A DNA stretch of 64,000 nt, taken from NCBI GenBank assembly GCA_021772615.1, contig JAJFLQ010000107.1, positions 19,924-83,923 on the forward strand, given 5' to 3'. Both the position numbers and the translations under genes were made by a program. Shown here in pieces: positions 1 to 64,000 of this stretch (positions are counted from its first letter, which is position 1; each line of letters opens with the position of its first letter). The notes under the pieces were generated by a model, which made no database searches, was not told the origin of the DNA, and saw only the letters and a program-made list of their open reading frames with translations. The stretch comes from Verrucomicrobiota bacterium. Its GTDB lineage: Bacteria; Verrucomicrobiota; Lentisphaeria; JABSQK01; JAJFLO01.

Positions 1-12
1 CTAGCGCCCTCC

Positions 13-687
13 TTAACCGACGAGATACAACAACGGAAACAGGTATATCCAGATGAGATCCACGAGATGCCAGTACAATCCGCCCATCTCCACAGGGATA
101 TAGTACTCGCTTGAATATGTTCCCTGGAGAGTACGAATTAGCACAAAGCCGAGAAATACCATTCCTCCAACAACATGTAGTCCGTGCAAACCGGTCATCG
201 CAAAATATATACTGAAGAAAATATGCGGGTTTGCGACGCCTTCCAGATGCGTATAGGCGAACAATTCGCCGGGAAGAATATGTGCATGGATCTTGTGGCT
301 GTACTCGAAATACTTGATCACCAGAAACGTAGCCGCGCACAGCAGTGTCACCACCAGGAACATGGCTGTCTGCTTCGGCCGGTCGAGCTGAATCGAGCGA
401 ATCGCCAATGCCGCCGTCACAGAGCTGAAAATCAATACGAGTGTATTGATTGCCCCTAGCTTGACATCGAGAAGCTGGTGCGCCTGCGTGAACATTTCTG
501 GGTTCCACGCACGATATATGGCGTAAAAACAAAATAACCCGCCGAATAACAACACCTCCGTGACCAGAAAAAGCCACACGCCCAATTTGATAGACTCGTG
601 CTGCTGCTCCATGTCATGAAAGTGATGTGCCAGCGCAGGATGCCCGCGGTGGTGCTCCTCGCCTGCTATTGCAACGACCTGTTCCAT
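13..687 (-). CDS. ctaE: cytochrome c oxidase subunit III
   Basis: 224-aa polytopic ORF with COX3-like motifs (HGLHVVGG, WHLVDLIWIYLF). It lies directly downstream of subunit I on the same strand. Confidence 0.9.
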   Translation of the reverse strand: MEQVVAIAGEEHHRGHPALAHHFHDMEQQHESIKLGVWLFLVTEVLLFGGLFCFYAIYRAWNPEMFTQAHQLLDVKLGAINTLVLIFSSVTAALAIRSIQLDRPKQTAMFLVVTLLCAATFLVIKYFEYSHKIHAHILPGELFAYTHLEGVANPHIFFSIYFAMTGLHGLHVVGGMVFLGFVLIRTLQGTYSSEYYIPVEMGGLYWHLVDLIWIYLFPLLYLVG

Positions 688-698
688 ATCAGTGTTAC

Positions 699-2321
699 CT
701 AAATGTTCTCAGGAAGAACTTTATCGTAGTCATACGGCCCATGCTTGAAAATGGGTTCTTCACGAAAGTTTTCTGTGGGTGGCGGCGATGACGTCGCCCA
801 TTCAAATGTGAGCCCGCCCCATGGATTGTTACTGGCAGCCTTGCCGTTGAATAACGAGGCTATCAGATACGTCGCGATGATCAGGAAACCAACGCCGAGA
901 ACCATGGCGCCATACGATGAAAAGCCATGATATCGTTCGAATAAATCTGTCTTGTACAATCCGCTGTAGTCATGATACCGCCGCGGCATACCTTGAGATC
1001 CCAGCATGAATTGATTGAAAAACGTCATATTAAATCCCAAAAAGATAAACACGAACGCAATGCGTCCCCAAAACTCGCTATACATCTTGCCGAAAATCTT
1101 GGGCCACCAATGGTGAATGCCACCGAGAAATGCAATAACCGTGCCGCCCATCATCACGTAGTGAAAGTGAGCGACGACGAAATACGTGTCGTGCAGGTGA
1201 ATATCCAGGCCAAGCGCACCCAGAAAGATGCCGGTAAGGCCGCCTATGGTAAACAGGATGAGGAAGGCCAGCGCATACAACATGGGTGTAGTCAGACAGA
1301 TCTGGCCCTTGTACAATGTGGTCATCCAGTTAAAAATCTTGATGCCGGTGGGTATCCCGATAAAAAAGGTAATGAAACTGAAAACCATCGACGAAAATTC
1401 GGACTGTCCGGATACGAACATGTGATGCCCCCAGACCAAAAATCCGAGCAGGGCGATCGCCACACTGGAGTAGGCTATCAGCTTGTAACCGAAGATCTTC
1501 TTGTGCGAGTGTACGGCAATCAGTTCGCTAATTATAGCCATACCCGGCAGAATCATGATATATACCGCAGGGTGCGAATAGAACCAGAAGAAATGCTGAA
1601 ACAGTACCGGATCCCCGCCCATTTCCGGGTTAAAGATGCCAATTCCAAGCGTTTTCTCAAGAATCAACAACAACAGCGTAATGCCCAGCACCGGCGTGGC
1701 CAATACCTGAATCACGGAGGTTGCGTACGTACCCCATACGAACAGCGGCATTTGATACCAGGTCATTCCCGGTGCACGCATCTTGTGAATCGTGACAACA
1801 AAGTTCAAGCCTGTGAATATGGATGAAAAGCCAAGTATGAAAACACCGAATGTCATCGAGATGACCGACGTACTTGATTGCGTACTGTATGGCGAGTAAA
1901 ACGTCCAGCCGGTATCGACCGCCCCGGTAACGACAGAAAACAGCGTGAATGCCGCACCGATCACATAGACATACCAGCTTGCAAGATTCAGCCTTGGGAA
2001 CGCCACATCTTTCGCACCAAGCATGAGCGGCAGACAGAAATTGCCCAACGTCGCGGGAATCGATGGGATAATGAACAGGAACACCATCACGGCGCCGTGA
2101 AGGGTAAAAAACTTGTTGTATGTGTCCTGATCCATGAATTGCTCGCCAGAACGCATCAGTTCCAGACGAATGGACAGGGCAAAGAAACCGCCCAGGCCGA
2201 AGGCGAGACAGATAAGAATCAGGTACATGATGCCGATACGCTTGTGATCAAGCGTAAACAGCCACGATGCCAAGCCTTTCGGGTGGGATAGAAAATTTTG
2301 ATCCGGTGGAGAAGAATGCAT
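699..2321 (-). CDS. ctaD: cytochrome c oxidase subunit I (heme-copper oxidase catalytic subunit)
   Basis: 540-aa ORF with hallmark HCO motifs ([31 protein letters not shown]) and 12 or more TM segments. Confidence 0.97.
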
Positions 2322-2337
2322 GGATGACGCCCTTGTG

Positions 2338-3267
2338 CTACTTCACGGTCTTGATGAAATTGATGATTGAATCCAATTCATCGGGACTCAATGTACCCTG
2401 GAATGTCGGCATGACCGGCTCGTACCCCTGGACAACTTTTGCCTTGGGTTCGAGGATCGATTCACGCAGATAATTCTCATCGACGCTGATTACATCGCCG
2501 TCGGACATGGTTTCCTGACGGCCTAAAATATTCTTGAATGTCGGACCGTTTCCGGGCGATCCGTCAAGGGTATGGCAGGTGTTGCAGCCATAGCGTTTGT
2601 AGAGGACGTCGCCAGTCGGCGTGACACTGTTCTCTTCGATCCATTTCCGGTATTCGGTGTCACTGCGCACCGATACCCGCGTTGTCATCACGGAATGTTG
2701 CTGGCCGCAATACTCCGTACAATACAAGTCATACTCGCCCTTGTGATCGGATTGGAACCACAAAGATGTATACCGATTCGGCACCACATCCATTTTTACC
2801 CTGAAATCGGGGATATACAGCGAATGCAGCACATCACGCGACGACATTAACAGCTTTATCGGTTTCCCATCCGGCACAACCAGGATATCACTCTTGGCGC
2901 CCTCGGGATATTCAAATATCCATTTCCACTGTTGGGCCGTAACGCGAACTTCCATCGCGTTCCCGGGTATCACAAAAAACTGCATGTATGCCCGGAAACC
3001 CCAAACAAAAATGACGAACATCAAGATCGTTGGAATGACGGACCAGAACAGTTCCAGCGGCGTATTATGGCAGAATCCGGATGTAAGCCTGAATGCCTCA
3101 CCCTTTTTCTTGCGAAACTTCACTGCAAAGACGATCGTCCCGACCGTGATCACCACAAAGAAAAAAACCGACAACCAGTAAATAAAGTAGAATAACTGGT
3201 CGTACATCGGCGCGAGCGTGGACGCTGCCGGCGGCAGATTAAATGTACCTTGCTGTTCCATAATCAA
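2338..3267 (-). CDS. ctaC: cytochrome c oxidase subunit II with C-terminal cytochrome c domain (caa3-type)
   Basis: Two N-terminal TM helices, a CuA site ([20 protein letters not shown]), and a C-terminal CNTCH heme c motif. Confidence 0.95.
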
Positions 3268-3273
3268 TCTGTA

Positions 3274-4104
3274 TCAAACGCTGACACATGCATTATTGCG
3301 ACGCTCACGCAGCCACAGGCCGGCGAGAAAAAATCCAAGAAACGTCACAGTTATCAATCCGCCGAGACGCATCACATTCATCGCCATCAGCGTATACTTC
3401 TTGCCCATTGGGTCGTAATGGTAACAAAAGAGAATCACCCGATCCATGAGCGAACCGATCTTCCCCTCTCCGGCCTCCAGCAAGGACAGACGCAGATCCT
3501 TGCTCCGGTAATCTATCCCGTACAAGTAACGCGATATCACGCCTTCCGGCGTCAACACGAAAACCACCGCTGGGTGCGCAAACTCGTCCTGCCTGGCGTC
3601 GTAATAATACTCGAAGCCTACAGATTCCGCCAGCGACGTGATTTCCGTCTGCCGCCCAACCCAGAATCGCCATCCATCGCCGATATCGCCTTTGTTGAGG
3701 CTATCGACATACACCTTTCGTTTTGCGGCTGCGAGCGCCGGTGTTTCTTCCGGATCAATGCTTACCGTGAGCATCTGGTACTCGTCGCCTGGCTGCCAGT
3801 CCAGTTCTGCGACCGCCTTCGACAACGCATTCAATACGAACGTACACAGCATCGGGCACTCGTAGTAAGCCAGCGTGAGAACAACCGGTTTACCTTGCAC
3901 AAAAACATCGCGCAACTCGACCTGCCTGCCGTTCTCGTCGGCAAAACGCAGATTCAACGGCACACTGCCGCCAAGCCGTTCCGACACATCAATCCCGCGA
4001 AGCTCGGGTACGTCCTCCCGCAGAAGTTGCGCCGAAATCGCAGGCCCCCACAACCATACGGTTGCCAGGACCAGCCGAATCAGCCTTTGTGAGGACCGTT
4101 GCAA
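3274..4104 (-). CDS. SCO1/SenC family copper chaperone
   Basis: Signal-anchor, a thioredoxin-like CPMLC (CxxxC) motif with a downstream conserved His, and a C-terminal TM helix. It sits immediately upstream of ctaC. Confidence 0.85.
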   Translation of the reverse strand: MQRSSQRLIRLVLATVWLWGPAISAQLLREDVPELRGIDVSERLGGSVPLNLRFADENGRQVELRDVFVQGKPVVLTLAYYECPMLCTFVLNALSKAVAELDWQPGDEYQMLTVSIDPEETPALAAAKRKVYVDSLNKGDIGDGWRFWVGRQTEITSLAESVGFEYYYDARQDEFAHPAVVFVLTPEGVISRYLYGIDYRSKDLRLSLLEAGEGKIGSLMDRVILFCYHYDPMGKKYTLMAMNVMRLGGLITVTFLGFFLAGLWLRERRNNACVSV

Positions 4105-4114
4105 TTCGGCACCG

Positions 4115-4474
4115 CTACGGTGCAGTGCCTTGCTGCTGAAATGCCTCCTCAGCGAGAATCGCCATTGCCCGGCTCACCGGGATCTGATAGATCCCTTTTT
4201 CCTTATCAATCACACCGTACCGATTCAACTGCTCTTCTTCGTAAGCCCGCAGCTCCGAGAGTGCAGGCGTCCCATAGTCATTTGCTTCGCGAATCAGCTG
4301 CTCCCGATAATACGAAAAGTAACTGTCAAGGCACACGACCGAGATGACGATCGTTATCACGCAAACAGCGGAAAAGGCGATCAAGATGGGGACATTGACA
4401 TCATGCAATTCGTAACCCGCAGTTACAGAATTCGGGTCGATCGAAACGTGTTGTTCGTGTGAATCACTGCTCAT
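4115..4474 (-). CDS. small single-pass membrane protein, unknown function (oxidase-operon associated)
   Basis: 119-aa ORF with one TM helix (ILIAFSAVCVITIVISVV). It is tightly packed between the ActF-like gene and SCO1. No family recognised. Confidence 0.55.
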   Translation of the reverse strand: MSSDSHEQHVSIDPNSVTAGYELHDVNVPILIAFSAVCVITIVISVVCLDSYFSYYREQLIREANDYGTPALSELRAYEEEQLNRYGVIDKEKGIYQIPVSRAMAILAEEAFQQQGTAP

Positions 4475-4488
4475 AAACCGCGAATGCC

Positions 4489-5688
4489 TTAGATATTCAC
4501 AAAATGTATCGACTCGCGCAATTTAGGATCGTTCACCGGAATGATCGGCTGTGCAGCGAATCGTTTTAGAAAACAGAAGATGAATATGCCGCCGATACCG
4601 ACAAATGTCGCGGCATCCATCCATGAAAAATGAAAATGATGCTTGTGCAGATTCGGACTAATCAACCAGTAAAGATCGATCCAGTGAACGGCCAGCATCC
4701 AGATACTCATGATTGTCATCATTCGCACGCTGCGTTTCGGCACCCGGCTGAGCAATACGGCGAAGGGAATCACAAAATGAGCGAAGACGAGCAACAGGCT
4801 GATCGTTTTCCAATTCCCCTCCCATCGATGCAGATACCACACGGTTTCCTCGGGAATATTGCCGTACCAGATAAGGAAGTATTGGGAAAACGCTATGTAC
4901 GTCCAGAACACGGTAAACGCGAAAATTAATTTTCCCAGATCGTGGAAATGCTCCACTGTAATTTCGTCTGTCAGGATCTGATTGGACTGAAGAAAGACGA
5001 TCCACAATGTCATGAACGCCAGCGCCGACAGCAGGCTTCCTGCAAAGAAGTACACGCCGAAAATAGTGGAATACCAGTGCGGATCCAGCGACATCATCCA
5101 ATCAAAAGCCGAAAAGGTAAGGGTCAACGCAAAAATGACCATACCCGGGCCACTGACCATCCGCATTCGGCCCAAGAGGCCTTCCTCATGCTTCTGGTCC
5201 TGCCTTAATGACGTCTTGTACAGGACCGCGCCGATCACCGTCCAGCAGACAAAATAGATAACCGATCGCCCGATAAACATGCCGGTATTCAACCAGGGAG
5301 CCTTATGCTGGAGCAATACGTCGTGGGCGACTGCGTCGGCATGGGACCAATGATAGAGATCATGAATACCATGCCCAACAATGGGAAGGAGAAAGATAAA
5401 CATGACCGGCAACGTGACCATGAGGCACTCGGACAAACGCCGAACAACGACGCTCCACGTCGCGTCGACGAGATGATGCACCATCGTAAAAAACAACGCG
5501 CCAAGGCCAACGGACGTCCAGAAGACATACGCCGTAAGATACGAGTGATAGAATTGTTTGCTGTCGGCGTTGAAGCCAACTGCCGACGCTGCCAGTCCCG
5601 CTATTCCTACAGCCAGCAGCAGCTTGCCGTAGATTCCCGTGTCCTGTATACGATAAGTCGATTTATCCCACTTCATAAGTTGCGGCAT
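4489..5688 (-). CDS. polytopic membrane protein, possibly ActF/NrfD-like (alternative complex III-type subunit)
   Basis: 399 aa with about 10 TM helices. The N-terminal pattern (FWTSVGLGALFFTMVHHLVDATWSVVVRRLSE) resembles ActC/ActF-type subunits from memory. No search was done. Confidence 0.55.
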   Translation of the reverse strand: MPQLMKWDKSTYRIQDTGIYGKLLLAVGIAGLAASAVGFNADSKQFYHSYLTAYVFWTSVGLGALFFTMVHHLVDATWSVVVRRLSECLMVTLPVMFIFLLPIVGHGIHDLYHWSHADAVAHDVLLQHKAPWLNTGMFIGRSVIYFVCWTVIGAVLYKTSLRQDQKHEEGLLGRMRMVSGPGMVIFALTLTFSAFDWMMSLDPHWYSTIFGVYFFAGSLLSALAFMTLWIVFLQSNQILTDEITVEHFHDLGKLIFAFTVFWTYIAFSQYFLIWYGNIPEETVWYLHRWEGNWKTISLLLVFAHFVIPFAVLLSRVPKRSVRMMTIMSIWMLAVHWIDLYWLISPNLHKHHFHFSWMDAATFVGIGGIFIFCFLKRFAAQPIIPVNDPKLRESIHFVNI

Positions 5689-6580
5689 GCTCCACGTCGT
5701 TTACCAGATCCATCTCCCAGAACGGCAGTAAATCTGCCGTAATGTAACGCCGTACTTCCAGAATCAATTCCGGCCATGACCACAGCCGGCCGAGCGCGTC
5801 GCGACAAAGGGTCTCTATTTGTTTACGGATATGCGACTCCGAGATTTGATCGCACTGGGCAAGGGTGTATTTCTTTTTCTTACTGTCTGTGCCAAGTGTC
5901 TTTCCTATTGCGGCTTCATCGCCAACAACGTCAAGCAGATCGTCCGCAAGCTGATACGCCGTACCCAGCAGGTATCCGACCTCACAGAGTTCCTTGCGTC
6001 TATTACTACTGTCTCCACCGCAACATTCGGCAACAAATGCAAAGAGCGGCCCGGTTTTTCCCCGTGCCACACGAATACACGTATCCACGTCAATCGCTTT
6101 GTCCTTCATCAGCATTTCGTGAATCATCTCGGTGGCACAAACCTCACGAACCTTGCTCACAAACGAAGCCACGGATGCCACGTCGCCACTTTCGACGACA
6201 AGCTGCACAGCGGTACTGAAGAAAAGGTCACCTACCAGAATGGCGCCGGTGGAACCCACTTCACGCCATAGTGTAGGATGTCGCCGGCGAACAACGGCAC
6301 CGTCAATAACATCATCATGAAACAATGTCGCCGCGTGAATCAACTCAGTTGCGGCGCAGGCCTTTATCAGCGCGTCTGTACTCGCGCCGTCCTGCTGCGC
6401 CAGGACCATACCCAGCCGTGTACGCAGCATCTTCCCAGGCGAAAACTGCCGCCGAAGCTGGCCTATTATATCCTGTCCCTCGAACCGTTTAATGTCGCCA
6501 TAAACCGTTTCCAAAACACGATTAATCTCAGCCACGGTCTCATCGACGAAGCCAATTTCACTGATTGAACAATCAAGCAT
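5663..6580 (-). CDS. polyprenyl diphosphate synthase (trans-isoprenyl diphosphate synthase family)
   Basis: First and second Asp-rich motifs are present (LFHDDVIDG and LADDLLD). The 305-aa length is typical of the family. Confidence 0.9.
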   Translation of the reverse strand: MLDCSISEIGFVDETVAEINRVLETVYGDIKRFEGQDIIGQLRRQFSPGKMLRTRLGMVLAQQDGASTDALIKACAATELIHAATLFHDDVIDGAVVRRRHPTLWREVGSTGAILVGDLFFSTAVQLVVESGDVASVASFVSKVREVCATEMIHEMLMKDKAIDVDTCIRVARGKTGPLFAFVAECCGGDSSNRRKELCEVGYLLGTAYQLADDLLDVVGDEAAIGKTLGTDSKKKKYTLAQCDQISESHIRKQIETLCRDALGRLWSWPELILEVRRYITADLLPFWEMDLVNDVEHAATYEVG

Positions 6581-6733
6581 TGCGAATTCAGAGTTCTAGC
6601 GCCGACGAACCCGGTGAAATGGTTTTGTCGTCGCAAAAAATTCCACGGCGCCTGGGCGATGCCTCGGCAACGTGGCTATTGAATGAGGGATAACCTAAAT
6701 GCAAAAAAGATAATGACAAACGTGAAACGAACA

Positions 6734-6760
6734 ATTTTATTCGCCGGCAAAAGCCGTCAA
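6734..6760 (-). promoter_or_regulatory. candidate sigma70-like promoter for the polyprenyl synthase / oxidase operon
   Basis: On the minus strand: TTGACG, 15-nt spacer, TAAAAT, about 150 nt upstream of the start at 6580. The spacer is shorter than optimal, and PVC promoter rules are poorly known. Confidence 0.2.
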
Positions 6761-6850
6761 AATATACGTAACTGCTTACAGATGCGCTTGGTCGGCAACC
6801 CGATGTTGCCGTTTTCGGCTCCGGCAGTATGCATCCCGACCAACCGGTCA

Positions 6851-6894
6851 AAATAAAAAAAAGCATGTTCCCGGCTGTGCTGCCGGGAACATGC
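6851..6894 (-). terminator. rho-independent terminator
   Basis: Perfect 12-13 bp GC-rich stem (GCATGTTCCCGG / CCGGGAACATGC) with a 6-8 nt loop. On the minus strand it is followed by TTTTTTTTATTT. It lies about 95 nt downstream of the stop of the 6989-8161 gene. Confidence 0.8.
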
Positions 6895-6988
6895 ACCAAT
6901 TCACGTTGCACACTCTCATGACCAATCGCCGGGAGGTCTGGAATCTACCAACCTTAATGCGCCGCGAGAACGTGCTGTGTTGCGAATG

Positions 6989-8161
6989 TTAGCTGTCGAC
7001 CTTTTCAATGACCCGGTCCAGGAGTTCCCGCGTCCAGGCGCCGACAAAACGGTAACGTAGCTTGGACCGCGGATTTTCCAGCAACGGCTTGAGAATGGTG
7101 TTAAAATCGAAGGCTGGCCACTCTGATGCCGGCGGCACATCGTCATCTACATTGGCCGTCACGCCAACGATGTGCGCACCTGAAAGGTGTGCGCCGACAA
7201 GGTAGAGCACTTCGTAGAGCGGTTGCCCGACAAAGGGATCGGCGATAACTTCGATCCGGTGATCCAGACTGTCGCAGAAAATTAGCGAGGCCAGCGGACC
7301 GATGATGTTGATGTCGCTGAAGCTACAGGCGCCGAGTGCCGACTTCGCGAGTGCAAGGCGTCGCGGCGCCTTGCAACTCGGAATCGCCATGATTGTACCC
7401 TTGATCTCGGTCGTGTTCCCGACGCGCGCAATATTGGGCTTCCCGTCAAGATCACGCTGCTGCCGGATCTCGCCAGTGTGGATGTCGGCATAAAACAAAC
7501 GAACGCCGTCAGGCGAAATGGTCCACACGGCGTCGGTCTGAAAATCCACGACGCAGCCAAACTCGATCTCGTATTGGCGATTGCCCGGCGTGGACGACGC
7601 CGACTCGCCGGCGATCCAGGCTGCGTTATTGATACACCTGGGATAGCCCCAGTCCCATGGATCAGAATTGTCGACAGGGTCCGTGCCGGCAACCTTGAAC
7701 GGCGCCTTGCCGTGTTCCACCCATTCCTTAAACTCTTCGTCGAATCCCTTGATCCCCGACACATGACCGGGACCGATGATCTCCTCGTTAAAAACTTTGA
7801 TCAATCCGTGGCCGCCGACGTAATCGTAAACAAAAGACGTGTCATTAAGGTTCTTGGCGTCGATCTTTGCTCCCAATTCGCGGCGCAGCTTGGTTTGATT
7901 ACGTTGATACGGATCAAAAAAGTCGCGCACCGCAATACCGTTCAAAGCAAACGCCTGGTGGACAGGGTCTTTGCTTACTACCGATAAATCATACCTCTTT
8001 TTGGTTTCGGCGATTTTGGCATCGATCTGCCCGGTCCAGTCGCCGAGTACTTCTTCGTGAGTTTTCAAGAGACCTCCTTTGTGTGTGATAATTGCGTTAG
8101 TTTTATGGAGAGCGGTAAAAAGGCGGGGAATGTACACAGCAAAACGCGATACGTCAACCAC
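6989..8161 (-). CDS. conserved-looking soluble protein, function unknown (last gene of the MglAB-divergent operon)
   Basis: 390-aa ORF with no TM segments and globular, enzyme-like composition. It is followed by a strong terminator. I could not assign a family by eye. Confidence 0.7.
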   Translation of the reverse strand: MVDVSRFAVYIPRLFTALHKTNAIITHKGGLLKTHEEVLGDWTGQIDAKIAETKKRYDLSVVSKDPVHQAFALNGIAVRDFFDPYQRNQTKLRRELGAKIDAKNLNDTSFVYDYVGGHGLIKVFNEEIIGPGHVSGIKGFDEEFKEWVEHGKAPFKVAGTDPVDNSDPWDWGYPRCINNAAWIAGESASSTPGNRQYEIEFGCVVDFQTDAVWTISPDGVRLFYADIHTGEIRQQRDLDGKPNIARVGNTTEIKGTIMAIPSCKAPRRLALAKSALGACSFSDINIIGPLASLIFCDSLDHRIEVIADPFVGQPLYEVLYLVGAHLSGAHIVGVTANVDDDVPPASEWPAFDFNTILKPLLENPRSKLRYRFVGAWTRELLDRVIEKVDS

Positions 8162-8197
8162 GGGAAAGATAAATATCGTTGAATATCTCCGACGCCG

Positions 8198-8560
8198 TCA
8201 GGAACGCTCGACGTGAAGATATCGCCGACATTTCTGGTAAAACGCTTCGCCTTTTTCAGTCACGGTTCCGGATTCGAGAATAGACTGGACGTGCGTCAGG
8301 ATATGGCCGTGAAATTGACGGCGAAATACTGTCGCCACATCCTTGAGGATCTGGTCGTCGGAACGCAACATGCCGCGCTCCATATTATGAAATGCTTCAT
8401 CAAGAAATTTCTCTGCCTGACGCTCTGTAAGCCCATGGTCCTCCAGGCAAACTATGGCACGATTATTGGTCGAGGCGCTGATGAAAGAATCTGACTTCAT
8501 CGCCAGCACGAATAATTCCGCCAGACGCTTGTACTTCTTGCGGTCCGTTAAAGCCGCCAT
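8198..8560 (-). CDS. small helical protein, unknown function
   Basis: 120-aa ORF lying 27 nt downstream of the 650-aa gene. Its start codon is directly preceded by an A8G9 tract (minus strand). Confidence 0.6.
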   Translation of the reverse strand: MAALTDRKKYKRLAELFVLAMKSDSFISASTNNRAIVCLEDHGLTERQAEKFLDEAFHNMERGMLRSDDQILKDVATVFRRQFHGHILTHVQSILESGTVTEKGEAFYQKCRRYLHVERS

Positions 8561-8577
8561 CCCCCCCCCTTTTTTTT
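8561..8577. repeat. C9T8 homopolymer pair (G9 preceded by A8 on the coding strand) abutting the start codon of the 8198-8560 gene
   Basis: Read directly: ccccccccc tttttttt at 8561-8577. On the minus strand this reads AAAAAAAAGGGGGGGGG-ATG. Confidence 0.95.
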
Positions 8578-8587
8578 CGCGTCAGCG

Positions 8588-10540
8588 TTATCCGATTACT
8601 GCGCGATACGCGCAGTACCATACTAATTCATTGGCAAGCTTCCGACACGCCTTCAATTGCTTCTGATTGGGAAAGTCGACGCCATGAATGCAGACAACAA
8701 ATATCTGGTCCGAACCCGCGAATGTCACAGAATTCTTACCAATATAAAACGTGAACATGTCAGCGGGCGGCAACTGGCTTTGTTTCAGGGCCTTGTGACC
8801 ACGCTTGTAGAGTTGCGGCGCCGCGGCGGAAAGACTGTCGGAGAGCTTGAGAGCCTTGTCGTCTTTCGCCCCCTTCGCCAACACCAGGCCGTCAATGCTG
8901 CTGATAAACATCGCGTCGAGACGAAACGAATCCAGAGCAATCTGCGTGACTTTGTTGAGCGAGACAGTGTCTGAATTGATGCTCAACATCCTGTTCACCT
9001 GCAATTCTGCCGTCCTGATATCAGCACGCGGCTTCAATCGGGCCATGGTCTGATACGTACGGGAACCCAACCCCGTGATCTTCAGCAGATCCTGCAGACG
9101 GTTGAAACGGCCGTGCTTTTCACGGTAATTTATGATCACTTTCGCCAGATGCTCGCCAACGCCGGTCAACAGGCACAACTCGTCGATTCCACCGCGATTT
9201 ACATCAATTCCATTCGGGGCGCGACTACGCCATTCGATGACATCTTCCAAGCCGCTCATAGCGGGTTCATCATCTTTAATGGTACGGTCCTGGGCCGACA
9301 AGTCGGGGGCGAACACGTCATGGGCGGCCTGCCGAATTTCCTGAACCAGGTTGCCGTCATCAGCCGGCTCCGCTGCGCGCGGCGCAGAGAGTGCTACGGC
9401 CGGACGCGGTTTAGGTTGTTCCAACTCGGCCGGTGCAACGGGCGACGGCGCAACAGCAGCGACTGGCACGGCGGGGGCGGCAACAGGTACAGGCGGTGGC
9501 GGTACTGGTGCTGCCGGGGCAACCGGTACAGGAGGTGGCGGTGCTGGCGCTGCCGGGGCAACCGGTTCAGGAGGCGGCGCCGGTTCAGGAACCGGCGCCG
9601 GCGCGGCGACAGGAACGGCGCGCGGCGGCGCTACCGGAGGCTGAACAACCGGCGTCGACGGCGCGAATGCAGACGAAATGACGGGCTCATCAGCCTCCAT
9701 TGGCTCTTCGTCAGGCATCATTGGCGTTTGCATAATCGCGGCCTCCGGCGTCGCGGCCAGGGGCGGTGACGGGGCAATCTCTACCGGCTCCTCTACCGGT
9801 GTTGCCTCCATCGCCGGCGTATGATCTTCGTCGGCAACAGGTACAGGTTCGTCTTCGGTCATTGCAGACGCAGGCAGATCCGGGAAAAGGTCTTCCATTT
9901 CGGCAACCATCTCCTCCTGCGAACAGTCTTGCGCACGAGTCTCAAACCATGCCGGGGGCACGTGCGGCAAGAGCTCCATCAACGGCAACTCGACCTTCTG
10001 ATCGTAAAACAAGGTCACGTTTTCCTGAAATATATTAAACGGCAATTTGTTGACGAGTTCGCCAATCTTGATCTCTACCTGGCCGATAGACAGGCCGTAC
10101 ATCACTTCGGATTTTTCAAACGGAAAGACAAAATCCTCATGATTGCTGTAGCCTGAGATGATTTCGTCCACCGTGGCATTAAGGAGTTCCGCAGGGAACA
10201 CTGCCAGGATAGCCCCGGCTGGAACGTATATTGTGTTCACATCCGCTGGCGGCGCATACTCCGGCTCAGCTTCAACGGCAACCTCCTCGGCAACGGCATC
10301 ACCGGAGAAATAGTCGTCCATTGGATCGCCGTCGTCGTCATCATCGCCTATGATTGAGTTGATCTCGGCCAGCTTCGATATGATGTCCTCCGGATTCTCG
10401 ACCGATTCAGCCTCATAATCGGGCTCCATGTCGACCGTGTGGCCGGCTATGACCGGCGCCTCCGCCGCCTCCGGAACTTCCGGCTCCATTTCGGGCTTGT
10501 CCTTCTTTCCGAAAATTCCGAATATACCTTTTTTAAACAT
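8588..10540 (-). CDS. multidomain protein: acidic N-terminus, Pro/Ala-rich linker, ComEA-like helix-hairpin-helix domain, C-terminal Roadblock/LC7-like domain
   Basis: The HhH segment (IDVNRGGIDELCLLTGVGEHLAKVIINYREKHGRFNRLQDLLKITGLG) matches the ComEA HhH pattern. The C-terminal ~110 aa (FISSIDGLVLAKG...IFVVCIHG) fits the Roadblock/MglB pattern. The gene is divergent from mglA. Confidence 0.8.
   Translation of the reverse strand: MFKKGIFGIFGKKDKPEMEPEVPEAAEAPVIAGHTVDMEPDYEAESVENPEDIISKLAEINSIIGDDDDDGDPMDDYFSGDAVAEEVAVEAEPEYAPPADVNTIYVPAGAILAVFPAELLNATVDEIISGYSNHEDFVFPFEKSEVMYGLSIGQVEIKIGELVNKLPFNIFQENVTLFYDQKVELPLMELLPHVPPAWFETRAQDCSQEEMVAEMEDLFPDLPASAMTEDEPVPVADEDHTPAMEATPVEEPVEIAPSPPLAATPEAAIMQTPMMPDEEPMEADEPVISSAFAPSTPVVQPPVAPPRAVPVAAPAPVPEPAPPPEPVAPAAPAPPPPVPVAPAAPVPPPPVPVAAPAVPVAAVAPSPVAPAELEQPKPRPAVALSAPRAAEPADDGNLVQEIRQAAHDVFAPDLSAQDRTIKDDEPAMSGLEDVIEWRSRAPNGIDVNRGGIDELCLLTGVGEHLAKVIINYREKHGRFNRLQDLLKITGLGSRTYQTMARLKPRADIRTAELQVNRMLSINSDTVSLNKVTQIALDSFRLDAMFISSIDGLVLAKGAKDDKALKLSDSLSAAAPQLYKRGHKALKQSQLPPADMFTFYIGKNSVTFAGSDQIFVVCIHGVDFPNQKQLKACRKLANELVWYCAYRAVIG
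9486..9580. repeat. in-frame 39-bp tandem repeat (2 full copies plus a degenerate third) encoding a PVPVAPAAP(A/V)PPP linker
   Basis: Units at 9486-9524 and 9525-9563 differ at 3 of 39 positions. A degenerate continuation runs to about 9580. Confidence 0.85.
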
Positions 10541-10941
10541 GTCAAATCCTTTGCCTGTAGCTACTTGGATCCGGGCCGCTCGACGGAATTGGTGGGGTAA
10601 TGTGCAGACCTGGACTGGGAATGAATATAAATGACCTTAAAATAATAGTCAATTTGTTCTGTTTTCTCTTGCAAAAACAATTTAGACTTCTAAGCTTGAT
10701 ATTGAAAGTATAGAATTTAAGATTTGCCTGTTGCTAAAGTATTTAAAGCCTGAACCGGAGCTGAGTTTCCTCACGCATAGATAGTACCAATCCTGGAATC
10801 AACGAGTACGATACGGACAACAACCTAACGCCGTTCCGCACGCGGCGCGGCCAGGCGGCGATGCCTGAATCTGCTCGCACGCACTGTTCGCCCGAAAATC
10901 CGGTCGCCCTCAAGAATCCCTACTAACCATACCCTGATGCC

Positions 10942-11535
10942 ATGGCTGTCGTAAACTACGCGAAGAAAGAGATTCAATTCAAGATCGTCTACTACGGTTG
11001 CGGATTGTGCGGCAAAACCACCAATCTTCAGAAGGTCCATGCCTGTGTACCTGCCAAGGCAAAAGGAAACCTGACGTCGCTGGCCACTAGTCAGGACCGA
11101 ACCTTGTTCTTCGACTTTCTACCGCTTCAAACGATGTCAATCGAAGGGTTTGTGACCAAATTTCAGATGTACACAGTGCCCGGACAGGTCAAATATAACA
11201 GTACACGTCGGCTCGTGCTTCGAAATTGCGACGGCGTTGTGTTTTGTGTCGACTCTCAGGTAAGCAAAACTCAGGAGAATCTCGAAAGTTGGGAAAATCT
11301 CAAGGAGAATTTGAGTTTACAGAAAGACATTCTGGACGAAATGCCGCATGTCCTCCAATACAACAAACGTGACCTTCCTAACATCAGCCCGCAGGCATAT
11401 CTGGACTATGTATTGAACAACGGCGAGAAACGGATTCCGACGTTCATGGCTTCCGCCTTTAAGGGAGAAGGTGTGATCGAGACCCTAAACGCAGTCGCCA
11501 AACTGGTTCTACAGGACTTTATCGAGAAGCATTAA
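10942..11535 (+). CDS. mglA: MglA-family Ras-like small GTPase (mutual gliding motility protein A type)
   Basis: Full-length collinearity with Myxococcus MglA. Shared motifs: KIVYYGCGLCGKTTNL P-loop, TLFFDFLP, the MglA-specific YTVPGQV switch II, and NKRD. Confidence 0.95.
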   Translation: MAVVNYAKKEIQFKIVYYGCGLCGKTTNLQKVHACVPAKAKGNLTSLATSQDRTLFFDFLPLQTMSIEGFVTKFQMYTVPGQVKYNSTRRLVLRNCDGVVFCVDSQVSKTQENLESWENLKENLSLQKDILDEMPHVLQYNKRDLPNISPQAYLDYVLNNGEKRIPTFMASAFKGEGVIETLNAVAKLVLQDFIEKH

Positions 11536-11657
11536 GCGTTTGGATTTGTGGATTTTGTCCTGAATTTTCTACTGCAGGGGAGTGCAGTAGTATTCCGCTC
11601 CATAGATTACGCGAGCGGCACTAACGGCAACGTATTGAAATAGGATTCACCGGCCCT

Positions 11658-12128
11658 ATGGGGTTCATGCTCAAAGACCTGGAGTACGGTCAGCTAAAAC
11701 AGGATCTGGACGAGTTTCTAACCAATTCCGAGGCTCAGACTGTACTTCTGTGTGATCGCGGCGGTAATGTCATCGTAAGCAGTGGTGAAGCATTTATCGA
11801 CACTATCGACATGATCTCGGCGCTGGTCGCCGGTGCGTTCGCCGCCACGAAAGAATTAGCCGGCATACTCGGAGAGAACGAATTTACGGCAATTTTCCAT
11901 CAAGGCGCCAAGATCAGCATTTTCATTTCGGCCGTGGGTGAAGAGGTGATACTGCTGGCTATTTTCACCGACGAAACCAATGCTGGTTTGGTCAAAATGT
12001 ATGCCCTCACAACATGCCGCAAATTCAGCAATCTGTTTAAAGACATTATGTCTCGAAAACAGATCAAAATCGACGATCCCACCCAGTCATTTCAACTCGC
12101 CAAGGGACCGATCTTCCAGGAAGATTAG
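11658..12128 (+). CDS. mglB: MglB-like Roadblock/LC7 domain protein (putative MglA GAP)
   Basis: 156 aa, directly downstream of mglA. Roadblock pattern present (VLLCDRGGNVIVSSG ... ISALVAGAFAATKEL ... LLAIFTDETNAGLV). Confidence 0.85.
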   Translation: MGFMLKDLEYGQLKQDLDEFLTNSEAQTVLLCDRGGNVIVSSGEAFIDTIDMISALVAGAFAATKELAGILGENEFTAIFHQGAKISIFISAVGEEVILLAIFTDETNAGLVKMYALTTCRKFSNLFKDIMSRKQIKIDDPTQSFQLAKGPIFQED

Positions 12129-12180
12129 TCAACCAGCCACCCAGCGACCGACTGTACCTTTTGCACTGCCTGCACCTGCG

Positions 12181-15100
12181 TTACTCTCTGCGCAATGCCG
12201 ATATCAACTCCCGCCGGGTAGCAATACACGTCGCCGTCCATGTCCACACTACGCCGCCGAGAAACAACCCCACTACGACCCCTGCGATCAGTAGCCATGG
12301 CGGCGTTGCTCCGGGGGCGAGCAATAGCGGCAATATCGCAACAAGAGACGACAATAGGCCGCATCCGAGCCCGATCAACAGCAAGAAGACATTCTCGCTT
12401 AATACCAATCGGCGTATCATCCCTGCTTTGAATCCAATGACGGTCAGGATTGCCAGCTCGGATTCGCGCTCCAAAACGTTGCGAAAAATAATGATACCGA
12501 GCCCGATCGTACCAAGAAGGAGTCCCAAACCGCCCAAGACCTGAAATATCGTGATATAGGTATTCTGTACCCGATTAAACAATTCCAGACGTTCCCGAGT
12601 CTCGGAGATCTCGACACCGGCGGTCGCGTAGCGTCGGATCAATGCGGCGCTCACGTCCGCAACCGCGTCGGCGGGTACGTCGACAAGCAACATTCTGTAG
12701 CCTGCTACGGTTGAGAACGACCGTCTCAATCGAGCGGCATCCGCGATAAGCACCCCTTGAAAAATACTGTTGGTAAGGGTTGCCACTAACTTGAATTTTA
12801 CAATATTCCCGCGGTCATCGCGGTGTTCCAGCGTATCTCCAAGCCGTCGTTTCAGAGCGTACAACATCGTCGCCTTGTCGGTGACAACGGGGATGACATT
12901 GTCACCGTAGTCTCGTGACAGAAGGTGCCATGGCCCCGCGTTGTCATCAGCCAATGTCGACGCGAAGCTGAACGGACGATCGGTAAATTGATCGGGATCT
13001 ATGCCGACAACACGCGGCTGCTGTGCCTGACTGAGATTCAGGCAACTGGCGTCGTCACCGTCCAGTATCTGGATCGCCGCCATATTGTCGCCGGCGACGC
13101 CATCCAGCCCCCACCCTTTCGACACGTCGCCGGGCTCCGGCTCACCATCGGGATAGACCGGCAACGTCATCTCGGCGATCAACCGGTAACCGCCCGTGGA
13201 AGCGCCTGCTGATGTATCATCGAATCCTGCTGTCAGGCGTTGCGATTCCAGAGCGATCAAGAGAAATGTCCCGCAAGCCACCATGGCGACAACGGCCATG
13301 CTGCGATTGCGACAACGCCCCAGATTACGAATACCAAGGATTACAGGTGTGATCACACCTGTCCTGCATGTTGCCAGATAGCGAAAAAGGCCGGCCGCTG
13401 AGGCAAGCCCGCAAACCAGCCAGAGCGCCCCTGACACCATAAACCCAATCGCACCGGACGGATCGACTTCCGGCTGGATCTGAAACGGCATGAACGCCGC
13501 AAGGATCCCACTTCCAACCGCAATGAGAAGGTGGCGGCGCCATTGCCCGGCAAATTGGTCACGGGTCCAGAGCGCCCCCGATTCTGCTCCCCTGAGCGCT
13601 ACGGCAGGCGGCACCCGTCGAATCCTGCACAGGTAGGCGTACACGACAATTGTCACCGCGCCAAGACTGAGGGCCGCGCCAAGCACCAGTGTGCCCGGAT
13701 TCGTATAAGGCAATATCGTCGCGCTTCCCGCAGCACCGCTCCAAACGGTCGACAGCGCCGAGGCCATGATCCGCATGTAACCAACGCCGAGAACTGCGCC
13801 GATCGCAACGGCGGGAAAGGCAATGAACAGGGACTCGATGAGATAATATCGCGAAATCCAGGAGGGTGGAAATCCCAACACTTTCAATGCGGCCTGCTCG
13901 CCGGCCCTGCGGTCGAGCCCGAGTTGAAAGAGAAGACCGGTAAGGCAAAGGGCGCCAACAATCAGAAAAAAGCTCAAACCGGCGAACAACATGCTGAAAT
14001 CGACGGCGCCGACGACCGCGGCATCGGCAAGATCGCGGACTGGAACAAAGGCAAACCCAAGAGCAGCCGGATCGAGTGCGGTCGCCAGCCGATCACAAAC
14101 ATCCGTGTCGTTTTCACCCGCACTCGATATGCGGATCGCAGTCAGGCTGCCAAATCGATTGCGCCAGATGCGCTGACCGGTCTCCAGGCTTATCAACGCC
14201 TTAGGCGTTGGCCCGTACGCCTGCCAGTAATCCTCGTCATGATCGCGAATTCGTTCGAGATCAATCGGGACACCCAGATTCCAATCGCTACAGTGCGCCT
14301 CATCACTGAGCCCGGGAATGGAGGGCGCCAGCTTGCCCAGGGCGGCGATACTCGCCGTCGGCAGGATTCGGGAAACGGTAAAGTCATACTCGGCGGTCCG
14401 CAACGAACCGGTGCGGTCAGCGGTGAAGTATCTTAGCGTAACCTGGCTGCCTGCCGAGACGCCAAGGTCCTCCGCGGTCCAGTCGCTCAGTACGATCTCG
14501 CCCGGTCCGATAACATCGCCCCCGGGCGCCGTTTCACTCATCGCCGTAACCATCGAATACGGTGTCGACCGGTCCCCTGCCGTCAGATCAGTAACAAAAT
14601 ACGTCAGAAAACCTCGTGCCCCCGGATGCACGGCACGTACCGCAGGCATCACGCTGTCAGGGAGAAATACCCGCGAGGTTTCTATCTGCGTGCTGCCATC
14701 TGGCGTGGCGACACATGACAATCCAGCATCCTCAACGGTAAAGACCTGGCGCAACAGCCGGCGCATCTCGATTACTGGCAGATCACCGGTTTTGGGCCTG
14801 GCAATGAGCATCATATTTTCCCTGCCGTCACGATCTATGACCCTTTGCAACATACGCTTAGAAACAAACGCATTCTTGGGCGGCAGTTGGCTGACATCAA
14901 GATTCATATTGCCAAGATCTTCGGCACCAATGATGTGTGCGACCTTCAGCCTGAGTACAGTGTGTGAATCAGCATCCACGGACAATGACATGTCGCGATG
15001 GACAGCACCGGGCCGGTCAATACGCAGAACCACGACGTCCCCCACGGCAACGCCTAGGCGCGCAGCGACTTCCCGGTTGAGTACGACGCTTTGCTCGTCC

Positions 15101-15498
15101 ACGCCGAACCCCGTCGCGTCCGCCATGGCGAATCGATGAAAAGCATCGTCAATGCCCCAGAGCCGTACCTCACCGACCTGACGTGAGGTCTCCGGATGCA
15201 CCGCAACGGCCCGCAGTGCCACCACCCCGGCGATGTCGGCTTCAATGCCGGCGGCCAATTCGGTGACCAAACGCCCGCGGAAAAAGCGATCTCCGGCCGA
15301 CAGCACGTGATGTACCTTGCCGAGCCGTTGCGTACGGATATGCCTGAGAGAGTGACGAACGGAATCGCCTACAAGCAACGCTCCGACGAGGACCGCGCTG
15401 GTCGTTGCCACACCGAGCGCAGCTGCACCGACAGAAAATCGATGATACAACACGCTACGGTATAACATTTTACCAATATGCATAAGTATCCAATCCAA
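12181..15498 (-). CDS. large FtsX/MacB-type ABC transporter permease (two FtsX domains)
   Basis: 1105 aa with an N-terminal TM, large periplasmic domains, and two 3-4 TM FtsX-like blocks including the C-terminal one (IFQVLGGLGLLLGTIGLGII...). Confidence 0.85.
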   Translation of the reverse strand: MDWILMHIGKMLYRSVLYHRFSVGAAALGVATTSAVLVGALLVGDSVRHSLRHIRTQRLGKVHHVLSAGDRFFRGRLVTELAAGIEADIAGVVALRAVAVHPETSRQVGEVRLWGIDDAFHRFAMADATGFGVDEQSVVLNREVAARLGVAVGDVVVLRIDRPGAVHRDMSLSVDADSHTVLRLKVAHIIGAEDLGNMNLDVSQLPPKNAFVSKRMLQRVIDRDGRENMMLIARPKTGDLPVIEMRRLLRQVFTVEDAGLSCVATPDGSTQIETSRVFLPDSVMPAVRAVHPGARGFLTYFVTDLTAGDRSTPYSMVTAMSETAPGGDVIGPGEIVLSDWTAEDLGVSAGSQVTLRYFTADRTGSLRTAEYDFTVSRILPTASIAALGKLAPSIPGLSDEAHCSDWNLGVPIDLERIRDHDEDYWQAYGPTPKALISLETGQRIWRNRFGSLTAIRISSAGENDTDVCDRLATALDPAALGFAFVPVRDLADAAVVGAVDFSMLFAGLSFFLIVGALCLTGLLFQLGLDRRAGEQAALKVLGFPPSWISRYYLIESLFIAFPAVAIGAVLGVGYMRIMASALSTVWSGAAGSATILPYTNPGTLVLGAALSLGAVTIVVYAYLCRIRRVPPAVALRGAESGALWTRDQFAGQWRRHLLIAVGSGILAAFMPFQIQPEVDPSGAIGFMVSGALWLVCGLASAAGLFRYLATCRTGVITPVILGIRNLGRCRNRSMAVVAMVACGTFLLIALESQRLTAGFDDTSAGASTGGYRLIAEMTLPVYPDGEPEPGDVSKGWGLDGVAGDNMAAIQILDGDDASCLNLSQAQQPRVVGIDPDQFTDRPFSFASTLADDNAGPWHLLSRDYGDNVIPVVTDKATMLYALKRRLGDTLEHRDDRGNIVKFKLVATLTNSIFQGVLIADAARLRRSFSTVAGYRMLLVDVPADAVADVSAALIRRYATAGVEISETRERLELFNRVQNTYITIFQVLGGLGLLLGTIGLGIIIFRNVLERESELAILTVIGFKAGMIRRLVLSENVFLLLIGLGCGLLSSLVAILPLLLAPGATPPWLLIAGVVVGLFLGGVVWTWTATCIATRRELISALRRE

Positions 15499-15726
15499 AG
15501 CCCGGACGTGCCGATTCGACGGCGCGTTCGAACGTGAATAAGGTTGAAGACAGCGAGATTCGCTCGTATATTATATTTTTCGGAATTCGGTAGGCCAGTA
15601 CCACCGATCCGTCCAGAGTTACAATTTTCTACCACGCTCAACTGCGGGCTTGGGTCGGCTACGCGGCGCAACGTACTGTATTCAGGCAGCGTCCGTACTA
15701 AACGCCCGCAAACAAGGAGTCATCCA

Positions 15727-16899
15727 TTGTCGTCCGAAGATTTCGACGCAAGACACCCACACATCGCAGCGCTGAAGCGGAAGTATCTCCCCATCCTGCT
15801 GGCCAATTTCACTGGCCTCGTCCTTACAGTCGCCGTGTATATAGGGTTTCACAACCTCGAACGAGACCTGAGTAAACAGGAGTTCGAACGAAAAGCCCGT
15901 GATCTCGCCATACTCATCGAAAGTTTGAAGAATGATTATTGGGAAAACATTTACGCAGCCGATGACCCGAAACTGTTGTCAATGCGGCAAGTCTTCGATC
16001 ACTATGCCGTCACAACCCTAAAGAAATACGTTGCACTCGACACTATAGCATGGCTGCCGCAGGTGGATGTGGATGATCGGTCCGCATTCGATCGATACCT
16101 ATATAGAATAGGATTGGAGAACTTTAAAATTATGGCGTACGACTCCGAAGGAAGAGTCGTGCCCGCACCTGAATCGGGGACGCACTTTCCGGTATTGGCA
16201 GTCAGGGCCCGGAGCGATTCCATGTATTTTCCCGGCTTCGACGTAGCCTCTGTACCGATGTTGCAACCGTTGATGCACGATGCGTCATCCAGACACCAGA
16301 TCACGGCGAGCGGAAAAATCTACCGTAATCCGAAACAGAAGAAGGGGGCCAGCATTGCGGTCCTCCTGGCCGCCGGCGGCGTTGACTCCGGCACCGCAAA
16401 ACCAAACCTGACATCGTGGTCCGAAGGTTTGATTTTCGGATTGATTGATCTGGATGTCCTGATGCAGGAGATCTTCAAGCGGTTCGACGGGCGATTGGAT
16501 GTCGAATATGTCCTTGTCGACAATAGTGCCAAAGGAGATGATCGACTGCTGTTCGCGTCGTCGTCGATAAAATTCCGCGACGTCGAAACCCTACTGACGT
16601 GGTTTCAAAGCGGCACATACACCAAGAAATCTCTTAATGTCGGCGGTCGCCACTGGGAGCTAATGTGCAGACCAACGCGACACTTTGTGAAGAGCGAAAA
16701 TCACCTCATCACCCGCGGCGTGATCGCATTGGCCATCGTCATGACCACTGTGTTCCTGCTGTACCTTTACGAATTGAACCGGCATTTGGCCGGCGCAAAG
16801 GCAGTGGTTCGACAACTTGAGGCCACAACCCGGGAGCTGGACCAAGCTACGGCGGAACTGAAAACCTGCCGTAAGGAGCTAAGTGAATTGAAGTCATAA
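15727..16899 (+). CDS. membrane-anchored CHASE-domain sensor protein lacking an output domain
   Basis: Architecture is TM, CHASE-like periplasmic domain (IAWLPQVDVDDRSAFDRYL...HFPVLAV), second TM, then only a ~50-aa coiled coil. Proposed TTG start at 15727 lies 7 nt after AAGGAG; the track ORF begins at 15544. Confidence 0.7.
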   Translation: MSSEDFDARHPHIAALKRKYLPILLANFTGLVLTVAVYIGFHNLERDLSKQEFERKARDLAILIESLKNDYWENIYAADDPKLLSMRQVFDHYAVTTLKKYVALDTIAWLPQVDVDDRSAFDRYLYRIGLENFKIMAYDSEGRVVPAPESGTHFPVLAVRARSDSMYFPGFDVASVPMLQPLMHDASSRHQITASGKIYRNPKQKKGASIAVLLAAGGVDSGTAKPNLTSWSEGLIFGLIDLDVLMQEIFKRFDGRLDVEYVLVDNSAKGDDRLLFASSSIKFRDVETLLTWFQSGTYTKKSLNVGGRHWELMCRPTRHFVKSENHLITRGVIALAIVMTTVFLLYLYELNRHLAGAKAVVRQLEATTRELDQATAELKTCRKELSELKS

Positions 16900-17202
16900 T
16901 TGCAAGAAAAAACGGTCCGATGCCCTGAAACCCCTCAAGACGGATATTTCACAGGCACGATGTTGGCACGACGACGCGTCTACAACATGGCCGGACCGTT
17001 TGCCCCATCGTTTGCGTTTGCCGAGTCAATCGAATGGATGGCGCGTGTACGTGCGCATGGCATGCTGTCTGCAAATACCGGAGTGGTCGAGCTCCGCCGT
17101 CGACTTCACCTATCAAACAAGAGCCTGGAACGCGCTGCGGCTGCGGGAGAATATCTGCGTGTTGTGCGCGAGCACGGCAGAATACCCTGTAGACAGCCGT
17201 AG
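16900..17202 (+). pseudogene. C-terminal remnant of a family-2 glycosyltransferase
   Basis: The 100-codon ORF has no ATG and begins at a TTG right after the CHASE stop. It matches only the C-terminal GT2 pattern (GYFTGTMLARRRVYNMAGPF...ESIEWMARVRAHG...VVELRRRLHLSN...EYLRVV). The catalytic N-terminal DxD half is absent. Confidence 0.5.
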
Positions 17203-17264
17203 CTGGGGTTTGGTATGCGACGCTACCGGCCCTGCCGAATTTGGGACTCGACATGTCGATGCGG

Positions 17265-18023
17265 TTAGCTGGATGTCGCGCCGTGCCGCGAGACATCCTT
17301 TTCCACCGGATCACCGTATTCGTCTGCAGCGACTATCGTGCCGCTTCGAAGCAAATAGATTCGATCAAGTCGCCGAGCCAGATCCATCGAATGCGTTGCA
17401 ACAATCAGGCTGATTCCCTCTTCTTGATTCAGCTCTATCAGCAACGACCCTAACTTCGTTGCCGTGAAGTGATCAAGGGCGCCTGTCGGCTCATCGGCCA
17501 ACACCAACCCCGGTGAATTTATGAGGGCCCGTACGACAGCGACACGTTGTCGCTCGCCTCCGGAAAGCTGTACCGGGTGCTGATCAATGCACGATTCCAG
17601 CCCGACTCGACGCAACAACCGTAACGCGGTTGAGCGCGCAAGCTTACCTGTTAGCGGGCTGCCCGGAACCAGCGTAGGCAACAGGACATTCTCCATCACG
17701 GTGCATTGCGGAAGCAGGTGGTGATCCTGAAAAACCAGTCCGATATCCCGGTTGCGCAACCGCGCAAGTTCGGTATCGGCGAGGCCGGCAATATCCTTCC
17801 CGCGCAAGAAAACGCGTCCCGAACTGGGCCGGTCCACTGCGCCCATAATATTCAACAACGTGCTCTTACCAACTCCGGACGGCCCAACGATCGCGGCGGA
17901 CTCACCCGCGTTCAACCTGAAATTGACGCGATCCAGTATGGTCCGCTCACCGCTCTCAGTATTCCCGCCGCGGTAACGTTTAGATACGTCGGCAAGCTTC
18001 AGGATTAGTTTTGTTTCTTGCAT
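17265..18023 (-). CDS. ABC transporter ATP-binding protein (MacB/LolD-like)
   Basis: Walker A GPSGVGKST, signature LSGGERQR, and Walker B LVLADEPTG. Confidence 0.95.
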   Translation of the reverse strand: MQETKLILKLADVSKRYRGGNTESGERTILDRVNFRLNAGESAAIVGPSGVGKSTLLNIMGAVDRPSSGRVFLRGKDIAGLADTELARLRNRDIGLVFQDHHLLPQCTVMENVLLPTLVPGSPLTGKLARSTALRLLRRVGLESCIDQHPVQLSGGERQRVAVVRALINSPGLVLADEPTGALDHFTATKLGSLLIELNQEEGISLIVATHSMDLARRLDRIYLLRSGTIVAADEYGDPVEKDVSRHGATSS

Positions 18024-18186
18024 ATGTTGTCACTCGCACGCGTCGGCGTGCAGCAGAGAACAGAAACGCGGCTGTCAAACGTCCCTGTGATTTGTCGAGA
18101 CGTTCCGCTATCGCGGAGCAGTCTCGGTCAACGGATGGTTCATCTATCATTGGTATCGCGATGCGTCGCGCTGACGACGCCGGCAG

Positions 18187-18756
18187 CTATGGCCGATCGT
18201 CTCGTGAAGCGGCGGCGCCGTCCGGCGACGCCGGCGCAACCGCAGCGGACGATGTCGGTCGTCCTGGCGGTGGTTTGTATAGCGTAACCAGCAGTCCGCC
18301 GAGAGCTGCCAGAATAATCCCGACAAAGAATAATGGCCGAATCGCGCCTATACCGCCTGCAGGAGGGTGAAGTGCGAGCGCAACGAGTGCGTTCACAATA
18401 GGCGCACCTGCAAATATGATGGACATGACGACGCTTGGCGCGCCGCCCGCGCCAAAGGCAAGCAGCACGCAGAACGCACCAGCTGCGCCAACGATCCCCG
18501 CAATGAGTGAAAATGTCATACCCCGGCCGGGAAACGACCAGGAGGCGCCCTTATACAGAAGAATCGCGAGCGGCGCCAGAACGGCTGTTAAGAAGTACGC
18601 GATCCCAACAAACAGAAATGCCTTGTAGCGGCCGGTAGCGGCGTCAGACATGCCGAGTTGCCCGCTATGAAGAAAAATACCGTATAACCCCCAAAAACAT
18701 ACGGTCAACACAGCGTAGCCAAGCCACAAAAGCCCGGCTGGATTATTGCTACCCAT
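18187..18756 (-). CDS. small multi-pass membrane protein (DMT/EamA-like half-transporter, tentative)
   Basis: 189 aa, about 5 TM helices, and a Pro/Ala-rich tail. It overlaps the upstream GT4 gene by 8 nt. Confidence 0.65.
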   Translation of the reverse strand: MGSNNPAGLLWLGYAVLTVCFWGLYGIFLHSGQLGMSDAATGRYKAFLFVGIAYFLTAVLAPLAILLYKGASWSFPGRGMTFSLIAGIVGAAGAFCVLLAFGAGGAPSVVMSIIFAGAPIVNALVALALHPPAGGIGAIRPLFFVGIILAALGGLLVTLYKPPPGRPTSSAAVAPASPDGAAASRDDRP

Positions 18757-20065
18757 GATCCTGTCTCCTGTTTTGTTCGTTTGTCGCCGTTACCGACTCC
18801 AGAACAGTCAAAAACCGCTTCGTCATATGATCTTGGCCGAACTGCGCCATCACAACGTTGCGTCCACGTTCGCCGAGCATGCGTACTCGCTCCGGGTCGG
18901 CAATCAATGCGGCCAATGCGTCGGCCAACCCATCTGGGCCCTCGGCATCATACATTACACCGCCGCCGGTCGATTCGATCAGTTCCGGGAACGCGGCATG
19001 GCGCGGTTGCACAACGGGCACGCCCGCAGCCAGCGCCTCAAGAATATAGAGCCCGAAGGCTTCTCCGTATACCGCAGGCACCGACAACACGGAGATACTG
19101 CGTAAGAATTCGAGCTTCTGGTCCCGGTTGATATTTGGCAGAAAATCTACACAATCCCGGCATTCTGCCTCGACAAGCTTACGATCGAGTCCGTCCACGA
19201 ATGACCGGTCCGCAGGCGTGAGGCTCCCTGCAATACGCAATCGCAGACCCGATTTCGGCCGTTGCATGTGCATCCGGATAAACGCGTCAACCAACGTTTC
19301 CAGCCCCTTTCCAGGGATCATCTGAGCAAGGTAGCCGATCACTGGCGGATATGACGAATGCACGATGTCGCTAAATCCCTGAAGGTCAATACCATTGTGA
19401 ACCACGATCAGCTTATCCGACGGAATCGTGACGGCTGCCTGCATGACCGCACCATAGTATCGGCTTACCGCAACGTATGCGGATATATCGGCTACCGATT
19501 GCCGCAATAGCTGCCATGCCTGTTCCCGGTACGGCTGCGGCAAGGTATTGATGAATGAATCTTCGCCTTGCAGCGAGCACACGACAGGCACCCCGAAAGC
19601 TGCCGACAGTGGCGCCGACAAGCCGGACAAGAGTGCGTTGGAGAGGCAGATTACGTCCGGCGGCGCCTGTGTGGCTATCCAGTCGATTAGCTTCCCAACC
19701 TCTTTGAACTGCCGGCCACGCTGCCCCTTCAACGTCGAAACAGTAAGTTCGCCCAGGGCCGCAGGTTTTGTGAAACCGGCGCTGTTCGCCGCGATTCGCA
19801 ACAATGCGCTTGAATCGAAGATGGCATCCACCCAGTCGGGCGTTCTCCGAAATACCGACGAGATCTGCTGCAGGTAAACATTGATGCCGCCAAAAAACAA
19901 CGGCCCCTCACCTTCAACCGGCGCTTCGGTGACAAGCGGAAGGTACAACGGGACCACCGTGGTGTCGTGACCGGCGTCCCTCAGCCCTCGTGCGAGCGCA
20001 TGGTCGCGCAGGCAGGTGCCGCAGTAGAAATTACCAGTGCCTGCGATGATGTACAGGATATTCAT
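18749..20065 (-). CDS. glycosyltransferase family 4 (GT-B, retaining)
   Basis: EX7E-type motif (GEAFGLYILEALAAGVPVV) and the N-terminal GT4 pattern (GTGNFYCGT). Confidence 0.9.
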   Translation of the reverse strand: MNILYIIAGTGNFYCGTCLRDHALARGLRDAGHDTTVVPLYLPLVTEAPVEGEGPLFFGGINVYLQQISSVFRRTPDWVDAIFDSSALLRIAANSAGFTKPAALGELTVSTLKGQRGRQFKEVGKLIDWIATQAPPDVICLSNALLSGLSAPLSAAFGVPVVCSLQGEDSFINTLPQPYREQAWQLLRQSVADISAYVAVSRYYGAVMQAAVTIPSDKLIVVHNGIDLQGFSDIVHSSYPPVIGYLAQMIPGKGLETLVDAFIRMHMQRPKSGLRLRIAGSLTPADRSFVDGLDRKLVEAECRDCVDFLPNINRDQKLEFLRSISVLSVPAVYGEAFGLYILEALAAGVPVVQPRHAAFPELIESTGGGVMYDAEGPDGLADALAALIADPERVRMLGERGRNVVMAQFGQDHMTKRFLTVLESVTATNEQNRRQDHG

Positions 20066-20125
20066 TTATCAATTCATGCATACTGTTGAATGATCGATCA
20101 TGACGGGAGCTGTAATGGGACACAA

Positions 20126-21514
20126 TTAGCGTGCCGAGGCCCCCAGCGTTCGGCTCGGATCAGCGGCATAGCGAAGTATCCGCTTCAAGTTTCGCTTCAG
20201 CAACGGTGTAACGTCGAGCCCGGCCGCGATGGTATTTAGCGGTAATGCATGCGCTATGGACTGTAGTTCCACCAGGGTTTTTGCCCGAATAATGTCCATC
20301 AGAAACACAGGTTCCGCAGCATACGCTTCGGCGAAGGCTTCGACCGAAAGCTGGTCATCGGTCAAAAACCGCGAGATAGATATACGACCGCCATCATCCT
20401 CTGTCCATCCCCAACCGGCCAATAATCCTTCGATTCGGCTTATGTCGTCCTCCTCGATTCGCGAGGCATCACGAAGCACCCGGCTCAACTCACGCATCAA
20501 CCGCTCGCGTGGTCGCAGTTCCCGCACGGCTGCACGCCCTTGATCCAGGTTGTGTCTCGCCAGTGTGTCTGCAAACGCAGCGCGAGAGAGACATCCTCGC
20601 ATGTACGCCAGTGTTGCGTCGGGAGAACCAGCAAAACAAAGCGTCGCAAGGGCGCTTTGCACAGGATATTGCACGGTGCCCGACATTGCCCTACGCATGC
20701 GTTTGCTGCCGATCCGCGCGGCAAAGTGCGCGGCCCAAAGTTCTGCGACAACCTCGTTGAATCCCTCCCACCAGATATTTTCCAGCAAATTACGGATTCC
20801 CGGCGGCGGTAACAGGTGGTGCCAGATTTCGTGCTCCACGGTATCCCAAAACACAATCGGTGATGCTAAAAGGGCATTCATGTTCACCAGAATGGCATGA
20901 TGGTCGGCCACATATACCGCGGCAGTCGTGTGGTACCCGTCCCGGTTAAAGTGGCGTAGCCGAAACCGCAGCGGCTGCAGCAAACGCGTTGTGACCCCCG
21001 ACAACCCATGGCACGGATCCGCCAACGGCCGCAGTATAGTCCCGTCTCGCCCCGGCGACAGCACAGCAGCAACCGACGCGGGAAAATGCTCCGTGAATTG
21101 GTTGAGGTACGCTTGTGTTTCGCGGATGAACCGAAGCCGCCTCCGATAGGACAGCGCCAGAAAGTCACGGCCTGCCATCAATTGTCGATAGGCCCGGTAA
21201 TTTTCACGGTCCGAGCGCGGCGTAGTGTCGTCGAGTGTGACTTCCCCCCCGTTGTCCGCCAGCCACCTGTCCAACTCGCGCTGACGCTTCAACGTGGCGT
21301 CACGTGCGACTCTGTTCTCCTTTTTGGTCAGTGGGTCAATCTCGGCTGCACGGTACAGCAGCGTGATCATCTCGCGGCTCACACCGCTAGCAAAAACAAC
21401 GGCCGCGTCGTCAAACGCGTTGGCGCCGACGTTGGTCGCAATAAGCACGGCAATGACAACAAGCCGACCGGCCGACCGGTGTCTTTGCGCGGCAAAAAAC
21501 AGCCCTGGCTTCAT
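20126..21514 (-). CDS. membrane-anchored protein with HExxH motif (putative zinc metallopeptidase-like), unknown family
   Basis: N-terminal TM and a single HEIWHH motif. Start chosen at the ATG at 21514, which forms an ATGA overlap with the upstream stop; the track start is 21538. Confidence 0.6.
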   Translation of the reverse strand: MKPGLFFAAQRHRSAGRLVVIAVLIATNVGANAFDDAAVVFASGVSREMITLLYRAAEIDPLTKKENRVARDATLKRQRELDRWLADNGGEVTLDDTTPRSDRENYRAYRQLMAGRDFLALSYRRRLRFIRETQAYLNQFTEHFPASVAAVLSPGRDGTILRPLADPCHGLSGVTTRLLQPLRFRLRHFNRDGYHTTAAVYVADHHAILVNMNALLASPIVFWDTVEHEIWHHLLPPPGIRNLLENIWWEGFNEVVAELWAAHFAARIGSKRMRRAMSGTVQYPVQSALATLCFAGSPDATLAYMRGCLSRAAFADTLARHNLDQGRAAVRELRPRERLMRELSRVLRDASRIEEDDISRIEGLLAGWGWTEDDGGRISISRFLTDDQLSVEAFAEAYAAEPVFLMDIIRAKTLVELQSIAHALPLNTIAAGLDVTPLLKRNLKRILRYAADPSRTLGASAR

Positions 21515-22077
21515 TCCGCGTAAACCCGATTGTCCCACACTTCAATAAGCGACCCCGTTCCGTCATCCCCGATCTTAATGTGGAGATTACGTTTTACCGA
21601 CGGGTTGATGTCCTGGGCGTATATCAAGATGACATAAGGGCTGCGCACCTCATCGGCGTAGTCCCCGCCGACAACCGGAATCGACCATTGCCACAACGAC
21701 GCGACAATGTCTTCTTTCGAAAAACGATGGTCGCGCTGCATCAGCAATTTTTCCAGATGCGATGAAGGTAGCTCCATCTTGCCGCCCCAAATGTCGAGCG
21801 CGTCGAGACGCTTACGACACCAGTTGTTCACTGCTGTTCGGCCCTCGGTGGTTCGAAAGCGGTAGTAGCGGCACGGCTGAACATAGTTCAGCCAGATTTG
21901 CGACTGCTCGCGGGTCCACTCCTCCTTATGCGGAATATCGGCCGGAATACGGAGGTACTTTATGCCCGCAGGTATGCACAACACGCAGAGGCCAACCGCG
22001 ATAATTACCACGGAATAATTCAGCTTTGAATGTTTAAATCGTAATCTCATTGTCGTATCATACATCCACGTAAACAT
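21511..22077 (-). CDS. membrane-anchored hypothetical protein
   Basis: 188 aa with an N-terminal TM helix. It is translationally coupled (ATGA) to the HExxH gene. No family recognised. Confidence 0.55.
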   Translation of the reverse strand: MFTWMYDTTMRLRFKHSKLNYSVVIIAVGLCVLCIPAGIKYLRIPADIPHKEEWTREQSQIWLNYVQPCRYYRFRTTEGRTAVNNWCRKRLDALDIWGGKMELPSSHLEKLLMQRDHRFSKEDIVASLWQWSIPVVGGDYADEVRSPYVILIYAQDINPSVKRNLHIKIGDDGTGSLIEVWDNRVYAE

Positions 22078-22229
22078 ACATCGACTCGAATCGCTATCAT
22101 GTCATACGACGGCAACGGTCGAATCTCCGGGGTTGCGGCGACGAGCGACGTTAAGCAATTCTTCAATACCAGCATGCTCCTACGCCTTCGCAGGGCAGCT
22201 GTTCAGGGTCAACTTACAGGTCAGACTTC

Positions 22230-22658
22230 ATGCATTGCTCCCAACAGTCCATACAGCTATCGCCGCGTCCCAGAGGCTTCCATCTTATTACCGACGAGAT
22301 AACAAAGCAAATTCCGGACCTGGCCCGGATCGCCGTCGGCACCGGTCACATCTTCATCTGTCATACGTCCGCTTCACTGACAATCAATGAAAATGCGTCG
22401 GCGGATGTTCGTCTTGACATGGAGCAACATTTCTCCCGTTCAGTGCCTGAGGTCGATGGCCGTTACCAGCACTGGATTGAAGGTCCGGATGATATGCCGG
22501 CCCACATCAAAGCCGCAATTCTAGGCAGCAGCGTGACCGTACCGATCACCAACGGCGCATTCAATCTCGGGGTCTGGCAAGGCATTTACCTGTGCGAGCA
22601 CCGTAACGAGGCGGGCCCAAGGAAACTGATTGTGACCCTGAACGGCAAACTGAAGTAA
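22230..22658 (+). CDS. yjbQ: YjbQ/UPF0047 family protein (secondary thiamine-phosphate synthase)
   Basis: Family pattern present: HTSASLTINENASADV ... DDMPAHIKAAILGSSVTVPI ... LGVWQGIYLCEHR. Confidence 0.9.
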   Translation: MHCSQQSIQLSPRPRGFHLITDEITKQIPDLARIAVGTGHIFICHTSASLTINENASADVRLDMEQHFSRSVPEVDGRYQHWIEGPDDMPAHIKAAILGSSVTVPITNGAFNLGVWQGIYLCEHRNEAGPRKLIVTLNGKLK

Positions 22659-22685
22659 GGGTCGCGACGCGGTTGTATGAATGAA

Positions 22686-23276
22686 TCAGGTTAGAACATC
22701 GCAGTGTCGGAAACAATCCACAACATGATCATTGACCATCCCAGTCGCCTGCATGTGCGCGTAGCATATTGTCGACCCGACAAATTTAAATCCGCGTTTA
22801 CGCAGGTCCTTGCTTAGCGCATCCGACTCGCGGCTGGTGCTCGGATAATCTCTCAGAGTTCTAAAGGCATTTATGATGGGACAACCGTCTACAAAACGCC
22901 AGATATAGGCATCGAACGTCCCGAACTCACACTGTACCTGGAGAAATTTTCGGGCGTTGTTGACCGCAGCGTGAATCTTCAACCGGTTACGAATGATTCC
23001 GGCATCCTGCAATAATTGGTGCAGCCTGTCATCGTCGTACGCACTGATTTTGACTGGGTCGAAGTCGTCAAACAGGCGACGGTAATTCTCTCTCTTACGC
23101 AACACAGTATACCAACTCAGACCTGCCTGCATAGATTCGAGCAGCAAGAACTCGAAAATCTTGCGGTCATCATGAACCGGCACACCCCATTCCGTATCAT
23201 GGTACGCTACATAATCCGGCTTCGAGAGGTCAACCCACGGACATCGATGTTTGTGGGATATAGTCGCTTGCGTCAT
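22686..23276 (-). CDS. tag: DNA-3-methyladenine glycosylase I
   Basis: Tag pattern present: YHDTEWGVPVHDDRKIFEFLLLESMQAGLSW ... ICYAHMQATGMVNDH. Confidence 0.95.
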   Translation of the reverse strand: MTQATISHKHRCPWVDLSKPDYVAYHDTEWGVPVHDDRKIFEFLLLESMQAGLSWYTVLRKRENYRRLFDDFDPVKISAYDDDRLHQLLQDAGIIRNRLKIHAAVNNARKFLQVQCEFGTFDAYIWRFVDGCPIINAFRTLRDYPSTSRESDALSKDLRKRGFKFVGSTICYAHMQATGMVNDHVVDCFRHCDVLT

Positions 23277-23279
23277 CAG

Positions 23280-23516
23280 TCATACCCTCCTGTTGTTGGT
23301 CGCAGCATCAATTTCTACCGCCTGCGACGGGCTCAACCCGGATGATGTTACATTGATCTCATCAAGCGCACCGAGATCGGCATCGAAAGGCCGGGTTGCC
23401 GCGATTTCTAGCATAACTTGTGTATGTGGCCGTTGCCCGTGGTCAGGAACGGTCATACGGATGTCAACGGCAGATGACGACCGTATTCGGTAATACTGGC
23501 GGTATTCATGAGTCAC
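23280..23516 (-). CDS. possible small protein (78 aa), unknown function
   Basis: It fills the gap between the Stf0-like gene and tag exactly. Its GTG start overlaps the upstream TGA (GTGA), and its stop lies 3 nt before the tag ATG. No recognisable motifs. Confidence 0.3.
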   Translation of the reverse strand: MTHEYRQYYRIRSSSAVDIRMTVPDHGQRPHTQVMLEIAATRPFDADLGALDEINVTSSGLSPSQAVEIDAATNNRRV

Positions 23517-24256
23517 CGACCTTCCTTTTGTTGACGACGATATCGCATCACCCAGTCCTCGTTTACATCGTCACTCTGCCGGCAAAAATAACTCCCGGCC
23601 TTTACAGCACTCGGCACAGGAATGTTCAGGTAGCGAAGGACCGCTGCTACCGATGCATCCACGTCGGCGACAAGTGCCTCGTAAGTGAGCCGATAGGGAG
23701 TGATCCTGTTCGAGTCGAAATAATACTGCCACCCGCGATTGCCGGCCGCTATCATATTTCGGAATCGGCGTATACGCCGCGCGTCGAAACGATACGTGCC
23801 GGTGTAGGCCGCTTGGCGCCGGGAGTCCCACGCATTGCTATCTGTCGCCTTGACCCAGGAAACCGCCTGCCTCAGGGAATCCGCACGGGTCAACCAAATA
23901 TAACGTGTGTTCGATGGCAAGAATTGGTGCAGACCCGCAATCGTTACCTCACGGTGATGGGTGTACGCTGTTATTGCCCCGGCAAGATCGTCCAATTGTT
24001 GCCACATCACCTTGAAACCGCCAACGCCGTTCACGGTTTGCGAGGTAGTAAAAAGGTGCTCAAAGTAGTCCCGAAGGTTCATCGCCTGCCACAGATCCGT
24101 GTTCGGCGGCGTCGCCGCATTTTGGAGTAATTCGTGCGCGGCGGGATGGTCGCCGTATTGCATGCCGGCAATACCGGTGTCAGTCAGAATCGAGCACAAA
24201 TAGGAGCTACCTGTTCGCGGCGTCGTACAAATCAAATAATATACTCGCTGTTTCAT
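23513..24256 (-). CDS. Stf0-type sulfotransferase
   Basis: N-terminal PAPS-binding loop (CTTPRTGSSYLCSIL), the later RADSLRQAVSWVKA pattern, and a ~250-aa length typical of the Stf0 family. Confidence 0.8.
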   Translation of the reverse strand: MKQRVYYLICTTPRTGSSYLCSILTDTGIAGMQYGDHPAAHELLQNAATPPNTDLWQAMNLRDYFEHLFTTSQTVNGVGGFKVMWQQLDDLAGAITAYTHHREVTIAGLHQFLPSNTRYIWLTRADSLRQAVSWVKATDSNAWDSRRQAAYTGTYRFDARRIRRFRNMIAAGNRGWQYYFDSNRITPYRLTYEALVADVDASVAAVLRYLNIPVPSAVKAGSYFCRQSDDVNEDWVMRYRRQQKEGR

Positions 24257-24340
24257 TCGGACACGTTATCGTCCATCCAAGTGAATCTTGGCACGTACGA
24301 CCAATTTTCAACACAAGATTTCTTAACTCGAAGGTGGGCT

Positions 24341-25306
24341 ATGCTTCCCAATTTTCTCGGAATCGGTGCGCATCGTTGCGGAACCAGTTCGCTGCATAAT
24401 TATCTCGGCCAGCATCCCGATATTTTCCTCGCCAGGAAGGAGCCGAGATATTTCGCATTCAAGGACGTTTTTGCAGACAGCGTCACGGAAAGTACGTTGC
24501 TGCCACCCGAAGGATGCACGACGGCAAACAGCCTTCCGTTCGAACCACGTCGATTCTCATCTCTTGCGCCACGGTCCGTTACGACGATGGACGCATACCA
24601 GCAACTATTCAAATATGTGGCGAACGAAAAAGCGATCGGCGAGATTTCTCCGATTTATCTGTACCATCCCTATGCCCACTGGCATATCCGCAAGACCCTC
24701 CCGGACGCGCGACTCATCGTCTCACTGAGAAACCCGGTCGACCGAGCGTACAGCCACGCGGTACGTACGGCTGTAACATCCGGCCGCTGGCACCACCTGC
24801 CAGTGCCGGCGGGGGCCATGACGCCGACCACGATGGCTCAGGAATGGTCTGACGACTATTTCGTCTTTCGCGGACTGTATCACGATCAACTGAAACCATA
24901 CTACGATGTCTTTCCACACGAAAACATAAAAGTCTACCTGTTCGAATCGTTTCGCAGCAATCCCATTGGTGTGATGCAGGACCTATATCGCTTTCTCGGC
25001 GTGAATGACACGTTCGTACCGGAGGTTTCGCAGATACTCAATCGCAGTGGCGTACCTCGGAATCAGCGCTGGTTCACCGTGTTGAACACCACACACCGCT
25101 GGCTCCGGCGCCATCAGAAAATCCTACCCAAGTCCGTGTTGGCGGCCCTGCGTTCGCGGCTGCACGAGCTACTGCTCAAAAACCTTAAACCGTCGCCACC
25201 CCTACCTGCCGAACTTCGCTGCCTGCTGACGCCGGTCTTTCGCGACGACATACTAAAATTGCAGGATCTGGTACAGCTGGATCTTTCATGCTGGCTGCAG
25301 TATTAA
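24341..25306 (+). CDS. sulfotransferase (Sulfotransfer_1/3-like)
   Basis: 5'-PSB loop (GAHRCGTSSLHNYL) and 3'-PB-like segment (VSLRNPVDRAYSH). ATG at 24341 is preceded by AAGGTGG. The track ORF start at 24134 overlaps the neighbouring gene. Confidence 0.85.
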   Translation: MLPNFLGIGAHRCGTSSLHNYLGQHPDIFLARKEPRYFAFKDVFADSVTESTLLPPEGCTTANSLPFEPRRFSSLAPRSVTTMDAYQQLFKYVANEKAIGEISPIYLYHPYAHWHIRKTLPDARLIVSLRNPVDRAYSHAVRTAVTSGRWHHLPVPAGAMTPTTMAQEWSDDYFVFRGLYHDQLKPYYDVFPHENIKVYLFESFRSNPIGVMQDLYRFLGVNDTFVPEVSQILNRSGVPRNQRWFTVLNTTHRWLRRHQKILPKSVLAALRSRLHELLLKNLKPSPPLPAELRCLLTPVFRDDILKLQDLVQLDLSCWLQY

Positions 25307-25375
25307 TGGGCCATCACTTGATTTCTGCAGACGGGATAATAAATGGGGCCAAACCACACAGAACCGTCGCTTCCA

Positions 25376-26116
25376 TCAATCGACAACCAGGAAGCAGGCA
25401 TACGGAGTGGGTTCCAGAATCCGGCAAATCTCGTCATAATTCGCAACGACGTCCCGTTGAGGTTTGGTGACGATTTTCCGGAACTCGCTACAGCCGTCCC
25501 AATGGTGGCGCCGATGCGTCAGTAGAGACGTCAGCCGGCCCATTTCACCCGCGACATTGGCCCGCAACGCGTCATACGTTATCGCGACAACGCGGTTCGG
25601 CAGAAGCCTGCAAAGCACCTTGAAGTTTCGCAGTCTCCGTTGATGTCTACGAATTCTGCGAACAAGTGTTTTGGGATTCAAATAGATTGATTCGACCTCG
25701 ATCGTCTGCCGGGTGCTCCACTGGTTTGTCTCTCTGGCTACCGTCATCGATATGATCACATCGAGCGTATTCTCGCGCATAAGATGAATGATCACGTATC
25801 GGTCGCGAACGAATTTTAACAGGATCTCCGGGTACATCACGAGCTGGTTGTACATCAGCTTGAAACCTACAGGCCCGCCATCCCGCGACGCCGACGCAAC
25901 GAGATCCAGGTATCGCAGAACGCGCCAGGGTCGACAACAGTCTCCGACTTCCACGCAATACGCGTAATGCGCCGGCGTCGTCTCGCGCCGACTGCCGGGA
26001 TTCAATGGTTTATTGAACAACTCGGGAAATATCGTAATACCGGGAATCTTCGCGATGAGGTCCAACAACCATGTGGACCCGCTTCGTTGTGTCGACAACA
26101 GGCAAAATCGTGTCAT
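25376..26116 (-). CDS. sulfotransferase family protein (Stf0-like)
   Basis: N-terminal loop LSTQRSGSTWLLDLI, then HLMRENTLDVIISMTVA. 246 aa. Confidence 0.7.
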   Translation of the reverse strand: MTRFCLLSTQRSGSTWLLDLIAKIPGITIFPELFNKPLNPGSRRETTPAHYAYCVEVGDCCRPWRVLRYLDLVASASRDGGPVGFKLMYNQLVMYPEILLKFVRDRYVIIHLMRENTLDVIISMTVARETNQWSTRQTIEVESIYLNPKTLVRRIRRHQRRLRNFKVLCRLLPNRVVAITYDALRANVAGEMGRLTSLLTHRRHHWDGCSEFRKIVTKPQRDVVANYDEICRILEPTPYACFLVVD

Positions 26117-26204
26117 TACATCGCCTCAGGCATTCGTATGATCAACCGCAGGCGGTGCGTGCCGGCGGTAAAACACGACCTGTTTCTTTCACGTCTGTTG
26201 GCTG

Positions 26205-27572
26205 TCAGATTGGCACGATCCAGTCGTCTGGATTGCAGCTCGGCCGTAACATCAGTTTAATGCGCCTGCGAAGTCGATCGGGTATCGCCAACACCAGCGG
26301 CCTTATACCGCGTCGAACCATTTTGCTGCTTGACCGTGCATACCGCAGGATCCGCCGCCCGTAGCGCGTCCCAAGAAATAGCTTGACCAACCACATCTCC
26401 AAAACTCGCTGTGCACGTATGGGACGTAAACAAGGCGACGGTCGAATCGAATCGCCTGCGGGCCTGGCATAGCGACCGGCTGCAAGATCGCCTTCGGCCT
26501 GCGCGAAAACACGCTGGTATGCATCGATCATGAGGTCGGTGTGGTACCCTTCATTCACCATCGCGTGTGCTCGTTCGCCCATCACCTGCAAGGCCATACG
26601 ATCGTGATACAGCGCAGCAATGCGATCGGCAAATGCTGCCGTATCGCCAACAGAAACGCGATAACCGTTGTCACCATCGATCACAAGCTGACGCACACCG
26701 CTGGGTATATCGCATACGATCGGTACGCAACCGCAGGCCATTGCCTCAAGCAGGCACAATGGCATGCCCTCGAACTCTGCAGGCAACACCACGATGTCGT
26801 GCGACCGATACAATTCATCAAGCTGCCGCGGACCGACTATTCCTGTAAATGTGACGGCACCGCAAGCGACCAAATCAAGCGACCGGTGTTTCAGCTGCGC
26901 CTCATCATCGCCACTGCCGCAAATGGTAAGCGTTGCCCGCATATCGCAACGCTGTAGCGCACGCATGATTTCCGGTAGGTCGAGAACACGTTTCTGGTAC
27001 TGCTGCAATCGGCCGGCATATATCAAACGGATCGGCCGGTCGGTGGCACGACACCTGCGACGCGGCATGCTCGGGACCGGGATGCAGTTCGGGATCACAT
27101 GCACACGTTCGGCGACCTCTGCGTTTGCCGCAACAACACGGTCACGGATATGATCACTTACTGCGACGATCGCATTCCAGTATCGCCCAAGTCGATGAAC
27201 ATGCTCGTAATGAAGGGGATCGTCGCTCTGTACCGTACCGGCAACAATCACATCGCGTGACAACATAGAACTCACGCACGAATACGCATAGTCATATTGC
27301 GGAATGTATGTGCACGGCGCATGCGCTTCCAGAACCGAACGAAAATAATTCCAGCGATCCGGCCAGGTGCGAAACGGGCGCATATCCAGAATCTCGGTTT
27401 TAATGTCCTCTGGATCTTCAAGCGCCGTCGAGCAATGCGCATAGCCGTTCGTGACGACGACTTTTGCATTGACACCGGTAGCAGTCAGCCCTCGAAGCAG
27501 ATGGACGGCTTGCGTATTGCAACCGCTGAGCTCCCAATTGGGCGTTGATAGTATTACTGTTCGTTGTCGCAC
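26205..27572 (-). CDS. glycosyltransferase family 4 with basic C-terminal extension
   Basis: GT-B motif (AEFEGMPLCLLEAMACGCVPIV) plus about 80 extra Arg-rich residues at the C-terminus. Confidence 0.85.
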   Translation of the reverse strand: MRQRTVILSTPNWELSGCNTQAVHLLRGLTATGVNAKVVVTNGYAHCSTALEDPEDIKTEILDMRPFRTWPDRWNYFRSVLEAHAPCTYIPQYDYAYSCVSSMLSRDVIVAGTVQSDDPLHYEHVHRLGRYWNAIVAVSDHIRDRVVAANAEVAERVHVIPNCIPVPSMPRRRCRATDRPIRLIYAGRLQQYQKRVLDLPEIMRALQRCDMRATLTICGSGDDEAQLKHRSLDLVACGAVTFTGIVGPRQLDELYRSHDIVVLPAEFEGMPLCLLEAMACGCVPIVCDIPSGVRQLVIDGDNGYRVSVGDTAAFADRIAALYHDRMALQVMGERAHAMVNEGYHTDLMIDAYQRVFAQAEGDLAAGRYARPAGDSIRPSPCLRPIRAQRVLEMWLVKLFLGTRYGRRILRYARSSSKMVRRGIRPLVLAIPDRLRRRIKLMLRPSCNPDDWIVPI

Positions 27573-27799
27573 TGTACGGGCGGTCCCTTCTACACCAGCG
27601 GCACAGGTACTTGTCGCCGGTAAGCTTCAATGTCGATATACGAAACATCACAGCAAAACTGTAAACGGAGTGTATTCAAACAACTGCGGCGACAATAGCG
27701 CGAAGCCTTCCCGTTGTGTAGCTATGATAAGTGGCTATATTGGTTGGAGCTGAACACGTCGTTGATTCCGTCTGCCTCCAACGCCGTAGGGCCAGGAGA

Positions 27800-29002
27800 A
27801 TGACTGTGCCACCGACAATTAATATTGCGACGTCACTGGACGAAAATTACGCGATCGGCTCGCTCGTGATGATCAAGTCGCTATTGGTAAATCTGGATCG
27901 TTCGACAAAGATCAACCTTTTCCTGTTCGAAGACAACCTGGATGAGGAAACGAAACTATTTCTCGAACGAACGTGGACAGACCGCAGCATTTGTATTACA
28001 TGGCTATGCCCGCAAACTGAAGGGCGGCTCGACAATGTCCGGATGGGCGGCTATGCGGGAGTGCAGGCAACGTATTACCGTTTGTTCATCGGCGACCTGT
28101 TGCCCGCAAATGTCAACAGGGTCATTTACCTCGACGCGGATTTGGTGATCGATCACGATATCAGCGAATTATGGCGATTGGATGTATCCGATTGCGTGTT
28201 GCGGGCGGTGCAGGACGGGATTACGCCTTATGCGCAATGTGCTCTGCCGCACATGCCCGACGACGTCGATGCCACCGCACTGATTCCATATTTCAATGCC
28301 GGGTTGATGCTGATCAACCTGGAAAACTGGCGCAGAGAAAATATTGGAGACCGTGCGCTGGCGGCCGCCAGAACCTATCAACGCGCGTTTCGATACTGGG
28401 ACCAGGATGCACTGAATTACTGCCTGATCGGCCGCTGGGAAAACCTTTCACCCTGTTGGAATCGGGCAACGCTATGGGACGCGGTGCCGGATGATTCGTA
28501 CTTTCCGTATAGCGCCGAACAATTGGTGGCAGCCAGAAAATCACCGCGGGTAATCCATTGTCTCTGCTACCCGAAACACTGGCACTTTCCAGGGAGTACA
28601 CAGGCGGAGTCACGCTTCTTCCACTATCTTGACATGACCGCGTTACATGGCTGGCGGCCGCGGGCAACCCGGTTCGAACATATGGTCGAAACCCTGGCGC
28701 GACGACATCGTACCTGCGTACAGCTTCTATCGATGGTGCGAAAGGCGGCCAAGGCTCACCGAGCACCAGCACGGTATGTGCCGTACGTATTTTGTCAGTT
28801 CTTCCGTTACCCCTGGACGATTCTCTCCGTGCCGCTACACATTCTTCTGTCACCGATGCATTATCGCGGACGGCGCGTTACCGAATCGATTTTCGGACGG
28901 CTTCGAAAACAGGCTCCGCGCATCGCCGATATCGCGCGCAAGTTCCGTGATGAGAACGCGGTATCGTCCAAGCACCGTTGCATGGCGGCCAACTCACCCT
29001 GA
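27800..29002 (+). CDS. glycosyltransferase family 8
   Basis: GT8 motifs: DENYAIGSLV, DxD (YLDADLVI), FNAGLMLINL. The ATG at 27800 is preferred; an alternative GTG lies at 27731. Confidence 0.85.
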   Translation: MTVPPTINIATSLDENYAIGSLVMIKSLLVNLDRSTKINLFLFEDNLDEETKLFLERTWTDRSICITWLCPQTEGRLDNVRMGGYAGVQATYYRLFIGDLLPANVNRVIYLDADLVIDHDISELWRLDVSDCVLRAVQDGITPYAQCALPHMPDDVDATALIPYFNAGLMLINLENWRRENIGDRALAAARTYQRAFRYWDQDALNYCLIGRWENLSPCWNRATLWDAVPDDSYFPYSAEQLVAARKSPRVIHCLCYPKHWHFPGSTQAESRFFHYLDMTALHGWRPRATRFEHMVETLARRHRTCVQLLSMVRKAAKAHRAPARYVPYVFCQFFRYPWTILSVPLHILLSPMHYRGRRVTESIFGRLRKQAPRIADIARKFRDENAVSSKHRCMAANSP

Positions 29003-29122
29003 TAGCGGCCAAAAGAAAGCGCCAGATCCATCGCGCGCTACTATTATTCACCACATATTTTTTCACGCCGCGGGCATGTGATCGAAAATTGCGACACGTC
29101 ACCGTGTAATCAATCCGCCCGT

Positions 29123-30028
29123 TTACGTGCCGCCTTCGCCCTGCAACGCCTTGCTTTCGGTGATGAAAGCATCCCAACTCTGATGCCGCTCGTCAGGGTC
29201 TTTGGCCAGGATTTTGTCGACCAACGCTGAACATCCCTTTGAGACGTCGGCGTTCTTCTCGATTACGGGAACGGGTGTTTCGGTAACATGTTTCTGCATC
29301 AACAACATCAACGACTGATTCACAAACGGCAATTCTCCGGTCAACGCCTGGTACATCACGATTCCGAGAGAATAAAGGTCACTGCGAAAATCCTGATTGT
29401 CTGCTTTAATCTGCTCGGGGCTCATGTACTCCGGGTTACCGATTGTAAGGCCGGCGCCGGTCAGACTCAAATCGCCCCCCCCCTCGTCCATTTCCTTGGC
29501 AATCCCCAGCCCCGACAATTTTGCGGAACCGGAATGGGTGACAAAGATATTCTGGGGCCGCAAATCACGGTGAAGCAGCCGGCGTTCCGACCAGAGATAC
29601 TGAAGGACTTCGGCGACGTCGACAGCGATTGAGAGGGCATAATCTTCGACCAGACGTGTCTCGCGCTTTAGCAGATCGATCAGCCACAGGCCGTCTTCGT
29701 AATCCGTTACGATAAAGTATTTATCGTCAATTTTTCCGGAATCAATCGAGGATATAAGATTCCGATGGCGCAGTGAACCGAGCAATTCGACCGCCTGCTT
29801 GAAGCGAATCACGGACTCTTCGTTTGCGGCTACGGAGCCGGTGAGTATTTCGATGCGAACAAGTACCTGACGCGGTATGCAGTAAGCCAGATAGATGTCG
29901 CCGAGGTGGCTTTCGCCGATCTTGTCACCGAGTTTGTAGTCGGCGCCGAAAGACGGACGATCGCGGTAAGTCGTCCACAGCGACTGTGACGCACCAAATT
30001 TATGGAAGAGATTCCTGAGAAAACTCAT
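29123..30028 (-). CDS. Ser/Thr kinase-like protein with degenerate catalytic motifs (predicted pseudokinase or atypical kinase)
   Basis: Kinase fold markers are retained (HRDLRPQN, GNPEYMSPEQ). The Gly-loop reads IGESHLGD, VAIK is replaced by VRIE, and DFG by GLG. Confidence 0.85.
   Translation of the reverse strand: MSFLRNLFHKFGASQSLWTTYRDRPSFGADYKLGDKIGESHLGDIYLAYCIPRQVLVRIEILTGSVAANEESVIRFKQAVELLGSLRHRNLISSIDSGKIDDKYFIVTDYEDGLWLIDLLKRETRLVEDYALSIAVDVAEVLQYLWSERRLLHRDLRPQNIFVTHSGSAKLSGLGIAKEMDEGGGDLSLTGAGLTIGNPEYMSPEQIKADNQDFRSDLYSLGIVMYQALTGELPFVNQSLMLLMQKHVTETPVPVIEKNADVSKGCSALVDKILAKDPDERHQSWDAFITESKALQGEGGT
29475..29483. repeat. G9 homopolymer (coding strand) inside the kinase-like CDS
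   Basis: C9 on the plus strand, read directly. It encodes the GGG of DEGGGD in the activation-segment region. Confidence 0.95.
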
Positions 30029-30168
30029 CGGCGACAGTGTGTACGACAGAAGATGTCAATAAGAGGAGAATAGCGGGGGGTTACCCGGCTGGGCCGACTC
30101 CAACGTTGAGGTGCGCGAAAGACTCTTCCATAATTGTAGATTGGCGAATTGACGACGGGCCGGCGCCG

Positions 30169-31278
30169 TCATCCGCTGCCCTTGATCACCAGCAGAATAA
30201 TGATAACGAACACCACAACCGCAACGGCAATACCGATCATAGCGCCAGGAGACTTGGAAACGCCGGCGCCGGAAGCCCCGCTACCCGAGTTGTCGGAAGG
30301 CGTTGCCGCAGACTTGCCGCCGGTTGCGAGAACATTCTTGGCCTCATCAATAAGTTCCTGCCAACTCTGATACCGGTCCTCCGGGTTCTTGGCAAGCATC
30401 TTATCGATCAGCGCGGAGCAACCGTCGGAGATAGCGGAGTTTCGTTCCTTTACAGGTACAGGGATCTCGTCCATGTGCTTCTGCATCAACAAGATCGGAG
30501 CGTCCTCAACAAACGGCAGTTCTCCCACCAACGCTTCATACATTACGACCCCGAGAGCATACAGGTCGCTGCGGAAATCAAGATCCTCCGAGGCGCGAAT
30601 CTGCTCCGGGCTCATGTATTCGGGTGTACCGATAGTGAACCCTACGCCAGTGAGTCCAAGTGACTGGCCCTCCGATGATTTGGCAATCCCGAAACCTGTG
30701 AGTTTGGCCACATTATTCTTGGTGATGAAGATATTCTGCGGCTTCAGATCGCGATGAAGAAGTTTTCTTTCGTTCCAGGTATAGTGCAGGACTTCGGCGA
30801 TGGTAATTAAGTATTGAAGCGCGTCTTTCTCGCCGACCGTCTGTTGATTCTGCAACGTTTCCTGAAGACTTGAACCGGTTTCGTACGCGGTGACCAGAAA
30901 ATAGGTATCGCTGTCCTGCCCCGCCTCAATTGCAGAAAGAAGGTTGTCGTGCTTGAGAGAACTCATCAGCTCGATTTCCTGGAGGAACCGGGTAACCGAT
31001 TCTTCATCGGACGTTACGGACCCTGACAAAATCTCGATGCGTACCATCTGGCCTGTATCTTCCTTATTCGCAACGAAGATATCGCCAAGGTGGCTTTCAC
31101 CGATCTTACGATCCAACTTATAGCCGTTCCCGATTATGACGCCCGGACAGATTCCCAAATCATCCGGCAACGCCGTCTCTTTGCCGCATGACGGGCATGT
31201 AGCCGACTTTTGCCTCAGTCCCTTTAATTCAACCTGAATCACATTGCTGCAATCCGGACAGGTATACGGAACAATCAT
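30169..31278 (-). CDS. zinc-ribbon / kinase-like / C-terminal TM protein, paralogue of the 29123-30028 gene
   Basis: N-terminal CxxC...CxxC ribbon (CPDCS...CPSCG). It carries the same degenerate motifs (IGESHLGD, VRIEIL, GFG) with HRDLKPQN retained. C-terminal TM anchor. GGAGGA RBS lies 9 nt upstream. Confidence 0.85.
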   Translation of the reverse strand: MIVPYTCPDCSNVIQVELKGLRQKSATCPSCGKETALPDDLGICPGVIIGNGYKLDRKIGESHLGDIFVANKEDTGQMVRIEILSGSVTSDEESVTRFLQEIELMSSLKHDNLLSAIEAGQDSDTYFLVTAYETGSSLQETLQNQQTVGEKDALQYLITIAEVLHYTWNERKLLHRDLKPQNIFITKNNVAKLTGFGIAKSSEGQSLGLTGVGFTIGTPEYMSPEQIRASEDLDFRSDLYALGVVMYEALVGELPFVEDAPILLMQKHMDEIPVPVKERNSAISDGCSALIDKMLAKNPEDRYQSWQELIDEAKNVLATGGKSAATPSDNSGSGASGAGVSKSPGAMIGIAVAVVVFVIIILLVIKGSG

Positions 31279-31378
31279 AATCTAAATCCTCCGGAGTTGT
31301 ACTCTGAATCCGCCGGGCTCACGCCCGTAACTCTAACAGCGGAAATATGTAGTAACGAAAAAGAGATATCAAATTACT

Positions 31379-32926
31379 TTACCCCTTTTTCGTTCTTTTT
31401 TTTAATGCCCGGTCGCCCCCGACATCAGGTATGATATCGTTCGCGGCATTCAGGCGCTCAGCAAGAAGAACAATGGTCTTTCCCAGCCACGGCGGCAACT
31501 TGGTAAGATGCTGGGTGAATAAATCCTGGGTCAGCACAAGTACCTCGGTTTCTTCCGTGGCCGTCACCGTGGCCGACCGCGTTTCTGACGTTATAAGCGA
31601 CATCTCGCCAACAATGTCACCGGCCTCTAATGTACAAATTGTGACGGACTGGCCGTCACGCTTCTTATCAACACGCACTTTACCGCGCACGATGATGTAG
31701 GATTCGCATCCGATTTCACCTTCCCGTATCAACACATCACCGGCACTGAAATATCGATGGCAAAAGTTGACATCGCCACGAAGGAAATCGTCGATATCCG
31801 CGATCAATTCATCGACGTCCTGATACCGGTCGACCTTGGACTCGGCCAATGCCTTCATGATGATGCGCAACAAATCTTCGGGGATACGCCACCGGCCGGT
31901 ATCCAACTCGTCAGGAGGCACCAACCGATGGCCGCGTGCCAGACCGACGATCTCGTTAATGTCGTCACCAATATACGGAGGATAGAAAGAGAAGATGCTG
32001 TACAGTGTCGCGCCAAGAAGAAAGATATCGCTGCGCTCGTCGAGTTCGGCAACATCGCCAAGGGCCTGTTCGGGCGACATGTAGGCAGGTGACCCCTTAA
32101 CCACCCCGATCTCGGTAGTCAACCAGTCGTAATCACGATGGTCTCCGGAACAGGGATCACCGCCTCTGCCAAGTTCCTCATCAAGCCGTTTCGCCAGCCC
32201 CCAGTCCATCAACAACACCTCTCCGTACTCACCGACCATAATGTTGTGGGGCTTGATATCGCGATGTAGAATTTGCTTTGAATGCGCAAAAGCGACGGCG
32301 TCGCATACCTTGCGAAAGATGCCCAGCAATACGAACATGTCGTAGCGTTCAAGATACTGGGGATCACCCAGTTCAAGCTTCTGCAATATGACGTTCAGCG
32401 GTTCCCCGCTCATGAGCTTCATGGTAAAAAAAATCCCGTGTTCAGGGAAGAATCCAAGATCATGCACGGGAATTATGTTGGGATGTTCGAGCTGTCCGGT
32501 AATCTTCGCTTCCTTGATAAAGCTGTCGATCGCACGGAGGTCATGCTTCAATTCCGGCAAGATCACCTTCATGGCAGAGTGACGGTTGAAATCTTTGTCA
32601 TAAACGTAGTAGACCGCGCCCATTCCGCCGGCCGTGAGTCGCTTTTCGATTGTGTACTTGCCCTCGGTGATCTCACGCTCGATAGTCTGTTTGAATCGCG
32701 CCTCCTCCTCCCTGAGATCAGACACACCAGACGTGCTCGTGTTGTCGCGACGACTTGATAATGCGGCGGAGATCACCGAGCTGCGCTTTAGCACCTGCGA
32801 ACGCGATATGATCACAGAGTCCGCGCCAGTGGTTCGCTTTTGCTCAATCTCCGTCTTTCTCGATTTGCGTTTCGACGCCATGATTTTTCGGGATTTCAGT
32901 GCCGGTAACCAATAAATTTCTTGCAA
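31379..32926 (-). CDS. Ser/Thr protein kinase fused to a cyclic nucleotide-binding domain
   Basis: Canonical kinase motifs: GGMGAVY, AMKVI, HRDIKPHN, DWG, SPAYMSPEQ. C-terminal cNMP-binding pattern: GDVLIREGE...GDIVGEMSLI...RSATVTA. Confidence 0.9.
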   Translation of the reverse strand: MQEIYWLPALKSRKIMASKRKSRKTEIEQKRTTGADSVIISRSQVLKRSSVISAALSSRRDNTSTSGVSDLREEEARFKQTIEREITEGKYTIEKRLTAGGMGAVYYVYDKDFNRHSAMKVILPELKHDLRAIDSFIKEAKITGQLEHPNIIPVHDLGFFPEHGIFFTMKLMSGEPLNVILQKLELGDPQYLERYDMFVLLGIFRKVCDAVAFAHSKQILHRDIKPHNIMVGEYGEVLLMDWGLAKRLDEELGRGGDPCSGDHRDYDWLTTEIGVVKGSPAYMSPEQALGDVAELDERSDIFLLGATLYSIFSFYPPYIGDDINEIVGLARGHRLVPPDELDTGRWRIPEDLLRIIMKALAESKVDRYQDVDELIADIDDFLRGDVNFCHRYFSAGDVLIREGEIGCESYIIVRGKVRVDKKRDGQSVTICTLEAGDIVGEMSLITSETRSATVTATEETEVLVLTQDLFTQHLTKLPPWLGKTIVLLAERLNAANDIIPDVGGDRALKKRTKKG

Positions 32927-33296
32927 CCTACGGAATTAATGCGGATAGTATTGTGATAGGGCCATGCCACATTATAGTCTACCCGTCAGTCACCAAACAT
33001 AGCCAGAGTCAGCGCCGCCCGATGGCAAATTCGCGACGGGCAAATAATCCGGCGTGATCTGCGTGAGTAAACTAACAGCAACGGCGCCAAAATCAATTCA
33101 GACTTCTGCGGCAGCGGCAGACAGTGGATTGGTGAATACGGGCTCCAGGTGGCACAACAACACGTCTAAACGCGCATGCTGGATTCCAGAATCATGAATA
33201 AGAATACGCCGCATTGGCGGATATCCGTCCTGGACCACTGCTACGGCCCATATGTAGCGGTGCCGACGACTCCGGACGGAGACACGTGGAGATCCA

Positions 33297-36200
33297 ATGT
33301 CATCATTTGACTTGCAGCCCGGACAAACGGTTAGCCACTTTCGGATGGAAAAAAAGCTTGGCGAAGGTGGAATGGGAGCCGTGTACCTGGCCGAGGACCT
33401 GACGCTGTCGCGACGTGTCGCAATAAAATTCATGAGTCGCAGCCTGCTGGTGCAGCAGGGGAACAAGTCGGTCCGGGAAGGACTGGAAAAGCGTTTCATC
33501 CGCGAGGCCAAAAGTGCCGCCGCTATCAACCATCCCAATCTGGCACAAATCTATGAAGCCAATTTCGAATCCGAGGACTGGTATATCGCCATGGAGTTCA
33601 TTGATGGTGATTCCCTCTATGACCTGATTACGGACGGCAAAACATACACGATCGAGGAGATAATAAATATCTGCCGGCAGACCGTGAGCGGCCTTGATTT
33701 CGCATGGGAAAATTACAAGATCGTGCACCGCGACATCAAGCCGCACAACATTATGCTCACCAAGACCAATCTGGTGAAAATCGTTGACCTCGGCCTGGCG
33801 AAACCACTGGAGAGTGAACTGACGGACTTCGAGATGCCCGACCTTACGGGTGCCGGCACACCGATAGGTACACCGCAATACATGGCGCCGGAACAGGCAA
33901 CCGGTCAGAAAGACATCAATTTCCTTGTCGATATTTTCGCGCTCGGCGCCACACTGTACGAGGTCTGCTGCGGCAAAAAGGCGTTCTCAGGCAATACCGC
34001 ACCGATGATCTACATGAGCCAGGTGCAGAAAAAGTACAAGCCATTGCGTGAATTGCGCGAGGACACGCCGGATTTTCTGGTTGATCTTGTCGACCGCATG
34101 CTCGAGCCGAAACCGGAAAACCGAATTGGCTCATATTCCGAAATCCTTGACGTACTCAGCTCGGCATCGTACAGCGCCGGTAGCGCTGACTTAACCGGCG
34201 CCATGACCGGGGCAACATCGGCCTCGGCGCCCTCTCCCACAATCGCCGGCCATATGTCGGCAAAGACGATTGGTATGGATCAGTTTACGGTCTACCACGC
34301 GACCGACAAGCTGATCAGAGATCGCTATCGCATCCTCAAACCCATCGGCAAGAGCCGCGCGGGCATGGTGTATCATTGCATGGATACCAAGCTTAGCGTC
34401 GAATGTATTGTAAAAAGCCTGTTCCCTGGTCGCGAGTATTCCGAGAACGAAATGCCGCGCATTAAGGAAAATTTCCAGAGACTGATGGGGTTTTCACATC
34501 CCAATCTCGTGCAAATCAGGGATCTTCAGGAAGACGAAGAAACCGGCGAGTTTTTCGTGGTCATGGAGTTGCTGGACGGCCACAATCTGCGCGACTACAC
34601 GCATCGCCTGAAAAATGAGCTGGACACCATAGATATCAAGTCGATTCTTCCGATCCTGCACCTCATCGCCAAGGCACTCGACAATGTCAGCAAGACCGTC
34701 GGCGTGATCCACCATGATCTGTTGCCCGAAGATATTTACCTCTTGCAAAACGATTCCAAGATAAAGTTTCTGGACTACGGCATCACCGGGCCGGCGCCGG
34801 ACCACACAATCAACGCCGATCCTGCGGAATACTACAAGTATCCCATGGCGTCGCCGGATTATATGTCACCGGAGTTGTGGCAGCATAAATCCGGCAGCCG
34901 CCAGTCGGATCAGTACTCCCTGGCAGTCATTATCTATGAAGTACTGGCGGACAGGCTGCCGTTCTGGTTGAAAGATCCAATGCCTGAAGACACAGACGCT
35001 AAAGGTAAGAGCGATATTCCGCTGGTGGAAAAACAGCTGAAATTTCTGTATGAACGCGTTCAGAGCGAGCCACCGAAACCGTTGCCGTTCCTGAAAAAAC
35101 ACGAGAACGCGGTGCTGCTCAAAGCGTTGGCGAAAGATCCACATGAGCGTTATTCAAGCTGCGAGGCGTTCATCACCGCGATGGAAAAGAAAGGTGGCCT
35201 GCCCATTGGTGCTGTTGCGGCGCTTTCCGGAATGGCCCTGGTGGTCGCGGTCGGCGCATTGATCTTCATGAAGCCTGCACCGGAGGAGCCCCCCGCGGCA
35301 GCCGCGGCCATACCGCATTCTCCTGCACCGGCACAACCGAAAGCCGTTTCGCCGGCGCCGCAGACACCCGCGCCGGCGGCTGTTAAGACGCAAGTCGCAC
35401 CGCCTCCCAAAACGCCCGAACCACCGCCCGAGCCGATTCAGACCGCAGCGGTTACGCCGTCCCCGGCCCAGGAATCCGCGACCGCCGCGCAACAGGAAAA
35501 GATCGCCGCCCAGGCCAAAACCGTGGCGGAGTTGAAGCGTGCGTACGCGGCACTCCGCGAGTTGTTACAGGCAGACCCGGTCTCGGCCGAAAGCATTCCG
35601 GATGCAGATGCGATTCTTGCCGAGGCCGATAAGCTGGCAGCAAAAAGCGACTTTGTTCCGGCGATCAAACAGTACAAGGAAGCAATCGCGACGGGGAACA
35701 ATATCATCAAGCGGACGAAGGAACTCAAGGTAAAACAACAACTGGATCAAATGAAGGAGGCGACGACCCTGCAGCGCACACTCACGGAACAACGCGATGC
35801 ATTGTTGAAAAACGAAGAGGTTGCGGCCAGAATGGAACCCATTAATACCCTGGCCGCGGAAGCCGACGCCTTGCTGGAAGAAGAAAACTTTACGGAAGCG
35901 ATTCGACGATATCGCACCGCGATTGATCGTGCACACGACATCTCAAACGAATTTAATCGTGAAATGCGAGAAACAGCGGAGGAATTGAAGCCGAAAGTCA
36001 CCGAGGCACGGAACCAGCTGAACCGCTATCGCGGCTTGTCTCCCGAGATCTCCGAAAATATCGTCAAGGTCGATGTCACCATGTCGCTGGCACGCGAATC
36101 AATAAATCGCGAGGAATTCTCATTCGCCGTAGAGCAGTACAATAAGGCGCTGGAGGAATGCAAAGCGATCCTGACGATGGCTGAAAACAAATTCCAGGCC

Positions 36201-36866
36201 AAATCGGGAGCGGACTTTACAGACCCGAAGACAGGTATGGCATTTGTCTGGATCGAGTCCATGAAGATGTGGGTCGCCAAATACGAAGTCACCAACGCAG
36301 AGTATCGTAATTTCAAACCGACCCACGACAGCAAGAAGGCTATGGGCTTCTCACTCAATCGGGATCGGCAACCGGTCCTTGAGGTATCGTATTACGACGC
36401 AGTGGGGTTTTGCCAGTGGCTGAATGCCGTATCGCTGCCCGACGTAAAGGCACCGGAGGGCTACTCCTATCGCCTGCCGTCGCGCGAGGAGTGGGAAACG
36501 ATCGCTCGCTGCGGTGAAGAACGTCTGTATCCATGGGGCAACAGCTGGCCGCCGCCATACGGTAATTTCGGCAACCAGGAGATGTTCCCCAGCAACTGGC
36601 AGCTGGACGGTTACGCAGACGAGCACACGGTGACCTGTGAGGTGACGGAGAGCGGCGCCAACGAATGGGGGTTATTCGGCGTGGCCGGCAACGCCTGGGA
36701 ATGGACAACCGACCTGAAAGACGGAAAGCGAGCTGTCCTTGGTGGCGATTGGACAAGCGTCACGCGAAGCACGCTGATCATTACGCTGGAAAGTGCATAC
36801 GCACCGATGGACGAACCATTTGATAATATCGGCATACGTTTAGTCTTGGCGCCGGAAGAAAAGTAA
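33297..36866 (+). CDS. tandem-kinase-domain membrane protein with C-terminal FGE-sulfatase (SUMF1-like) domain
   Basis: Domain 1 is canonical (GEGGMGAVY, VAIK, HRDIKPHN, DLG). Domain 2 (aa ~343-628) is degenerate (HHDLLPED, DYG). These are followed by a TM, a Pro-rich segment, coiled coils, and an FGE pattern (YEVTNAEYRNF, YRLPSREEWE, NAWEWT). Confidence 0.9.
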   Translation: MSSFDLQPGQTVSHFRMEKKLGEGGMGAVYLAEDLTLSRRVAIKFMSRSLLVQQGNKSVREGLEKRFIREAKSAAAINHPNLAQIYEANFESEDWYIAMEFIDGDSLYDLITDGKTYTIEEIINICRQTVSGLDFAWENYKIVHRDIKPHNIMLTKTNLVKIVDLGLAKPLESELTDFEMPDLTGAGTPIGTPQYMAPEQATGQKDINFLVDIFALGATLYEVCCGKKAFSGNTAPMIYMSQVQKKYKPLRELREDTPDFLVDLVDRMLEPKPENRIGSYSEILDVLSSASYSAGSADLTGAMTGATSASAPSPTIAGHMSAKTIGMDQFTVYHATDKLIRDRYRILKPIGKSRAGMVYHCMDTKLSVECIVKSLFPGREYSENEMPRIKENFQRLMGFSHPNLVQIRDLQEDEETGEFFVVMELLDGHNLRDYTHRLKNELDTIDIKSILPILHLIAKALDNVSKTVGVIHHDLLPEDIYLLQNDSKIKFLDYGITGPAPDHTINADPAEYYKYPMASPDYMSPELWQHKSGSRQSDQYSLAVIIYEVLADRLPFWLKDPMPEDTDAKGKSDIPLVEKQLKFLYERVQSEPPKPLPFLKKHENAVLLKALAKDPHERYSSCEAFITAMEKKGGLPIGAVAALSGMALVVAVGALIFMKPAPEEPPAAAAAIPHSPAPAQPKAVSPAPQTPAPAAVKTQVAPPPKTPEPPPEPIQTAAVTPSPAQESATAAQQEKIAAQAKTVAELKRAYAALRELLQADPVSAESIPDADAILAEADKLAAKSDFVPAIKQYKEAIATGNNIIKRTKELKVKQQLDQMKEATTLQRTLTEQRDALLKNEEVAARMEPINTLAAEADALLEEENFTEAIRRYRTAIDRAHDISNEFNREMRETAEELKPKVTEARNQLNRYRGLSPEISENIVKVDVTMSLARESINREEFSFAVEQYNKALEECKAILTMAENKFQAKSGADFTDPKTGMAFVWIESMKMWVAKYEVTNAEYRNFKPTHDSKKAMGFSLNRDRQPVLEVSYYDAVGFCQWLNAVSLPDVKAPEGYSYRLPSREEWETIARCGEERLYPWGNSWPPPYGNFGNQEMFPSNWQLDGYADEHTVTCEVTESGANEWGLFGVAGNAWEWTTDLKDGKRAVLGGDWTSVTRSTLIITLESAYAPMDEPFDNIGIRLVLAPEEK

Positions 36867-36877
36867 CCCCGAGTACC

Positions 36878-38242
36878 ATGTCAAACGCCATCCTCCGTGT
36901 CGCCGTGATAGGAAGCGGACCGGCCGGTCTTTTCGCAGCCGCCGCCCTCACAAAAAACGACAACAACGTCCATGTCGACATATTCGAACGGCTTCCGACA
37001 CCATACGGACTAATTCGGTTCGGCGTTGCACCCGACCATCCTCACACAAAGAACGTGATTCGGCGGCTTTCGCTTCTGGCCGATGATCCTCGCATCTCCC
37101 TTTATGCCAATGTTATGGTCGGGCGCGACCTGGAAGTGGCGGAGCTGGCTGCCCGCTACCATGTCCTGGTTTTTGCCGGCGGCATGAAGGAGGACCGCAA
37201 GCTCAATATTCCGGGGGAATCGACACCAGGGGTTCATCCTGCGATCGACTTCATCGGCTGGGTGAACGGCAACCCCGATTACAGCGACGTCGCATTCGAC
37301 CTTTCCGGACCCAATGCAATCGTTATCGGCAATGGCAACGTTGCACTGGACACGGTACGATTATTGGCAAAATCCGCCGACGAGCTGGCCGAGACGGACA
37401 TTGCCGACCACGCATCGCGTGCATTGGCCGGGAGCGGTTTACAGAAAATCTATCTAATCGGCCGACGTGGTCCTGCACAGGCCGCATTCACTTATCGCGA
37501 GATCAAGGAATTATCGGAGCTGCCGAATTGCGACCTGGTCGTGAATCCTGCCGATATGGCGGTGACATCTGCGACACACGAAGAGCTGCATGGCGAACGC
37601 AGTGTGCAACGGCGACGTATCTTCGAACTGCTGGAAAGTATCTCAAATCGCCCGCGGCGAACCGTGAACAAATCGATCGAACTTCTTTTTTTCCGCAGTC
37701 CTGTAGAGATACATCAAGACGGCGGCATCAACGCTGTCAGACTCGAAATTAACCGCCTGGACGGTTCCGCGGGGCAGCAGCGCGCACACGGCACGGGAGA
37801 ATTCGAAACCATCCCCTGCAATATTGTATTCCGAGCGATAGGTTTTAGGGGCGCGGCCGTCACAGGCGTACCGTACGACGAAAAACGCGGTATCTTCCCC
37901 AATATCGACGGACGCATCACCCGCAACGGAAAATGCCTCCCCGGGTATTACGCTGTCGGCTGGATAAAACGCGGTCCGGTGGGATTGATCGGCACCAACA
38001 AGGCCGACAGTACCGCTGTTGTCAAACGGATTATCGAGGACGCTGACACCCTCAGAAGCCGAAATGTTGACGACGCACCAATGACAGATCTGCTGTCTCG
38101 TCGCGGCATTCCTTTCATCACATTCAATGACTGGAAAAAAATCGACGAGGCAGAAATCGAACGCGGACGGTCCGGGAATAAACCCAGGGAGAAGTTCACC
38201 ACAGCAGCCGATATTCTGGCGTGTCTTGGTCGGACGCAGTAG
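36878..38242 (+). CDS. FprA/adrenodoxin reductase-like NADPH:ferredoxin oxidoreductase
   Basis: FAD motif (VAVIGSGPAGLFAA) and a second dinucleotide motif (VIGNGNVALD). The 454-aa length matches FprA-type enzymes. The gene starts 12 nt after the kinase stop. Confidence 0.8.
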   Translation: MSNAILRVAVIGSGPAGLFAAAALTKNDNNVHVDIFERLPTPYGLIRFGVAPDHPHTKNVIRRLSLLADDPRISLYANVMVGRDLEVAELAARYHVLVFAGGMKEDRKLNIPGESTPGVHPAIDFIGWVNGNPDYSDVAFDLSGPNAIVIGNGNVALDTVRLLAKSADELAETDIADHASRALAGSGLQKIYLIGRRGPAQAAFTYREIKELSELPNCDLVVNPADMAVTSATHEELHGERSVQRRRIFELLESISNRPRRTVNKSIELLFFRSPVEIHQDGGINAVRLEINRLDGSAGQQRAHGTGEFETIPCNIVFRAIGFRGAAVTGVPYDEKRGIFPNIDGRITRNGKCLPGYYAVGWIKRGPVGLIGTNKADSTAVVKRIIEDADTLRSRNVDDAPMTDLLSRRGIPFITFNDWKKIDEAEIERGRSGNKPREKFTTAADILACLGRTQ

Positions 38243-38294
38243 TCATTCGCTGATCGTCGGCCGCGCGGCGCCGCCCAGGTTAACCGTAGCGCAA

Positions 38295-41200
38295 TCAGCG
38301 AGAAGCCCAGAAATCGGATGCGCTTCGTTTGAGATCCCCCAGCGAACCGGAATCCGAAATATATTCCAGTTGCGGCAGCTGTCGCAGCACGTCCATATCA
38401 CGTACGCCAGACGGAACGATTAGCCTGCGCAACCGGCTGCATGTCGACAGTGGTGCGAGAGAGCGCACATTGTTGCAACCTTGGAGAGAAAGTTCCTGTA
38501 TCGGCATTCCAGCCAACGGCCCCAAATCGGCGACCTGGGTATTCGCCATATCCAGATACGTAAGGTGCCTCCCGCGCAATGGTGATATGTCGCGTATGCC
38601 GGTATTGGCGATATTCAGATAACGTAGCGGCATGTAGCCCGATGCCTCGAGGCTCGTGACCATTGTGCCCTCGAGTGCGAGATAGGTAAGAGGCGCAGAC
38701 GCGAGCGGACGCAGGTCGGATACGCGCGTACCGCTGATGTTCAACCTCTTCAGGGGCATTCCCGACAACGGCCGGATATCCGTGACGTACGTACCGTCGA
38801 TGTACAATGCCTCCAGCTTCTTTTCCTTGATCATTGCAAGATCCACGATCGGCAAATGGCCGATCATCAGCTCTGTGACCGGCAAATCTCTGAGTACGCT
38901 AAAGTCGGTTACATTGGTCTTGCTTATATTGAGGTGTCGCAACGGCATAGCCCTGAGGTCGTCGATGCTGTCGATCCGGGTCCCCGACAGGTTCAGGTGT
39001 TGAATCGGCTGCCCCACCAGGTGGCGTAAATCTTTCACCGGTGTGTTGCCGATCGAAAGATGCTGCAGCATCATCTTTCGCAACGGCCGAAGGCTGCGGA
39101 TGCCAGTGCCGTCGGCATGGAGATACACGAGCGATTGATCTCGCAATGGCCCAAGGTCATCAATCTCGGTATCCTCAAGTGACAGATGGGAAATCGGCAC
39201 GTCCGTAAGACGCCGCAAGTCCGGGAACGCAGGACCGTGGAGATAAAGTCGTGCGCCGGTCAGCTCAACGAAATGGGTAAAGTCGCCGCTGAGCCCTTTG
39301 GCGTCGTGAGCGTGATAGTGGATCTCGGCACGCGTAAGCTGCGTCAATGTAAGGTAGTCCGTAGGCCACCAGTCGTGCAGATGCAAGACACTGAGAGACA
39401 GACCGGACAAGTGGTATATATCGACCAATGGCGTCGGGCCGACGTGTACCGATGTGACGTCTCCGCCCCGAATAGCCGAAAGCAACGTCACGTCGGTAAA
39501 GCTCAGGTCCAGCTCCGACAACGACAGGCCTGTAACGGCGTCGATTGTGCGCAAACCCGGGTTGTGAGATAAATCGACTCTAGCCTTGTCGCCATCTACG
39601 CTGAATTGCAGTCGGATCTGCGGCGAACCCGGATTGTCCCGCTGCAACTGCTCCCGACACGCACTGATCTTCTGGATAACGTCCAGCTCTGCTTCCAGTG
39701 AGAGGCGGTACATCCTCCGGCTGAGTACAAGGTCGCCGCGTTCGCGCATAATACGACTAAGTTCACGAAGATCGGCGATTCCAGGGACTTCGGCTTTGTT
39801 GTCGAATTGTTGCGCGAGACGCGCCAGATCCAATGGATCCGCCCTCTCTGCACGTGACAGCGATGTTATAACATCCGAAAAAGACAGCGCACCAAAATCC
39901 AGACGCCCCTTAAGATACCAGCCGCCGGGTACGCCGGGGTCGAGTTCCAATGCGACCGCAACCGTTGCCAGCGCGGCGGACCAATTCTGCTCTTCTGCCA
40001 GCAACTCGCCCTTTTTGATGAATTCCGGCGCAGATAATCTACTGAGTTGGTCATGCTTCTGCTCTTCCTTACGGCGAAGAATTTTCTCTTCGACCTTAAG
40101 TAATTGCGCCTCCTCTTTGGCAATGCGCTCGACGCGCGTGCGCCGCTTCTCTGCGACAAGTTCATCCACCGTAGCCTGAAGCGCTGCACGCTGGTCCTGC
40201 AGGATGAACTTCTGTTCTTCGAGTTGAAGATTCTGCCGGTCCACCTCATCCTTTGCCTGCTGGACTTGTGTGTGCCGCTGTAGCAGTTCGACGTTCTTGT
40301 TACGCAACTGCACGATGGAAACGGTGATCACAAGAATCAACCCCGTGCAACTCACCAGGGAGATCCCGGCCACGGCGAGGTTGCGTTTGACAAGCAGCAC
40401 GACCTGCTTCAGAAAACCGGCGTCCTCCGCCGTCGTCGCGAATCCACCCTGATACGCCTCCAGATCCTGCTGCAACGACAGTACATCGGGATAACGGTCG
40501 GACGGACGCAGCGATAATGCCTTCATCGCCACGGCAGAAAGGGATTCCGGAATTTTCCCGGCAGGGCAATGCGGAAATCGCATCGTGCGGCCAGCGTTTC
40601 GGGAGGCTGCGCCAGTTGGCGTTGATCCTCCCGCACGGCCTTCAACATCGCCATTGACCGAAGCGGAGGAGCCGGTCCCTGCAGCGGAGGCAGTGGTACC
40701 TGCCTCCGGAGACTCGTTAAACGTCGCCGGAGCGTCAATCCGTCCACGAACAATATTTACCATCATCTCGGTGAAGGACTTGCCGACTATCGGCGGTCGA
40801 AGACACAGAATATGGTACAGGATGCCACCGAGCGCGTAGATATCGGCAGTCGTGCCAGTTACGTCCACCCGACCGGTAGCCTGCTCTGGCGACATGTAGT
40901 TGGGTGTACCCAGAATCTGGCCGTCGATTGTGTGAAGTGAGTCACTCTCATCTCGATGCACCATAGATTCCAGACCGTCAAACGTGGAGACCTCACTGAA
41001 CGTGCTCAAATCATGGGATGCCGATTCGAGTCCTAATTCCCCCGACTTACTGCGCAATCCGGACAATTCCGTTCGGATCGTCGCCAGGCCGCTTTGCGAT
41101 TGATTCAGGAGCTTGGCCAGCCCCCAATCCATAACCATAACCTCGCCATAGTTTCCGACCATGATATTCTCGGGCTTGAGATCGCGGTGAATCACGCCGC

Positions 41201-41774
41201 GCGAATGAGCGAAAGCAACTGCGTCGCAGACTTTCTGGAATATCGTCAACAGCCGCGACAGCGGGTAGTGTGCCACCAGAACGGGATCCTTCTTCCTGAT
41301 CCCGACAAGTATGTGTTTGAGCGTCACACCGTCGACATACTTCATCGCATAATAGATGTTTCCATGCTCATTTATCCCCAGATCATAAACCGGCACTATG
41401 CCGGGATGCTGGAGTTGACCCGTTATCTGTCCCTCCTCGATAAATCGTATGAGATTGTCCTGCGAATTACGCTTACCTTCGAGCAGGACCTTCATCGCTA
41501 CGGTCCGTTTAATGTTCAGATCCGTGGCGCTGAGAATCTCGCCCATACCTCCCCTGGCGACCCGCTCACCGAGTTCGTATTTCTGAAACTCCATGTCCGA
41601 GAGCGATTGGCCGTCTTCATTACGGTGCGGTGATTGGGATGCGGCGCCGGCCGCGGCGGATGGCTTCAACTTTCCGCTGAGGAACTGGGTGATCGTCGAT
41701 TGAAAATCGTCATAATCGGGATCCGGCTGAAGACCATCGGCCTCGCGATCTGGATAATCGATATCCTCCATCAC
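38295..41774 (-). CDS. Ser/Thr protein kinase with TM, coiled-coil and C-terminal leucine-rich repeat array
   Basis: Kinase motifs: GGMGEIL, VAMKVL, HRDLKPEN, DWG, GTPNYMSPEQ. One TM helix, a coiled coil, and about 400 aa of LRRs. The start (GTG at 41774 or ATG at 41771) overlaps the KamA stop codon. Confidence 0.9.
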   Translation of the reverse strand: MMEDIDYPDREADGLQPDPDYDDFQSTITQFLSGKLKPSAAAGAASQSPHRNEDGQSLSDMEFQKYELGERVARGGMGEILSATDLNIKRTVAMKVLLEGKRNSQDNLIRFIEEGQITGQLQHPGIVPVYDLGINEHGNIYYAMKYVDGVTLKHILVGIRKKDPVLVAHYPLSRLLTIFQKVCDAVAFAHSRGVIHRDLKPENIMVGNYGEVMVMDWGLAKLLNQSQSGLATIRTELSGLRSKSGELGLESASHDLSTFSEVSTFDGLESMVHRDESDSLHTIDGQILGTPNYMSPEQATGRVDVTGTTADIYALGGILYHILCLRPPIVGKSFTEMMVNIVRGRIDAPATFNESPEAGTTASAAGTGSSASVNGDVEGRAGGSTPTGAASRNAGRTMRFPHCPAGKIPESLSAVAMKALSLRPSDRYPDVLSLQQDLEAYQGGFATTAEDAGFLKQVVLLVKRNLAVAGISLVSCTGLILVITVSIVQLRNKNVELLQRHTQVQQAKDEVDRQNLQLEEQKFILQDQRAALQATVDELVAEKRRTRVERIAKEEAQLLKVEEKILRRKEEQKHDQLSRLSAPEFIKKGELLAEEQNWSAALATVAVALELDPGVPGGWYLKGRLDFGALSFSDVITSLSRAERADPLDLARLAQQFDNKAEVPGIADLRELSRIMRERGDLVLSRRMYRLSLEAELDVIQKISACREQLQRDNPGSPQIRLQFSVDGDKARVDLSHNPGLRTIDAVTGLSLSELDLSFTDVTLLSAIRGGDVTSVHVGPTPLVDIYHLSGLSLSVLHLHDWWPTDYLTLTQLTRAEIHYHAHDAKGLSGDFTHFVELTGARLYLHGPAFPDLRRLTDVPISHLSLEDTEIDDLGPLRDQSLVYLHADGTGIRSLRPLRKMMLQHLSIGNTPVKDLRHLVGQPIQHLNLSGTRIDSIDDLRAMPLRHLNISKTNVTDFSVLRDLPVTELMIGHLPIVDLAMIKEKKLEALYIDGTYVTDIRPLSGMPLKRLNISGTRVSDLRPLASAPLTYLALEGTMVTSLEASGYMPLRYLNIANTGIRDISPLRGRHLTYLDMANTQVADLGPLAGMPIQELSLQGCNNVRSLAPLSTCSRLRRLIVPSGVRDMDVLRQLPQLEYISDSGSLGDLKRSASDFWASR
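38358..39581 (-). repeat. protein-level leucine-rich repeat array (about 22-24 aa period)
   Basis: Recurrent LxxLxLxxTxVxDLxPLxxxP units (for example LRHLNISKTNVTDFSVLRDLP, LKRLNISGTRVSDLRPLASAP). Boundaries are approximate. Confidence 0.7.
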
Positions 41775-43030
41775 ATCAATCCAGGGTCGGCGCCGCCGGG
41801 GTCCGGATAGCGGTAGCCGTCGACGCCCTCATAGTTTCGAAACACCAGATCGTCGCCGGATCGCCCCGTGCAATAATCGGGAACCAGGGAAACCTTGCCG
41901 CCGCCTTCCGGCAAGTCGACAATAAATTGCGGCACTGCATAGCCACTGGTATGGCCGCGCAGCCCGCGAATGATCTCGATCCCCTTCGCGACAGGGGTGC
42001 GAAAGTGTTGCGAGCCGGTGATGGGGTCGCATTGCAACAGATAGTACGGGCGCACACGGATCGTCAACAATGCGTGCATCAATGCGCGGATAATCTCGAT
42101 GTCGTCATTAACGCCGCGCAGCAATACAGTCTGGCTCCAGAGCGGTATTCCGGCATCCGCGAGACGCCGGCATGCGGACGATGCCTCCGCCGTGATCTCA
42201 GCCGGGTGATTGACGTGCAAACTGATGTGCAACGGATGGTGGCGTCGGAGCATCGCGGCAAGCCCAGGCGTAATCCGCTGCGGCAATGCCACCGGAATCT
42301 TGGTACCGATGCGGATTATCTCCACGTGTGGAATCGGCCGCAACCTTGACAGCAACCAGTCCAACATGTCGTCCGTGTAAACCAGAGGATCGCCGCCGGA
42401 GATCAGGACATCGCGTATGACCGGTGTCCGCTCGATATAGGCAATGGCCTGGAGCCATTGTGCGCGGTTCATGCCGAAACCGGCATTGCCGCCGACGAGG
42501 CGGGACCGGGTGCAATAACGGCAGTAGACCGGACAATAATCCGTCACCAGAAACAGGACCCGGTCCGGATAGCGGTGAACAATGCCGGGCACCGGTGAAT
42601 GGGTATCTTCGGCGAGCGGATCGTCCCGTTCGCCGGCGCCGCGGCGGAACTCGGCAGCCTGCGGCAGCACCGTTTTTCGCAGGGCGGTCGTGGCGTCCGT
42701 GGTGTCGATCAGACTGGCGTAGTATGGTGTGAGTCCTACGGCAAACGCACGTTGAGGATCCGCCAACGCCGCACGCTCGGCGGTCGACAGCACCAAGACA
42801 CGGGAGAGGTCGCGCATGGATGTCAGGCGGTGCCGTAACTGCCATCTGTAATCATTCCAATCAGCCGCCGTCGCGGCGGGAAAATAACGCCTGCGAAACG
42901 CATCGGTGACCGGATTTATTTCAGCTCGTGCCCGCGCTCGAAAATCTCGCTCGGACGGCGTACATTCCGTGCCAACACGCGATCGGAGTTTAGGCCGTCC
43001 GAAACTTGATCCCCGGTGGTACATCAGCAA
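41771..43030 (-). CDS. KamA-family radical SAM enzyme (lysine 2,3-aminomutase-like)
   Basis: CPVYCRYCTRS cluster motif, with WNDYRWQLRHR and SPVPGIVHRYPDRVLFLVT collinear with Bacillus KamA. The N-terminus is about 30 aa longer than KamA, so the start is uncertain. Confidence 0.88.
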   Translation of the reverse strand: MLMYHRGSSFGRPKLRSRVGTECTPSERDFRARARAEINPVTDAFRRRYFPAATAADWNDYRWQLRHRLTSMRDLSRVLVLSTAERAALADPQRAFAVGLTPYYASLIDTTDATTALRKTVLPQAAEFRRGAGERDDPLAEDTHSPVPGIVHRYPDRVLFLVTDYCPVYCRYCTRSRLVGGNAGFGMNRAQWLQAIAYIERTPVIRDVLISGGDPLVYTDDMLDWLLSRLRPIPHVEIIRIGTKIPVALPQRITPGLAAMLRRHHPLHISLHVNHPAEITAEASSACRRLADAGIPLWSQTVLLRGVNDDIEIIRALMHALLTIRVRPYYLLQCDPITGSQHFRTPVAKGIEIIRGLRGHTSGYAVPQFIVDLPEGGGKVSLVPDYCTGRSGDDLVFRNYEGVDGYRYPDPGGADPGLM

Positions 43031-43057
43031 CCTCCAAAGCTAAGTGCAACAGCAATC

Positions 43058-43516
43058 ATGAATTTGAATATCGTATTAGTAGCGCCTGAAATCCCGCAGA
43101 ACACCGGGGCCATCGGTCGCCTGTGCGTATGTCTCGGGGCGCGCCTGCATCTGATCGAACCGCTGGGCTTCGAACTCGATGAATCCCGCGTGCGGCGGGC
43201 AGGTCTCGACTACTGGCAACACGTCGATGTCGCCACATATCCGTCATGGCGGCAATTCCGCGAATCGGTACGACCGCTACGATGTTTTTTCGCCAGTACA
43301 AAGGGTATAACGCCATACTACAATTGCCAGTTTCGATCGGGCGACTACCTCGTGTTCGGGAATGAGTCCTCAGGATTTCCTAAAGATTTCTATGATGACT
43401 ATCGCGAGGACCTGTGCCAGATACCGATGCCGGGTGACCACGCCCGTAGCCTCAATCTGGCCAATGCTGCAGCGATAATCGCCTACGAGGCGTTGCGGCA
43501 GGCGGTCAATCAATGA
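43058..43516 (+). CDS. trmL: SpoU/TrmL-type tRNA (cytidine/uridine-2'-O)-methyltransferase
   Basis: The sequence IVLVAPEIPQNTGAIGRLC and LVFGNESSG...SLNLANAAAI fits the TrmL pattern, at about 152 aa. ATG at 43058 is preferred over the track start. Confidence 0.88.
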   Translation: MNLNIVLVAPEIPQNTGAIGRLCVCLGARLHLIEPLGFELDESRVRRAGLDYWQHVDVATYPSWRQFRESVRPLRCFFASTKGITPYYNCQFRSGDYLVFGNESSGFPKDFYDDYREDLCQIPMPGDHARSLNLANAAAIIAYEALRQAVNQ

Positions 43517-43583
43517 TGTCAGATACATGCGGGGCGCGTTACACAGCGGGATTTAAATTGCTATTGAAACCAGACGAGGAATC

Positions 43584-43600
43584 ATATACAATATGTATAT
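43584..43600. promoter_or_regulatory. AT-rich 7-3-7 inverted repeat (ATATACA-ATA-TGTATAT) upstream of the pseudopilin gene
   Basis: Read directly. It lies about 110 nt upstream of the start at 43709. It could be an operator or simply a -10-like element. Confidence 0.25.
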
Positions 43601-43708
43601 ATCGACGCCGCGCATGCACCCGGTAAAAGGATCACAACTCGAGTATTTCCGGGATAGCAACCCATTGGGGCGCGATGTCGTGGTCGGTGAATCATTACGG
43701 GAGAGAAG

Positions 43709-44320
43709 ATGGCGTCACGCACGTCAAGGCGAAAATTTACGCTGATAGAATTGCTTGTGGTCATAGCGATTATCGGCATACTGGCAGCAATGTTGTTGCC
43801 GGCACTGAGTCGCGCTCGCGAGAAAGCCAAACGCATAAACTGCATTGGCAACCTCAAACAGATCGGGCTTGCACTGGGCTCTTACACGATTGACCAGTTC
43901 AACTGGTTTCCGGCAGCAGACACCACCAATTATCCCGCTGATTCAACAATTCTGAGCTTGCTTGTTCAGGAAAACTACCTGTCTACATCGGAGATATACC
44001 ACTGCCCCAGCAACGACACGCAGGTGGAAATCGTCAATCATCCCACTCCGACCGACAAGAAGTATATCCAGAATATGTCGTATACGTATATCGGCGACCA
44101 TACGTCGTTCCAAAACGTCGATGACCCGTCCGATCCTGACGGTCTTACGGAAACCGACACCGGCGCAGAGACCTCGATGATCGGCGATCGGCAGGAGAAT
44201 CACGACAGCATCGGACACATTCTCTTCAGCGGCGGTTACGTGTTTGCGATTCCTGGCGAGAGCTGGTTTACCGACGACCAGGTGAATATAGAGCTGCGCG
44301 AACTCATCGAAAGTCCCTGA
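43709..44320 (+). CDS. prepilin-type N-terminal cleavage/methylation domain protein (pseudopilin-like)
   Basis: Class III signal ([25 protein letters not shown]) and a C-terminal H-X9-DG-like tail (HILFSGGYV region). Confidence 0.85.
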
Positions 44321-44550
44321 CGCGAGTGCTCTCGCATGGTAGCGCCCCGCCTTCCCACGTACACCGGCAACAACACATGAATCATTCAGGGTAGCGGCCT
44401 GTTGTCCCCGGCCCTCTTCTGGAAACACCCCACGCAGACCCGCAACGGCATTGGAACCTACCCGCCTTGCTCTTGTCCTATCCTGTTCACATCCAGGATG
44501 TGAGCCACCACAGAGAAACCAGGGATCCAGAATACGGAAGGACTGTTGCC

Positions 44551-45573
44551 ATGAATCACGAAGACATCCAGGAATTACAGAATCAGATAAAGGCGGCTTC
44601 GTCGTTTGTTCAAACACTGAAAATAGAAGTTGGCCGATTCATCGTTGGTCAGGACCAGCTTATCAATCGCCTGCTCATCGGTCTTGTGGCCAACGGCCAC
44701 GTACTGGTAGAAGGTGTGCCCGGTTTGGCGAAAACAATGGCGATAAATATACTGTCACAGGCGACCGGCTGTGAGTTTTCCCGCATTCAGTTCACGCCGG
44801 ATCTACTGCCGGCCGATGTCGTTGGAACCACAATATACAACCCGCGCGAGCACACATTCTCGATTAAGAAAGGACCAGTCTTTGCCAATCTCATATTGGC
44901 AGACGAAATCAACCGCGCACCGGCAAAGGTGCAAAGCGCCCTGCTTGAGGCCATGCAGGAACGCCAGGTTACAATCGGCGGAGATACCATTCCCCTGCCG
45001 ACGCCGTTTCTGGTGATGGCCACGCAGAATCCGATGGAGCAGGAAGGAACCTACCCATTGCCGGAGGCGCAGGTCGATCGATTCATGCTCAAACTCGAAC
45101 TCGACTACCCGTCGCGCGAGGAGGAACGCGTCATCCTCGAGCGCATGGCACACCCGGATTATAGCGCGGTTGCCACGGGAGTCGTGACGACGGAAGAGAT
45201 ACTGGCATCTCGAAAATGGGTCGACAAGGTGTACCTCGACGAGAAAATCATGGAATATATACTCGACATCGTGTTTGCAACACGGAGCGAAAAACGCGAC
45301 CAACTCTCGGCGCGCCAGCATGACGCGAGACTGGATGAATTCGCGGACCTCATACAATACGGCGCATCCCCGCGCGCAACAATCAGCCTCGCCATTGCCG
45401 CCAAGGCCGTAGCGTTTCTCGAGGGGCGTGCGTATGTTGTGCCGCAGGATGTCAAAGAGATTTGCCCGGATGTACTGCGACATCGAATCGTGCCGACATA
45501 CGAGGCGGAAGCCGAGAATCTCACAACATCGGATCTCATCCGTAAGTTGCTCGACGAGCTAAGGACCCCTTGA
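44551..45573 (+). CDS. MoxR-family AAA+ ATPase
   Basis: Walker A GVPGLAKT, Walker B ILADEINRA, and FLVMATQNP. ATG at 44551 is preceded by GGAAGGA. Confidence 0.95.
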   Translation: MNHEDIQELQNQIKAASSFVQTLKIEVGRFIVGQDQLINRLLIGLVANGHVLVEGVPGLAKTMAINILSQATGCEFSRIQFTPDLLPADVVGTTIYNPREHTFSIKKGPVFANLILADEINRAPAKVQSALLEAMQERQVTIGGDTIPLPTPFLVMATQNPMEQEGTYPLPEAQVDRFMLKLELDYPSREEERVILERMAHPDYSAVATGVVTTEEILASRKWVDKVYLDEKIMEYILDIVFATRSEKRDQLSARQHDARLDEFADLIQYGASPRATISLAIAAKAVAFLEGRAYVVPQDVKEICPDVLRHRIVPTYEAEAENLTTSDLIRKLLDELRTP

Positions 45574-45606
45574 CAAGGGCCGCAATCATACAGCGCCGAT
45601 AACGTC

Positions 45607-46488
45607 ATGCTTACCAAAGAATTACTTTCAAAAGTCAGAAAGATTGAGATTCGCACGCGACGCATTGTCGACGAACTCACGGGCGGCGCGTATCACAGTG
45701 TGTTCAAGGGCAAGGGCATGGAATTCGATGAAGTCAGGGAGTACATCCCCGGTGACGATGTGCGATCTATCGACTGGAATGTCACGGCCCGAACCGGCCA
45801 GCCGCACGTAAAGAAGTTCGTCGAAGAGCGCGAGTTAATCGTGTTCCTGGTTGTGGACATTTCCGGTTCCGGTGACTTCGGAAGCGCGCAGCAGCAGAAA
45901 AACGAACTCGCGGCGGAACTCGCGGCGGTGGTCGCATTCAATGCCATACGGAACAATGACCAAGTAGGCCTGCTGCTGTTTTCCAGTCGGGATGAATTGC
46001 ACTTACCGCCACGCAAAGGGCGCGGCCATGTGTTGCGGTTGGTTCGCGAACTGTTGGCGCACGAACGCCAGGACAAGGGCACGGACATCGGCATGGCACT
46101 CGAAACCTTCATGAAGGTGTCGAACCGAAAAACCGTGATGTTCCTGATCAGCGATTTCATCGATCAGGGTTTTCAACGGGCACTGACGATTGCAAACAAG
46201 AAGCATGACCTTATCGCCATTCGAATCACCGATCCCCGTGAACGCGCAATCCCCGCAATTGGTTATCTCAGCGTGGAAGATGCTGAATCCGGAGAATCAC
46301 TTACCTTTCCGACGCATGTTGCCCGCAGTCGCCGGCTGTTTGCCGCCGGCAGCCAGGAAGCCCATGATGCGTTCCTCGACGATTGCAGACGTGCGGGTGT
46401 GGATCTTATCGACATTCGAAACGGAGAGGATTACATCAAACCGTTCATGCAATTTTTCCGTACTCGGGAAAAACGGAAACGACGGTAA
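45607..46488 (+). CDS. DUF58 family protein (vWA-like, MoxR partner)
   Basis: Pattern EVREYIPGDDVRSIDWNVTART. Standard position after moxR. Confidence 0.9.
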   Translation: MLTKELLSKVRKIEIRTRRIVDELTGGAYHSVFKGKGMEFDEVREYIPGDDVRSIDWNVTARTGQPHVKKFVEERELIVFLVVDISGSGDFGSAQQQKNELAAELAAVVAFNAIRNNDQVGLLLFSSRDELHLPPRKGRGHVLRLVRELLAHERQDKGTDIGMALETFMKVSNRKTVMFLISDFIDQGFQRALTIANKKHDLIAIRITDPRERAIPAIGYLSVEDAESGESLTFPTHVARSRRLFAAGSQEAHDAFLDDCRRAGVDLIDIRNGEDYIKPFMQFFRTREKRKRR

Positions 46489-46493
46489 GGCCC

Positions 46494-47495
46494 ATGATGC
46501 GACTGGTGAAAATCACGCTTGCTGTAAGCGCTGTTGTGACCGCCTGCGCCGTTCTGGGCGTCGCTGCCGGATACCTACATAGCCGCACGTTGCAGACGCC
46601 GCCGACCATTGATGGAACTGAGGTGCTGAGCGATCCAATCCATCTCGGCGAACCGTTCCAGCTCCAGGTGACATCGACATCGCCGTGGCGCTACGGACGT
46701 CCGAAAGAGATCGAATTCGAGCCGCCGGACGGCATCGATGTTCTCCGCAGTGATGAGATCATCACATTGAGAAAGTTGGGCTTTGGCACCTGGACATGGA
46801 CCAGGGCATTGACGCTGCAGGTTTATGACTTCGGTCCATACACCGATCTTACTGCTGATATCCTATTTCATCCCCACGGTGCCGACGACGTGCACCGCGT
46901 CACGGCAGTGTTGCCGGACATTACCATCACGCCGAAGGTGCCGGACAAGACAAATGTCATACATACAGCTGACGAACTGAGCGACGACTATCTCAAGGGC
47001 GACGGCGCAGTCTCGCGGTGGTGGCTGCTGGTGCCGCTCCTGGTACTTGTTGCGGTCGCCTGCGGCTACATGGTGTTTCGCAGAAGCCGCGGCGCCGCTC
47101 ACGCGCCACCGCCGCCACCCTGGACTGTCGCCGAAACGGCACTGTACGATCTCGAGGATCGGCTGCCGCTGGACGCAGAAACCGTTTTTGTCGAGCTAAC
47201 GGACATCACCCGGCGATACATTGAGGCGGCCTACCAGCTGCCTGCTACGGAACGTACAACACCGGAATTTCTCAGGGAGCTGAACCGTGAAAAAAGCCGG
47301 CTCGGAACCGATCAACGTCTGATGCTGGCCGACTTCCTGAGCGCTGCGGATATGGTGAAGTTTGCGCGCCTTGACGCATCGGAATCGCAGATTAGAGACG
47401 CAATTGGCAAAGCCAAACGGTTCATATCCGAATCCGCGGCACCGCTCATTACGGCTGCGAAACTCGGCGACGCGGCAATTCGCGAGAAGGATTGA
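46494..47495 (+). CDS. membrane protein with DUF4381-like C-terminal region (Bat operon member)
   Basis: Signal-anchor, an extracytoplasmic domain, a second TM (WWLLVPLLVLVAVACGYMVF), then PPPPPW...ALYDLE...FLSAADMVKFAR, as in DUF4381 proteins. Confidence 0.7.
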   Translation: MMRLVKITLAVSAVVTACAVLGVAAGYLHSRTLQTPPTIDGTEVLSDPIHLGEPFQLQVTSTSPWRYGRPKEIEFEPPDGIDVLRSDEIITLRKLGFGTWTWTRALTLQVYDFGPYTDLTADILFHPHGADDVHRVTAVLPDITITPKVPDKTNVIHTADELSDDYLKGDGAVSRWWLLVPLLVLVAVACGYMVFRRSRGAAHAPPPPPWTVAETALYDLEDRLPLDAETVFVELTDITRRYIEAAYQLPATERTTPEFLRELNREKSRLGTDQRLMLADFLSAADMVKFARLDASESQIRDAIGKAKRFISESAAPLITAAKLGDAAIREKD

Positions 47496-47497
47496 AC

Positions 47498-48565
47498 ATG
47501 TTCGAACACCTTATCGGCAATAACGCATTTCGCATCGAAAGCCCGTGGTATCTTCTGTTTTTACCGATCCTGCTGCTGGCATTTCTGATCGCGGCAGGGC
47601 GCAGACGGCCGAGCCTGGTGGTGCCATCGCTGAAGCCGTATCGGTCATCGAAGATCCGCGGCAGCCGAGTGGTGTCCCCGATACTGGTACCGCAAATTTT
47701 GGAATGCCTGGGGGTGGTCATGCTGATTGTCGCGTTGATCCGCCCACAGTTCGGCATCGAAGAAACCGTCCGCAGAACAGAAGGCATCGATATCATGCTG
47801 GCCCTCGACCTGTCGGGGAGCATGAAGGCCTACGACCTGCCCGATTCTGCTTCCACACAACGCAAGATTGTAAAGCTCATGGAATCCGGCAAGCTCATCC
47901 CCCGTATAGATGTGGCACGCGAGGAGGTAAAGGCGTTCATCGACAAACGGCCCAACGACCGGATTGGCGTGCTCGGTTTTGCCGCCAGCACGTATACAGT
48001 TTGTCCGCCGACACTGGATCATGACTTTCTCAAGAGTAATCTCGACAGACTGGAAGCAGGCATGCTTCCGGACGGCACCGGTATCGCCGCACCGATTGCG
48101 AACGCGACCAATCGTCTTAAGGAATCGGATGCGAAGCGGCGCGTCATGGTATTGTTTACCGATGGCGAGAACAATGTGGATGCGCAGATTGCGCCACTGC
48201 AGGCGGCCAGGATCGCGCGCATGTTTGACGTAGTGATCCACACAGTCGGCATCGGTAGCCGCCGCGCTGTGATGCTGCGGAACGACATGTTCGGCCGCCA
48301 ACGCCTGGTCAACGCCGGGGTTGGCTTCGATCAGGAGTTAATCGAGAAAATCGCCGCGGAAACCGGCGGTTTATACTTCGCGGCACGCGACGCCGACGGG
48401 CTGCGGCATGTGATGAACGAGATCGACAAGCTGGAAAAAACCAGTCTCGAACAACCGACGTACATCGATTATCGCGAAATGTATCGCCCATGGCTGCTCG
48501 CCGGCGCCGTACTCGTACTGATCGCGTTCATCGCCGAATACACTGTTTTTCTTAAACTTCCATAG
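47498..48565 (+). CDS. batA: BatA-like vWA domain membrane protein
   Basis: N-terminal TMs, vWA MIDAS (LALDLSGSM), and a C-terminal TM. An alternative TTG start lies at 47492. Confidence 0.9.
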   Translation: MFEHLIGNNAFRIESPWYLLFLPILLLAFLIAAGRRRPSLVVPSLKPYRSSKIRGSRVVSPILVPQILECLGVVMLIVALIRPQFGIEETVRRTEGIDIMLALDLSGSMKAYDLPDSASTQRKIVKLMESGKLIPRIDVAREEVKAFIDKRPNDRIGVLGFAASTYTVCPPTLDHDFLKSNLDRLEAGMLPDGTGIAAPIANATNRLKESDAKRRVMVLFTDGENNVDAQIAPLQAARIARMFDVVIHTVGIGSRRAVMLRNDMFGRQRLVNAGVGFDQELIEKIAAETGGLYFAARDADGLRHVMNEIDKLEKTSLEQPTYIDYREMYRPWLLAGAVLVLIAFIAEYTVFLKLP

Positions 48566-48569
48566 CCTG

Positions 48570-50933
48570 ATGCATTTTCACAATTCATATACGATTCTTC
48601 ATCTCATCTGGATCATGCCGTTGCTGGCGCTCTTGACGTGGTATGGATGGAGCCGTCGTCGCCGGCGAGTCGCCATGATGATAGCAAATCCCGATCTTGC
48701 CGCCACGCTTACATCAACCGTGTCGACGACACGCCGGAGATGCCGGGACGTGCTGCTGCTGGTTGCATGCGGACTGCTGTTTATCGCCATGGGAGGACCG
48801 CGGTGGGGCACGAAACTGGTACCGCGACCGGCCCATACACGTGATATCATGGTCGTGCTCGACACGTCCCGAAGCATGCTTGCCCGGGACATCGCACCTT
48901 CGCGTCTACAACATGCGAAATGGTTTATCGGTCAACTCATAAACCAGACGCCGGGAGATCGGTACGGGCTCATCGCGTTCGCCGGCACGGCGTTTCTTGA
49001 GTGCCCGCTTACGCAGGACCGCAACGGTCTGGTACTGTTTCTCGAAGACATCGATACCGACACCATCCCCGCCGGCGGCACGAATATAGAAAACGCACTG
49101 ACCGAAGCCCTGAGAGCCTTTAAGGCAGCGGAAGGCCGCCACCGTGCCATCCTCCTGATCACGGACGGCGACGAGCTTCAGGGCGACACTGCGAAATTGC
49201 TGGACGAATTGAATGAGCGGAATATACCGCTGTATATTGTCGGGATCGGTGACCCCGATATCGGCAGTTTCATCCAGATCGAGGGTAACAAATTCATCAC
49301 GGACAATGACGGCAATCGCGTGCGATCAAAACTCAACGAGAAATCATTACAGAACGTCGCGGCCGCTGTCGGCGGTACCTACGTGCATTCGACTGTCGTC
49401 CATGACGGCGTGAACCATATCCTGAACAAAATCCGGTCCCTGGTACCGGAGCAACAAGAAGACAATGCCGTTTCACGTCCGATCGAACGGTACCAGGTGC
49501 CCCTGGTTGTGGCCGTGCTCTGCCTGCTGATGCGCATCATGACCGGCGAACGCCGACGAGACCCGAATGCGGGCTATAACCGGCCCGGCATTCGCGGCGG
49601 CTCCATGGCGTCGGTCGTGCCCGCACTGTTGCTGGCATCCGGTATGTGGTTGCGTTCGCAATCGGCGTTGGCAGCGCCGCCTGCCCCTCCGCCGGCGAAC
49701 TCGCCCGGGGAAACACAATCTGCGCCCCGCGAACTGGATGAAGAAACCGATGCCCCGACACGAGACACGTCACATAGCATCAATAACGTACCTGCTCTCG
49801 GCGATACAAACCTCCAGCCCCCCATGCAGGAACCGGATCAAACCACTACGATAGGGGACGAGAAGGCCGGGTTGGCACACCGCTCGATCGCGGCGATAAA
49901 GGAAAAACTCGCGACGATCGAAGATGACCCGTTTCAGGAGGCGTATCTCCACTACAATCTGGCGGTCAATTACCAGATGCTCGGTCAGATGGATAAGGCC
50001 GAAGAAGCGTATACCGCCGCTCTCGACCGCGAACCACGCAACACCACACTCAAGGCCTCGTCGTATCAGAATCTTGGCGCCATACAACATGCGAAAGCCA
50101 GGGAACTGATCGCGCGGGATCCAGACGAGGCAGACACCAACCTGGCCGGTGCCCGCGACTATTACCGGGAAGCACTGCGCCAGACGCCTGGAAACTCGGA
50201 TATCGCTGCGAATCTCGAACTTGTCGCACGCGACCGCCTTCTGGTCGAAGAGATTCGGAATATGCAGCAACAGCTCGGCGACCTCAGTGACGACGCAAAA
50301 GAAGCGGCAGAGGCAGCCCGGGAGCTACAGGAGCAAGCGAACAAGCAGGAAAATTCGAGTGAAGCCGCGGAGAAACAGAGCCAGGCGATGGACCAGACGC
50401 AGCAGGCAGAGGATGCCGCACGGGAGCTGGCGGAGGCGGCGCGCGAAATGGGACAATCACAGGCAGCGGAACAGGTCGACGATGCCGCGGACAGCCTGGC
50501 CAATGCGCGGAAAGCGCAGCAGCAGGCGCTGGAAGATCTGGCGCGCGGAGAGAAAGATAATGCTGGTAAATCCGGTGAGGAAGCCGGGGAACATATCGAT
50601 CAGGCCCTATCTAAACTCGGCGGCAAACCGCCCGAATCGCACCCGGGCGAAGATGACGAAGGCGAACAACAAACCGCCGAGCAACAGGACGAACAGGAAG
50701 AAAGCGACGACTCCGGTGAAGACATGGCCGGAATACAGGAAAACGAAGAAACCGAAGGTACAGAACAAACCGGGGCATCTTCGGCCGATCCATCGGCAGT
50801 CGAAAATCTCGACCGAATTCAGGCGCTACGCATTCTCGAAGACCTGCAACGTCAGGAGAAAGATCTGAAGCAGGAAATTAAGAAATTTCAAAAACAGAAT
50901 GCCAGGATTCAGGAAACAGATCGTAATTGGTAA
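48570..50933 (+). CDS. batB: BatB-like vWA protein fused to TPR (BatC-like) region and a long acidic Gln/Glu/Ala-rich tail
   Basis: MIDAS motif VVLDTSRSM, a central TM, TPR-like segments (AYLHYNLAVNYQMLGQMDKAEEAY), and a highly acidic C-terminal ~230 aa. Confidence 0.85.
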   Translation: MHFHNSYTILHLIWIMPLLALLTWYGWSRRRRRVAMMIANPDLAATLTSTVSTTRRRCRDVLLLVACGLLFIAMGGPRWGTKLVPRPAHTRDIMVVLDTSRSMLARDIAPSRLQHAKWFIGQLINQTPGDRYGLIAFAGTAFLECPLTQDRNGLVLFLEDIDTDTIPAGGTNIENALTEALRAFKAAEGRHRAILLITDGDELQGDTAKLLDELNERNIPLYIVGIGDPDIGSFIQIEGNKFITDNDGNRVRSKLNEKSLQNVAAAVGGTYVHSTVVHDGVNHILNKIRSLVPEQQEDNAVSRPIERYQVPLVVAVLCLLMRIMTGERRRDPNAGYNRPGIRGGSMASVVPALLLASGMWLRSQSALAAPPAPPPANSPGETQSAPRELDEETDAPTRDTSHSINNVPALGDTNLQPPMQEPDQTTTIGDEKAGLAHRSIAAIKEKLATIEDDPFQEAYLHYNLAVNYQMLGQMDKAEEAYTAALDREPRNTTLKASSYQNLGAIQHAKARELIARDPDEADTNLAGARDYYREALRQTPGNSDIAANLELVARDRLLVEEIRNMQQQLGDLSDDAKEAAEAARELQEQANKQENSSEAAEKQSQAMDQTQQAEDAARELAEAAREMGQSQAAEQVDDAADSLANARKAQQQALEDLARGEKDNAGKSGEEAGEHIDQALSKLGGKPPESHPGEDDEGEQQTAEQQDEQEESDDSGEDMAGIQENEETEGTEQTGASSADPSAVENLDRIQALRILEDLQRQEKDLKQEIKKFQKQNARIQETDRNW

Positions 50934-50967
50934 CACAGATTTTTTCCCGCAAACTTACGGAGAACCG

Positions 50968-53544
50968 ATGATCAGGTCAAAACGCATACCGTTACGAGGT
51001 TTCAGTATACGCCTCGCCGCCGTGCTGGCGCTCGTATCGGTGTACGCGCAGGCCAAACTATCTGTGGCCGTTAAACCCAATCCTGTTTTTGTCGGAGAAA
51101 GCGGGCAACTCGTCATCTCGTCGGACGACGGCGAACCCGATGTGCTGGACTTCCCGTCCGTAACCGGTATCCGCTGGCATCCGAATCAGGTGCAAAAACA
51201 GGTTAGTCTCACCGGAAACTTCAGCAGCATGACACGCACGACAACCGTGTCGTATGGCTTCTCGGCGCAACAACCCGGTACGTTCACGATCCCGGGGATC
51301 CCGGTAACCGTGAACAATCGCAAAGTCGTAACCAAGCCGTTGCAGCTGGTCGTAGAAAAACACCGGGTTACGACCAGCGGGAAGGCAGCGTCCCTTGATG
51401 ATCTGATCTTTATGCAGGTGACGTATAACGGCCGTGAGACTCCTCCGAAGTCATTGTATCTCGGCGCAGAACTTACCGTCACCATCAATCTGTACGTGGA
51501 CCAACGACTCGATATCCATACGAGTAATTTCAACCAGGCACGGAGCTTTACCAATCCGGAGAATTACTTCCCGGACGTCGCGTTGGAGAATGTGGTATTT
51601 CGCGATTATTCACACCAGAACAAATACAACAACAAATTTGCCTACCGCGACGGATCGAGTGCGATCGTCGACGGTCGACGGTTTCAGCTGTTTGTCTACC
51701 AGACGAGCGTGTCCGGCGTAGAAGTCGGCACGATCGAAGGGACAATCCGACATACAGTACCGTTCATAAATCCGGAACGGGAGCGTCGATCATCCCGTTC
51801 GAACCGGCGGAAGTCTCCATTCGATGATTTCTTCAGCGATGACTTTTTCGGTTTTCGCCAGCGCAATCAAATACTCACGCACGACCTCGAGACGGTGTTG
51901 CCGCCGATCGCCGTGCGCGCCGTGCCGGAAGACGAAAACAGCGACGGCCAATACCTCGGCCTGATCGGTGCGTGGACGATACAGCTCGCTACAGACAAAA
52001 AGACCGTAAGTGTCGGCGAAGATGTGGCATTAACCCTGTCGATATCCGGCGCCGGCAATATCAACAGCCTTATCGCCCCGAACCTTGACCTGCCCGGATT
52101 CCGCATCTATCCTCCGGAAGTGAACAGGGATTTGGGAGAGACCTCACGTGGCGAGGTTCGCTGGGTGTTGATTCCGCTAAGCGACGAAAGCCGACTGCCG
52201 GATTTTGCATACAAGACATTCGATCCCGAATCAGGGCGTTATCGCAGGCACGATTTTCATATTGATCTCAACGTCACGCCCGCAGCGGAACGCGGCGTTG
52301 TCGGGCCTCTCGTAGAAGACTACGGGAAAAACACGGGCGCGGAATCCGGCGAAACCAAGAAGCTGCATCAATCTACCGATATCCTGTATATCAAGAAGTC
52401 AGCCGGCAGCTACCTGGCGGTACCATTGTGGCGGAATGTAATCATACTTGTCGTAGCGGCCGGCGCCGGCCCGCCTCTGGGCTTTCTGGCGGTTCTGTTC
52501 TTCGTCGGCCGGCGTGAACGATTGAGCGGTAACGAAAGCCTGCGTCGCAGGCGCAATGCACTTAAGCGACGGAATGTCGTCTTTCGCCGGCTCAAAAATG
52601 CGTCTCAAGATGACATTGCAACGGTCGTTCGGGAGGAGCTGCTGCCCTACCTGGTAGCCGTCCTTAAATTGCCGCCTGGCGCGGGCACAGCGGAATTGTA
52701 CCGGCACATCGACGATCCCGAACTCGTGGGGTTGCTTGAACAGGCGGAGGCGGACGGTTTTATGCCTGGAGCCAGATCCAGGCTGGATGCAGCCCAACTC
52801 TTACAACGCGTAAAGCGCCTCTCGATTTTCCTTCTCTGCATTCTGTGGCCGATGGCGGCACAGTGCAACGATACAATGGAACAGGCGTCCGCCGCGTACG
52901 ACCAGGGGCGGCTCGGCGAGGCCGAGAGCCTCTACCGAAACATGGCGCGTGATGGTCACGACAATGCCGCGCTGCTGTTCAATCTGGGGAACTGCGCGTA
53001 CCGCAAGGGAGAGTACGGCGCCGCCGTGTATTATTACGAGCGCGCCAGGCGGCTGGCGCCGCGAGACAGCGACATTGTAGAGAATTTGAACTTCGTCAGG
53101 AGCCAGCTTAACTTGGTCCCTGTAAATCATAGTAGAACGCCGATAGACGCGCTGCGCGCACTGCGCGACAATCTGCGACCGGACGAATGGTTGGTAGCGG
53201 CAGCAGCGGCCTGGACGATATTCTGGCTAATGCTGAGCATCGGTCGGCACCGCGGCAGGACACCATGGGTTGCTGCCGTGGTCGCCATGGCCGTGGTGGT
53301 TGTGTCAGTGAGTCAGTACGCGCTGCAGCAAGGCAGTACGTATGCTCGCAACCAGGCCGTTATCGTGGCAGAAAATACGCCATTGTTCCGACTGCCGGGA
53401 CAGAATGAAAACGAAAAGGCAAAGATGGTGCTCGGCGCAGGCGAATCGGTATGGATAGTGGAGGAGCGTACGGAATGGTCACGCATTCGTATCGATCAGG
53501 CAGAAGGTTGGGTGCGAAATACCAGCGTTAATACGATCTGGTGA
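50968..53544 (+). CDS. batD: BatD-like oxygen-tolerance protein fused to TPR plus SH3b (BatE-like) C-terminus
   Basis: Signal peptide, BatD-like beta-rich ectodomains, TM helices, TPR (ALLFNLGNCAYRKGEYGAAVYYYERA), and a terminal SH3b-like segment (VWIVEERTEWSRIRIDQAEGWV). Confidence 0.8.
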   Translation: MIRSKRIPLRGFSIRLAAVLALVSVYAQAKLSVAVKPNPVFVGESGQLVISSDDGEPDVLDFPSVTGIRWHPNQVQKQVSLTGNFSSMTRTTTVSYGFSAQQPGTFTIPGIPVTVNNRKVVTKPLQLVVEKHRVTTSGKAASLDDLIFMQVTYNGRETPPKSLYLGAELTVTINLYVDQRLDIHTSNFNQARSFTNPENYFPDVALENVVFRDYSHQNKYNNKFAYRDGSSAIVDGRRFQLFVYQTSVSGVEVGTIEGTIRHTVPFINPERERRSSRSNRRKSPFDDFFSDDFFGFRQRNQILTHDLETVLPPIAVRAVPEDENSDGQYLGLIGAWTIQLATDKKTVSVGEDVALTLSISGAGNINSLIAPNLDLPGFRIYPPEVNRDLGETSRGEVRWVLIPLSDESRLPDFAYKTFDPESGRYRRHDFHIDLNVTPAAERGVVGPLVEDYGKNTGAESGETKKLHQSTDILYIKKSAGSYLAVPLWRNVIILVVAAGAGPPLGFLAVLFFVGRRERLSGNESLRRRRNALKRRNVVFRRLKNASQDDIATVVREELLPYLVAVLKLPPGAGTAELYRHIDDPELVGLLEQAEADGFMPGARSRLDAAQLLQRVKRLSIFLLCILWPMAAQCNDTMEQASAAYDQGRLGEAESLYRNMARDGHDNAALLFNLGNCAYRKGEYGAAVYYYERARRLAPRDSDIVENLNFVRSQLNLVPVNHSRTPIDALRALRDNLRPDEWLVAAAAAWTIFWLMLSIGRHRGRTPWVAAVVAMAVVVVSVSQYALQQGSTYARNQAVIVAENTPLFRLPGQNENEKAKMVLGAGESVWIVEERTEWSRIRIDQAEGWVRNTSVNTIW

Positions 53545-54308
53545 ACCGAGAGCAAGGAATGGCGCCATTGCAGCTGGATGACCTCCGGGAGTCTCTGATT
53601 CGACAGGAGGAAACGATCATTTTCGCCCTGATCGAACGGGCACAATTCAAGCACAATCCCACGATATACCGCGACAACGCTATTGAGATCCAGGGGTTTG
53701 ACGGCTGTTTTACGCGATTTCTGCTATGGGAAACCGAGAGAATTCACGCTCGAGTGCGGCGTTATACGAGCCCGGATGAACACCCCTTTTGTGACAATCT
53801 GCCACCGCCGATTCTGCCGCCTGTCGATTGTCCGCAGCAGATTGTAGATACAGACATAAACATAAACGTAGAGATATTTGAACACTACTGCTACCGCATC
53901 ATACCGGAAATATGCGTTGCGGGGGACGACGGTCACTATGGCTCCAGCGCGACGGCGGATGTGACCGTGCTGCAGGCGCTTTCGAAGCGCATTCACTACG
54001 GCAAGTTTGTTGCCGAATCCAAGTTCCAACAGTCGCCAAGCGTCTACGCGCGACTCATATCCACGGGCGATGCGACGGAAATTTTAGCGGCGCTCACACA
54101 CCGCGAAGTCGAAGAGCGCCTGTACAAGCGGGTAGAATTGAAGGCAGCGACGTACGGTCGCGACATCGGGGAATCGGATGAACCGGTGAAATTCAAAATC
54201 GCACCGGATAAAATCACGGATCTCTACCGCCAGTGGATTATCCCCGTGACGAAACAGGTGGAGGTCGACTATCTCTTGCGCCGTGGCACAAACAAGGTTA
54301 ACACATGA
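53541..54308 (+). CDS. chorismate mutase, long AroQ type resembling yeast/plant (Aro7-like) enzymes
   Basis: Collinear over the full ~250 aa with yeast Aro7p and plant CM (IRESLIRQEETIIFALIERAQF, RRYTSPDEHPF, LQALSKRIHYGKFVAESKFQ, IPVTKQVEVDYLLRR). The GTG start overlaps the batD stop (GTGA); an alternative ATG lies at 53559. Confidence 0.88.
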   Translation: MNREQGMAPLQLDDLRESLIRQEETIIFALIERAQFKHNPTIYRDNAIEIQGFDGCFTRFLLWETERIHARVRRYTSPDEHPFCDNLPPPILPPVDCPQQIVDTDININVEIFEHYCYRIIPEICVAGDDGHYGSSATADVTVLQALSKRIHYGKFVAESKFQQSPSVYARLISTGDATEILAALTHREVEERLYKRVELKAATYGRDIGESDEPVKFKIAPDKITDLYRQWIIPVTKQVEVDYLLRRGTNKVNT

Positions 54309-54348
54309 TGAGCCATGCAACGACGAGACGGCCGGGAGAACATAAATC

Positions 54349-54801
54349 ATGACATGCAACATTATACCGGCAACGCTGTGTCTCTTGCTGCTTACCTGTG
54401 GCTGTGGACGAGATGCAGAAGATTCATCCGAGACTGCAACGCAATCTGCCGACGCAGGCGCACGTGTCTCTACCATCCCTTCGGTCGCGGTATTTGAGCA
54501 GACACTGTCGGATAACCACATCGTCATGGTCGACTTCTACGCGGACTGGTGTGGCCCTTGCAAAGTACTTAAACCCATTATCAGCGACGTTGCGGCAGAT
54601 TTCGAAGGCGAGGTAAAGGTTGTGGCCGTGGATATCGACGCGCTTGGAGCGCTCGCACAGCAATTCAATATCCAATCAATACCTACGGTCAATGTCTTCC
54701 GGCTCGGGAAACTCGAAGCATCTATTGTCGGCGTGCGCACCAAGTCTGACTATGTCGACGTCATTAAATCACTCCTAAAAATGGACGCGACGCAGCCGTA
54801 A
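54349..54801 (+). CDS. exported or lipid-anchored thioredoxin
   Basis: WCGPC active site and an N-terminal hydrophobic signal ending LLLLTCGCG (possible lipobox). Confidence 0.88.
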   Translation: MTCNIIPATLCLLLLTCGCGRDAEDSSETATQSADAGARVSTIPSVAVFEQTLSDNHIVMVDFYADWCGPCKVLKPIISDVAADFEGEVKVVAVDIDALGALAQQFNIQSIPTVNVFRLGKLEASIVGVRTKSDYVDVIKSLLKMDATQP

Positions 54802-54822
54802 TGTATCCGCGACAAGCGATTT

Positions 54823-55665
54823 TTATTGCGTCACGACCACCCATTGGTCCGGTCGGCTGCGAACCATGTGTTCGATATGGCCATCTCCCATCAACACGTT
54901 GAAACCCAACCGGTGGTGATACCCGACACGTCGAAAACCGCTTAAGGGTTTGTCGTTTATGGGACCGTGATCGGTGCCGTCAAAACGACGTATGCCGCTC
55001 ACCGTTGCAGCCATCCCCCCCCCCGCGATATCCATGATATTCACTTTGTCCGCAGGATTCTGAACCTGTTGGATGCGGATCGGCTTCGTTGTGGTTCCCC
55101 ATCCCCAGGACTTGTCAGGATCCGTGCTGATCGCCGCACCATCCCATTTGCCGGGTTCAATGATGTTGCGGATGTAACTGGCCTGCACGATCGTATTGTC
55201 GCCTCCCGACGGATTGAAATGATCGTCGTCGCCCAACGACGGACAGAGGAATACGTCCTTATCAGGAAGAAGTTCCGCGTACATGTAATTAATCCAGTGA
55301 TTGTAGTTCTTGTCGTTCTCCGTGTCTTCAAATTTCCCTGGCATGACATATTGACCGTATTCATCAGAATAGCTGTACGATGCGATGCCGATTTGCCTCA
55401 GGTTATTGGCGCAATGTACCTGACGGGCTTTTTCGCGTGCACGTAGAACCGACGGAAGAAGCAGCGAGGCGAGAATCGCAATGATGGTAAGTACAACCAG
55501 AAGTTCTATCATGGTGAATCCGGATCGATGCGCTGACTCGCAAACCTGCGGCGTGTTCCGGCGGTGCAGACGATATGTGCACAACGAATCAGCAGGAACC
55601 GGATCCGACATAGGGTCGAGTGTGAACGGTCGCAACATGAATACCTTATCCGCTATCGGCTTCAT
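54823..55665 (-). CDS. prepilin-type N-terminal cleavage/methylation domain protein (DUF1559 / H-X9-DG type)
   Basis: [25 protein letters not shown], and a C-terminal [17 protein letters not shown] motif (H-X9-DG). The leader in the track ORF is unusually long, so the true start may be internal. Confidence 0.85.
55015..55024. repeat. G10 homopolymer (coding strand) inside the pseudopilin CDS
   Basis: C10 on the plus strand, read directly. It encodes AGGG in DIAGGGMAA. Confidence 0.95.
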
Positions 55666-55902
55666 TATTCGCTAAAAGCGAAGAGATCTGTTCTCGTCCG
55701 TCGGCGTTGCGCGACCGGCGCCGCCCCCGCAGGTGCGCGGAGATAAACGGCCAACGGCGAATGTGTTCCCGCATTACGGGCTTTAAATCAGCCGAGATCG
55801 TTTATATACTATCACGGCTTTTACGAATTCGCAGGTGGTACGGCAAAACTATCGTCGTACGTCGAACAACAACATGGATCACCCCAAACCAACGTTAAAA
55901 TC

Positions 55903-57579
55903 ATGAAATCAGTACGGTACGCCCAAATGCCCCACATTCCGATGACGGTCCGAGACTGGCCGTCTGCGACAATAACATCATCTCCAGCGTGGTGTGCTGT
56001 CGACCTTCGCGATGGGAATCAGGCGCTGCCGAACCCGATGACCCCCGAGCAAAAGAAGCAGTATTTCCAATTGCTTGTGGATATCGGTTTCAAAGAGATC
56101 GAGATAGGATTCCCTTCGGCGTCACAGGACGATTATAACTTTTGCCGGGATTTGATCACCGGTGGCCTGATCCCCGATGATGTCACCATTTCCGTGCTCA
56201 CACAGGCGAGATCGCACCTGATAAAGCGCACTATGGATGTGCTGGAAGGGGTACGACAGGCAGTCGTCCATTTCTACCTCGCCACGAGTGAATTGCATTC
56301 ACGATTCGTCTTCGGCCTGAACAACAGTCAATTGATGGAAACCGCCGTGACGTCGACGCGACAGATACGTGACTGCGCCGCGCAGATGGACGGGAGTGTG
56401 ATCGGCCTGGAGTTCTCTCCGGAAGAATTCACAGACACGGATCTCGAGTTCTCGTTGGATATATGCAACGCCGTCGTTGCAGAATGGCGCCCTGTAGACA
56501 ACGAACAGGTGATACTCAATCTGCCGCAAACCGTGGAAAGACGATTTCCGAATCAATACGCTGATATGATTGAGACATTTACGCAACGTCGGGATTTCGC
56601 GGAGAAAACGATAATTTCGGTGCATGTGCACAACGACATGGGCTGTGCCGTCGCAGCGACGATGCAGTCGTTGCTGGCGGGCGCTCACAGGGTCGAAGGG
56701 ACGTTGTTCGGACACGGTGAACGGACCGGCAACGTAGATCTGGTCACAGTCGCGCTGAACCTGGAGTATATGGGTGTGGATACCGGTCTGCACTTTGGCA
56801 ACCTGGGCGACATTGCAGGAACAGTCGAGGATATCACCGAAATCGCGATCCACCCCCGTCATCCCTATGCCGGAGAACTGGTGTTCACCGCATTTTCGGG
56901 CTCGCACCAGGATGCGATACACAAGGGAATTGCACGGAAAGAAGAATTAAGCCGGCACTTCAAGGGCTGGAAGATTCCGTATCTGCACATCGATCCCGGA
57001 GCCGTCGGTCGCGCCTACGAGCGATTCATTCGCATCAACAGCCAGTCCGGTAAGGGTGGCATCGCCCATGTCATGGAAACCGACCACCGCATCGTTCTGC
57101 CGCGCTGGGTGCAAATTGATCTGGCACGCAACGTACAGGCATATGCCGATGAGGTCGCGAAAGAGTTGTCAAGTGAAGAGGTTCGGGAAATTTTCCAGAA
57201 ATCGTATATCGACCATGATCAGTCAATTCGCCTGATCAATTATTGGCCGAGACCGTCGGAGGACGACCCCACCGTGATTGAAGGTGAATTGCACATCGAT
57301 CACGGGGGCGAAAAATTAGTGCTTCAGAGTACGGGAAATGGACCAATATCTGCATTTGTTCACGGATTACGTCAGATTGATGGATTGCCGCGTTTCGTCC
57401 TCGACGAATACAACGAGGAAACGATGGGGCCGTCAGTGGAGGCCGAAGCGATCTGTTTCGTACGATTGCGTACGGAAGATCCTGAGCGGGCGCAAATCGG
57501 CGTCGGAACGGACAAAAATATAGACCAGGCTGCGGCACGCGCCGTGATGGCGGCGCTCAATGCGCTGCTGAAGACGTAA
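55903..57579 (+). CDS. leuA: 2-isopropylmalate synthase (long, LeuA type 2)
   Basis: WCAVDLRDGNQAL, HVHNDMGCAVA, a C-terminal LeuA dimerisation/regulatory domain, and a 558-aa length. Confidence 0.95.
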   Translation: MKSVRYAQMPHIPMTVRDWPSATITSSPAWCAVDLRDGNQALPNPMTPEQKKQYFQLLVDIGFKEIEIGFPSASQDDYNFCRDLITGGLIPDDVTISVLTQARSHLIKRTMDVLEGVRQAVVHFYLATSELHSRFVFGLNNSQLMETAVTSTRQIRDCAAQMDGSVIGLEFSPEEFTDTDLEFSLDICNAVVAEWRPVDNEQVILNLPQTVERRFPNQYADMIETFTQRRDFAEKTIISVHVHNDMGCAVAATMQSLLAGAHRVEGTLFGHGERTGNVDLVTVALNLEYMGVDTGLHFGNLGDIAGTVEDITEIAIHPRHPYAGELVFTAFSGSHQDAIHKGIARKEELSRHFKGWKIPYLHIDPGAVGRAYERFIRINSQSGKGGIAHVMETDHRIVLPRWVQIDLARNVQAYADEVAKELSSEEVREIFQKSYIDHDQSIRLINYWPRPSEDDPTVIEGELHIDHGGEKLVLQSTGNGPISAFVHGLRQIDGLPRFVLDEYNEETMGPSVEAEAICFVRLRTEDPERAQIGVGTDKNIDQAAARAVMAALNALLKT

Positions 57580-57580
57580 T

Positions 57581-58456
57581 ATGCTGAGCATGACTGGCTA
57601 CGGCCATGGAGAGGCGACGGTTGACGGTGTCGAGGTCAATGTCGAGATAAGCTCCTACAACCGCAAGCAAACGGACATCCGAATCCATCTGCCCAAAGAC
57701 TTCCTCGCGCTCGAACGGACATTTCGTGACCGGGTCAGCAAGCGTATCGGCCGGGGCGCTGTCACTGTAAAAACCAGCGTCATGACGAACGACGATAGCG
57801 ACGTCCAGGCGGAAATCGATGTTAATCTGATACGGAATGTTCTCAGGGAATTGCAACGGGTTGGCTCCGAACTGGACGTCGGCGACGATGTGACCCTGCG
57901 CGACATTCTCGCCATTCCCAATCTTGCCATCGTCAAACCACGGAAATTGGACGCAGATAAGATTTCCGAATCGATGTTGACGGCGTTGGGAAGTGCACTG
58001 GAAGACCTGACCGAAATGAAGGTCCGCGAGGGCGCGACGCTGCGCGAAGATTTCGAGTCCCGGATCGCATCATTGTTCGCTATGCACGCCGGCATTTCCG
58101 ATCGCGCGCCAACGGTGCCGGAGACCTATCGGCAGAAACTGCTGTCGCGCCTTGACCGCGTGTTGGATGGTGCGACGCTGGAAGACGAACGGATCCTCAC
58201 CGAAATTGCGCTGTTCGCGGACCGCTGCGATATCAGCGAAGAAATCACACGCATCAGCTCGCATCTAGAACACATGCAACAGGTATTGAACAAGACGTCG
58301 CCAGTCGGTAGAAAACTTGATTTTCTGGTGCAGGAGCTGTTTCGCGAGATCAACACGGTAGGCGCCAAGTGCAACGACCTGGATATCGCCGGCATCGTAA
58401 TTGAATTCAAGACAGAACTCGATCGCATCAGAGAACAGGTACAAAACATCGAATGA
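57581..58456 (+). CDS. yicC: YicC family protein
   Basis: N-terminal SMTGYG signature and the C-terminal DUF1732-like pattern (GRKLDFLVQELFREINTVGAK). Confidence 0.9.
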   Translation: MLSMTGYGHGEATVDGVEVNVEISSYNRKQTDIRIHLPKDFLALERTFRDRVSKRIGRGAVTVKTSVMTNDDSDVQAEIDVNLIRNVLRELQRVGSELDVGDDVTLRDILAIPNLAIVKPRKLDADKISESMLTALGSALEDLTEMKVREGATLREDFESRIASLFAMHAGISDRAPTVPETYRQKLLSRLDRVLDGATLEDERILTEIALFADRCDISEEITRISSHLEHMQQVLNKTSPVGRKLDFLVQELFREINTVGAKCNDLDIAGIVIEFKTELDRIREQVQNIE

Positions 58457-59415
58457 CGGGTCGCAGAGCGAGTGCCGTTATTTCCGCTCAGGAAAGTGCA
58501 CACCGGTTGGACTACTGGCTCGCACGTCGTTTTACGTATCTGTCGCGTCACCAATGGCAACGCCGTATAAGATGTGGATCGATTCTTGTCAACGGGCGGG
58601 CGGGTAAAGCGTCTTTGCGGCTGCGCACCGGTGATACGGTTGAATACAAGATCGCCGCGTACGCAGAACCCGTCGCGGCCATCGCGCATTCCGTTATATA
58701 CGAAGACGATCTCATTCTGCTCCTGGATAAGCCCGCACACCTGCCTTGCCATCCATCCGGGCGATACTTTGCCCGGACGTTATGGTACACATTGTCCGCA
58801 CAGCTCGACACGGTGCGGTTTGTCAACCGACTCGATCGGGAGACATCCGGCCTCGTGCTGGTTGCGAAAACGGCGGTAGCGGCGCGAGAATTAAGCCGGC
58901 AGTTTTCGACCCGCAATGTAAAAAAAGAGTACCTGGTTCTGGTACATGGATCGTTTCCTGAAACAATGACCGCCACCGGATATCTTTCGAACGACCTGCA
59001 AAGCCGGGTGCGTAAGAAGCGCGCGTTCACTACCGCCGATCACAGCAACGGTGAGCATGCGGTGACGCATTTTGCGCGGATTGACGTACAAAACGACGTA
59101 TCTCTGGTGGCCGCAATGCCAGTGACCGGAAGATGTCATCAGATCCGGGCAACGTTGTGTTCTCTCGGATTCCCGGTCGTGGGTGACAAGATTTACGGCG
59201 TCGATGAAGGTGCATACCTGGCGTTTATTGCCGGCGACGACAATGGGCCCGTCGACAGCAGAAACGAACCGTTGTCGCGTCAGGCGCTGCACGCCTACAC
59301 GTTAGAGTTCTGTCATCCGCGATGTCGGAGCCGCCAGACGTTTATCGCACCAATACCAGCCGACTTCCGCACTGTACTCAATACCCTGCAGCTCCAAGCG
59401 CCAATGAGAAATTAA
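58453..59415 (+). CDS. RluA/RluD-family pseudouridine synthase with S4 domain
   Basis: Catalytic motif HRLDRETSGLVLVAK, plus HQIRA. ATGA overlap with yicC. Confidence 0.9.
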   Translation: MTGRRASAVISAQESAHRLDYWLARRFTYLSRHQWQRRIRCGSILVNGRAGKASLRLRTGDTVEYKIAAYAEPVAAIAHSVIYEDDLILLLDKPAHLPCHPSGRYFARTLWYTLSAQLDTVRFVNRLDRETSGLVLVAKTAVAARELSRQFSTRNVKKEYLVLVHGSFPETMTATGYLSNDLQSRVRKKRAFTTADHSNGEHAVTHFARIDVQNDVSLVAAMPVTGRCHQIRATLCSLGFPVVGDKIYGVDEGAYLAFIAGDDNGPVDSRNEPLSRQALHAYTLEFCHPRCRSRQTFIAPIPADFRTVLNTLQLQAPMRN

Positions 59416-60593
59416 TGTATCTGCCGATTCCTTTCATCGTGTTCGGATTTGCCTTTGGCGCCTGTATTGGCAGTTTCCTGAACGTATGCATCTGGCGTAT
59501 ACCAAATGGTCTATCCGTGGTGGCGCCGCCGTCGCATTGCCCGAAATGCCAGTATCAGATACGGTTCCATGAGAACATTCCCATTATCAGCTGGTTTGTT
59601 CTGCGCGGCCGCTGCAGTAAATGCCGGACCCAAATCTCACCGCGCTATGTGGTGGTCGAAGCGATCACGGCTGCCATATTCGCGGCGGCATGGTGGCGAG
59701 TATGGGATATGCAGTGGCCGCCGACGCTGCTGCTGTCCGTCTCGTATCTGGCAGCAACGTCGATTGCGGTATTCCAGATCGATCGCAAGCATTTTATCAT
59801 ACCTAACATATTCACGTTTACCGGACTGGCTGTGGCGACAGTCTGTGCCCTAATTTTTCCCGAGACGCACCTGTACGAGCGCGGCGACACCATCGTTTAC
59901 CACGCGTACTCCTCCGTGTCACGGGCGATCGATCTCGGCGGCTACTCGCCCCGCAAACTGGCACTGATCGATGTGGGCCTTGGCATGTTGGCAGGCGGTG
60001 GCGTGCTAGTCGTATTCCGGGAATTAGGAAAGCGGCTTTGTGGCCGCTACGAATTAACGACGGCGGAACCGCAAACCGTTACCATTGATGCACACGGTCT
60101 GGCGGTGGGAGATGCACCGATGACGCCATGGCCCGCATTGCTTAAACGACGAACAGACAAAGCTGTGATATCCGGCAAGATTCGCAAGGCCGGGCTGCCG
60201 GGAGCGATCGATGTCCCGGCGGACAAGACGGTACATATCCGCGCCGGGCGACATTGCGTGCGAATTGATGGTGTCGAATACAGGATTGAAGACTTGCCGT
60301 CGATCACCATCGCGTCCAGCCGTGTGATTCTGCCGCGCGAGGTGCTGGGCATGGGGGATGTGAAGCTCATGGCAATGATTGGCGCCTTTCTCGGCCCGGC
60401 CGGCGCAATCTTGATCCTTGCCGTATCATCGCTCCTCGGTACAATCGCCGGTGCCCTCGTCGGCATCTGGAGCGTGCTGCATCATCGTCCGGCGCCATTT
60501 CAAGCTCCACTGCCCTATGGGTCATTTATTTCGCTAACAGTCCTGGCTTATATTTTCTTCGGCTATGAAGCTATAATGCTCCTTCAGCGGTGA
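59415..60593 (+). CDS. pilD: prepilin peptidase (A24 family) with a ~100-aa insertion between the catalytic Asp motifs
   Basis: N-terminal GSFLNV plus a CxxC...CxxC domain. First Asp lies in FQIDRKHFIIPN and the second in GMGDVKLMAMIG. TAATG overlap with the upstream gene; the track start at 59322 is rejected. Confidence 0.88.
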   Translation: MYLPIPFIVFGFAFGACIGSFLNVCIWRIPNGLSVVAPPSHCPKCQYQIRFHENIPIISWFVLRGRCSKCRTQISPRYVVVEAITAAIFAAAWWRVWDMQWPPTLLLSVSYLAATSIAVFQIDRKHFIIPNIFTFTGLAVATVCALIFPETHLYERGDTIVYHAYSSVSRAIDLGGYSPRKLALIDVGLGMLAGGGVLVVFRELGKRLCGRYELTTAEPQTVTIDAHGLAVGDAPMTPWPALLKRRTDKAVISGKIRKAGLPGAIDVPADKTVHIRAGRHCVRIDGVEYRIEDLPSITIASSRVILPREVLGMGDVKLMAMIGAFLGPAGAILILAVSSLLGTIAGALVGIWSVLHHRPAPFQAPLPYGSFISLTVLAYIFFGYEAIMLLQR

Positions 60594-60833
60594 TGACACT
60601 GCGGCCACCGCAGCGATACTGGATTCGAATCTTTATTTTCGACCGGAATGACGTCGTTTCAGCGAAAATTAAGTATGGAATCCGATTTGACAACCCGTGT
60701 AACTCACATTAGGTTCACGTACATATATCCGGTGATAAGGGGCGTATTATGTCGCCTCGGATCCAAGTCTGAAAATGACGTGCTGAAGCGATAAACGTCA
60801 GCATACTTCAACCTTGTTTACAGAGGTGTTGCG

Positions 60834-62054
60834 ATGGTAATGGTAAACAGAATTCTGAATATTGTTATTTTTATAGCGGCAATCGTGTCGTTGTTATATG
60901 CGTTTCTGCTTTTCGATCGGAGAACAGAACTGCGTGAACGCGGCGAGAAGCTTGCGGACACGATGGCAGATGTAGTAAAAGACCTCGACCTCAACAGCAA
61001 CACGGCGTACCAGAAGGAAATAAATCGCGATCAATTCACCACTGCCGACGGCGAATCCAAACCGGGCGGAAAGTTGGGATGGGCGTTTTTTCACGAAGCT
61101 TTTGATCCGACCACCAAAACCTTTCCGAAGTTCGACAGCCTCATGCAGGATGTCAAGAAGCAGTCTGCAGACATACGTGAGCAACGGGATATACTCGCCA
61201 ATTCGATCGCGGAGCATGCAAATCTTTTTAACCAGCCGGGAACGGAAGCGACCGCATACCAAGGTATCGACACATATGACGATGCCAAAAAAGCTCTCTT
61301 CGAGAATCTGGAGAAGGTGCGTAAACGTGATGAAGCCATAGCGTCGAAGATTGAGGAGACAGCGAAAAAAATCGGCCATCCGGTGAACAAAGAAACGCTT
61401 ATGGACACCGAGAATTACGACGAGCCGTTGATCAGCTTCGGATTTCAGGTGAATAAATTAAAGGAACAGGCGGTCAACTACGGGGACACACTGGCACAGG
61501 CGGTCGCGAAAATCGATGCCCATGAATTCGAAGCGAATGTTGAAATGATTCGTGACGAGAATGCGTATGTCGCTGAACTGACCGCAATATTGAATGATTT
61601 CGCCAACATCAACGAAAACCTTCGCGACTACGAAAAATACAAAGTCGAATTTCTCGAAACAAAGGATACGCTCGAACGAACGATAGAAGCGCTTGAATCG
61701 GCGAACGAGAATCTGGCGACAATGGAGAACAAGCTGGCGAATCTCGAAGCGGATTACGCCAACCTGAATCAAAAATATCAGAAGATGATCGGCTCGACAG
61801 CGAAAGCGCAGACAAGTGCGCTGAAGAAACTCGCGGGCAAGGTGATCGACGTAAACTACGATTGGAACTACGTGGTTATCAACCTCGGCACTAAAGATAA
61901 CCTTCCTGAAGAACTGGAAATGATTGTGGCGCGCGAACAGGAGTATATCTGCAAGGTATTGATCACAAAAGTGTATCGCGAATACGCCGTAGCTGAAATT
62001 CTTCCGAAGTTCAAAAAAGGCAACGTGATCGAGGGCGACCGTGTTATCTTCTAA
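60834..62054 (+). CDS. membrane-anchored coiled-coil protein with small C-terminal beta-rich domain, unknown function
   Basis: N-terminal TM (ILNIVIFIAAIVSLLYAFLLF), long heptad-rich Glu/Lys/Asn/Ala sequence, and a C-terminal GKVIDVNYDWNYVVINLG...GDRVIF module. Confidence 0.75.
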   Translation: MVMVNRILNIVIFIAAIVSLLYAFLLFDRRTELRERGEKLADTMADVVKDLDLNSNTAYQKEINRDQFTTADGESKPGGKLGWAFFHEAFDPTTKTFPKFDSLMQDVKKQSADIREQRDILANSIAEHANLFNQPGTEATAYQGIDTYDDAKKALFENLEKVRKRDEAIASKIEETAKKIGHPVNKETLMDTENYDEPLISFGFQVNKLKEQAVNYGDTLAQAVAKIDAHEFEANVEMIRDENAYVAELTAILNDFANINENLRDYEKYKVEFLETKDTLERTIEALESANENLATMENKLANLEADYANLNQKYQKMIGSTAKAQTSALKKLAGKVIDVNYDWNYVVINLGTKDNLPEELEMIVAREQEYICKVLITKVYREYAVAEILPKFKKGNVIEGDRVIF

Positions 62055-62166
62055 AGCTACTTTAATAGTCAATATTGTCACGCTTGCGATGTTTGTCGCG
62101 GTTCTCGTGTTTCAGATTACCGAAGCATCGTATTACTCAATTAACTTGCTGGATCTGGTAAAGTAG
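62041..62166 (+). CDS. possible 41-aa single-TM micro-protein (not in the ORF track)
   Basis: The GTG at 62041 overlaps the end of the preceding gene by 14 nt (alternative ATG at 62089). It encodes LIVNIVTLAMFVAVLVFQI. Its stop lies 4 nt before the next ORF. Confidence 0.25.
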   Translation: MLSSKATLIVNIVTLAMFVAVLVFQITEASYYSINLLDLVK

Positions 62167-62170
62167 CAAG

Positions 62171-62368
62171 ATGGCCCCGCATCCCACCAGCTCCTTACAG
62201 AAAACATTGTTCACTGCACTCATCGGCGTGACTATCCTGCTGTTGGCCGCCGCAGGCAGCGGCTGCAAGGTAATTGACGAGAGCAGAGTACAGGACGCTG
62301 ATAGCGACACGATTCCCTGGAACACCCGTGCTGGTTGGGAAGATACGACGATTGGCGTCCCCTATTAG
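62171..62368 (+). CDS. small putative lipoprotein (65 aa)
   Basis: Signal peptide ending LLLAAAGSGC (lipobox-like), followed by an acidic mature part. Confidence 0.5.
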   Translation: MAPHPTSSLQKTLFTALIGVTILLLAAAGSGCKVIDESRVQDADSDTIPWNTRAGWEDTTIGVPY

Positions 62369-62555
62369 CATACCGTCGCTCTGAACCGTTTACATTAATC
62401 TGCGTTATTCACAGACGGCACGAAAAGAATCCGACCCTCTGCCTCGACCGTGCCGTGCCATCTCACCGCGTCCTGTCCTGCCGGCAACAGCCTTTTGGCA
62501 AAATGCCCGTGGCCACCGAGAAAACGCAACACGTCCGTTGAGGTCCGAAACGACC

Positions 62556-63287
62556 ATGATCCCCCGGTCCGAAATGTCTTGTGCTGATCACTTCGGTGGT
62601 ACATGGTATGTCTGGCAGGACCAAGCGCGTTCTGGCGCCGAAAACATGGCTGTGGACGAAAAACTCGCCAGTGTCGCAATGACGACCGACCGTGCACTGT
62701 TGCGCTTCTATGAATGGGAACGCAAAACGATCTCGATAGGATATTTTCAGTCCTGCCGTCCGGAAAAATTTCCCGGGTACGCGTTTGTCCGCAGGCCAAC
62801 CGGCGGCGGTGTGGTCCGGCACGGTCACGATGTGACCTACAGCGTCATCATCCCGCCAAACCACCTTCTGTTTCGTTCCAACCGCGTCGCGTTATACAAG
62901 GAAACCGGCGATATGCTTGTGGCCGCGCTGCAAACCTTGGGATTCGATGCCTCATTGGCTACCGGAGACGTGGAAAAGAGCGAAAATAAAACATGGTCCA
63001 TGTGCTTTCAAACGCCGACAAAGTTCGACGTGATGGTCGGTGATCGCAAGGCCGCCGGTGCTGCCCAAAGACGGCGACCGCAGGGAATACTGCACCAGGG
63101 AAGCATTGATATGAGCGTACTGCCGGCAGTTGATCGCACGCAGGTCCGGACAGCCGTTGTCGAAGCCGCTGCAACGCTGTTTGGTGGCGGCCCGGAAAGG
63201 TTTACGCCTGACACGGATTTCTTTGATGAATCCTACCAACAATTGATGGAGAAATTCAACGATGCGCGGTGGACAACCAGACGGTAA
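62556..63287 (+). CDS. lipoate-protein ligase / octanoyltransferase family protein (BPL_LplA_LipB domain)
   Basis: Pattern LLRFYEWERKTISIGYFQ, RRPTGGGVVRHGHDVTYS, KAAGAAQRR...ILHQGSI. ATG at 62556 is preferred over the TTG at 62538. Confidence 0.85.
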   Translation: MIPRSEMSCADHFGGTWYVWQDQARSGAENMAVDEKLASVAMTTDRALLRFYEWERKTISIGYFQSCRPEKFPGYAFVRRPTGGGVVRHGHDVTYSVIIPPNHLLFRSNRVALYKETGDMLVAALQTLGFDASLATGDVEKSENKTWSMCFQTPTKFDVMVGDRKAAGAAQRRRPQGILHQGSIDMSVLPAVDRTQVRTAVVEAAATLFGGGPERFTPDTDFFDESYQQLMEKFNDARWTTRR

Positions 63288-64000
63288 CAGGACACAGACC
63301 GCAGTCAAACGTGTTCGGATTACGCTGGCGGTGATTGGATTACTGGCACTTATTACCGGGTGCAGTAACGATCACCTGGCATTGAATGAAGACAATTCGT
63401 ACTTCCGGCAAGGCATCACGCTGCGTGAAGACGAAAAATTCGACCAGGCGATCGAGGCGTTTGAACAATGTCTGCATCACAGCCCCGATTCACACGAGGC
63501 GCACTTGCAGCTCGCCCTCATTTACGAAGATCATAAACAGGATTACGCTGAGGCCCTGGTACACTACAAGCGCTACCTTGAGGCCGAAGACGATCCGGAT
63601 GACGTGACGGTTGCCCGGCAATGGTTGACCCGTGCCGAACGGAAGTTTTACCGAAAGCTGGACGTAGTCTATGGATCGCCGGACACCGTAAACGCGCCTC
63701 GACGGGCACCTGCAGATACGCCGGAGAAACGGTTAATGACCGGCGGCGAGTCGGCCAACGCTGCGATGAAGGACGACGACGAGTTGGGATCGCCTGCAGC
63801 CACTACAAAGGCAGCGCGAAAGACACCTGCCGGCCCCTCCTCATCCGACCGGCAGCCGCGCCCGGCCGATGTGAGCACCGCGTCCTTCTATGTCGTGAAG
63901 CACGGTGACACGTTGTCGAAAATAGCACGCGATGTTCTTGGCGACGAAAAACACTGGCAGGCGATTTACGACATCAATCGAAAAATGCTAAAAAGCCCGG
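63262..64000 (+). CDS. lipoprotein with TPR-like region and C-terminal LysM domain (3' partial, runs off the window)
   Basis: The frame is open from the ATG at 63262 to the window end and is absent from the ORF track. It has a lipobox (LALITGC), a TPR-like segment (FDQAIEAFEQCLHHSPDSHEAHLQLALIYED), and the beginning of a LysM domain (YVVKHGDTLSKIARDVLGDEKHWQAIYDINR). Confidence 0.8.
   Translation, partial: MRGGQPDGNRTQTAVKRVRITLAVIGLLALITGCSNDHLALNEDNSYFRQGITLREDEKFDQAIEAFEQCLHHSPDSHEAHLQLALIYEDHKQDYAEALVHYKRYLEAEDDPDDVTVARQWLTRAERKFYRKLDVVYGSPDTVNAPRRAPADTPEKRLMTGGESANAAMKDDDELGSPAATTKAARKTPAGPSSSDRQPRPADVSTASFYVVKHGDTLSKIARDVLGDEKHWQAIYDINRKMLKSP

Follow-up and report, generated by a model that had tools for sequence, protein, structure and literature searches.

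To our knowledge, experimental work on MglA and MglB has concentrated on Myxococcus, Bdellovibrio and Thermus, and their wiring has been little explored in other bacteria. In Myxococcus, MglC is a single-domain protein encoded away from mglBA, RomR joins its folded end domains through a long proline-rich disordered linker, and the cofactor RomX is small. RomR/RomX and RomY are accessory factors that shape MglA output in this organism (PMC9481161, PMC13408092), MglB and RomY providing a precedent for a co-GAP (PMC9481161). MglC of M. xanthus is a Roadblock paralogue of MglB (PMC10329633, PMC4719450), and the RomR/MglC/MglB complex is a precedent for the docking of such a paralogue on MglB (PMC10329633). 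According to the title of one paper, MglA stimulates type IV pili formation with SgmX (PMC7519303). A 2014 survey found most MglA groups to be devoid of conserved neighbours (PMC4316618); neither this survey of MglA neighbourhoods nor keyword literature searches yielded a description of a helix-hairpin-helix (HhH)-Roadblock partner of MglAB. A gene encoding such a protein lies beside mglAB in the 64,000-nt stretch of Verrucomicrobiota DNA analysed here (hereafter the window), and this conserved putative scaffold is apparently undescribed.

The mglAB genes and the region facing them

The window genome, which is of the Lentisphaeria type, carries the Ras-like polarity switch MglA/MglB. All five open reading frames of the original prediction were recovered at the same coordinates, and the features retained after analysis are listed in the table.

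Features of the mglAB locus (positions in the window)
Feature	Position	Strand	Description
Intrinsic terminator	6863..6894	-	closes the 359-aa gene; 13-bp stem, 9 G-C pairs, 6-nt loop, TTTTTTTTAT tail (T-run)
Orphan 359-aa gene	6989..8068	-	TTG start, unlinked homologues
120-aa gene	8198..8560	-	27 nt 3' of HhH-Roadblock gene
HhH-Roadblock gene (putative scaffold)	8588..10540	-	650 aa
C-terminal Roadblock domain (predicted)	8591..9013	-	aa ~510-650, AlphaFold2 fold and Foldseek matches
(HhH)2 domain, ComEA type	9023..9217	-	aa ~442-506
Pro/Ala-rich linker	9236..9880	-	aa 221-435, hypervariable in length and sequence
N-domain	9917..10249	-	aa ~98-208, alpha/beta, predicted at pLDDT 90-95
Divergent intergenic control region (putative)	10541..10941	.	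401 bp, AT-rich, promoter-like sites on both strands
mglA	10942..11535	+	Ras-like GTPase, MglA family, 197 aa
mglB	11658..12128	+	Roadblock/LC7 protein, cognate partner of MglA, 156 aa

MglA displays the P-loop GCGLCGKTT (aa 19-27), the guanine-specificity motif NKRD (aa 141-144), an intrinsic arginine finger (R53) inside DRTLFFD, and TVPGQ at aa 78-82 (T78 and Q82 as numbered in M. xanthus), the Thr replacing the Asp of the switch II motif DxxGQ (PMC3000849). Identity to M. xanthus MglA is 53%, and the protein matches the structure of the latter, 6hjh, over residues 1-192 (E=9e-60); it also matches Thermus MglA (3t12, E=6e-56) and is 74-92% identical to its counterparts in Lentisphaeria-type relatives. 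MglB, whose gene starts 122 nt 3' of mglA, matches Pfam Robl_LC7 (41 bits vs a cut-off of 23, E=1.6e-10) and M. xanthus MglB (PDB 6h5b_B, E=1e-18). It scores 81.9 bits on the NCBIfam model NF052242 (Thermus-type MglB), below the equivalog cut-off of 200; judged by its sequence, it is an MglB homologue, without equivalog status for this narrow model. The motifs, the PDB matches and the Robl_LC7 score thus bear out the initial assignment of both genes.

The AT-rich gap of about 400 bp that had been noted between mglAB and the facing genes is also real: its GC content is 46.9% vs 54.4% for the window, and 39.6% in the 260 bp closest to the HhH-Roadblock gene. It contains promoter-like sites, recognized by consensus match only, on the minus strand (TTGACT-17-TATATT, 10652-10624) and on the plus strand (TTGATA-16-TAAGAT, 10696-10723), together with a short conserved box, TCTTGCAAAA (10667-10676), common to loci L006 and L007. 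Compared with shuffled sequence, the locus has no excess of promoter-like matches (6 vs 4.9) or of terminator-like matches (10 vs 7.7), and an Rfam search of the gap returned no family. The one signal that stands out individually is the 13-bp terminator, a strong one as described at the outset.

Domain architecture of the 650-aa protein

The 650-aa protein consists, in this order, of a basic-aromatic N-terminal peptide, an acidic disordered region with one short helix, the N-domain, the Pro/Ala-rich linker, an (HhH)2 domain and a Roadblock domain. Family members span 526-1004 aa with a constant architecture, i.e. an N-domain (one or two copies in each full-length member), a proline-rich linker, (HhH)2 and Roadblock. 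The linker (26% Pro and 21% Ala, with GC up to 72.7%) ranges from 100 to 400 aa among homologues and is unalignable. The N-domain gave no match in sequence searches of Pfam and PDB and none with Foldseek, where the best E-values were 6.8 (PDB) and 1.0 (BFVD, viral predicted structures).

The AlphaFold2 model of the C-terminus (pLDDT 83 overall, 88-94 in the Roadblock domain) has the topology H-E-E-H-E-E-E-H. A Foldseek search of the PDB returned 59 structural matches at E<=1e-3, ranks 1-17 being M. xanthus MglB chains (E 5e-6 to 4e-5; target-normalised TM 0.65-0.72). The best 50 of the 59 comprise MglB, Asgard and other Roadblocks, LAMTOR/p14-MP1, Rag C-terminal domains, GATOR1/folliculin complexes containing these, and dynein complexes; MglC is absent from these 50. 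As modelled, the C-terminus is therefore a Roadblock fold with MglB as its nearest structural relative. Like MglB (6hjm, 6h5b, 3t1r), it has the order alpha-beta-beta-alpha-beta-beta-beta-alpha and a D-G turn after beta1. The second Roadblock-like domain foreseen beside mglAB thus has this fold in the model, and together with the HHH_3 match described below this supports the proposed HhH/Roadblock fusion.

By contrast, sequence resemblance to MglB is slight: structural alignments give 10-13% identity and hhalign found no match between the domain and an MglB alignment (probability 0.65%). A PDB profile search with the domain had 7f8f Robl_LC7 as its top match (E=0.008). Pfam Robl_LC7 (PF03259) is matched by four of ten family members (best E=3.4e-7), and P0011 has a weak precomputed match. 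A Pfam search of the window protein returned no Roadblock match, which indicates that its kinship to MglB in sequence is remote. The family has a signature of its own, A-P-Q-L-[YF]-[KR]-[RK] in helix alpha2 and a D-G-L turn between beta1 and beta2, and its APQL[YF][KR] stretch, where conservation within the Roadblock domain is highest, maps to helix alpha2 of the model. In MglB, this helix carries the residues required for MglA contact, which agrees with the adaptor role favored below.

MglC, which docks on MglB and bridges it to another scaffold, is by analogy the likeliest model for this domain. Both are second Roadblock-fold proteins tied to the MglA/MglB switch and remote from MglB in sequence; the protein described here differs in being encoded beside mglAB and in its fusion to (HhH)2, a long proline-rich tether and one or two N-domains. 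With RomR it has in common the long proline-rich linker between folded end domains. A similar principle is found in Ragulator/LAMTOR and Rag (5yk3, 1veu, 6ehr; PMC3747258), whose Roadblocks are among the significant structural matches and in which a Roadblock platform places a small GTPase at a defined site by means of a separate anchor, although that system is eukaryotic, relies on a lipidated LAMTOR1 anchor and has no HhH domain. Our best reading, to which we assign a probability of about 50%, is that the 650-aa protein serves MglA/MglB as a Roadblock adaptor in the manner of MglC or Ragulator.

It is conceivable, if rather unlikely, that the protein instead regulates MglA directly, in addition to MglB, as an alternative GAP, GEF or GDI-like sink. 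The homodimer of its Roadblock domain would then offer MglA an MglB-like binding platform that does not depend on MglB, and DNA or the nucleoid would provide the surface on which MglA is kept or switched. The precedence of MglB over Asgard Roadblocks and LAMTOR among the structural matches would agree with this, as would the location of the conserved patch in helix alpha2 and the position of the gene immediately 5' of mglA in the co-directional loci described below. However, identity to MglB is low, the alpha2 motif (AAVAPQLYKR) is unlike that of MglB (AGAFAATKELA), and each of the 21 loci that combine mglAB with the HhH-Roadblock gene keeps a bona fide mglB beside mglA, so that no replacement is needed.

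For the adaptor that we favor, the (HhH)2 domain would provide contact with DNA, without sequence specificity; HhH domains can also contact proteins, which counts against this assignment. Pfam HHH_3 matches aa 443-500 with 55.3 bits (cut-off 27), the domain matches ComEA (8dss_A) with E=3e-9, and its GVG and GLG hairpins are kept among homologues. ComEA is periplasmic or membrane-anchored. By hydropathy, the 650-aa protein has neither a transmembrane segment (the maximum 19-residue Kyte-Doolittle value, 1.53, falls in the Pro/Ala linker) nor an export signal or N-terminal membrane anchor, its N-terminus being MFKKGIFGIFGKK followed by the acidic region. The conserved N-terminal peptide forms no clear amphipathic helix (hydrophobic moment ~0.2), which leaves a membrane anchor unsupported.

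Linkage of the neighbouring genes to mglAB

The HhH-Roadblock gene adjoins mglAB in 21 of the 23 assessable loci. In 17 of them, all of the Lentisphaeria type and including the window, the two are divergent; in the four others (L024, L025, L010 and L037), from remote Verrucomicrobiota-type lineages, they are co-directional, in the order TPR-MshEN, PilB-type ATPase (T2SSE, E=3e-144, plus MshEN), HhH-Roadblock, mglA, mglB. In L024 there is a 4-nt overlap of stop and start codons; the co-directional set is flanked by TadE/TadG-vWA genes. The two remaining loci (L019 and L020, Lentisphaeria-type) have the HhH-Roadblock gene without mglAB within the ~9.5 kb upstream and ~3 kb (L019) or 10 kb (L020) downstream that were examined.

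This context raises the question of whether the protein is a ComEA-like DNA-handling part of the machinery for type IV filaments or competence, linked to MglAB only indirectly through a shared pilus machine, its Roadblock domain merely receiving regulatory input. Such a role seems improbable. It would account for the ComEA type of the HHH_3 domain (8dss, 8dfk) and for the PilB/MshE-type ATPase and Tad-pseudopilin neighbourhood at the four remote loci, where family members lie inside type IV filament gene clusters. Yet the protein lacks the signal peptide or anchor of ComEA as judged by hydropathy, its HhH domain is fused to a Roadblock domain, which like MglA and MglB is cytoplasmic, and its ComEA TIGRFAM scores are under the cut-off (43.0 vs 53.1 for TIGR00426; 43.1 vs 152.35 for TIGR01259). 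Moreover, the 17 divergent loci have no pilus genes beside the module, and no type IV pilus motor genes were found near it in the window.

Identity between the HhH-Roadblock partners of the linked loci is 22-50%, and 22-26% for the remote co-directional lineages. The persistence of the linkage at 22-26% identity and with an altered gene order argues for selection rather than inherited synteny. We thus consider it very unlikely that the genes are adjacent by inheritance without any functional link, the HhH-Roadblock protein working in an unrelated process, even though the linked loci belong for the most part to a single class (Lentisphaeria) in which a polyprenyl synthase gene and a COX cluster are syntenic too, and two loci have no mglAB nearby. 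Indeed, both flanks vary by locus while the pair stays, the pair is kept in the remote lineages in another orientation and context, and the partner has the same fold as a known MglA regulator.

The linkage that the original prediction extended to all three facing genes therefore holds for the HhH-Roadblock gene, in part for the 120-aa gene, and not for the third; for that gene alone, the prediction is in part refuted. The 120-aa gene lies directly 3' of the HhH-Roadblock gene on the same strand in 13 loci; only about half of the Lentisphaeria-type loci have it as a partner. Its product has no match in Pfam, NCBIfam or PDB; its relatives form 38 clusters (55-134 aa) that contain no Pfam domain and whose names occur only in Lentisphaerae/Lentisphaeria records. 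On these grounds, we regard it as a lineage-restricted partner in one subclade. By analogy, it might be a small RomX-like cofactor; we detected no sequence similarity between RomR, RomX or RomY and the proteins described here, and no receiver domain.

As for the third gene, its homologues are 360-362 aa long and all align from codon 32 of the 390-aa open reading frame, a TTG at 8068 preceded by AAAGGAGG. These lengths and alignments place the gene at 6989-8068, with a product of 359 aa, the 390-aa version being over-extended. The 129-nt gap that separates it from the 120-aa gene contains a -35/-10 match (TTGACG-17-TACATT, 8157-8129), which makes a three-gene operon unlikely, and the gene is probably its own transcription unit. 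The family is small: at 50% identity, a set of 1.84e9 proteins contains only two clusters of it. The homologues in L001, L002 and L004 have unrelated neighbours, and the one in the L006 genome is ~2 Mb from mglAB; elsewhere the third slot is occupied by a Metallophos gene, a kinase, radical SAM or others. The unlinked homologues and the Metallophos gene in the slot of relatives indicate that the conserved unit has two genes, not three, and that the 359-aa gene is, by this comparison, outside the conserved mglAB module. A three-protein accessory complex (650, 120 and 390 aa) expressed from one operon, as first proposed, is hardly tenable: the genes do share a strand closed by one strong terminator and L007 has a 359-aa homologue within ~2.5 kb of mglB, but that homologue lies on the other side of mglB, those of the other loci are unlinked, and the 359-aa gene has its own Shine-Dalgarno sequence and, in the 129-nt gap before it, a promoter-like site.

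Proposed role of the HhH-Roadblock protein

The conserved unit comprises mglA-mglB and a divergent two-gene operon encoding the HhH-Roadblock protein and, in one subclade, the 120-aa protein. The results above establish folds, domain order, gene linkage and the non-linkage of the 359-aa gene; interaction, DNA binding and output are what we infer from them. Located in the cytoplasm, the HhH-Roadblock protein would use its several domains as an adaptor for the MglA/MglB switch, and its MglB-like Roadblock at the C-terminus would pair with MglB, MglA or both. At the far end of the long flexible tether, the N-domain would contact another partner; in Verrucomicrobiota-type relatives, the probable candidate is the motor of the type IV pilus, whose gene lies directly upstream. 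In this way, the protein would determine where or when MglB acts on MglA-GTP and, as a result, the site at which an envelope machine, for example type IV pili, is built. The location of the gene between the PilB-type ATPase and mglA in these relatives supports type IV filament control as a widespread output of MglAB.

A bolder and tentative proposal, which we consider doubtful as a whole, is that these proteins form a PVC-wide class of undescribed MglAB cofactors, from Lentisphaeria to Verrucomicrobiia, that physically couples a Ras-like switch to DNA. The nucleoid would then serve as a polarity matrix, or cytoplasmic DNA handling would be tied to the type IV pilus motor; the proteins would act through the N-domain, whose fold was unmatched in the libraries searched, and the 120-aa protein would be a new small RomX/RomY-like cofactor.

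The HhH-Roadblock protein provides a concrete, conserved candidate for an MglAB cofactor in the PVC superphylum. The logic of its domains is directly testable, with Roadblock for the switch, HhH for DNA and the N-domain for a further partner, and it would add a bacterial case to the reuse of Roadblock domains as GTPase platforms, as in Ragulator-Rag.

Linkage of the HhH-Roadblock gene to mglAB

The mglA and mglB assignments of the original prediction held up. In a PDB search, MglA aligns along its whole length with its counterparts from M. xanthus (E=9e-60) and Thermus (E=6e-56); it shares 53% identity with the former and carries the motifs GCGLCGKTT (19-27), Arg53, TVPGQ (78-82) and NKRD (141-144). 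MglB clears the Pfam Robl_LC7 cut-off and finds its M. xanthus counterpart at E=1e-18. The AT-rich control region of about 400 bp, proposed to separate mglA from the divergent 650-aa gene (the HhH-Roadblock gene), was also recovered, with a length of 401 bp and a GC content of 46.9% vs 54.4% window-wide. Its alignment is poorly conserved, bar one 10-nt box: TCTTG(T/C)AAAA (window 10667-10676), between two promoter-like sites, is the sole stretch of it that L006 and L007 share with the window (L-numbers designate homologous loci from other genomes or metagenomes). A riboswitch or leader in this region was dropped because an Rfam search of the whole window gave no match, and a defence-system or phage origin was ruled out since PADLOC and PHROGs searches matched none of the five proteins.

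Homologous loci were gathered in four ways (by context look-ups, by scanning species-representative genomes, by look-ups begun independently from the 120-aa family, and by a metagenome scan), and all were scored by tblastn and profile searches. As predicted for the 650-aa gene, mglAB adjoins it in 21 of the 23 loci with enough flanking DNA, a directly computed linkage that we regard as solid. No mglAB was found in L019 or L020 within about 9.5 kb upstream or in the downstream flank covered. Judged by record titles in the species-representative genome scan, the family ranges over Lentisphaeria/Lentisphaerales, and its remote members belong to Kiritimatiellae and Verrucomicrobiia. The divergent layout of the window (mglB<-mglA <-> HhH-Roadblock) recurs at 17 loci, which are of the Lentisphaeria type except for one remote metagenomic locus (L036, 26% identity). 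Four remote loci (L010, L024, L025 and L037; 22-26% identity) are co-directional, in the order TPR-MshEN, PilB-type ATPase, HhH-Roadblock, mglA, mglB. The PilB-type ATPase was verified (T2SSE, E=3e-144, plus MshEN), in L024 there is a 4-nt overlap between its stop codon and the start of the HhH-Roadblock gene, and TadE, TadG-vWA and ExeA-like AAA genes lie near the co-directional set where scanned (L024 and L025). Since mglAB and the HhH-Roadblock gene stand there in line with genes for a TPR-MshEN protein and an MshE/PilB-type ATPase, the MglAB switch lies inside a type IV filament cluster.

Coordinates of the genes and domains discussed, in the window and in homologous loci
Feature	Source	Position	Strand	Remark
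359-aa gene	window	6989-8068	-	ORF first listed as 390 aa, 6989-8161; start corrected by homologues
120-aa ORF	window	8198-8560	-	downstream of HhH-Roadblock gene, 27-nt gap
650-aa HhH-Roadblock ORF	window	8588-10540	-	opposite strand to mglAB
mglA	window	10942-11535	+	Ras-like GTPase
mglB	window	11658-12128	+	Robl_LC7 protein
Co-directional cluster	L024	6021-13637		
Co-directional cluster	L025	5828-13759		
Co-directional cluster	L010	1349-6805		
Co-directional cluster	L037	248-6204		
Tandem N-domain copies	L019	9989-10996		
Tandem N-domain copies	L020	9971-11098		
Tandem N-domain copies	L024	8849-9703		
Tandem N-domain copies	L025	8681-9495		
Tandem N-domain copies	L026	4303-5211		
Tandem N-domain copies	L030	1694-2857		
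359-aa homologue	L001	10001-11083		
359-aa homologue	L002	10001-11089		
359-aa homologue	L004	5824-6909		
359-aa homologue	L007	3472-4554		
Homologue of 470-aa protein	L006	4536-5963		471-480 aa
Homologue of 470-aa protein	L007	5043-6485		471-480 aa
Homologue of 470-aa protein	L008	4661-6076		471-480 aa

Architecture and folds of the HhH-Roadblock protein

The conserved plan of the 650-aa protein, computed directly from 12 homologues, comprises a basic-aromatic N-terminal peptide (MFKKGIFGIFGKK), a disordered acidic stretch containing a single short helix, a conserved N-domain (about 110 aa), a Pro/Ala-rich linker that is hypervariable (26% Pro), an (HhH)2 domain and a C-terminal domain, likewise conserved, of some 140 aa. 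The order N-domain, (HhH)2, Roadblock is kept in all full-length members, and six family members carry two N-domains as tandem copies. Note that in L022, from a MAG, two ORFs (7858-9837 and 9887-10204) stand in place of one HhH-Roadblock gene; this could mean a frameshift, a pseudogene or faulty assembly. TM segments are absent from the protein; a membrane-targeting N-terminal helix was dropped as unsupported, since the hydrophobic moment of the N-terminal peptide (~0.2) indicates no clear amphipathic helix.

The only Pfam match in the 650-aa protein is HHH_3 (aa 443-500), which is of the ComEA type (8dss_A, E=3e-9). As to a Roadblock identity of the C-terminus, sequence comparison was suggestive only: Pfam gave no Roadblock match for the window protein, Robl_LC7 was matched by 4 of 10 family members (best E=3.4e-7), and a PDB profile search with the C-terminal domain returned a Robl_LC7 protein first (E=0.008). 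Aligning the C-terminal domain alignment with that of MglB by hhalign gave nothing (probability 0.65%), owing to the shallowness of the alignments (Neff 2.8), and the question was therefore decided by structure. The AlphaFold2 model of aa 436-650 (pLDDT 83.3) displays the element order alpha-beta-beta-alpha-beta-beta-beta-alpha, i.e. the Roadblock order. M. xanthus MglB chains occupy Foldseek ranks 1-17 (E 5e-6 to 4e-5, target-normalised TM 0.65-0.72), followed, among the matches listed, by Asgard Roadblocks, Thermus MglB, LAMTOR/p14-MP1 and Rag C-terminal domains. The predicted structure settles the C-terminal domain as a Roadblock fold, a point on which the original prediction had staked itself, and we regard the folds, also computed directly, as solid. 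The N-domain (aa ~100-200) was predicted at pLDDT 90-95 and gave no Foldseek match in PDB or BFVD and no sequence match in Pfam or PDB.

Downstream genes and further neighbours

The proposed linkage of the 120-aa gene stood in part: the gene directly follows the HhH-Roadblock gene in 13 loci, but about half of the Lentisphaeria-type loci, and every remote one, lack it. Its family comprises 38 clusters (55-134 aa, none with a Pfam domain), whose source names are exclusively hypothetical proteins of Lentisphaerae/Lentisphaeria bacteria and of one unclassified bacterium. The protein evolves fast (dN ~0.4) and has no family or structure match in Pfam, NCBIfam or PDB; a likeness to PDE4D was rejected, the PDB matches being insignificant (E at least 0.16).

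The last gene of the proposed operon turned out to be both shorter than the 390 aa assumed and foreign to the module. Its homologues are all 360-362 aa long and begin to align at codon 32, a TTG (8068) with AAAGGAGG upstream, so that the gene encodes 359 aa. Between it and the 120-aa gene lie 129 nt with a TTGACG-17-TACATT match (8157-8129), and the strong terminator that had been predicted is present (13-bp stem and T-run at 6894-6863, minus strand). The homologue sits in unrelated contexts: between DUF3261 and a tRNA methyltransferase in L001, CofD and UbiA in L002, and an SSF transporter and a GH3 gene in L004. L001 and L006 belong to one 8.78-Mb contig, on which it lies about 2 Mb from mglAB. 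In L007 it is found about 2.5 kb beyond mglB, so that two of five genomes carry the gene near the module, at different positions; indeed, its position differs in every genome. As computed directly from these contexts, the mglAB module does not include the 359-aa gene.

The slot after the 120-aa gene is filled by Metallophos in L006 and L007, by a kinase then Metallophos in L027, and by convergent genes in L026 and L028; a Metallophos remnant or pseudogene was searched for in the window and none was found. In L027 (7384-11078), the genes downstream of the module encode first a Ser/Thr kinase (precomputed Pfam Pkinase) and then a Metallophos phosphoesterase, and L016 (4707-8345) has a similar layout, with a 919-aa gene (Cys-rich N-terminus) followed by a Metallophos homologue (51% identity, tblastn). 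Neither gene of this pair is in the window.

Compared codon by codon, the 359-aa protein is 83-87% identical to its four relatives (L001, L002, L004 and L007), with saturated synonymous sites (pS 0.83-0.97) and a dN of 0.09-0.13, close to that of MglA (0.06-0.09). These values indicate that it is under very strong purifying selection, and the saturation rules out recent horizontal transfer as the reason for its conservation. The family has about 100 invariant alignment columns, and 1.84 billion representative proteins yield just two clusters of it at 50% identity, one being P0057 (a homologue of 333 aa, 38% identical); searches of Pfam, NCBIfam, PDB, PHROGs and PADLOC returned nothing.

Farther out, a 470-aa protein without Pfam match (window 20126-21538, minus strand) has a homologue (34% identity, E=4e-76) convergent with mglB in three relatives, and its gene may be a further, loosely linked module neighbour. 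In the window it lies about 8 kb from mglB, the interval being occupied by genes for an FtsX/MacB-type 1105-aa protein, a CHASE-domain 451-aa protein, an ABC ATPase and a GT4 glycosyltransferase. The other flank (13-6580, minus strand) is syntenic with relatives: polyprenyl synthase, a conserved 397-399-aa membrane protein without Pfam match (4489-5688), SCO1, COX2, COX1 and COX3. Direct matches in the window exist only for the 399-aa gene and polyprenyl synthase, the SCO1/COX labels being taken from gene order and sizes matching L006 and L007. A Bat-type cluster (MoxR AAA, DUF58, vWA, BatD-TPR) occupies 44467-53544 (plus strand), with a DUF1559/N-methyl pseudopilin-like gene at 43709-44320.

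Possible role of the HhH-Roadblock protein

The function of the HhH-Roadblock protein we infer from context only; we give a probability of about 0.5 to its being an adaptor for the MglA/MglB switch. Its Roadblock domain would dock on MglB and/or MglA, its HhH domain would bind DNA, and the N-domain, past a flexible tether, would bind a further partner, for which the pilus ATPase or MshEN protein is a plausible candidate in the Verrucomicrobiota-type operons. Roadblock domains are platforms for GTPases generally (PMC3747258), and MglC in the RomR/MglC/MglB complex (PMC10329633) offers a precedent and a possible model for docking by the C-terminal Roadblock domain.

That the protein instead regulates MglA directly, as a second regulator, seems to us doubtful. 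A ComEA-like, DNA-handling pilus component is unlikely; no pilus motor genes were seen near the module in the window. Still less probable is synteny without function: the main argument for a functional link is the persistence of the pair, which would be maintained by selection though flanking genes, orientation and 75% of partner residues change. The three-protein complex originally predicted is hardly credible, the 359-aa gene being unlinked, with contexts of its own in L001, L002 and L004.

According to a 2014 survey of prokaryotic Ras-like GTPases, the gene surroundings of MglA groups 1, 4 and 5 'vary widely'; it notes only PATAN-domain genes there, and contains no mention of Lentisphaerae or of an HhH fusion (PMC4316618). 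Our keyword search joining Roadblock/MglB with ComEA/helix-hairpin-helix found no paper on such a protein among those listed. New here are the multi-domain form and the lineage of a putative Roadblock accessory to the MglAB switch.

Follow-up and report, generated by a model that had tools for sequence, protein, structure and literature searches.

A membrane-anchored Hanks-type pseudokinase family of Lentisphaeria and other PVC bacteria with a glutamate at the ATP-binding lysine position

In the window analyzed here, which denotes the whole 64-kb stretch of DNA, two neighboring genes (ORF A and ORF B; Table 1) encode proteins of the Hanks-type (ePK-like) protein kinase superfamily in which, unusually, a residue of opposite charge occupies the site of the ATP-binding Lys. 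Both belong to a monophyletic clade with a remodeled active site. On balance, we lean toward the view that this clade is a new PVC pseudokinase family, whose members act as non-catalytic, membrane-anchored and probably phospho-regulated partners of neighboring active kinases. Its motif pattern, which was previously undescribed and would be the eighth for bacterial pseudokinases, is so far confined to MAGs of Lentisphaeria and other PVC bacteria.

Table 1 Positions of the pseudokinase genes, their motifs and the adjacent kinase genes in the window. Motif positions in ORF A and ORF B were checked by translation.
Feature	Position	Strand	Description
ORF A	29123-30028	-	301 aa; pseudokinase domain only (29180-29938); soluble
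ORF A, IGESHLGD	29897-29920	-	
ORF A, VRIE	29849-29860	-	
ORF A, HRDLRPQN	29549-29572	-	
ORF A, GLG	29504-29512	-	
ORF B	30169-31278	-	369 aa; Zn ribbon, Hanks-type pseudokinase domain, linker, C-terminal tail-anchor TM
ORF B, Zn ribbon	31171-31278	-	Residues 1-36; C7, C10, C28, C31
ORF B, pseudokinase domain	30355-31122	-	Residues 53-308
ORF B, G-loop IGESHLGD	31081-31104	-	
ORF B, VRIE	31033-31044	-	Glu82 codon 31033-31035
ORF B, HRDLKPQN	30733-30756	-	
ORF B, GFG	30688-30696	-	
ORF B, activation segment	30601-30696	-	
ORF B, C-terminal TM helix	30175-30246	-	Hydropathy 3.56; AF2 helix 345-368
ORF C	31379-32926	-	515 aa
ORF C, kinase domain	31826-32656	-	Canonical Hanks kinase
ORF C, cNMP-binding domain	31511-31756	-	Pfam
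ORF D	33297-36866	+	1189 aa; divergently transcribed
ORF D, kinase domain 1	33342-34130	+	Canonical
ORF D, kinase domain 2	34299-35189	+	Conservatively degenerate
ORF D, remainder		+	TM, coiled-coil/TPR, FGE-sulfatase domain (36252-36845)

The original prediction of two kinase-like paralogues at this locus was confirmed by full-domain matches of both proteins to Pfam Pkinase (PF00069; E = 4e-37 for ORF A and 1e-46 for ORF B) and by their identity of 56% over 275 aa. The best sequence match among solved structures was PknB of M. tuberculosis (phmmer; E = 5e-40), and the AF2 model of ORF B, a complete and confident kinase fold (pLDDT 89.2), matched PknB in Foldseek with a TM of 0.92 and an rmsd of 1.8-2.2 A. 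Active-site residues were assigned by the phmmer alignment to PknB and an HMM-based column table. In both ORFs, GESHLG of the Gly-rich loop lies opposite PknB GFGGMS, with Ser in place of the second Gly, and VRIE of beta3 lies opposite VAVK, with Glu in place of Lys40. At the DFG site, PknB Asp156 is replaced by Gly (GFG in ORF B, GLG in ORF A). All three substitutions had been predicted to be shared, as had the retention of the catalytic loop (HRDLKPQN in ORF B, HRDLRPQN in ORF A) and of the (T/N)PEYMSPEQ motif, which are both present together with the P+1 loop. The alphaC Glu is kept in ORF B and changed to Ala in ORF A, a loss that had been missed before. Under the operational definition of a pseudokinase, according to which at least one of VAIK-Lys, HRD-Asp and DFG-Asp is missing, both ORFs are pseudokinases (Lys to Glu and Asp to Gly, with the HRD-Asp retained), and the sequence indicators most likely point to a loss of phosphotransfer and canonical ATP binding. 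The PknB residues R10, L33 and D76 of the back-to-back N-lobe dimer correspond to G52, T74 and E118 in the alignment as read by hand, and a PknB-style interface of this type does not seem to be obviously conserved.

The agreement between ORF A and ORF B is by itself weak evidence for selection, because the substitutions are older than the duplication, and it is the clade that carries the argument. Homologues with the Glu/Gly signature formed about 50 protein clusters, which were monophyletic in 96/100 bootstraps of an NJ tree based on 262 columns and a small outgroup; the signature thus marks a clade, as had been proposed. All members with a name are Lentisphaeria or other PVC MAGs, and the sister of the clade is a canonical kinase (P0038). 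Conservation was assessed for 46-49 members, all from MAGs or metagenomes and with identities down to about 40%, in comparison with 71 canonical relatives. Glu occupies the beta3 position in 45/46 members (Gln in 1/46), Gly the DFG-Asp position in 49/49, and S/T the position of the second G-loop Gly in 46/46, whereas all 71 canonical relatives possess Lys, Asp and Gly, respectively, at these sites. As every pair showed saturation at synonymous sites, only pN << pS and relative branch lengths were used and no dN/dS. With pN values of 0.18-0.40, the data indicate purifying selection on the family, in line with the original prediction that selection, not decay, has shaped a family of atypical kinases or pseudokinases. 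Given clade-wide conservation and monophyly, decay is excluded for the family and for ORF B.

Conservation is distributed unevenly along the domain. The entropy in the clade was 0.48 bits for the activation loop (canonical relatives: 2.09), 0.05 bits for the P+1 loop, 0.93 bits for the alphaF-alphaG/alphaG region (canonical: 1.97) and 1.48 bits for beta1-beta3 (canonical: 1.52), where the apparent conservation is inflated because the canonical set spans a broader phylogenetic range than the clade, and contrasts between segments correct for this only partly. Much of the catalytic machinery persists, with HRD in 49/49 members, the catalytic-loop Lys in 48/49, Asn in 43/49, the P+1 Thr in 48/49 and the alphaC Glu in 46/48, and G1 and G3 of the G-loop are largely retained. 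A pure scaffold has no obvious need of the HRD-Asp, Lys and Asn; their retention thus speaks against the partner reading and makes residual or unusual catalysis conceivable. The family could accordingly comprise atypical active phosphotransferases that arrange the nucleotide or metal in a non-canonical way, a possibility that we take seriously but consider unlikely. Such enzymes might bind ATP independently of Mg as in CASK, form a new cation site from the beta3 Glu82 and the alphaC Glu101, transfer a non-phosphate group or act on a non-protein substrate. The essentially invariant substrate-binding P+1 loop would suit this explanation, and CASK, WNK, ULK4 and SelO illustrate that ‘missing’ residues are no guarantee of inactivity. 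Moreover, DLHK pseudokinases, which keep HRD and have GFG, may bind ATP non-canonically in the view of a recent review (PMC12599244).

However, a Glu at beta3 would repel the phosphates of ATP. In DLHK and ULK4, basic residues make up for the loss, whereas a comparison of the clade with its canonical relatives revealed no clade-specific, conserved Lys or Arg in the N-lobe that could compensate. A WNK-style Lys relocated to the G-loop or beta2, which the original prediction had named as contrary evidence, is absent, since the G3 position is Gly in 46/46 members; the Lys of the KIGE segment lies at a variable beta1 site that is equally often basic in canonical kinases. The eukaryotic CASK binds ATP without Mg and has GFG like the new family, but it retains the beta3 Lys; a Mg-independent kinase of the CASK type was therefore rejected for the clade with its Glu. 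The surroundings of the nucleotide have changed as well: neither A nor V occurs at the C-spine Ala/Val position (R21, Q9, T8, S4), the canonical M/L at the beta7 C-spine position is replaced by aromatic residues (F37/Y7), the gatekeeper M by T35/S9, and V/L/I in the hinge by Glu (Glu133, 45/48). As the adenine-contacting C-spine Ala site is variable and often bulky or polar, adenine binding would not be under selection, and the adenine pocket, with its bulky Phe/Tyr at beta7, looks unconstrained or occluded. The loss of Asn in 6/49 members and the N-lobe strands without extra conservation also argue against an atypical kinase.

Three acidic positions are clade-specific and near-invariant (E82 in 45/46, E133 in 45/48, D/E66 in 46/46), and the alphaC Glu persists even though its partner Lys is gone. 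Such residues might form a ligand-sensing pocket, in which Glu82, Glu101 and Glu133 would bind a small cationic molecule, a metal or a basic peptide of a partner and thereby act as a conformational switch, and the change of the gatekeeper from Met to Thr/Ser could open a back pocket. This explanation, whose sole basis is residue identities, appears quite improbable to us: D/E66 probably points away from the pocket according to general kinase geometry, PknB also has a Glu there, and the C-spine Arg/Gln together with the beta7 Phe may simply fill the pocket. A related scenario, which we judge rather unlikely, holds that the family is active and that its metal or cation site was shifted from DFG to the N-lobe acids by the joint changes at beta3, DFG and the hinge (Val to Glu), with the HRD-Asp, Lys and Asn and the alphaC Glu preserved. 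The proteins would then show an unprecedented mode of nucleotide binding or be receptors of a cationic ligand, within a membrane cascade that leads from cNMP via a cNMP-dependent kinase to the pseudokinase.

Taken together, the alignments indicate that the nucleotide pocket is remodeled throughout, with an unusually conserved activation loop and alphaG region. According to the partner reading, which we prefer, the single origin of the clade would lie in an active kinase with Zn ribbon and tail anchor, whose nucleotide pocket was remodeled in a coordinated manner: Glu replaced the beta3 Lys, Gly the DFG Asp and Ser a Gly of the G-loop, the C-spine Ala was lost, and an aromatic residue at beta7 and Glu in the hinge were gained. 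ORF B would most likely lack canonical ATP binding and phosphate transfer; it retains the kinase fold, the RD-type catalytic loop, the near-invariant activation loop with Thr210 and a conserved hydrophobic alphaG surface. Thr210, the equivalent of PknB Thr171, is present in 49/49 members. The Arg of the HRD motif is the residue that binds the phospho-Thr of the activation loop in RD kinases. Trans-autophosphorylation of PknB reportedly proceeds through an alphaG-mediated front-to-front dimer, and the PknB mutant structures 3F61 and 3F69, which are among the structure matches, stem from the work on this dimer. ORF B may dock, possibly via alphaG, with ORF C and/or domain 1 of ORF D, and the partner may phosphorylate Thr210 in the activation loop in trans. 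ORF B could thus serve as a membrane-localized, phospho-switchable scaffold, allosteric partner or signal receiver.

The N-terminal CxxC...CxxC segment of ORF B was modeled by AF2 as four beta strands (pLDDT about 87-91) and gave weak Pfam matches to Zn_ribbon_8 and DUF5817 (E about 0.005); no Pfam domain was found in ORF B apart from these and the kinase. CPxC...CxxC occurs in about 27/46 clade members, and a tail anchor in nearly all full-length ones. The ancestral architecture of the family consists of Zn ribbon, pseudokinase and C-terminal tail anchor, and ORF B is a typical member. The original prediction had recognized both appendages in ORF B but regarded them as additions; they are ancestral and were lost by ORF A. 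Only about 1-4 residues follow the TM helix of ORF B, and the protein therefore has no extracytoplasmic domain. The tail anchor would hold it on the cytoplasmic face of the membrane.

ORF A has neither Zn ribbon nor TM. It deviates at 14/64 clade-invariant positions (median of the other members: 1); among the changes are Ala for the alphaC Glu, Arg for the catalytic Lys, Leu for the DFG Phe and Asn for the P+1 Thr. ORF A also evolves at about three times the rate of ORF B and has no orthologue among 5.8 billion proteins. These features are what a pseudogene in the making might display. On the other hand, its reading frame is intact despite saturated synonymous sites (pS 0.75 vs pN 0.32), its AF2 model is a confident and complete kinase fold (pLDDT 88.9), and the family signature is retained (equivalents of S62, L64, E82, E133, W168, G195, T215 and W306). 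We thus regard decay as very improbable, be it of both genes as functionless, degenerating kinase duplicates or of ORF A alone. ORF A is an old lineage-specific duplicate that has lost the appendages and many of the family constraints, and represents either a sub- or neofunctionalized soluble variant or a gene under relaxed selection.

ORF C is encoded on the strand of ORF B and is located 100 nt upstream of it, and the adjacent canonical kinase with a cNMP domain was described correctly in the original prediction. ORF D itself combines a kinase and a degenerate kinase domain in one chain. Across 12 genomes carrying the pseudokinase gene, a dual kinase of the ORF D type adjoins this gene in divergent orientation in 7/12, a cNMP-kinase is adjacent in 4/12 (with an ORF C-type gene directly upstream in L001, L081 and L084), a CHASE2-cyclase in 4/12, and a REC-kinase together with a kinase-LRR in 1/12. 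One or more of these neighbors occur in 10/12 genomes, while no signaling neighbor was found in L003 and L004 (2/12). A tblastn search with the CHASE2-cyclase of L081 as query detected none within the 64-kb window. The candidate partner kinases are catalytically canonical in all orthologues. ORF C is a candidate active partner of ORF B and ORF D is a second candidate; the signaling module may also contain the CHASE2 nucleotide cyclase in relatives. Given that active kinases and a cyclic-nucleotide cyclase are its usual neighbors, the pseudokinase gene most likely encodes a regulatory partner rather than an enzyme, although adjacency of any single partner in only 4-7/12 genomes weighs against this reading.

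Promoter- and terminator-like matches near the genes did not exceed the shuffle background and gave no operon signal. A Shine-Dalgarno motif precedes ORF B and none was found before ORF A, which is uninformative because just 7/28 confident genes have one. Strong PADLOC matches to PD-T4-6/mad6 said little about a role in defense: all five kinase genes of the window match, the canonical ones with equal or better scores, so that these matches reflect generic kinase-domain similarity and are uninformative.

The conserved neighborhood offers concrete candidate partners, namely the cNMP-binding kinase, the dual kinase/FGE-sulfatase protein and the CHASE2 cyclase. With these, three or four purified proteins would suffice for a direct test of the function of a bacterial pseudokinase, and the module may be a bacterial equivalent of a kinase cascade that depends on cyclic nucleotides.

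Bacterial Hanks-type pseudokinases were recently cataloged as seven families, none with a defined signaling role (PMC12599244). None of these families fits the proteins described here, which are set apart by motif patterns and family descriptions. Our literature search found no paper linking Lentisphaerae to Hanks pseudokinases, and neither the Atlas (10.1101/2025.01.12.632604) nor the review (PMC12599244) mentions PVC phyla, zinc ribbons or cNMP fusions. DLHK shares with the new family the absent VAIK-Lys, the present HRD-Asp and the absent DFG-Asp (GFG), as in the P. aeruginosa example AVLT / HRDLRPAS / GFG (PMC12599244; 10.1101/2025.01.12.632604). However, DLHK proteins are mainly proteobacterial, have no TM and carry C-terminal DEAD-like helicase/DNA2 domains (O'Boyle et al. 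2025, PMC12599244), and they lack the catalytic-loop Asn and have an Arg-rich positive pocket predicted to bind ATP (PMC12599244). The new family, in contrast, keeps the Asn (43/49, and both ORFs), has Glu at beta3, is tail-anchored with an N-terminal Zn ribbon, and occurs in Lentisphaeria/PVC hosts. That the sister of the clade in the tree is a canonical kinase from the same lineage argues for an origin independent of DLHK, with which the clade was compared by description.

PknB and the family have in common the fold (TM 0.92), the RD-type catalytic loop, the equivalent of Thr171 in the activation loop and the P+1 loop. PknB, however, is an active enzyme, a receptor kinase that carries PASTA domains outside the cell and the canonical K40/D156, whereas the new family has both residues replaced and no extracytoplasmic domain. 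Phosphorylation of the pseudokinase domain linked to MviN (MurJ) by PknB, an active Hanks kinase, serves to recruit a partner. This MviN-linked ActPs3 resembles the new family as a membrane-associated bacterial pseudokinase and provides a functional analogy for a phospho-regulated pseudokinase substrate. ActPs3 has lost HRD and DFG, and its activation loop is often absent (10.1101/2025.01.12.632604; PMC12599244), whereas in the new family nothing is conserved more strongly than HRD and the activation loop. The patterns of ActPs1-3/GLW (HRD-Asp lost), DYD (Lys to Arg plus DYD) and CP1 are excluded by the invariant HRD, the GFG and the beta3 Glu. STRAD-LKB1, HER3-EGFR and JAK JH2-JH1 are eukaryotic pairs of pseudokinase and kinase. 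YukC/EssB is a membrane pseudokinase of T7SSb (PMC9600267). There is no homology to these systems beyond the kinase fold, and the partnership proposed here is read from gene neighborhood only; what would unite them with the new family is the use of a dead kinase fold as allosteric partner or scaffold of a kinase or a membrane machine.

The two neighbouring kinase-like genes, ORF A and ORF B, had been predicted to form a tandem pair, and both are indeed encoded on the same strand, exactly at the coordinates given, with full Pkinase matches and 56% identity over 275 residues. The top solved-structure match was the M. tuberculosis kinase PknB (phmmer; E 5e-40), with the ORF B/PknB alignment pairs GESHLG/GFGGMS, VRIE/VAVK, RFLQE/RFRRE, HRDLKPQN/HRDVKPAN and GFG/DFG. 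An independent HMM-based column table assigned PknB Lys40 (beta3), Asp156 (DFG) and Gly20 (G-loop) to Glu82, Gly195 and Ser62 of ORF B, which keeps the HRD motif, both Lys and Asn of the catalytic loop, and the equivalents of PknB Thr171 and P+1 Thr179. Both analyses confirm the original prediction of a retained HRDL(R/K)PQN loop combined with a changed G-loop, beta3 Lys and DFG Asp; motif window coordinates were verified by translation. The zinc ribbon and membrane anchor expected for the second copy are present in ORF B, the former as CPDC...CPSC near the N-terminus and the latter as a hydrophobic helix (residues 345-368) at the C-terminus, and the anticipated neighbouring canonical kinase with a cNMP domain is ORF C.

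Queried with ORF B, a database of 5.8 billion proteins yielded a discrete group of ~50 clusters (240-814 bits, 40-78% identity to ORF B), beyond which scores fell sharply to ordinary kinases of ~31-37% identity. Every sequence is MAG- or metagenome-derived, and the named members and genome matches are Lentisphaeria or Lentisphaerales MAGs and one MAG labelled Verrucomicrobia, which places the host in the PVC group. Within this clade, the beta3 residue is Glu in 45 members and Gln in one, Gly replaces the DFG Asp in 49/49, with F next and G, A or T in third place, and the G-loop Gly2 position is Ser or Thr in 46/46; Lys, Asp and Gly occupy these three sites in all 71 canonical relatives. This Glu/Gly (E/G) signature defines a clade, which was monophyletic to the exclusion of P0038, a near relative with canonical residues, in 96/100 bootstraps (neighbour-joining only, 262 kinase-domain columns). 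The position of P0038 as sister indicates that the clade arose once, from an active kinase. Synonymous divergence was saturated in every pair (pS 0.68-0.94) at a pN of 0.18-0.40, indicating purifying selection on these proteins. Together with the clade-wide Glu and Gly, these values bear out the proposal that the changes reflect selection and not decay, and the family is very probably a selected pseudokinase-type family.

The changes of the nucleotide pocket extend well beyond the three residues originally recognized. The C-spine position of VAIK, A or V in the canonical relatives, is never A or V in the clade (R21, Q9, T8, S4 and others); the beta7 C-spine residue is Phe37/Tyr7 instead of Met/Leu, the gatekeeper Thr35/Ser9 instead of Met, the hinge residue (PknB V95) Glu in 45/48 instead of Val/Leu/Ile, and the residue after G3 always Asp/Glu instead of K/R/V/T. 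Of all the sequence features, the adenine-contacting Ala position, with its variable and often bulky residues, points most strongly to a loss of selection on nucleotide binding. A compensating Lys (KIGE, WNK-style) was not found: Gly occupies the WNK position in 46/46 clade members, the KIGE Lys lies on beta1 at a position variable among canonical and clade sequences alike, and the column comparison of both groups revealed no clade-specific Lys or Arg in the N-lobe. Although the retained HRD/K/N residues and P+1 loop favour an atypical active enzyme, this reading is unlikely given Glu at beta3, the absence of basic residues that could compensate, and an adenine contact under no constraint. That the pocket might sense a cation or ligand, for which its conserved acids are the sole basis, appears improbable.

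ORF B was confidently modelled (AlphaFold2; pLDDT 89.2, pTM 0.80) as a zinc ribbon, a complete kinase fold, a disordered linker and a TM helix, in this order, and its kinase part superimposed on PknB with a TM of 0.92 and an rmsd of 1.8-2.2 A (Foldseek). The activation loop and alphaG are hyper-conserved: entropy in the clade versus the canonical relatives was 0.48 versus 2.09 bits for the activation loop and 0.93 versus 1.97 bits for the alphaF-alphaG loop plus alphaG, compared with 1.48 versus 1.52 bits for beta1-beta3. Among other sites, the clade is specifically constrained at S201, S206, G211 and T215 of the activation loop, at A260, L263, M265, M269 and D270 around alphaG, and at two Trp residues that never vary (W168, W306). 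Thr210, the PknB-Thr171 equivalent, is conserved in 49/49 members, and the HRD Arg is invariant. The invariance of the Asp-Lys-Thr triad (D177, K179, T218) has a possible structural explanation, namely that the three residues form a network holding the activation segment; in ORF A, the K179 and T218 equivalents are both changed.

In nearly all full-length clade members the C-terminal TM helix is followed by just 0-12 residues, so these proteins are tail-anchored, and ~60% carry an N-terminal CxxC...CxxC ribbon. ORF A has neither feature. It sits on a long branch within the ORF B subgroup (70/100 NJ bootstraps; branch dN ~0.31 versus ~0.10 for ORF B) and has changed 14 of 64 clade-invariant positions (other members: median 1, maximum 5); among these changes, Ala replaces the alphaC Glu, Arg the catalytic-loop Lys, Leu the DFG Phe and Asn the P+1 Thr, and three more lie in alphaG. 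Decay is conceivable for ORF A only and is very improbable; although synonymous change is saturated, ORF A keeps an intact frame, and the model of its product (pLDDT 88.9) has the complete kinase fold. No second pseudokinase copy occurred at any related locus examined, and the 5.8 billion-protein database contained nothing closer to ORF A than B-type proteins (<=58% identity). The tandem pair is thus a one-off, in which ORF B is typical of the family and ORF A is a soluble derivative that has diverged, and the substitutions common to both are older than their duplication.

Features of the window and of the related contig L002
Feature	Position	Strand	Description
Ordinary gene content	13-3267	minus	MoxR-DUF58-VWA-VWA-BatD (Bat-like) operon, aa3-type cytochrome oxidase subunits, DUF1559/N-methyl pilin-like proteins (together with 44467-53544)
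CHASE protein	15544-16899	plus	451 aa; CHASE sensor domain, no recognised output domain
Glycan cluster (probable)	23513-29002		three sulfotransferases (Stf0-type, Sulfotransfer_3/1), GT4 and GT8 glycosyltransferases
ORF A	29123-30028	minus	301 aa; full Pfam Pkinase domain, E 4e-37
ORF B	30169-31278	minus	369 aa; full Pfam Pkinase domain, E 1e-46
ORF C	31379-32926	minus	upstream of ORF B; Hanks kinase, C-terminal cNMP_binding domain; DWG replaces DFG
ORF D	33297-36866	plus	1189 aa; two kinase domains, TM, coiled-coil/TPR region, FGE-sulfatase domain
Kinase-LRR	38295-41774	minus	1159 aa; kinase and leucine-rich repeats; kinase HMM match split (51-231, 281-345)
Radical-SAM gene	41771-43030	minus	lysine-2,3-aminomutase-like (Radical_SAM, LAM_C)
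Ordinary gene content	44467-53544	plus	see 13-3267
Kinase-LRR of L002	9198-11618		directly downstream of pseudokinase

Among 12 distinct genomes or contigs, window included, a divergent dual-kinase/FGE-sulfatase gene of the ORF D type adjoins the pseudokinase in seven (window, L001, L005, L006/083, L081, L084, L087), a cNMP-binding kinase of the ORF C type lies directly upstream in four (window, L001, L081, L084), and a convergent CHASE2-nucleotide cyclase gene with stops 6-19 nt apart occurs in four (L001, L081, L007/082, L085/086). L002 has a REC-kinase upstream and a kinase-LRR gene downstream, and L003 and L004 have no signalling neighbour. No CHASE2 cyclase is encoded within the 64-kb window, where the cyclase side is taken by ORF A and the glycosyltransferase/sulfotransferase cluster; this cluster, at the CHASE2 cyclase site of the close relatives L001 and L081, is probably responsible for the synthesis of a sulfated glycan. 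The catalytic residues of ORF C and of domain 1 of ORF D are canonical in every orthologue. Domain 2 of ORF D shows one conserved pattern of degeneracy throughout six orthologues: it retains the beta3 Lys, has the motifs GKSRAG, H[HYGN]D and DYG, and lacks the alphaC Glu and the catalytic-loop Lys/Asn, so that ORF D amounts to a built-in kinase/pseudokinase pair adjoining free-standing pseudokinases.

In RD kinases, the activation-loop phospho-Thr is clamped by the HRD Arg, and PknB trans-phosphorylation proceeds via an alphaG-mediated front-to-front dimer. Taking this together with the features described above, we propose that ORF B may be a membrane-tethered non-catalytic partner, which would dock via alphaG onto ORF C, domain 1 of ORF D or both, and be phosphorylated on Thr210 by the docked kinase. 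This phosphorylation would switch a binding surface of ORF B, or ORF B would allosterically modulate its partner; in relatives, the pseudokinase may act downstream of cNMP from the CHASE2 cyclase. The complete reading, a pseudokinase family plus this partner and phospho-switch model, has in our view a slightly better than even chance of being correct. The interest of the family is moderate, chiefly because the conserved neighbourhood yields a directly testable partner hypothesis.

Elsewhere in the window, the split HMM match of the kinase-LRR protein implies an insertion in its activation segment. The last 4 nt of the radical-SAM gene overlap the kinase-LRR gene start, and the two are therefore probably co-transcribed. 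With a Shine-Dalgarno-like motif upstream of just 7/28 confident window genes, this organism apparently makes little use of SD-led initiation; ORF B is among the few genes with a perfect GGAGG. The content of regions 13-3267 and 44467-53544 is ordinary, and their pilin-like proteins are typical of PVC bacteria.

An exhaustive representative search placed the ORF B family within a larger lineage-specific radiation with the common loop LTGxGFT(I/V)GTPEYMSPEQ. Among its members are proteins in which kinase domains stand in tandem as [degenerate]-[canonical] ahead of a TM tail (P0038, P0121-P0124), zinc-ribbon proteins of ~400-750 aa with the beta3 Lys kept, HRD changed to HRN and DFG to D/N-L/M-G (P0137-P0140, P0147-P0150, P0154, P0161, P0164, P0165, P0171, P0216, P0259, P0261), and beta3 Asn, N/GFD variants (P0146, P0151). 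These distinct degenerate groups sharing one activation loop point to several independent inventions of pseudokinase states within one radiation.

ORF C resembles PKA/PKG in combining a kinase and a cNMP-binding domain, here in a single chain, and in relatives an ORF C-type gene shares a cluster with a CHASE2-Guanylate_cyc gene, which suggests a bacterial pathway from cyclase to cNMP-dependent kinase; the Atlas preprint does not mention kinase-cNMP-binding fusions (10.1101/2025.01.12.632604). Seven families of bacterial pseudokinases (ActPs1-3, GLW, CP1, DYD, DLHK) are catalogued in the 2025 Atlas and a review, which mention neither PVC phyla nor zinc ribbons or cNMP fusions (10.1101/2025.01.12.632604; PMC12599244), and among the papers searched none linked Lentisphaerae to Hanks pseudokinases. 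By motif pattern, DLHK is closest to the ORF B family, with no Lys, HRD kept and GFG. However, as judged from published descriptions, DLHK proteins lack the catalytic-loop Asn and, unlike the ORF B family, have an Arg-rich pocket, carry helicase fusions but no TM, and are mainly proteobacterial. We therefore rate the ORF B family as a new addition among bacterial Hanks-type pseudokinases.
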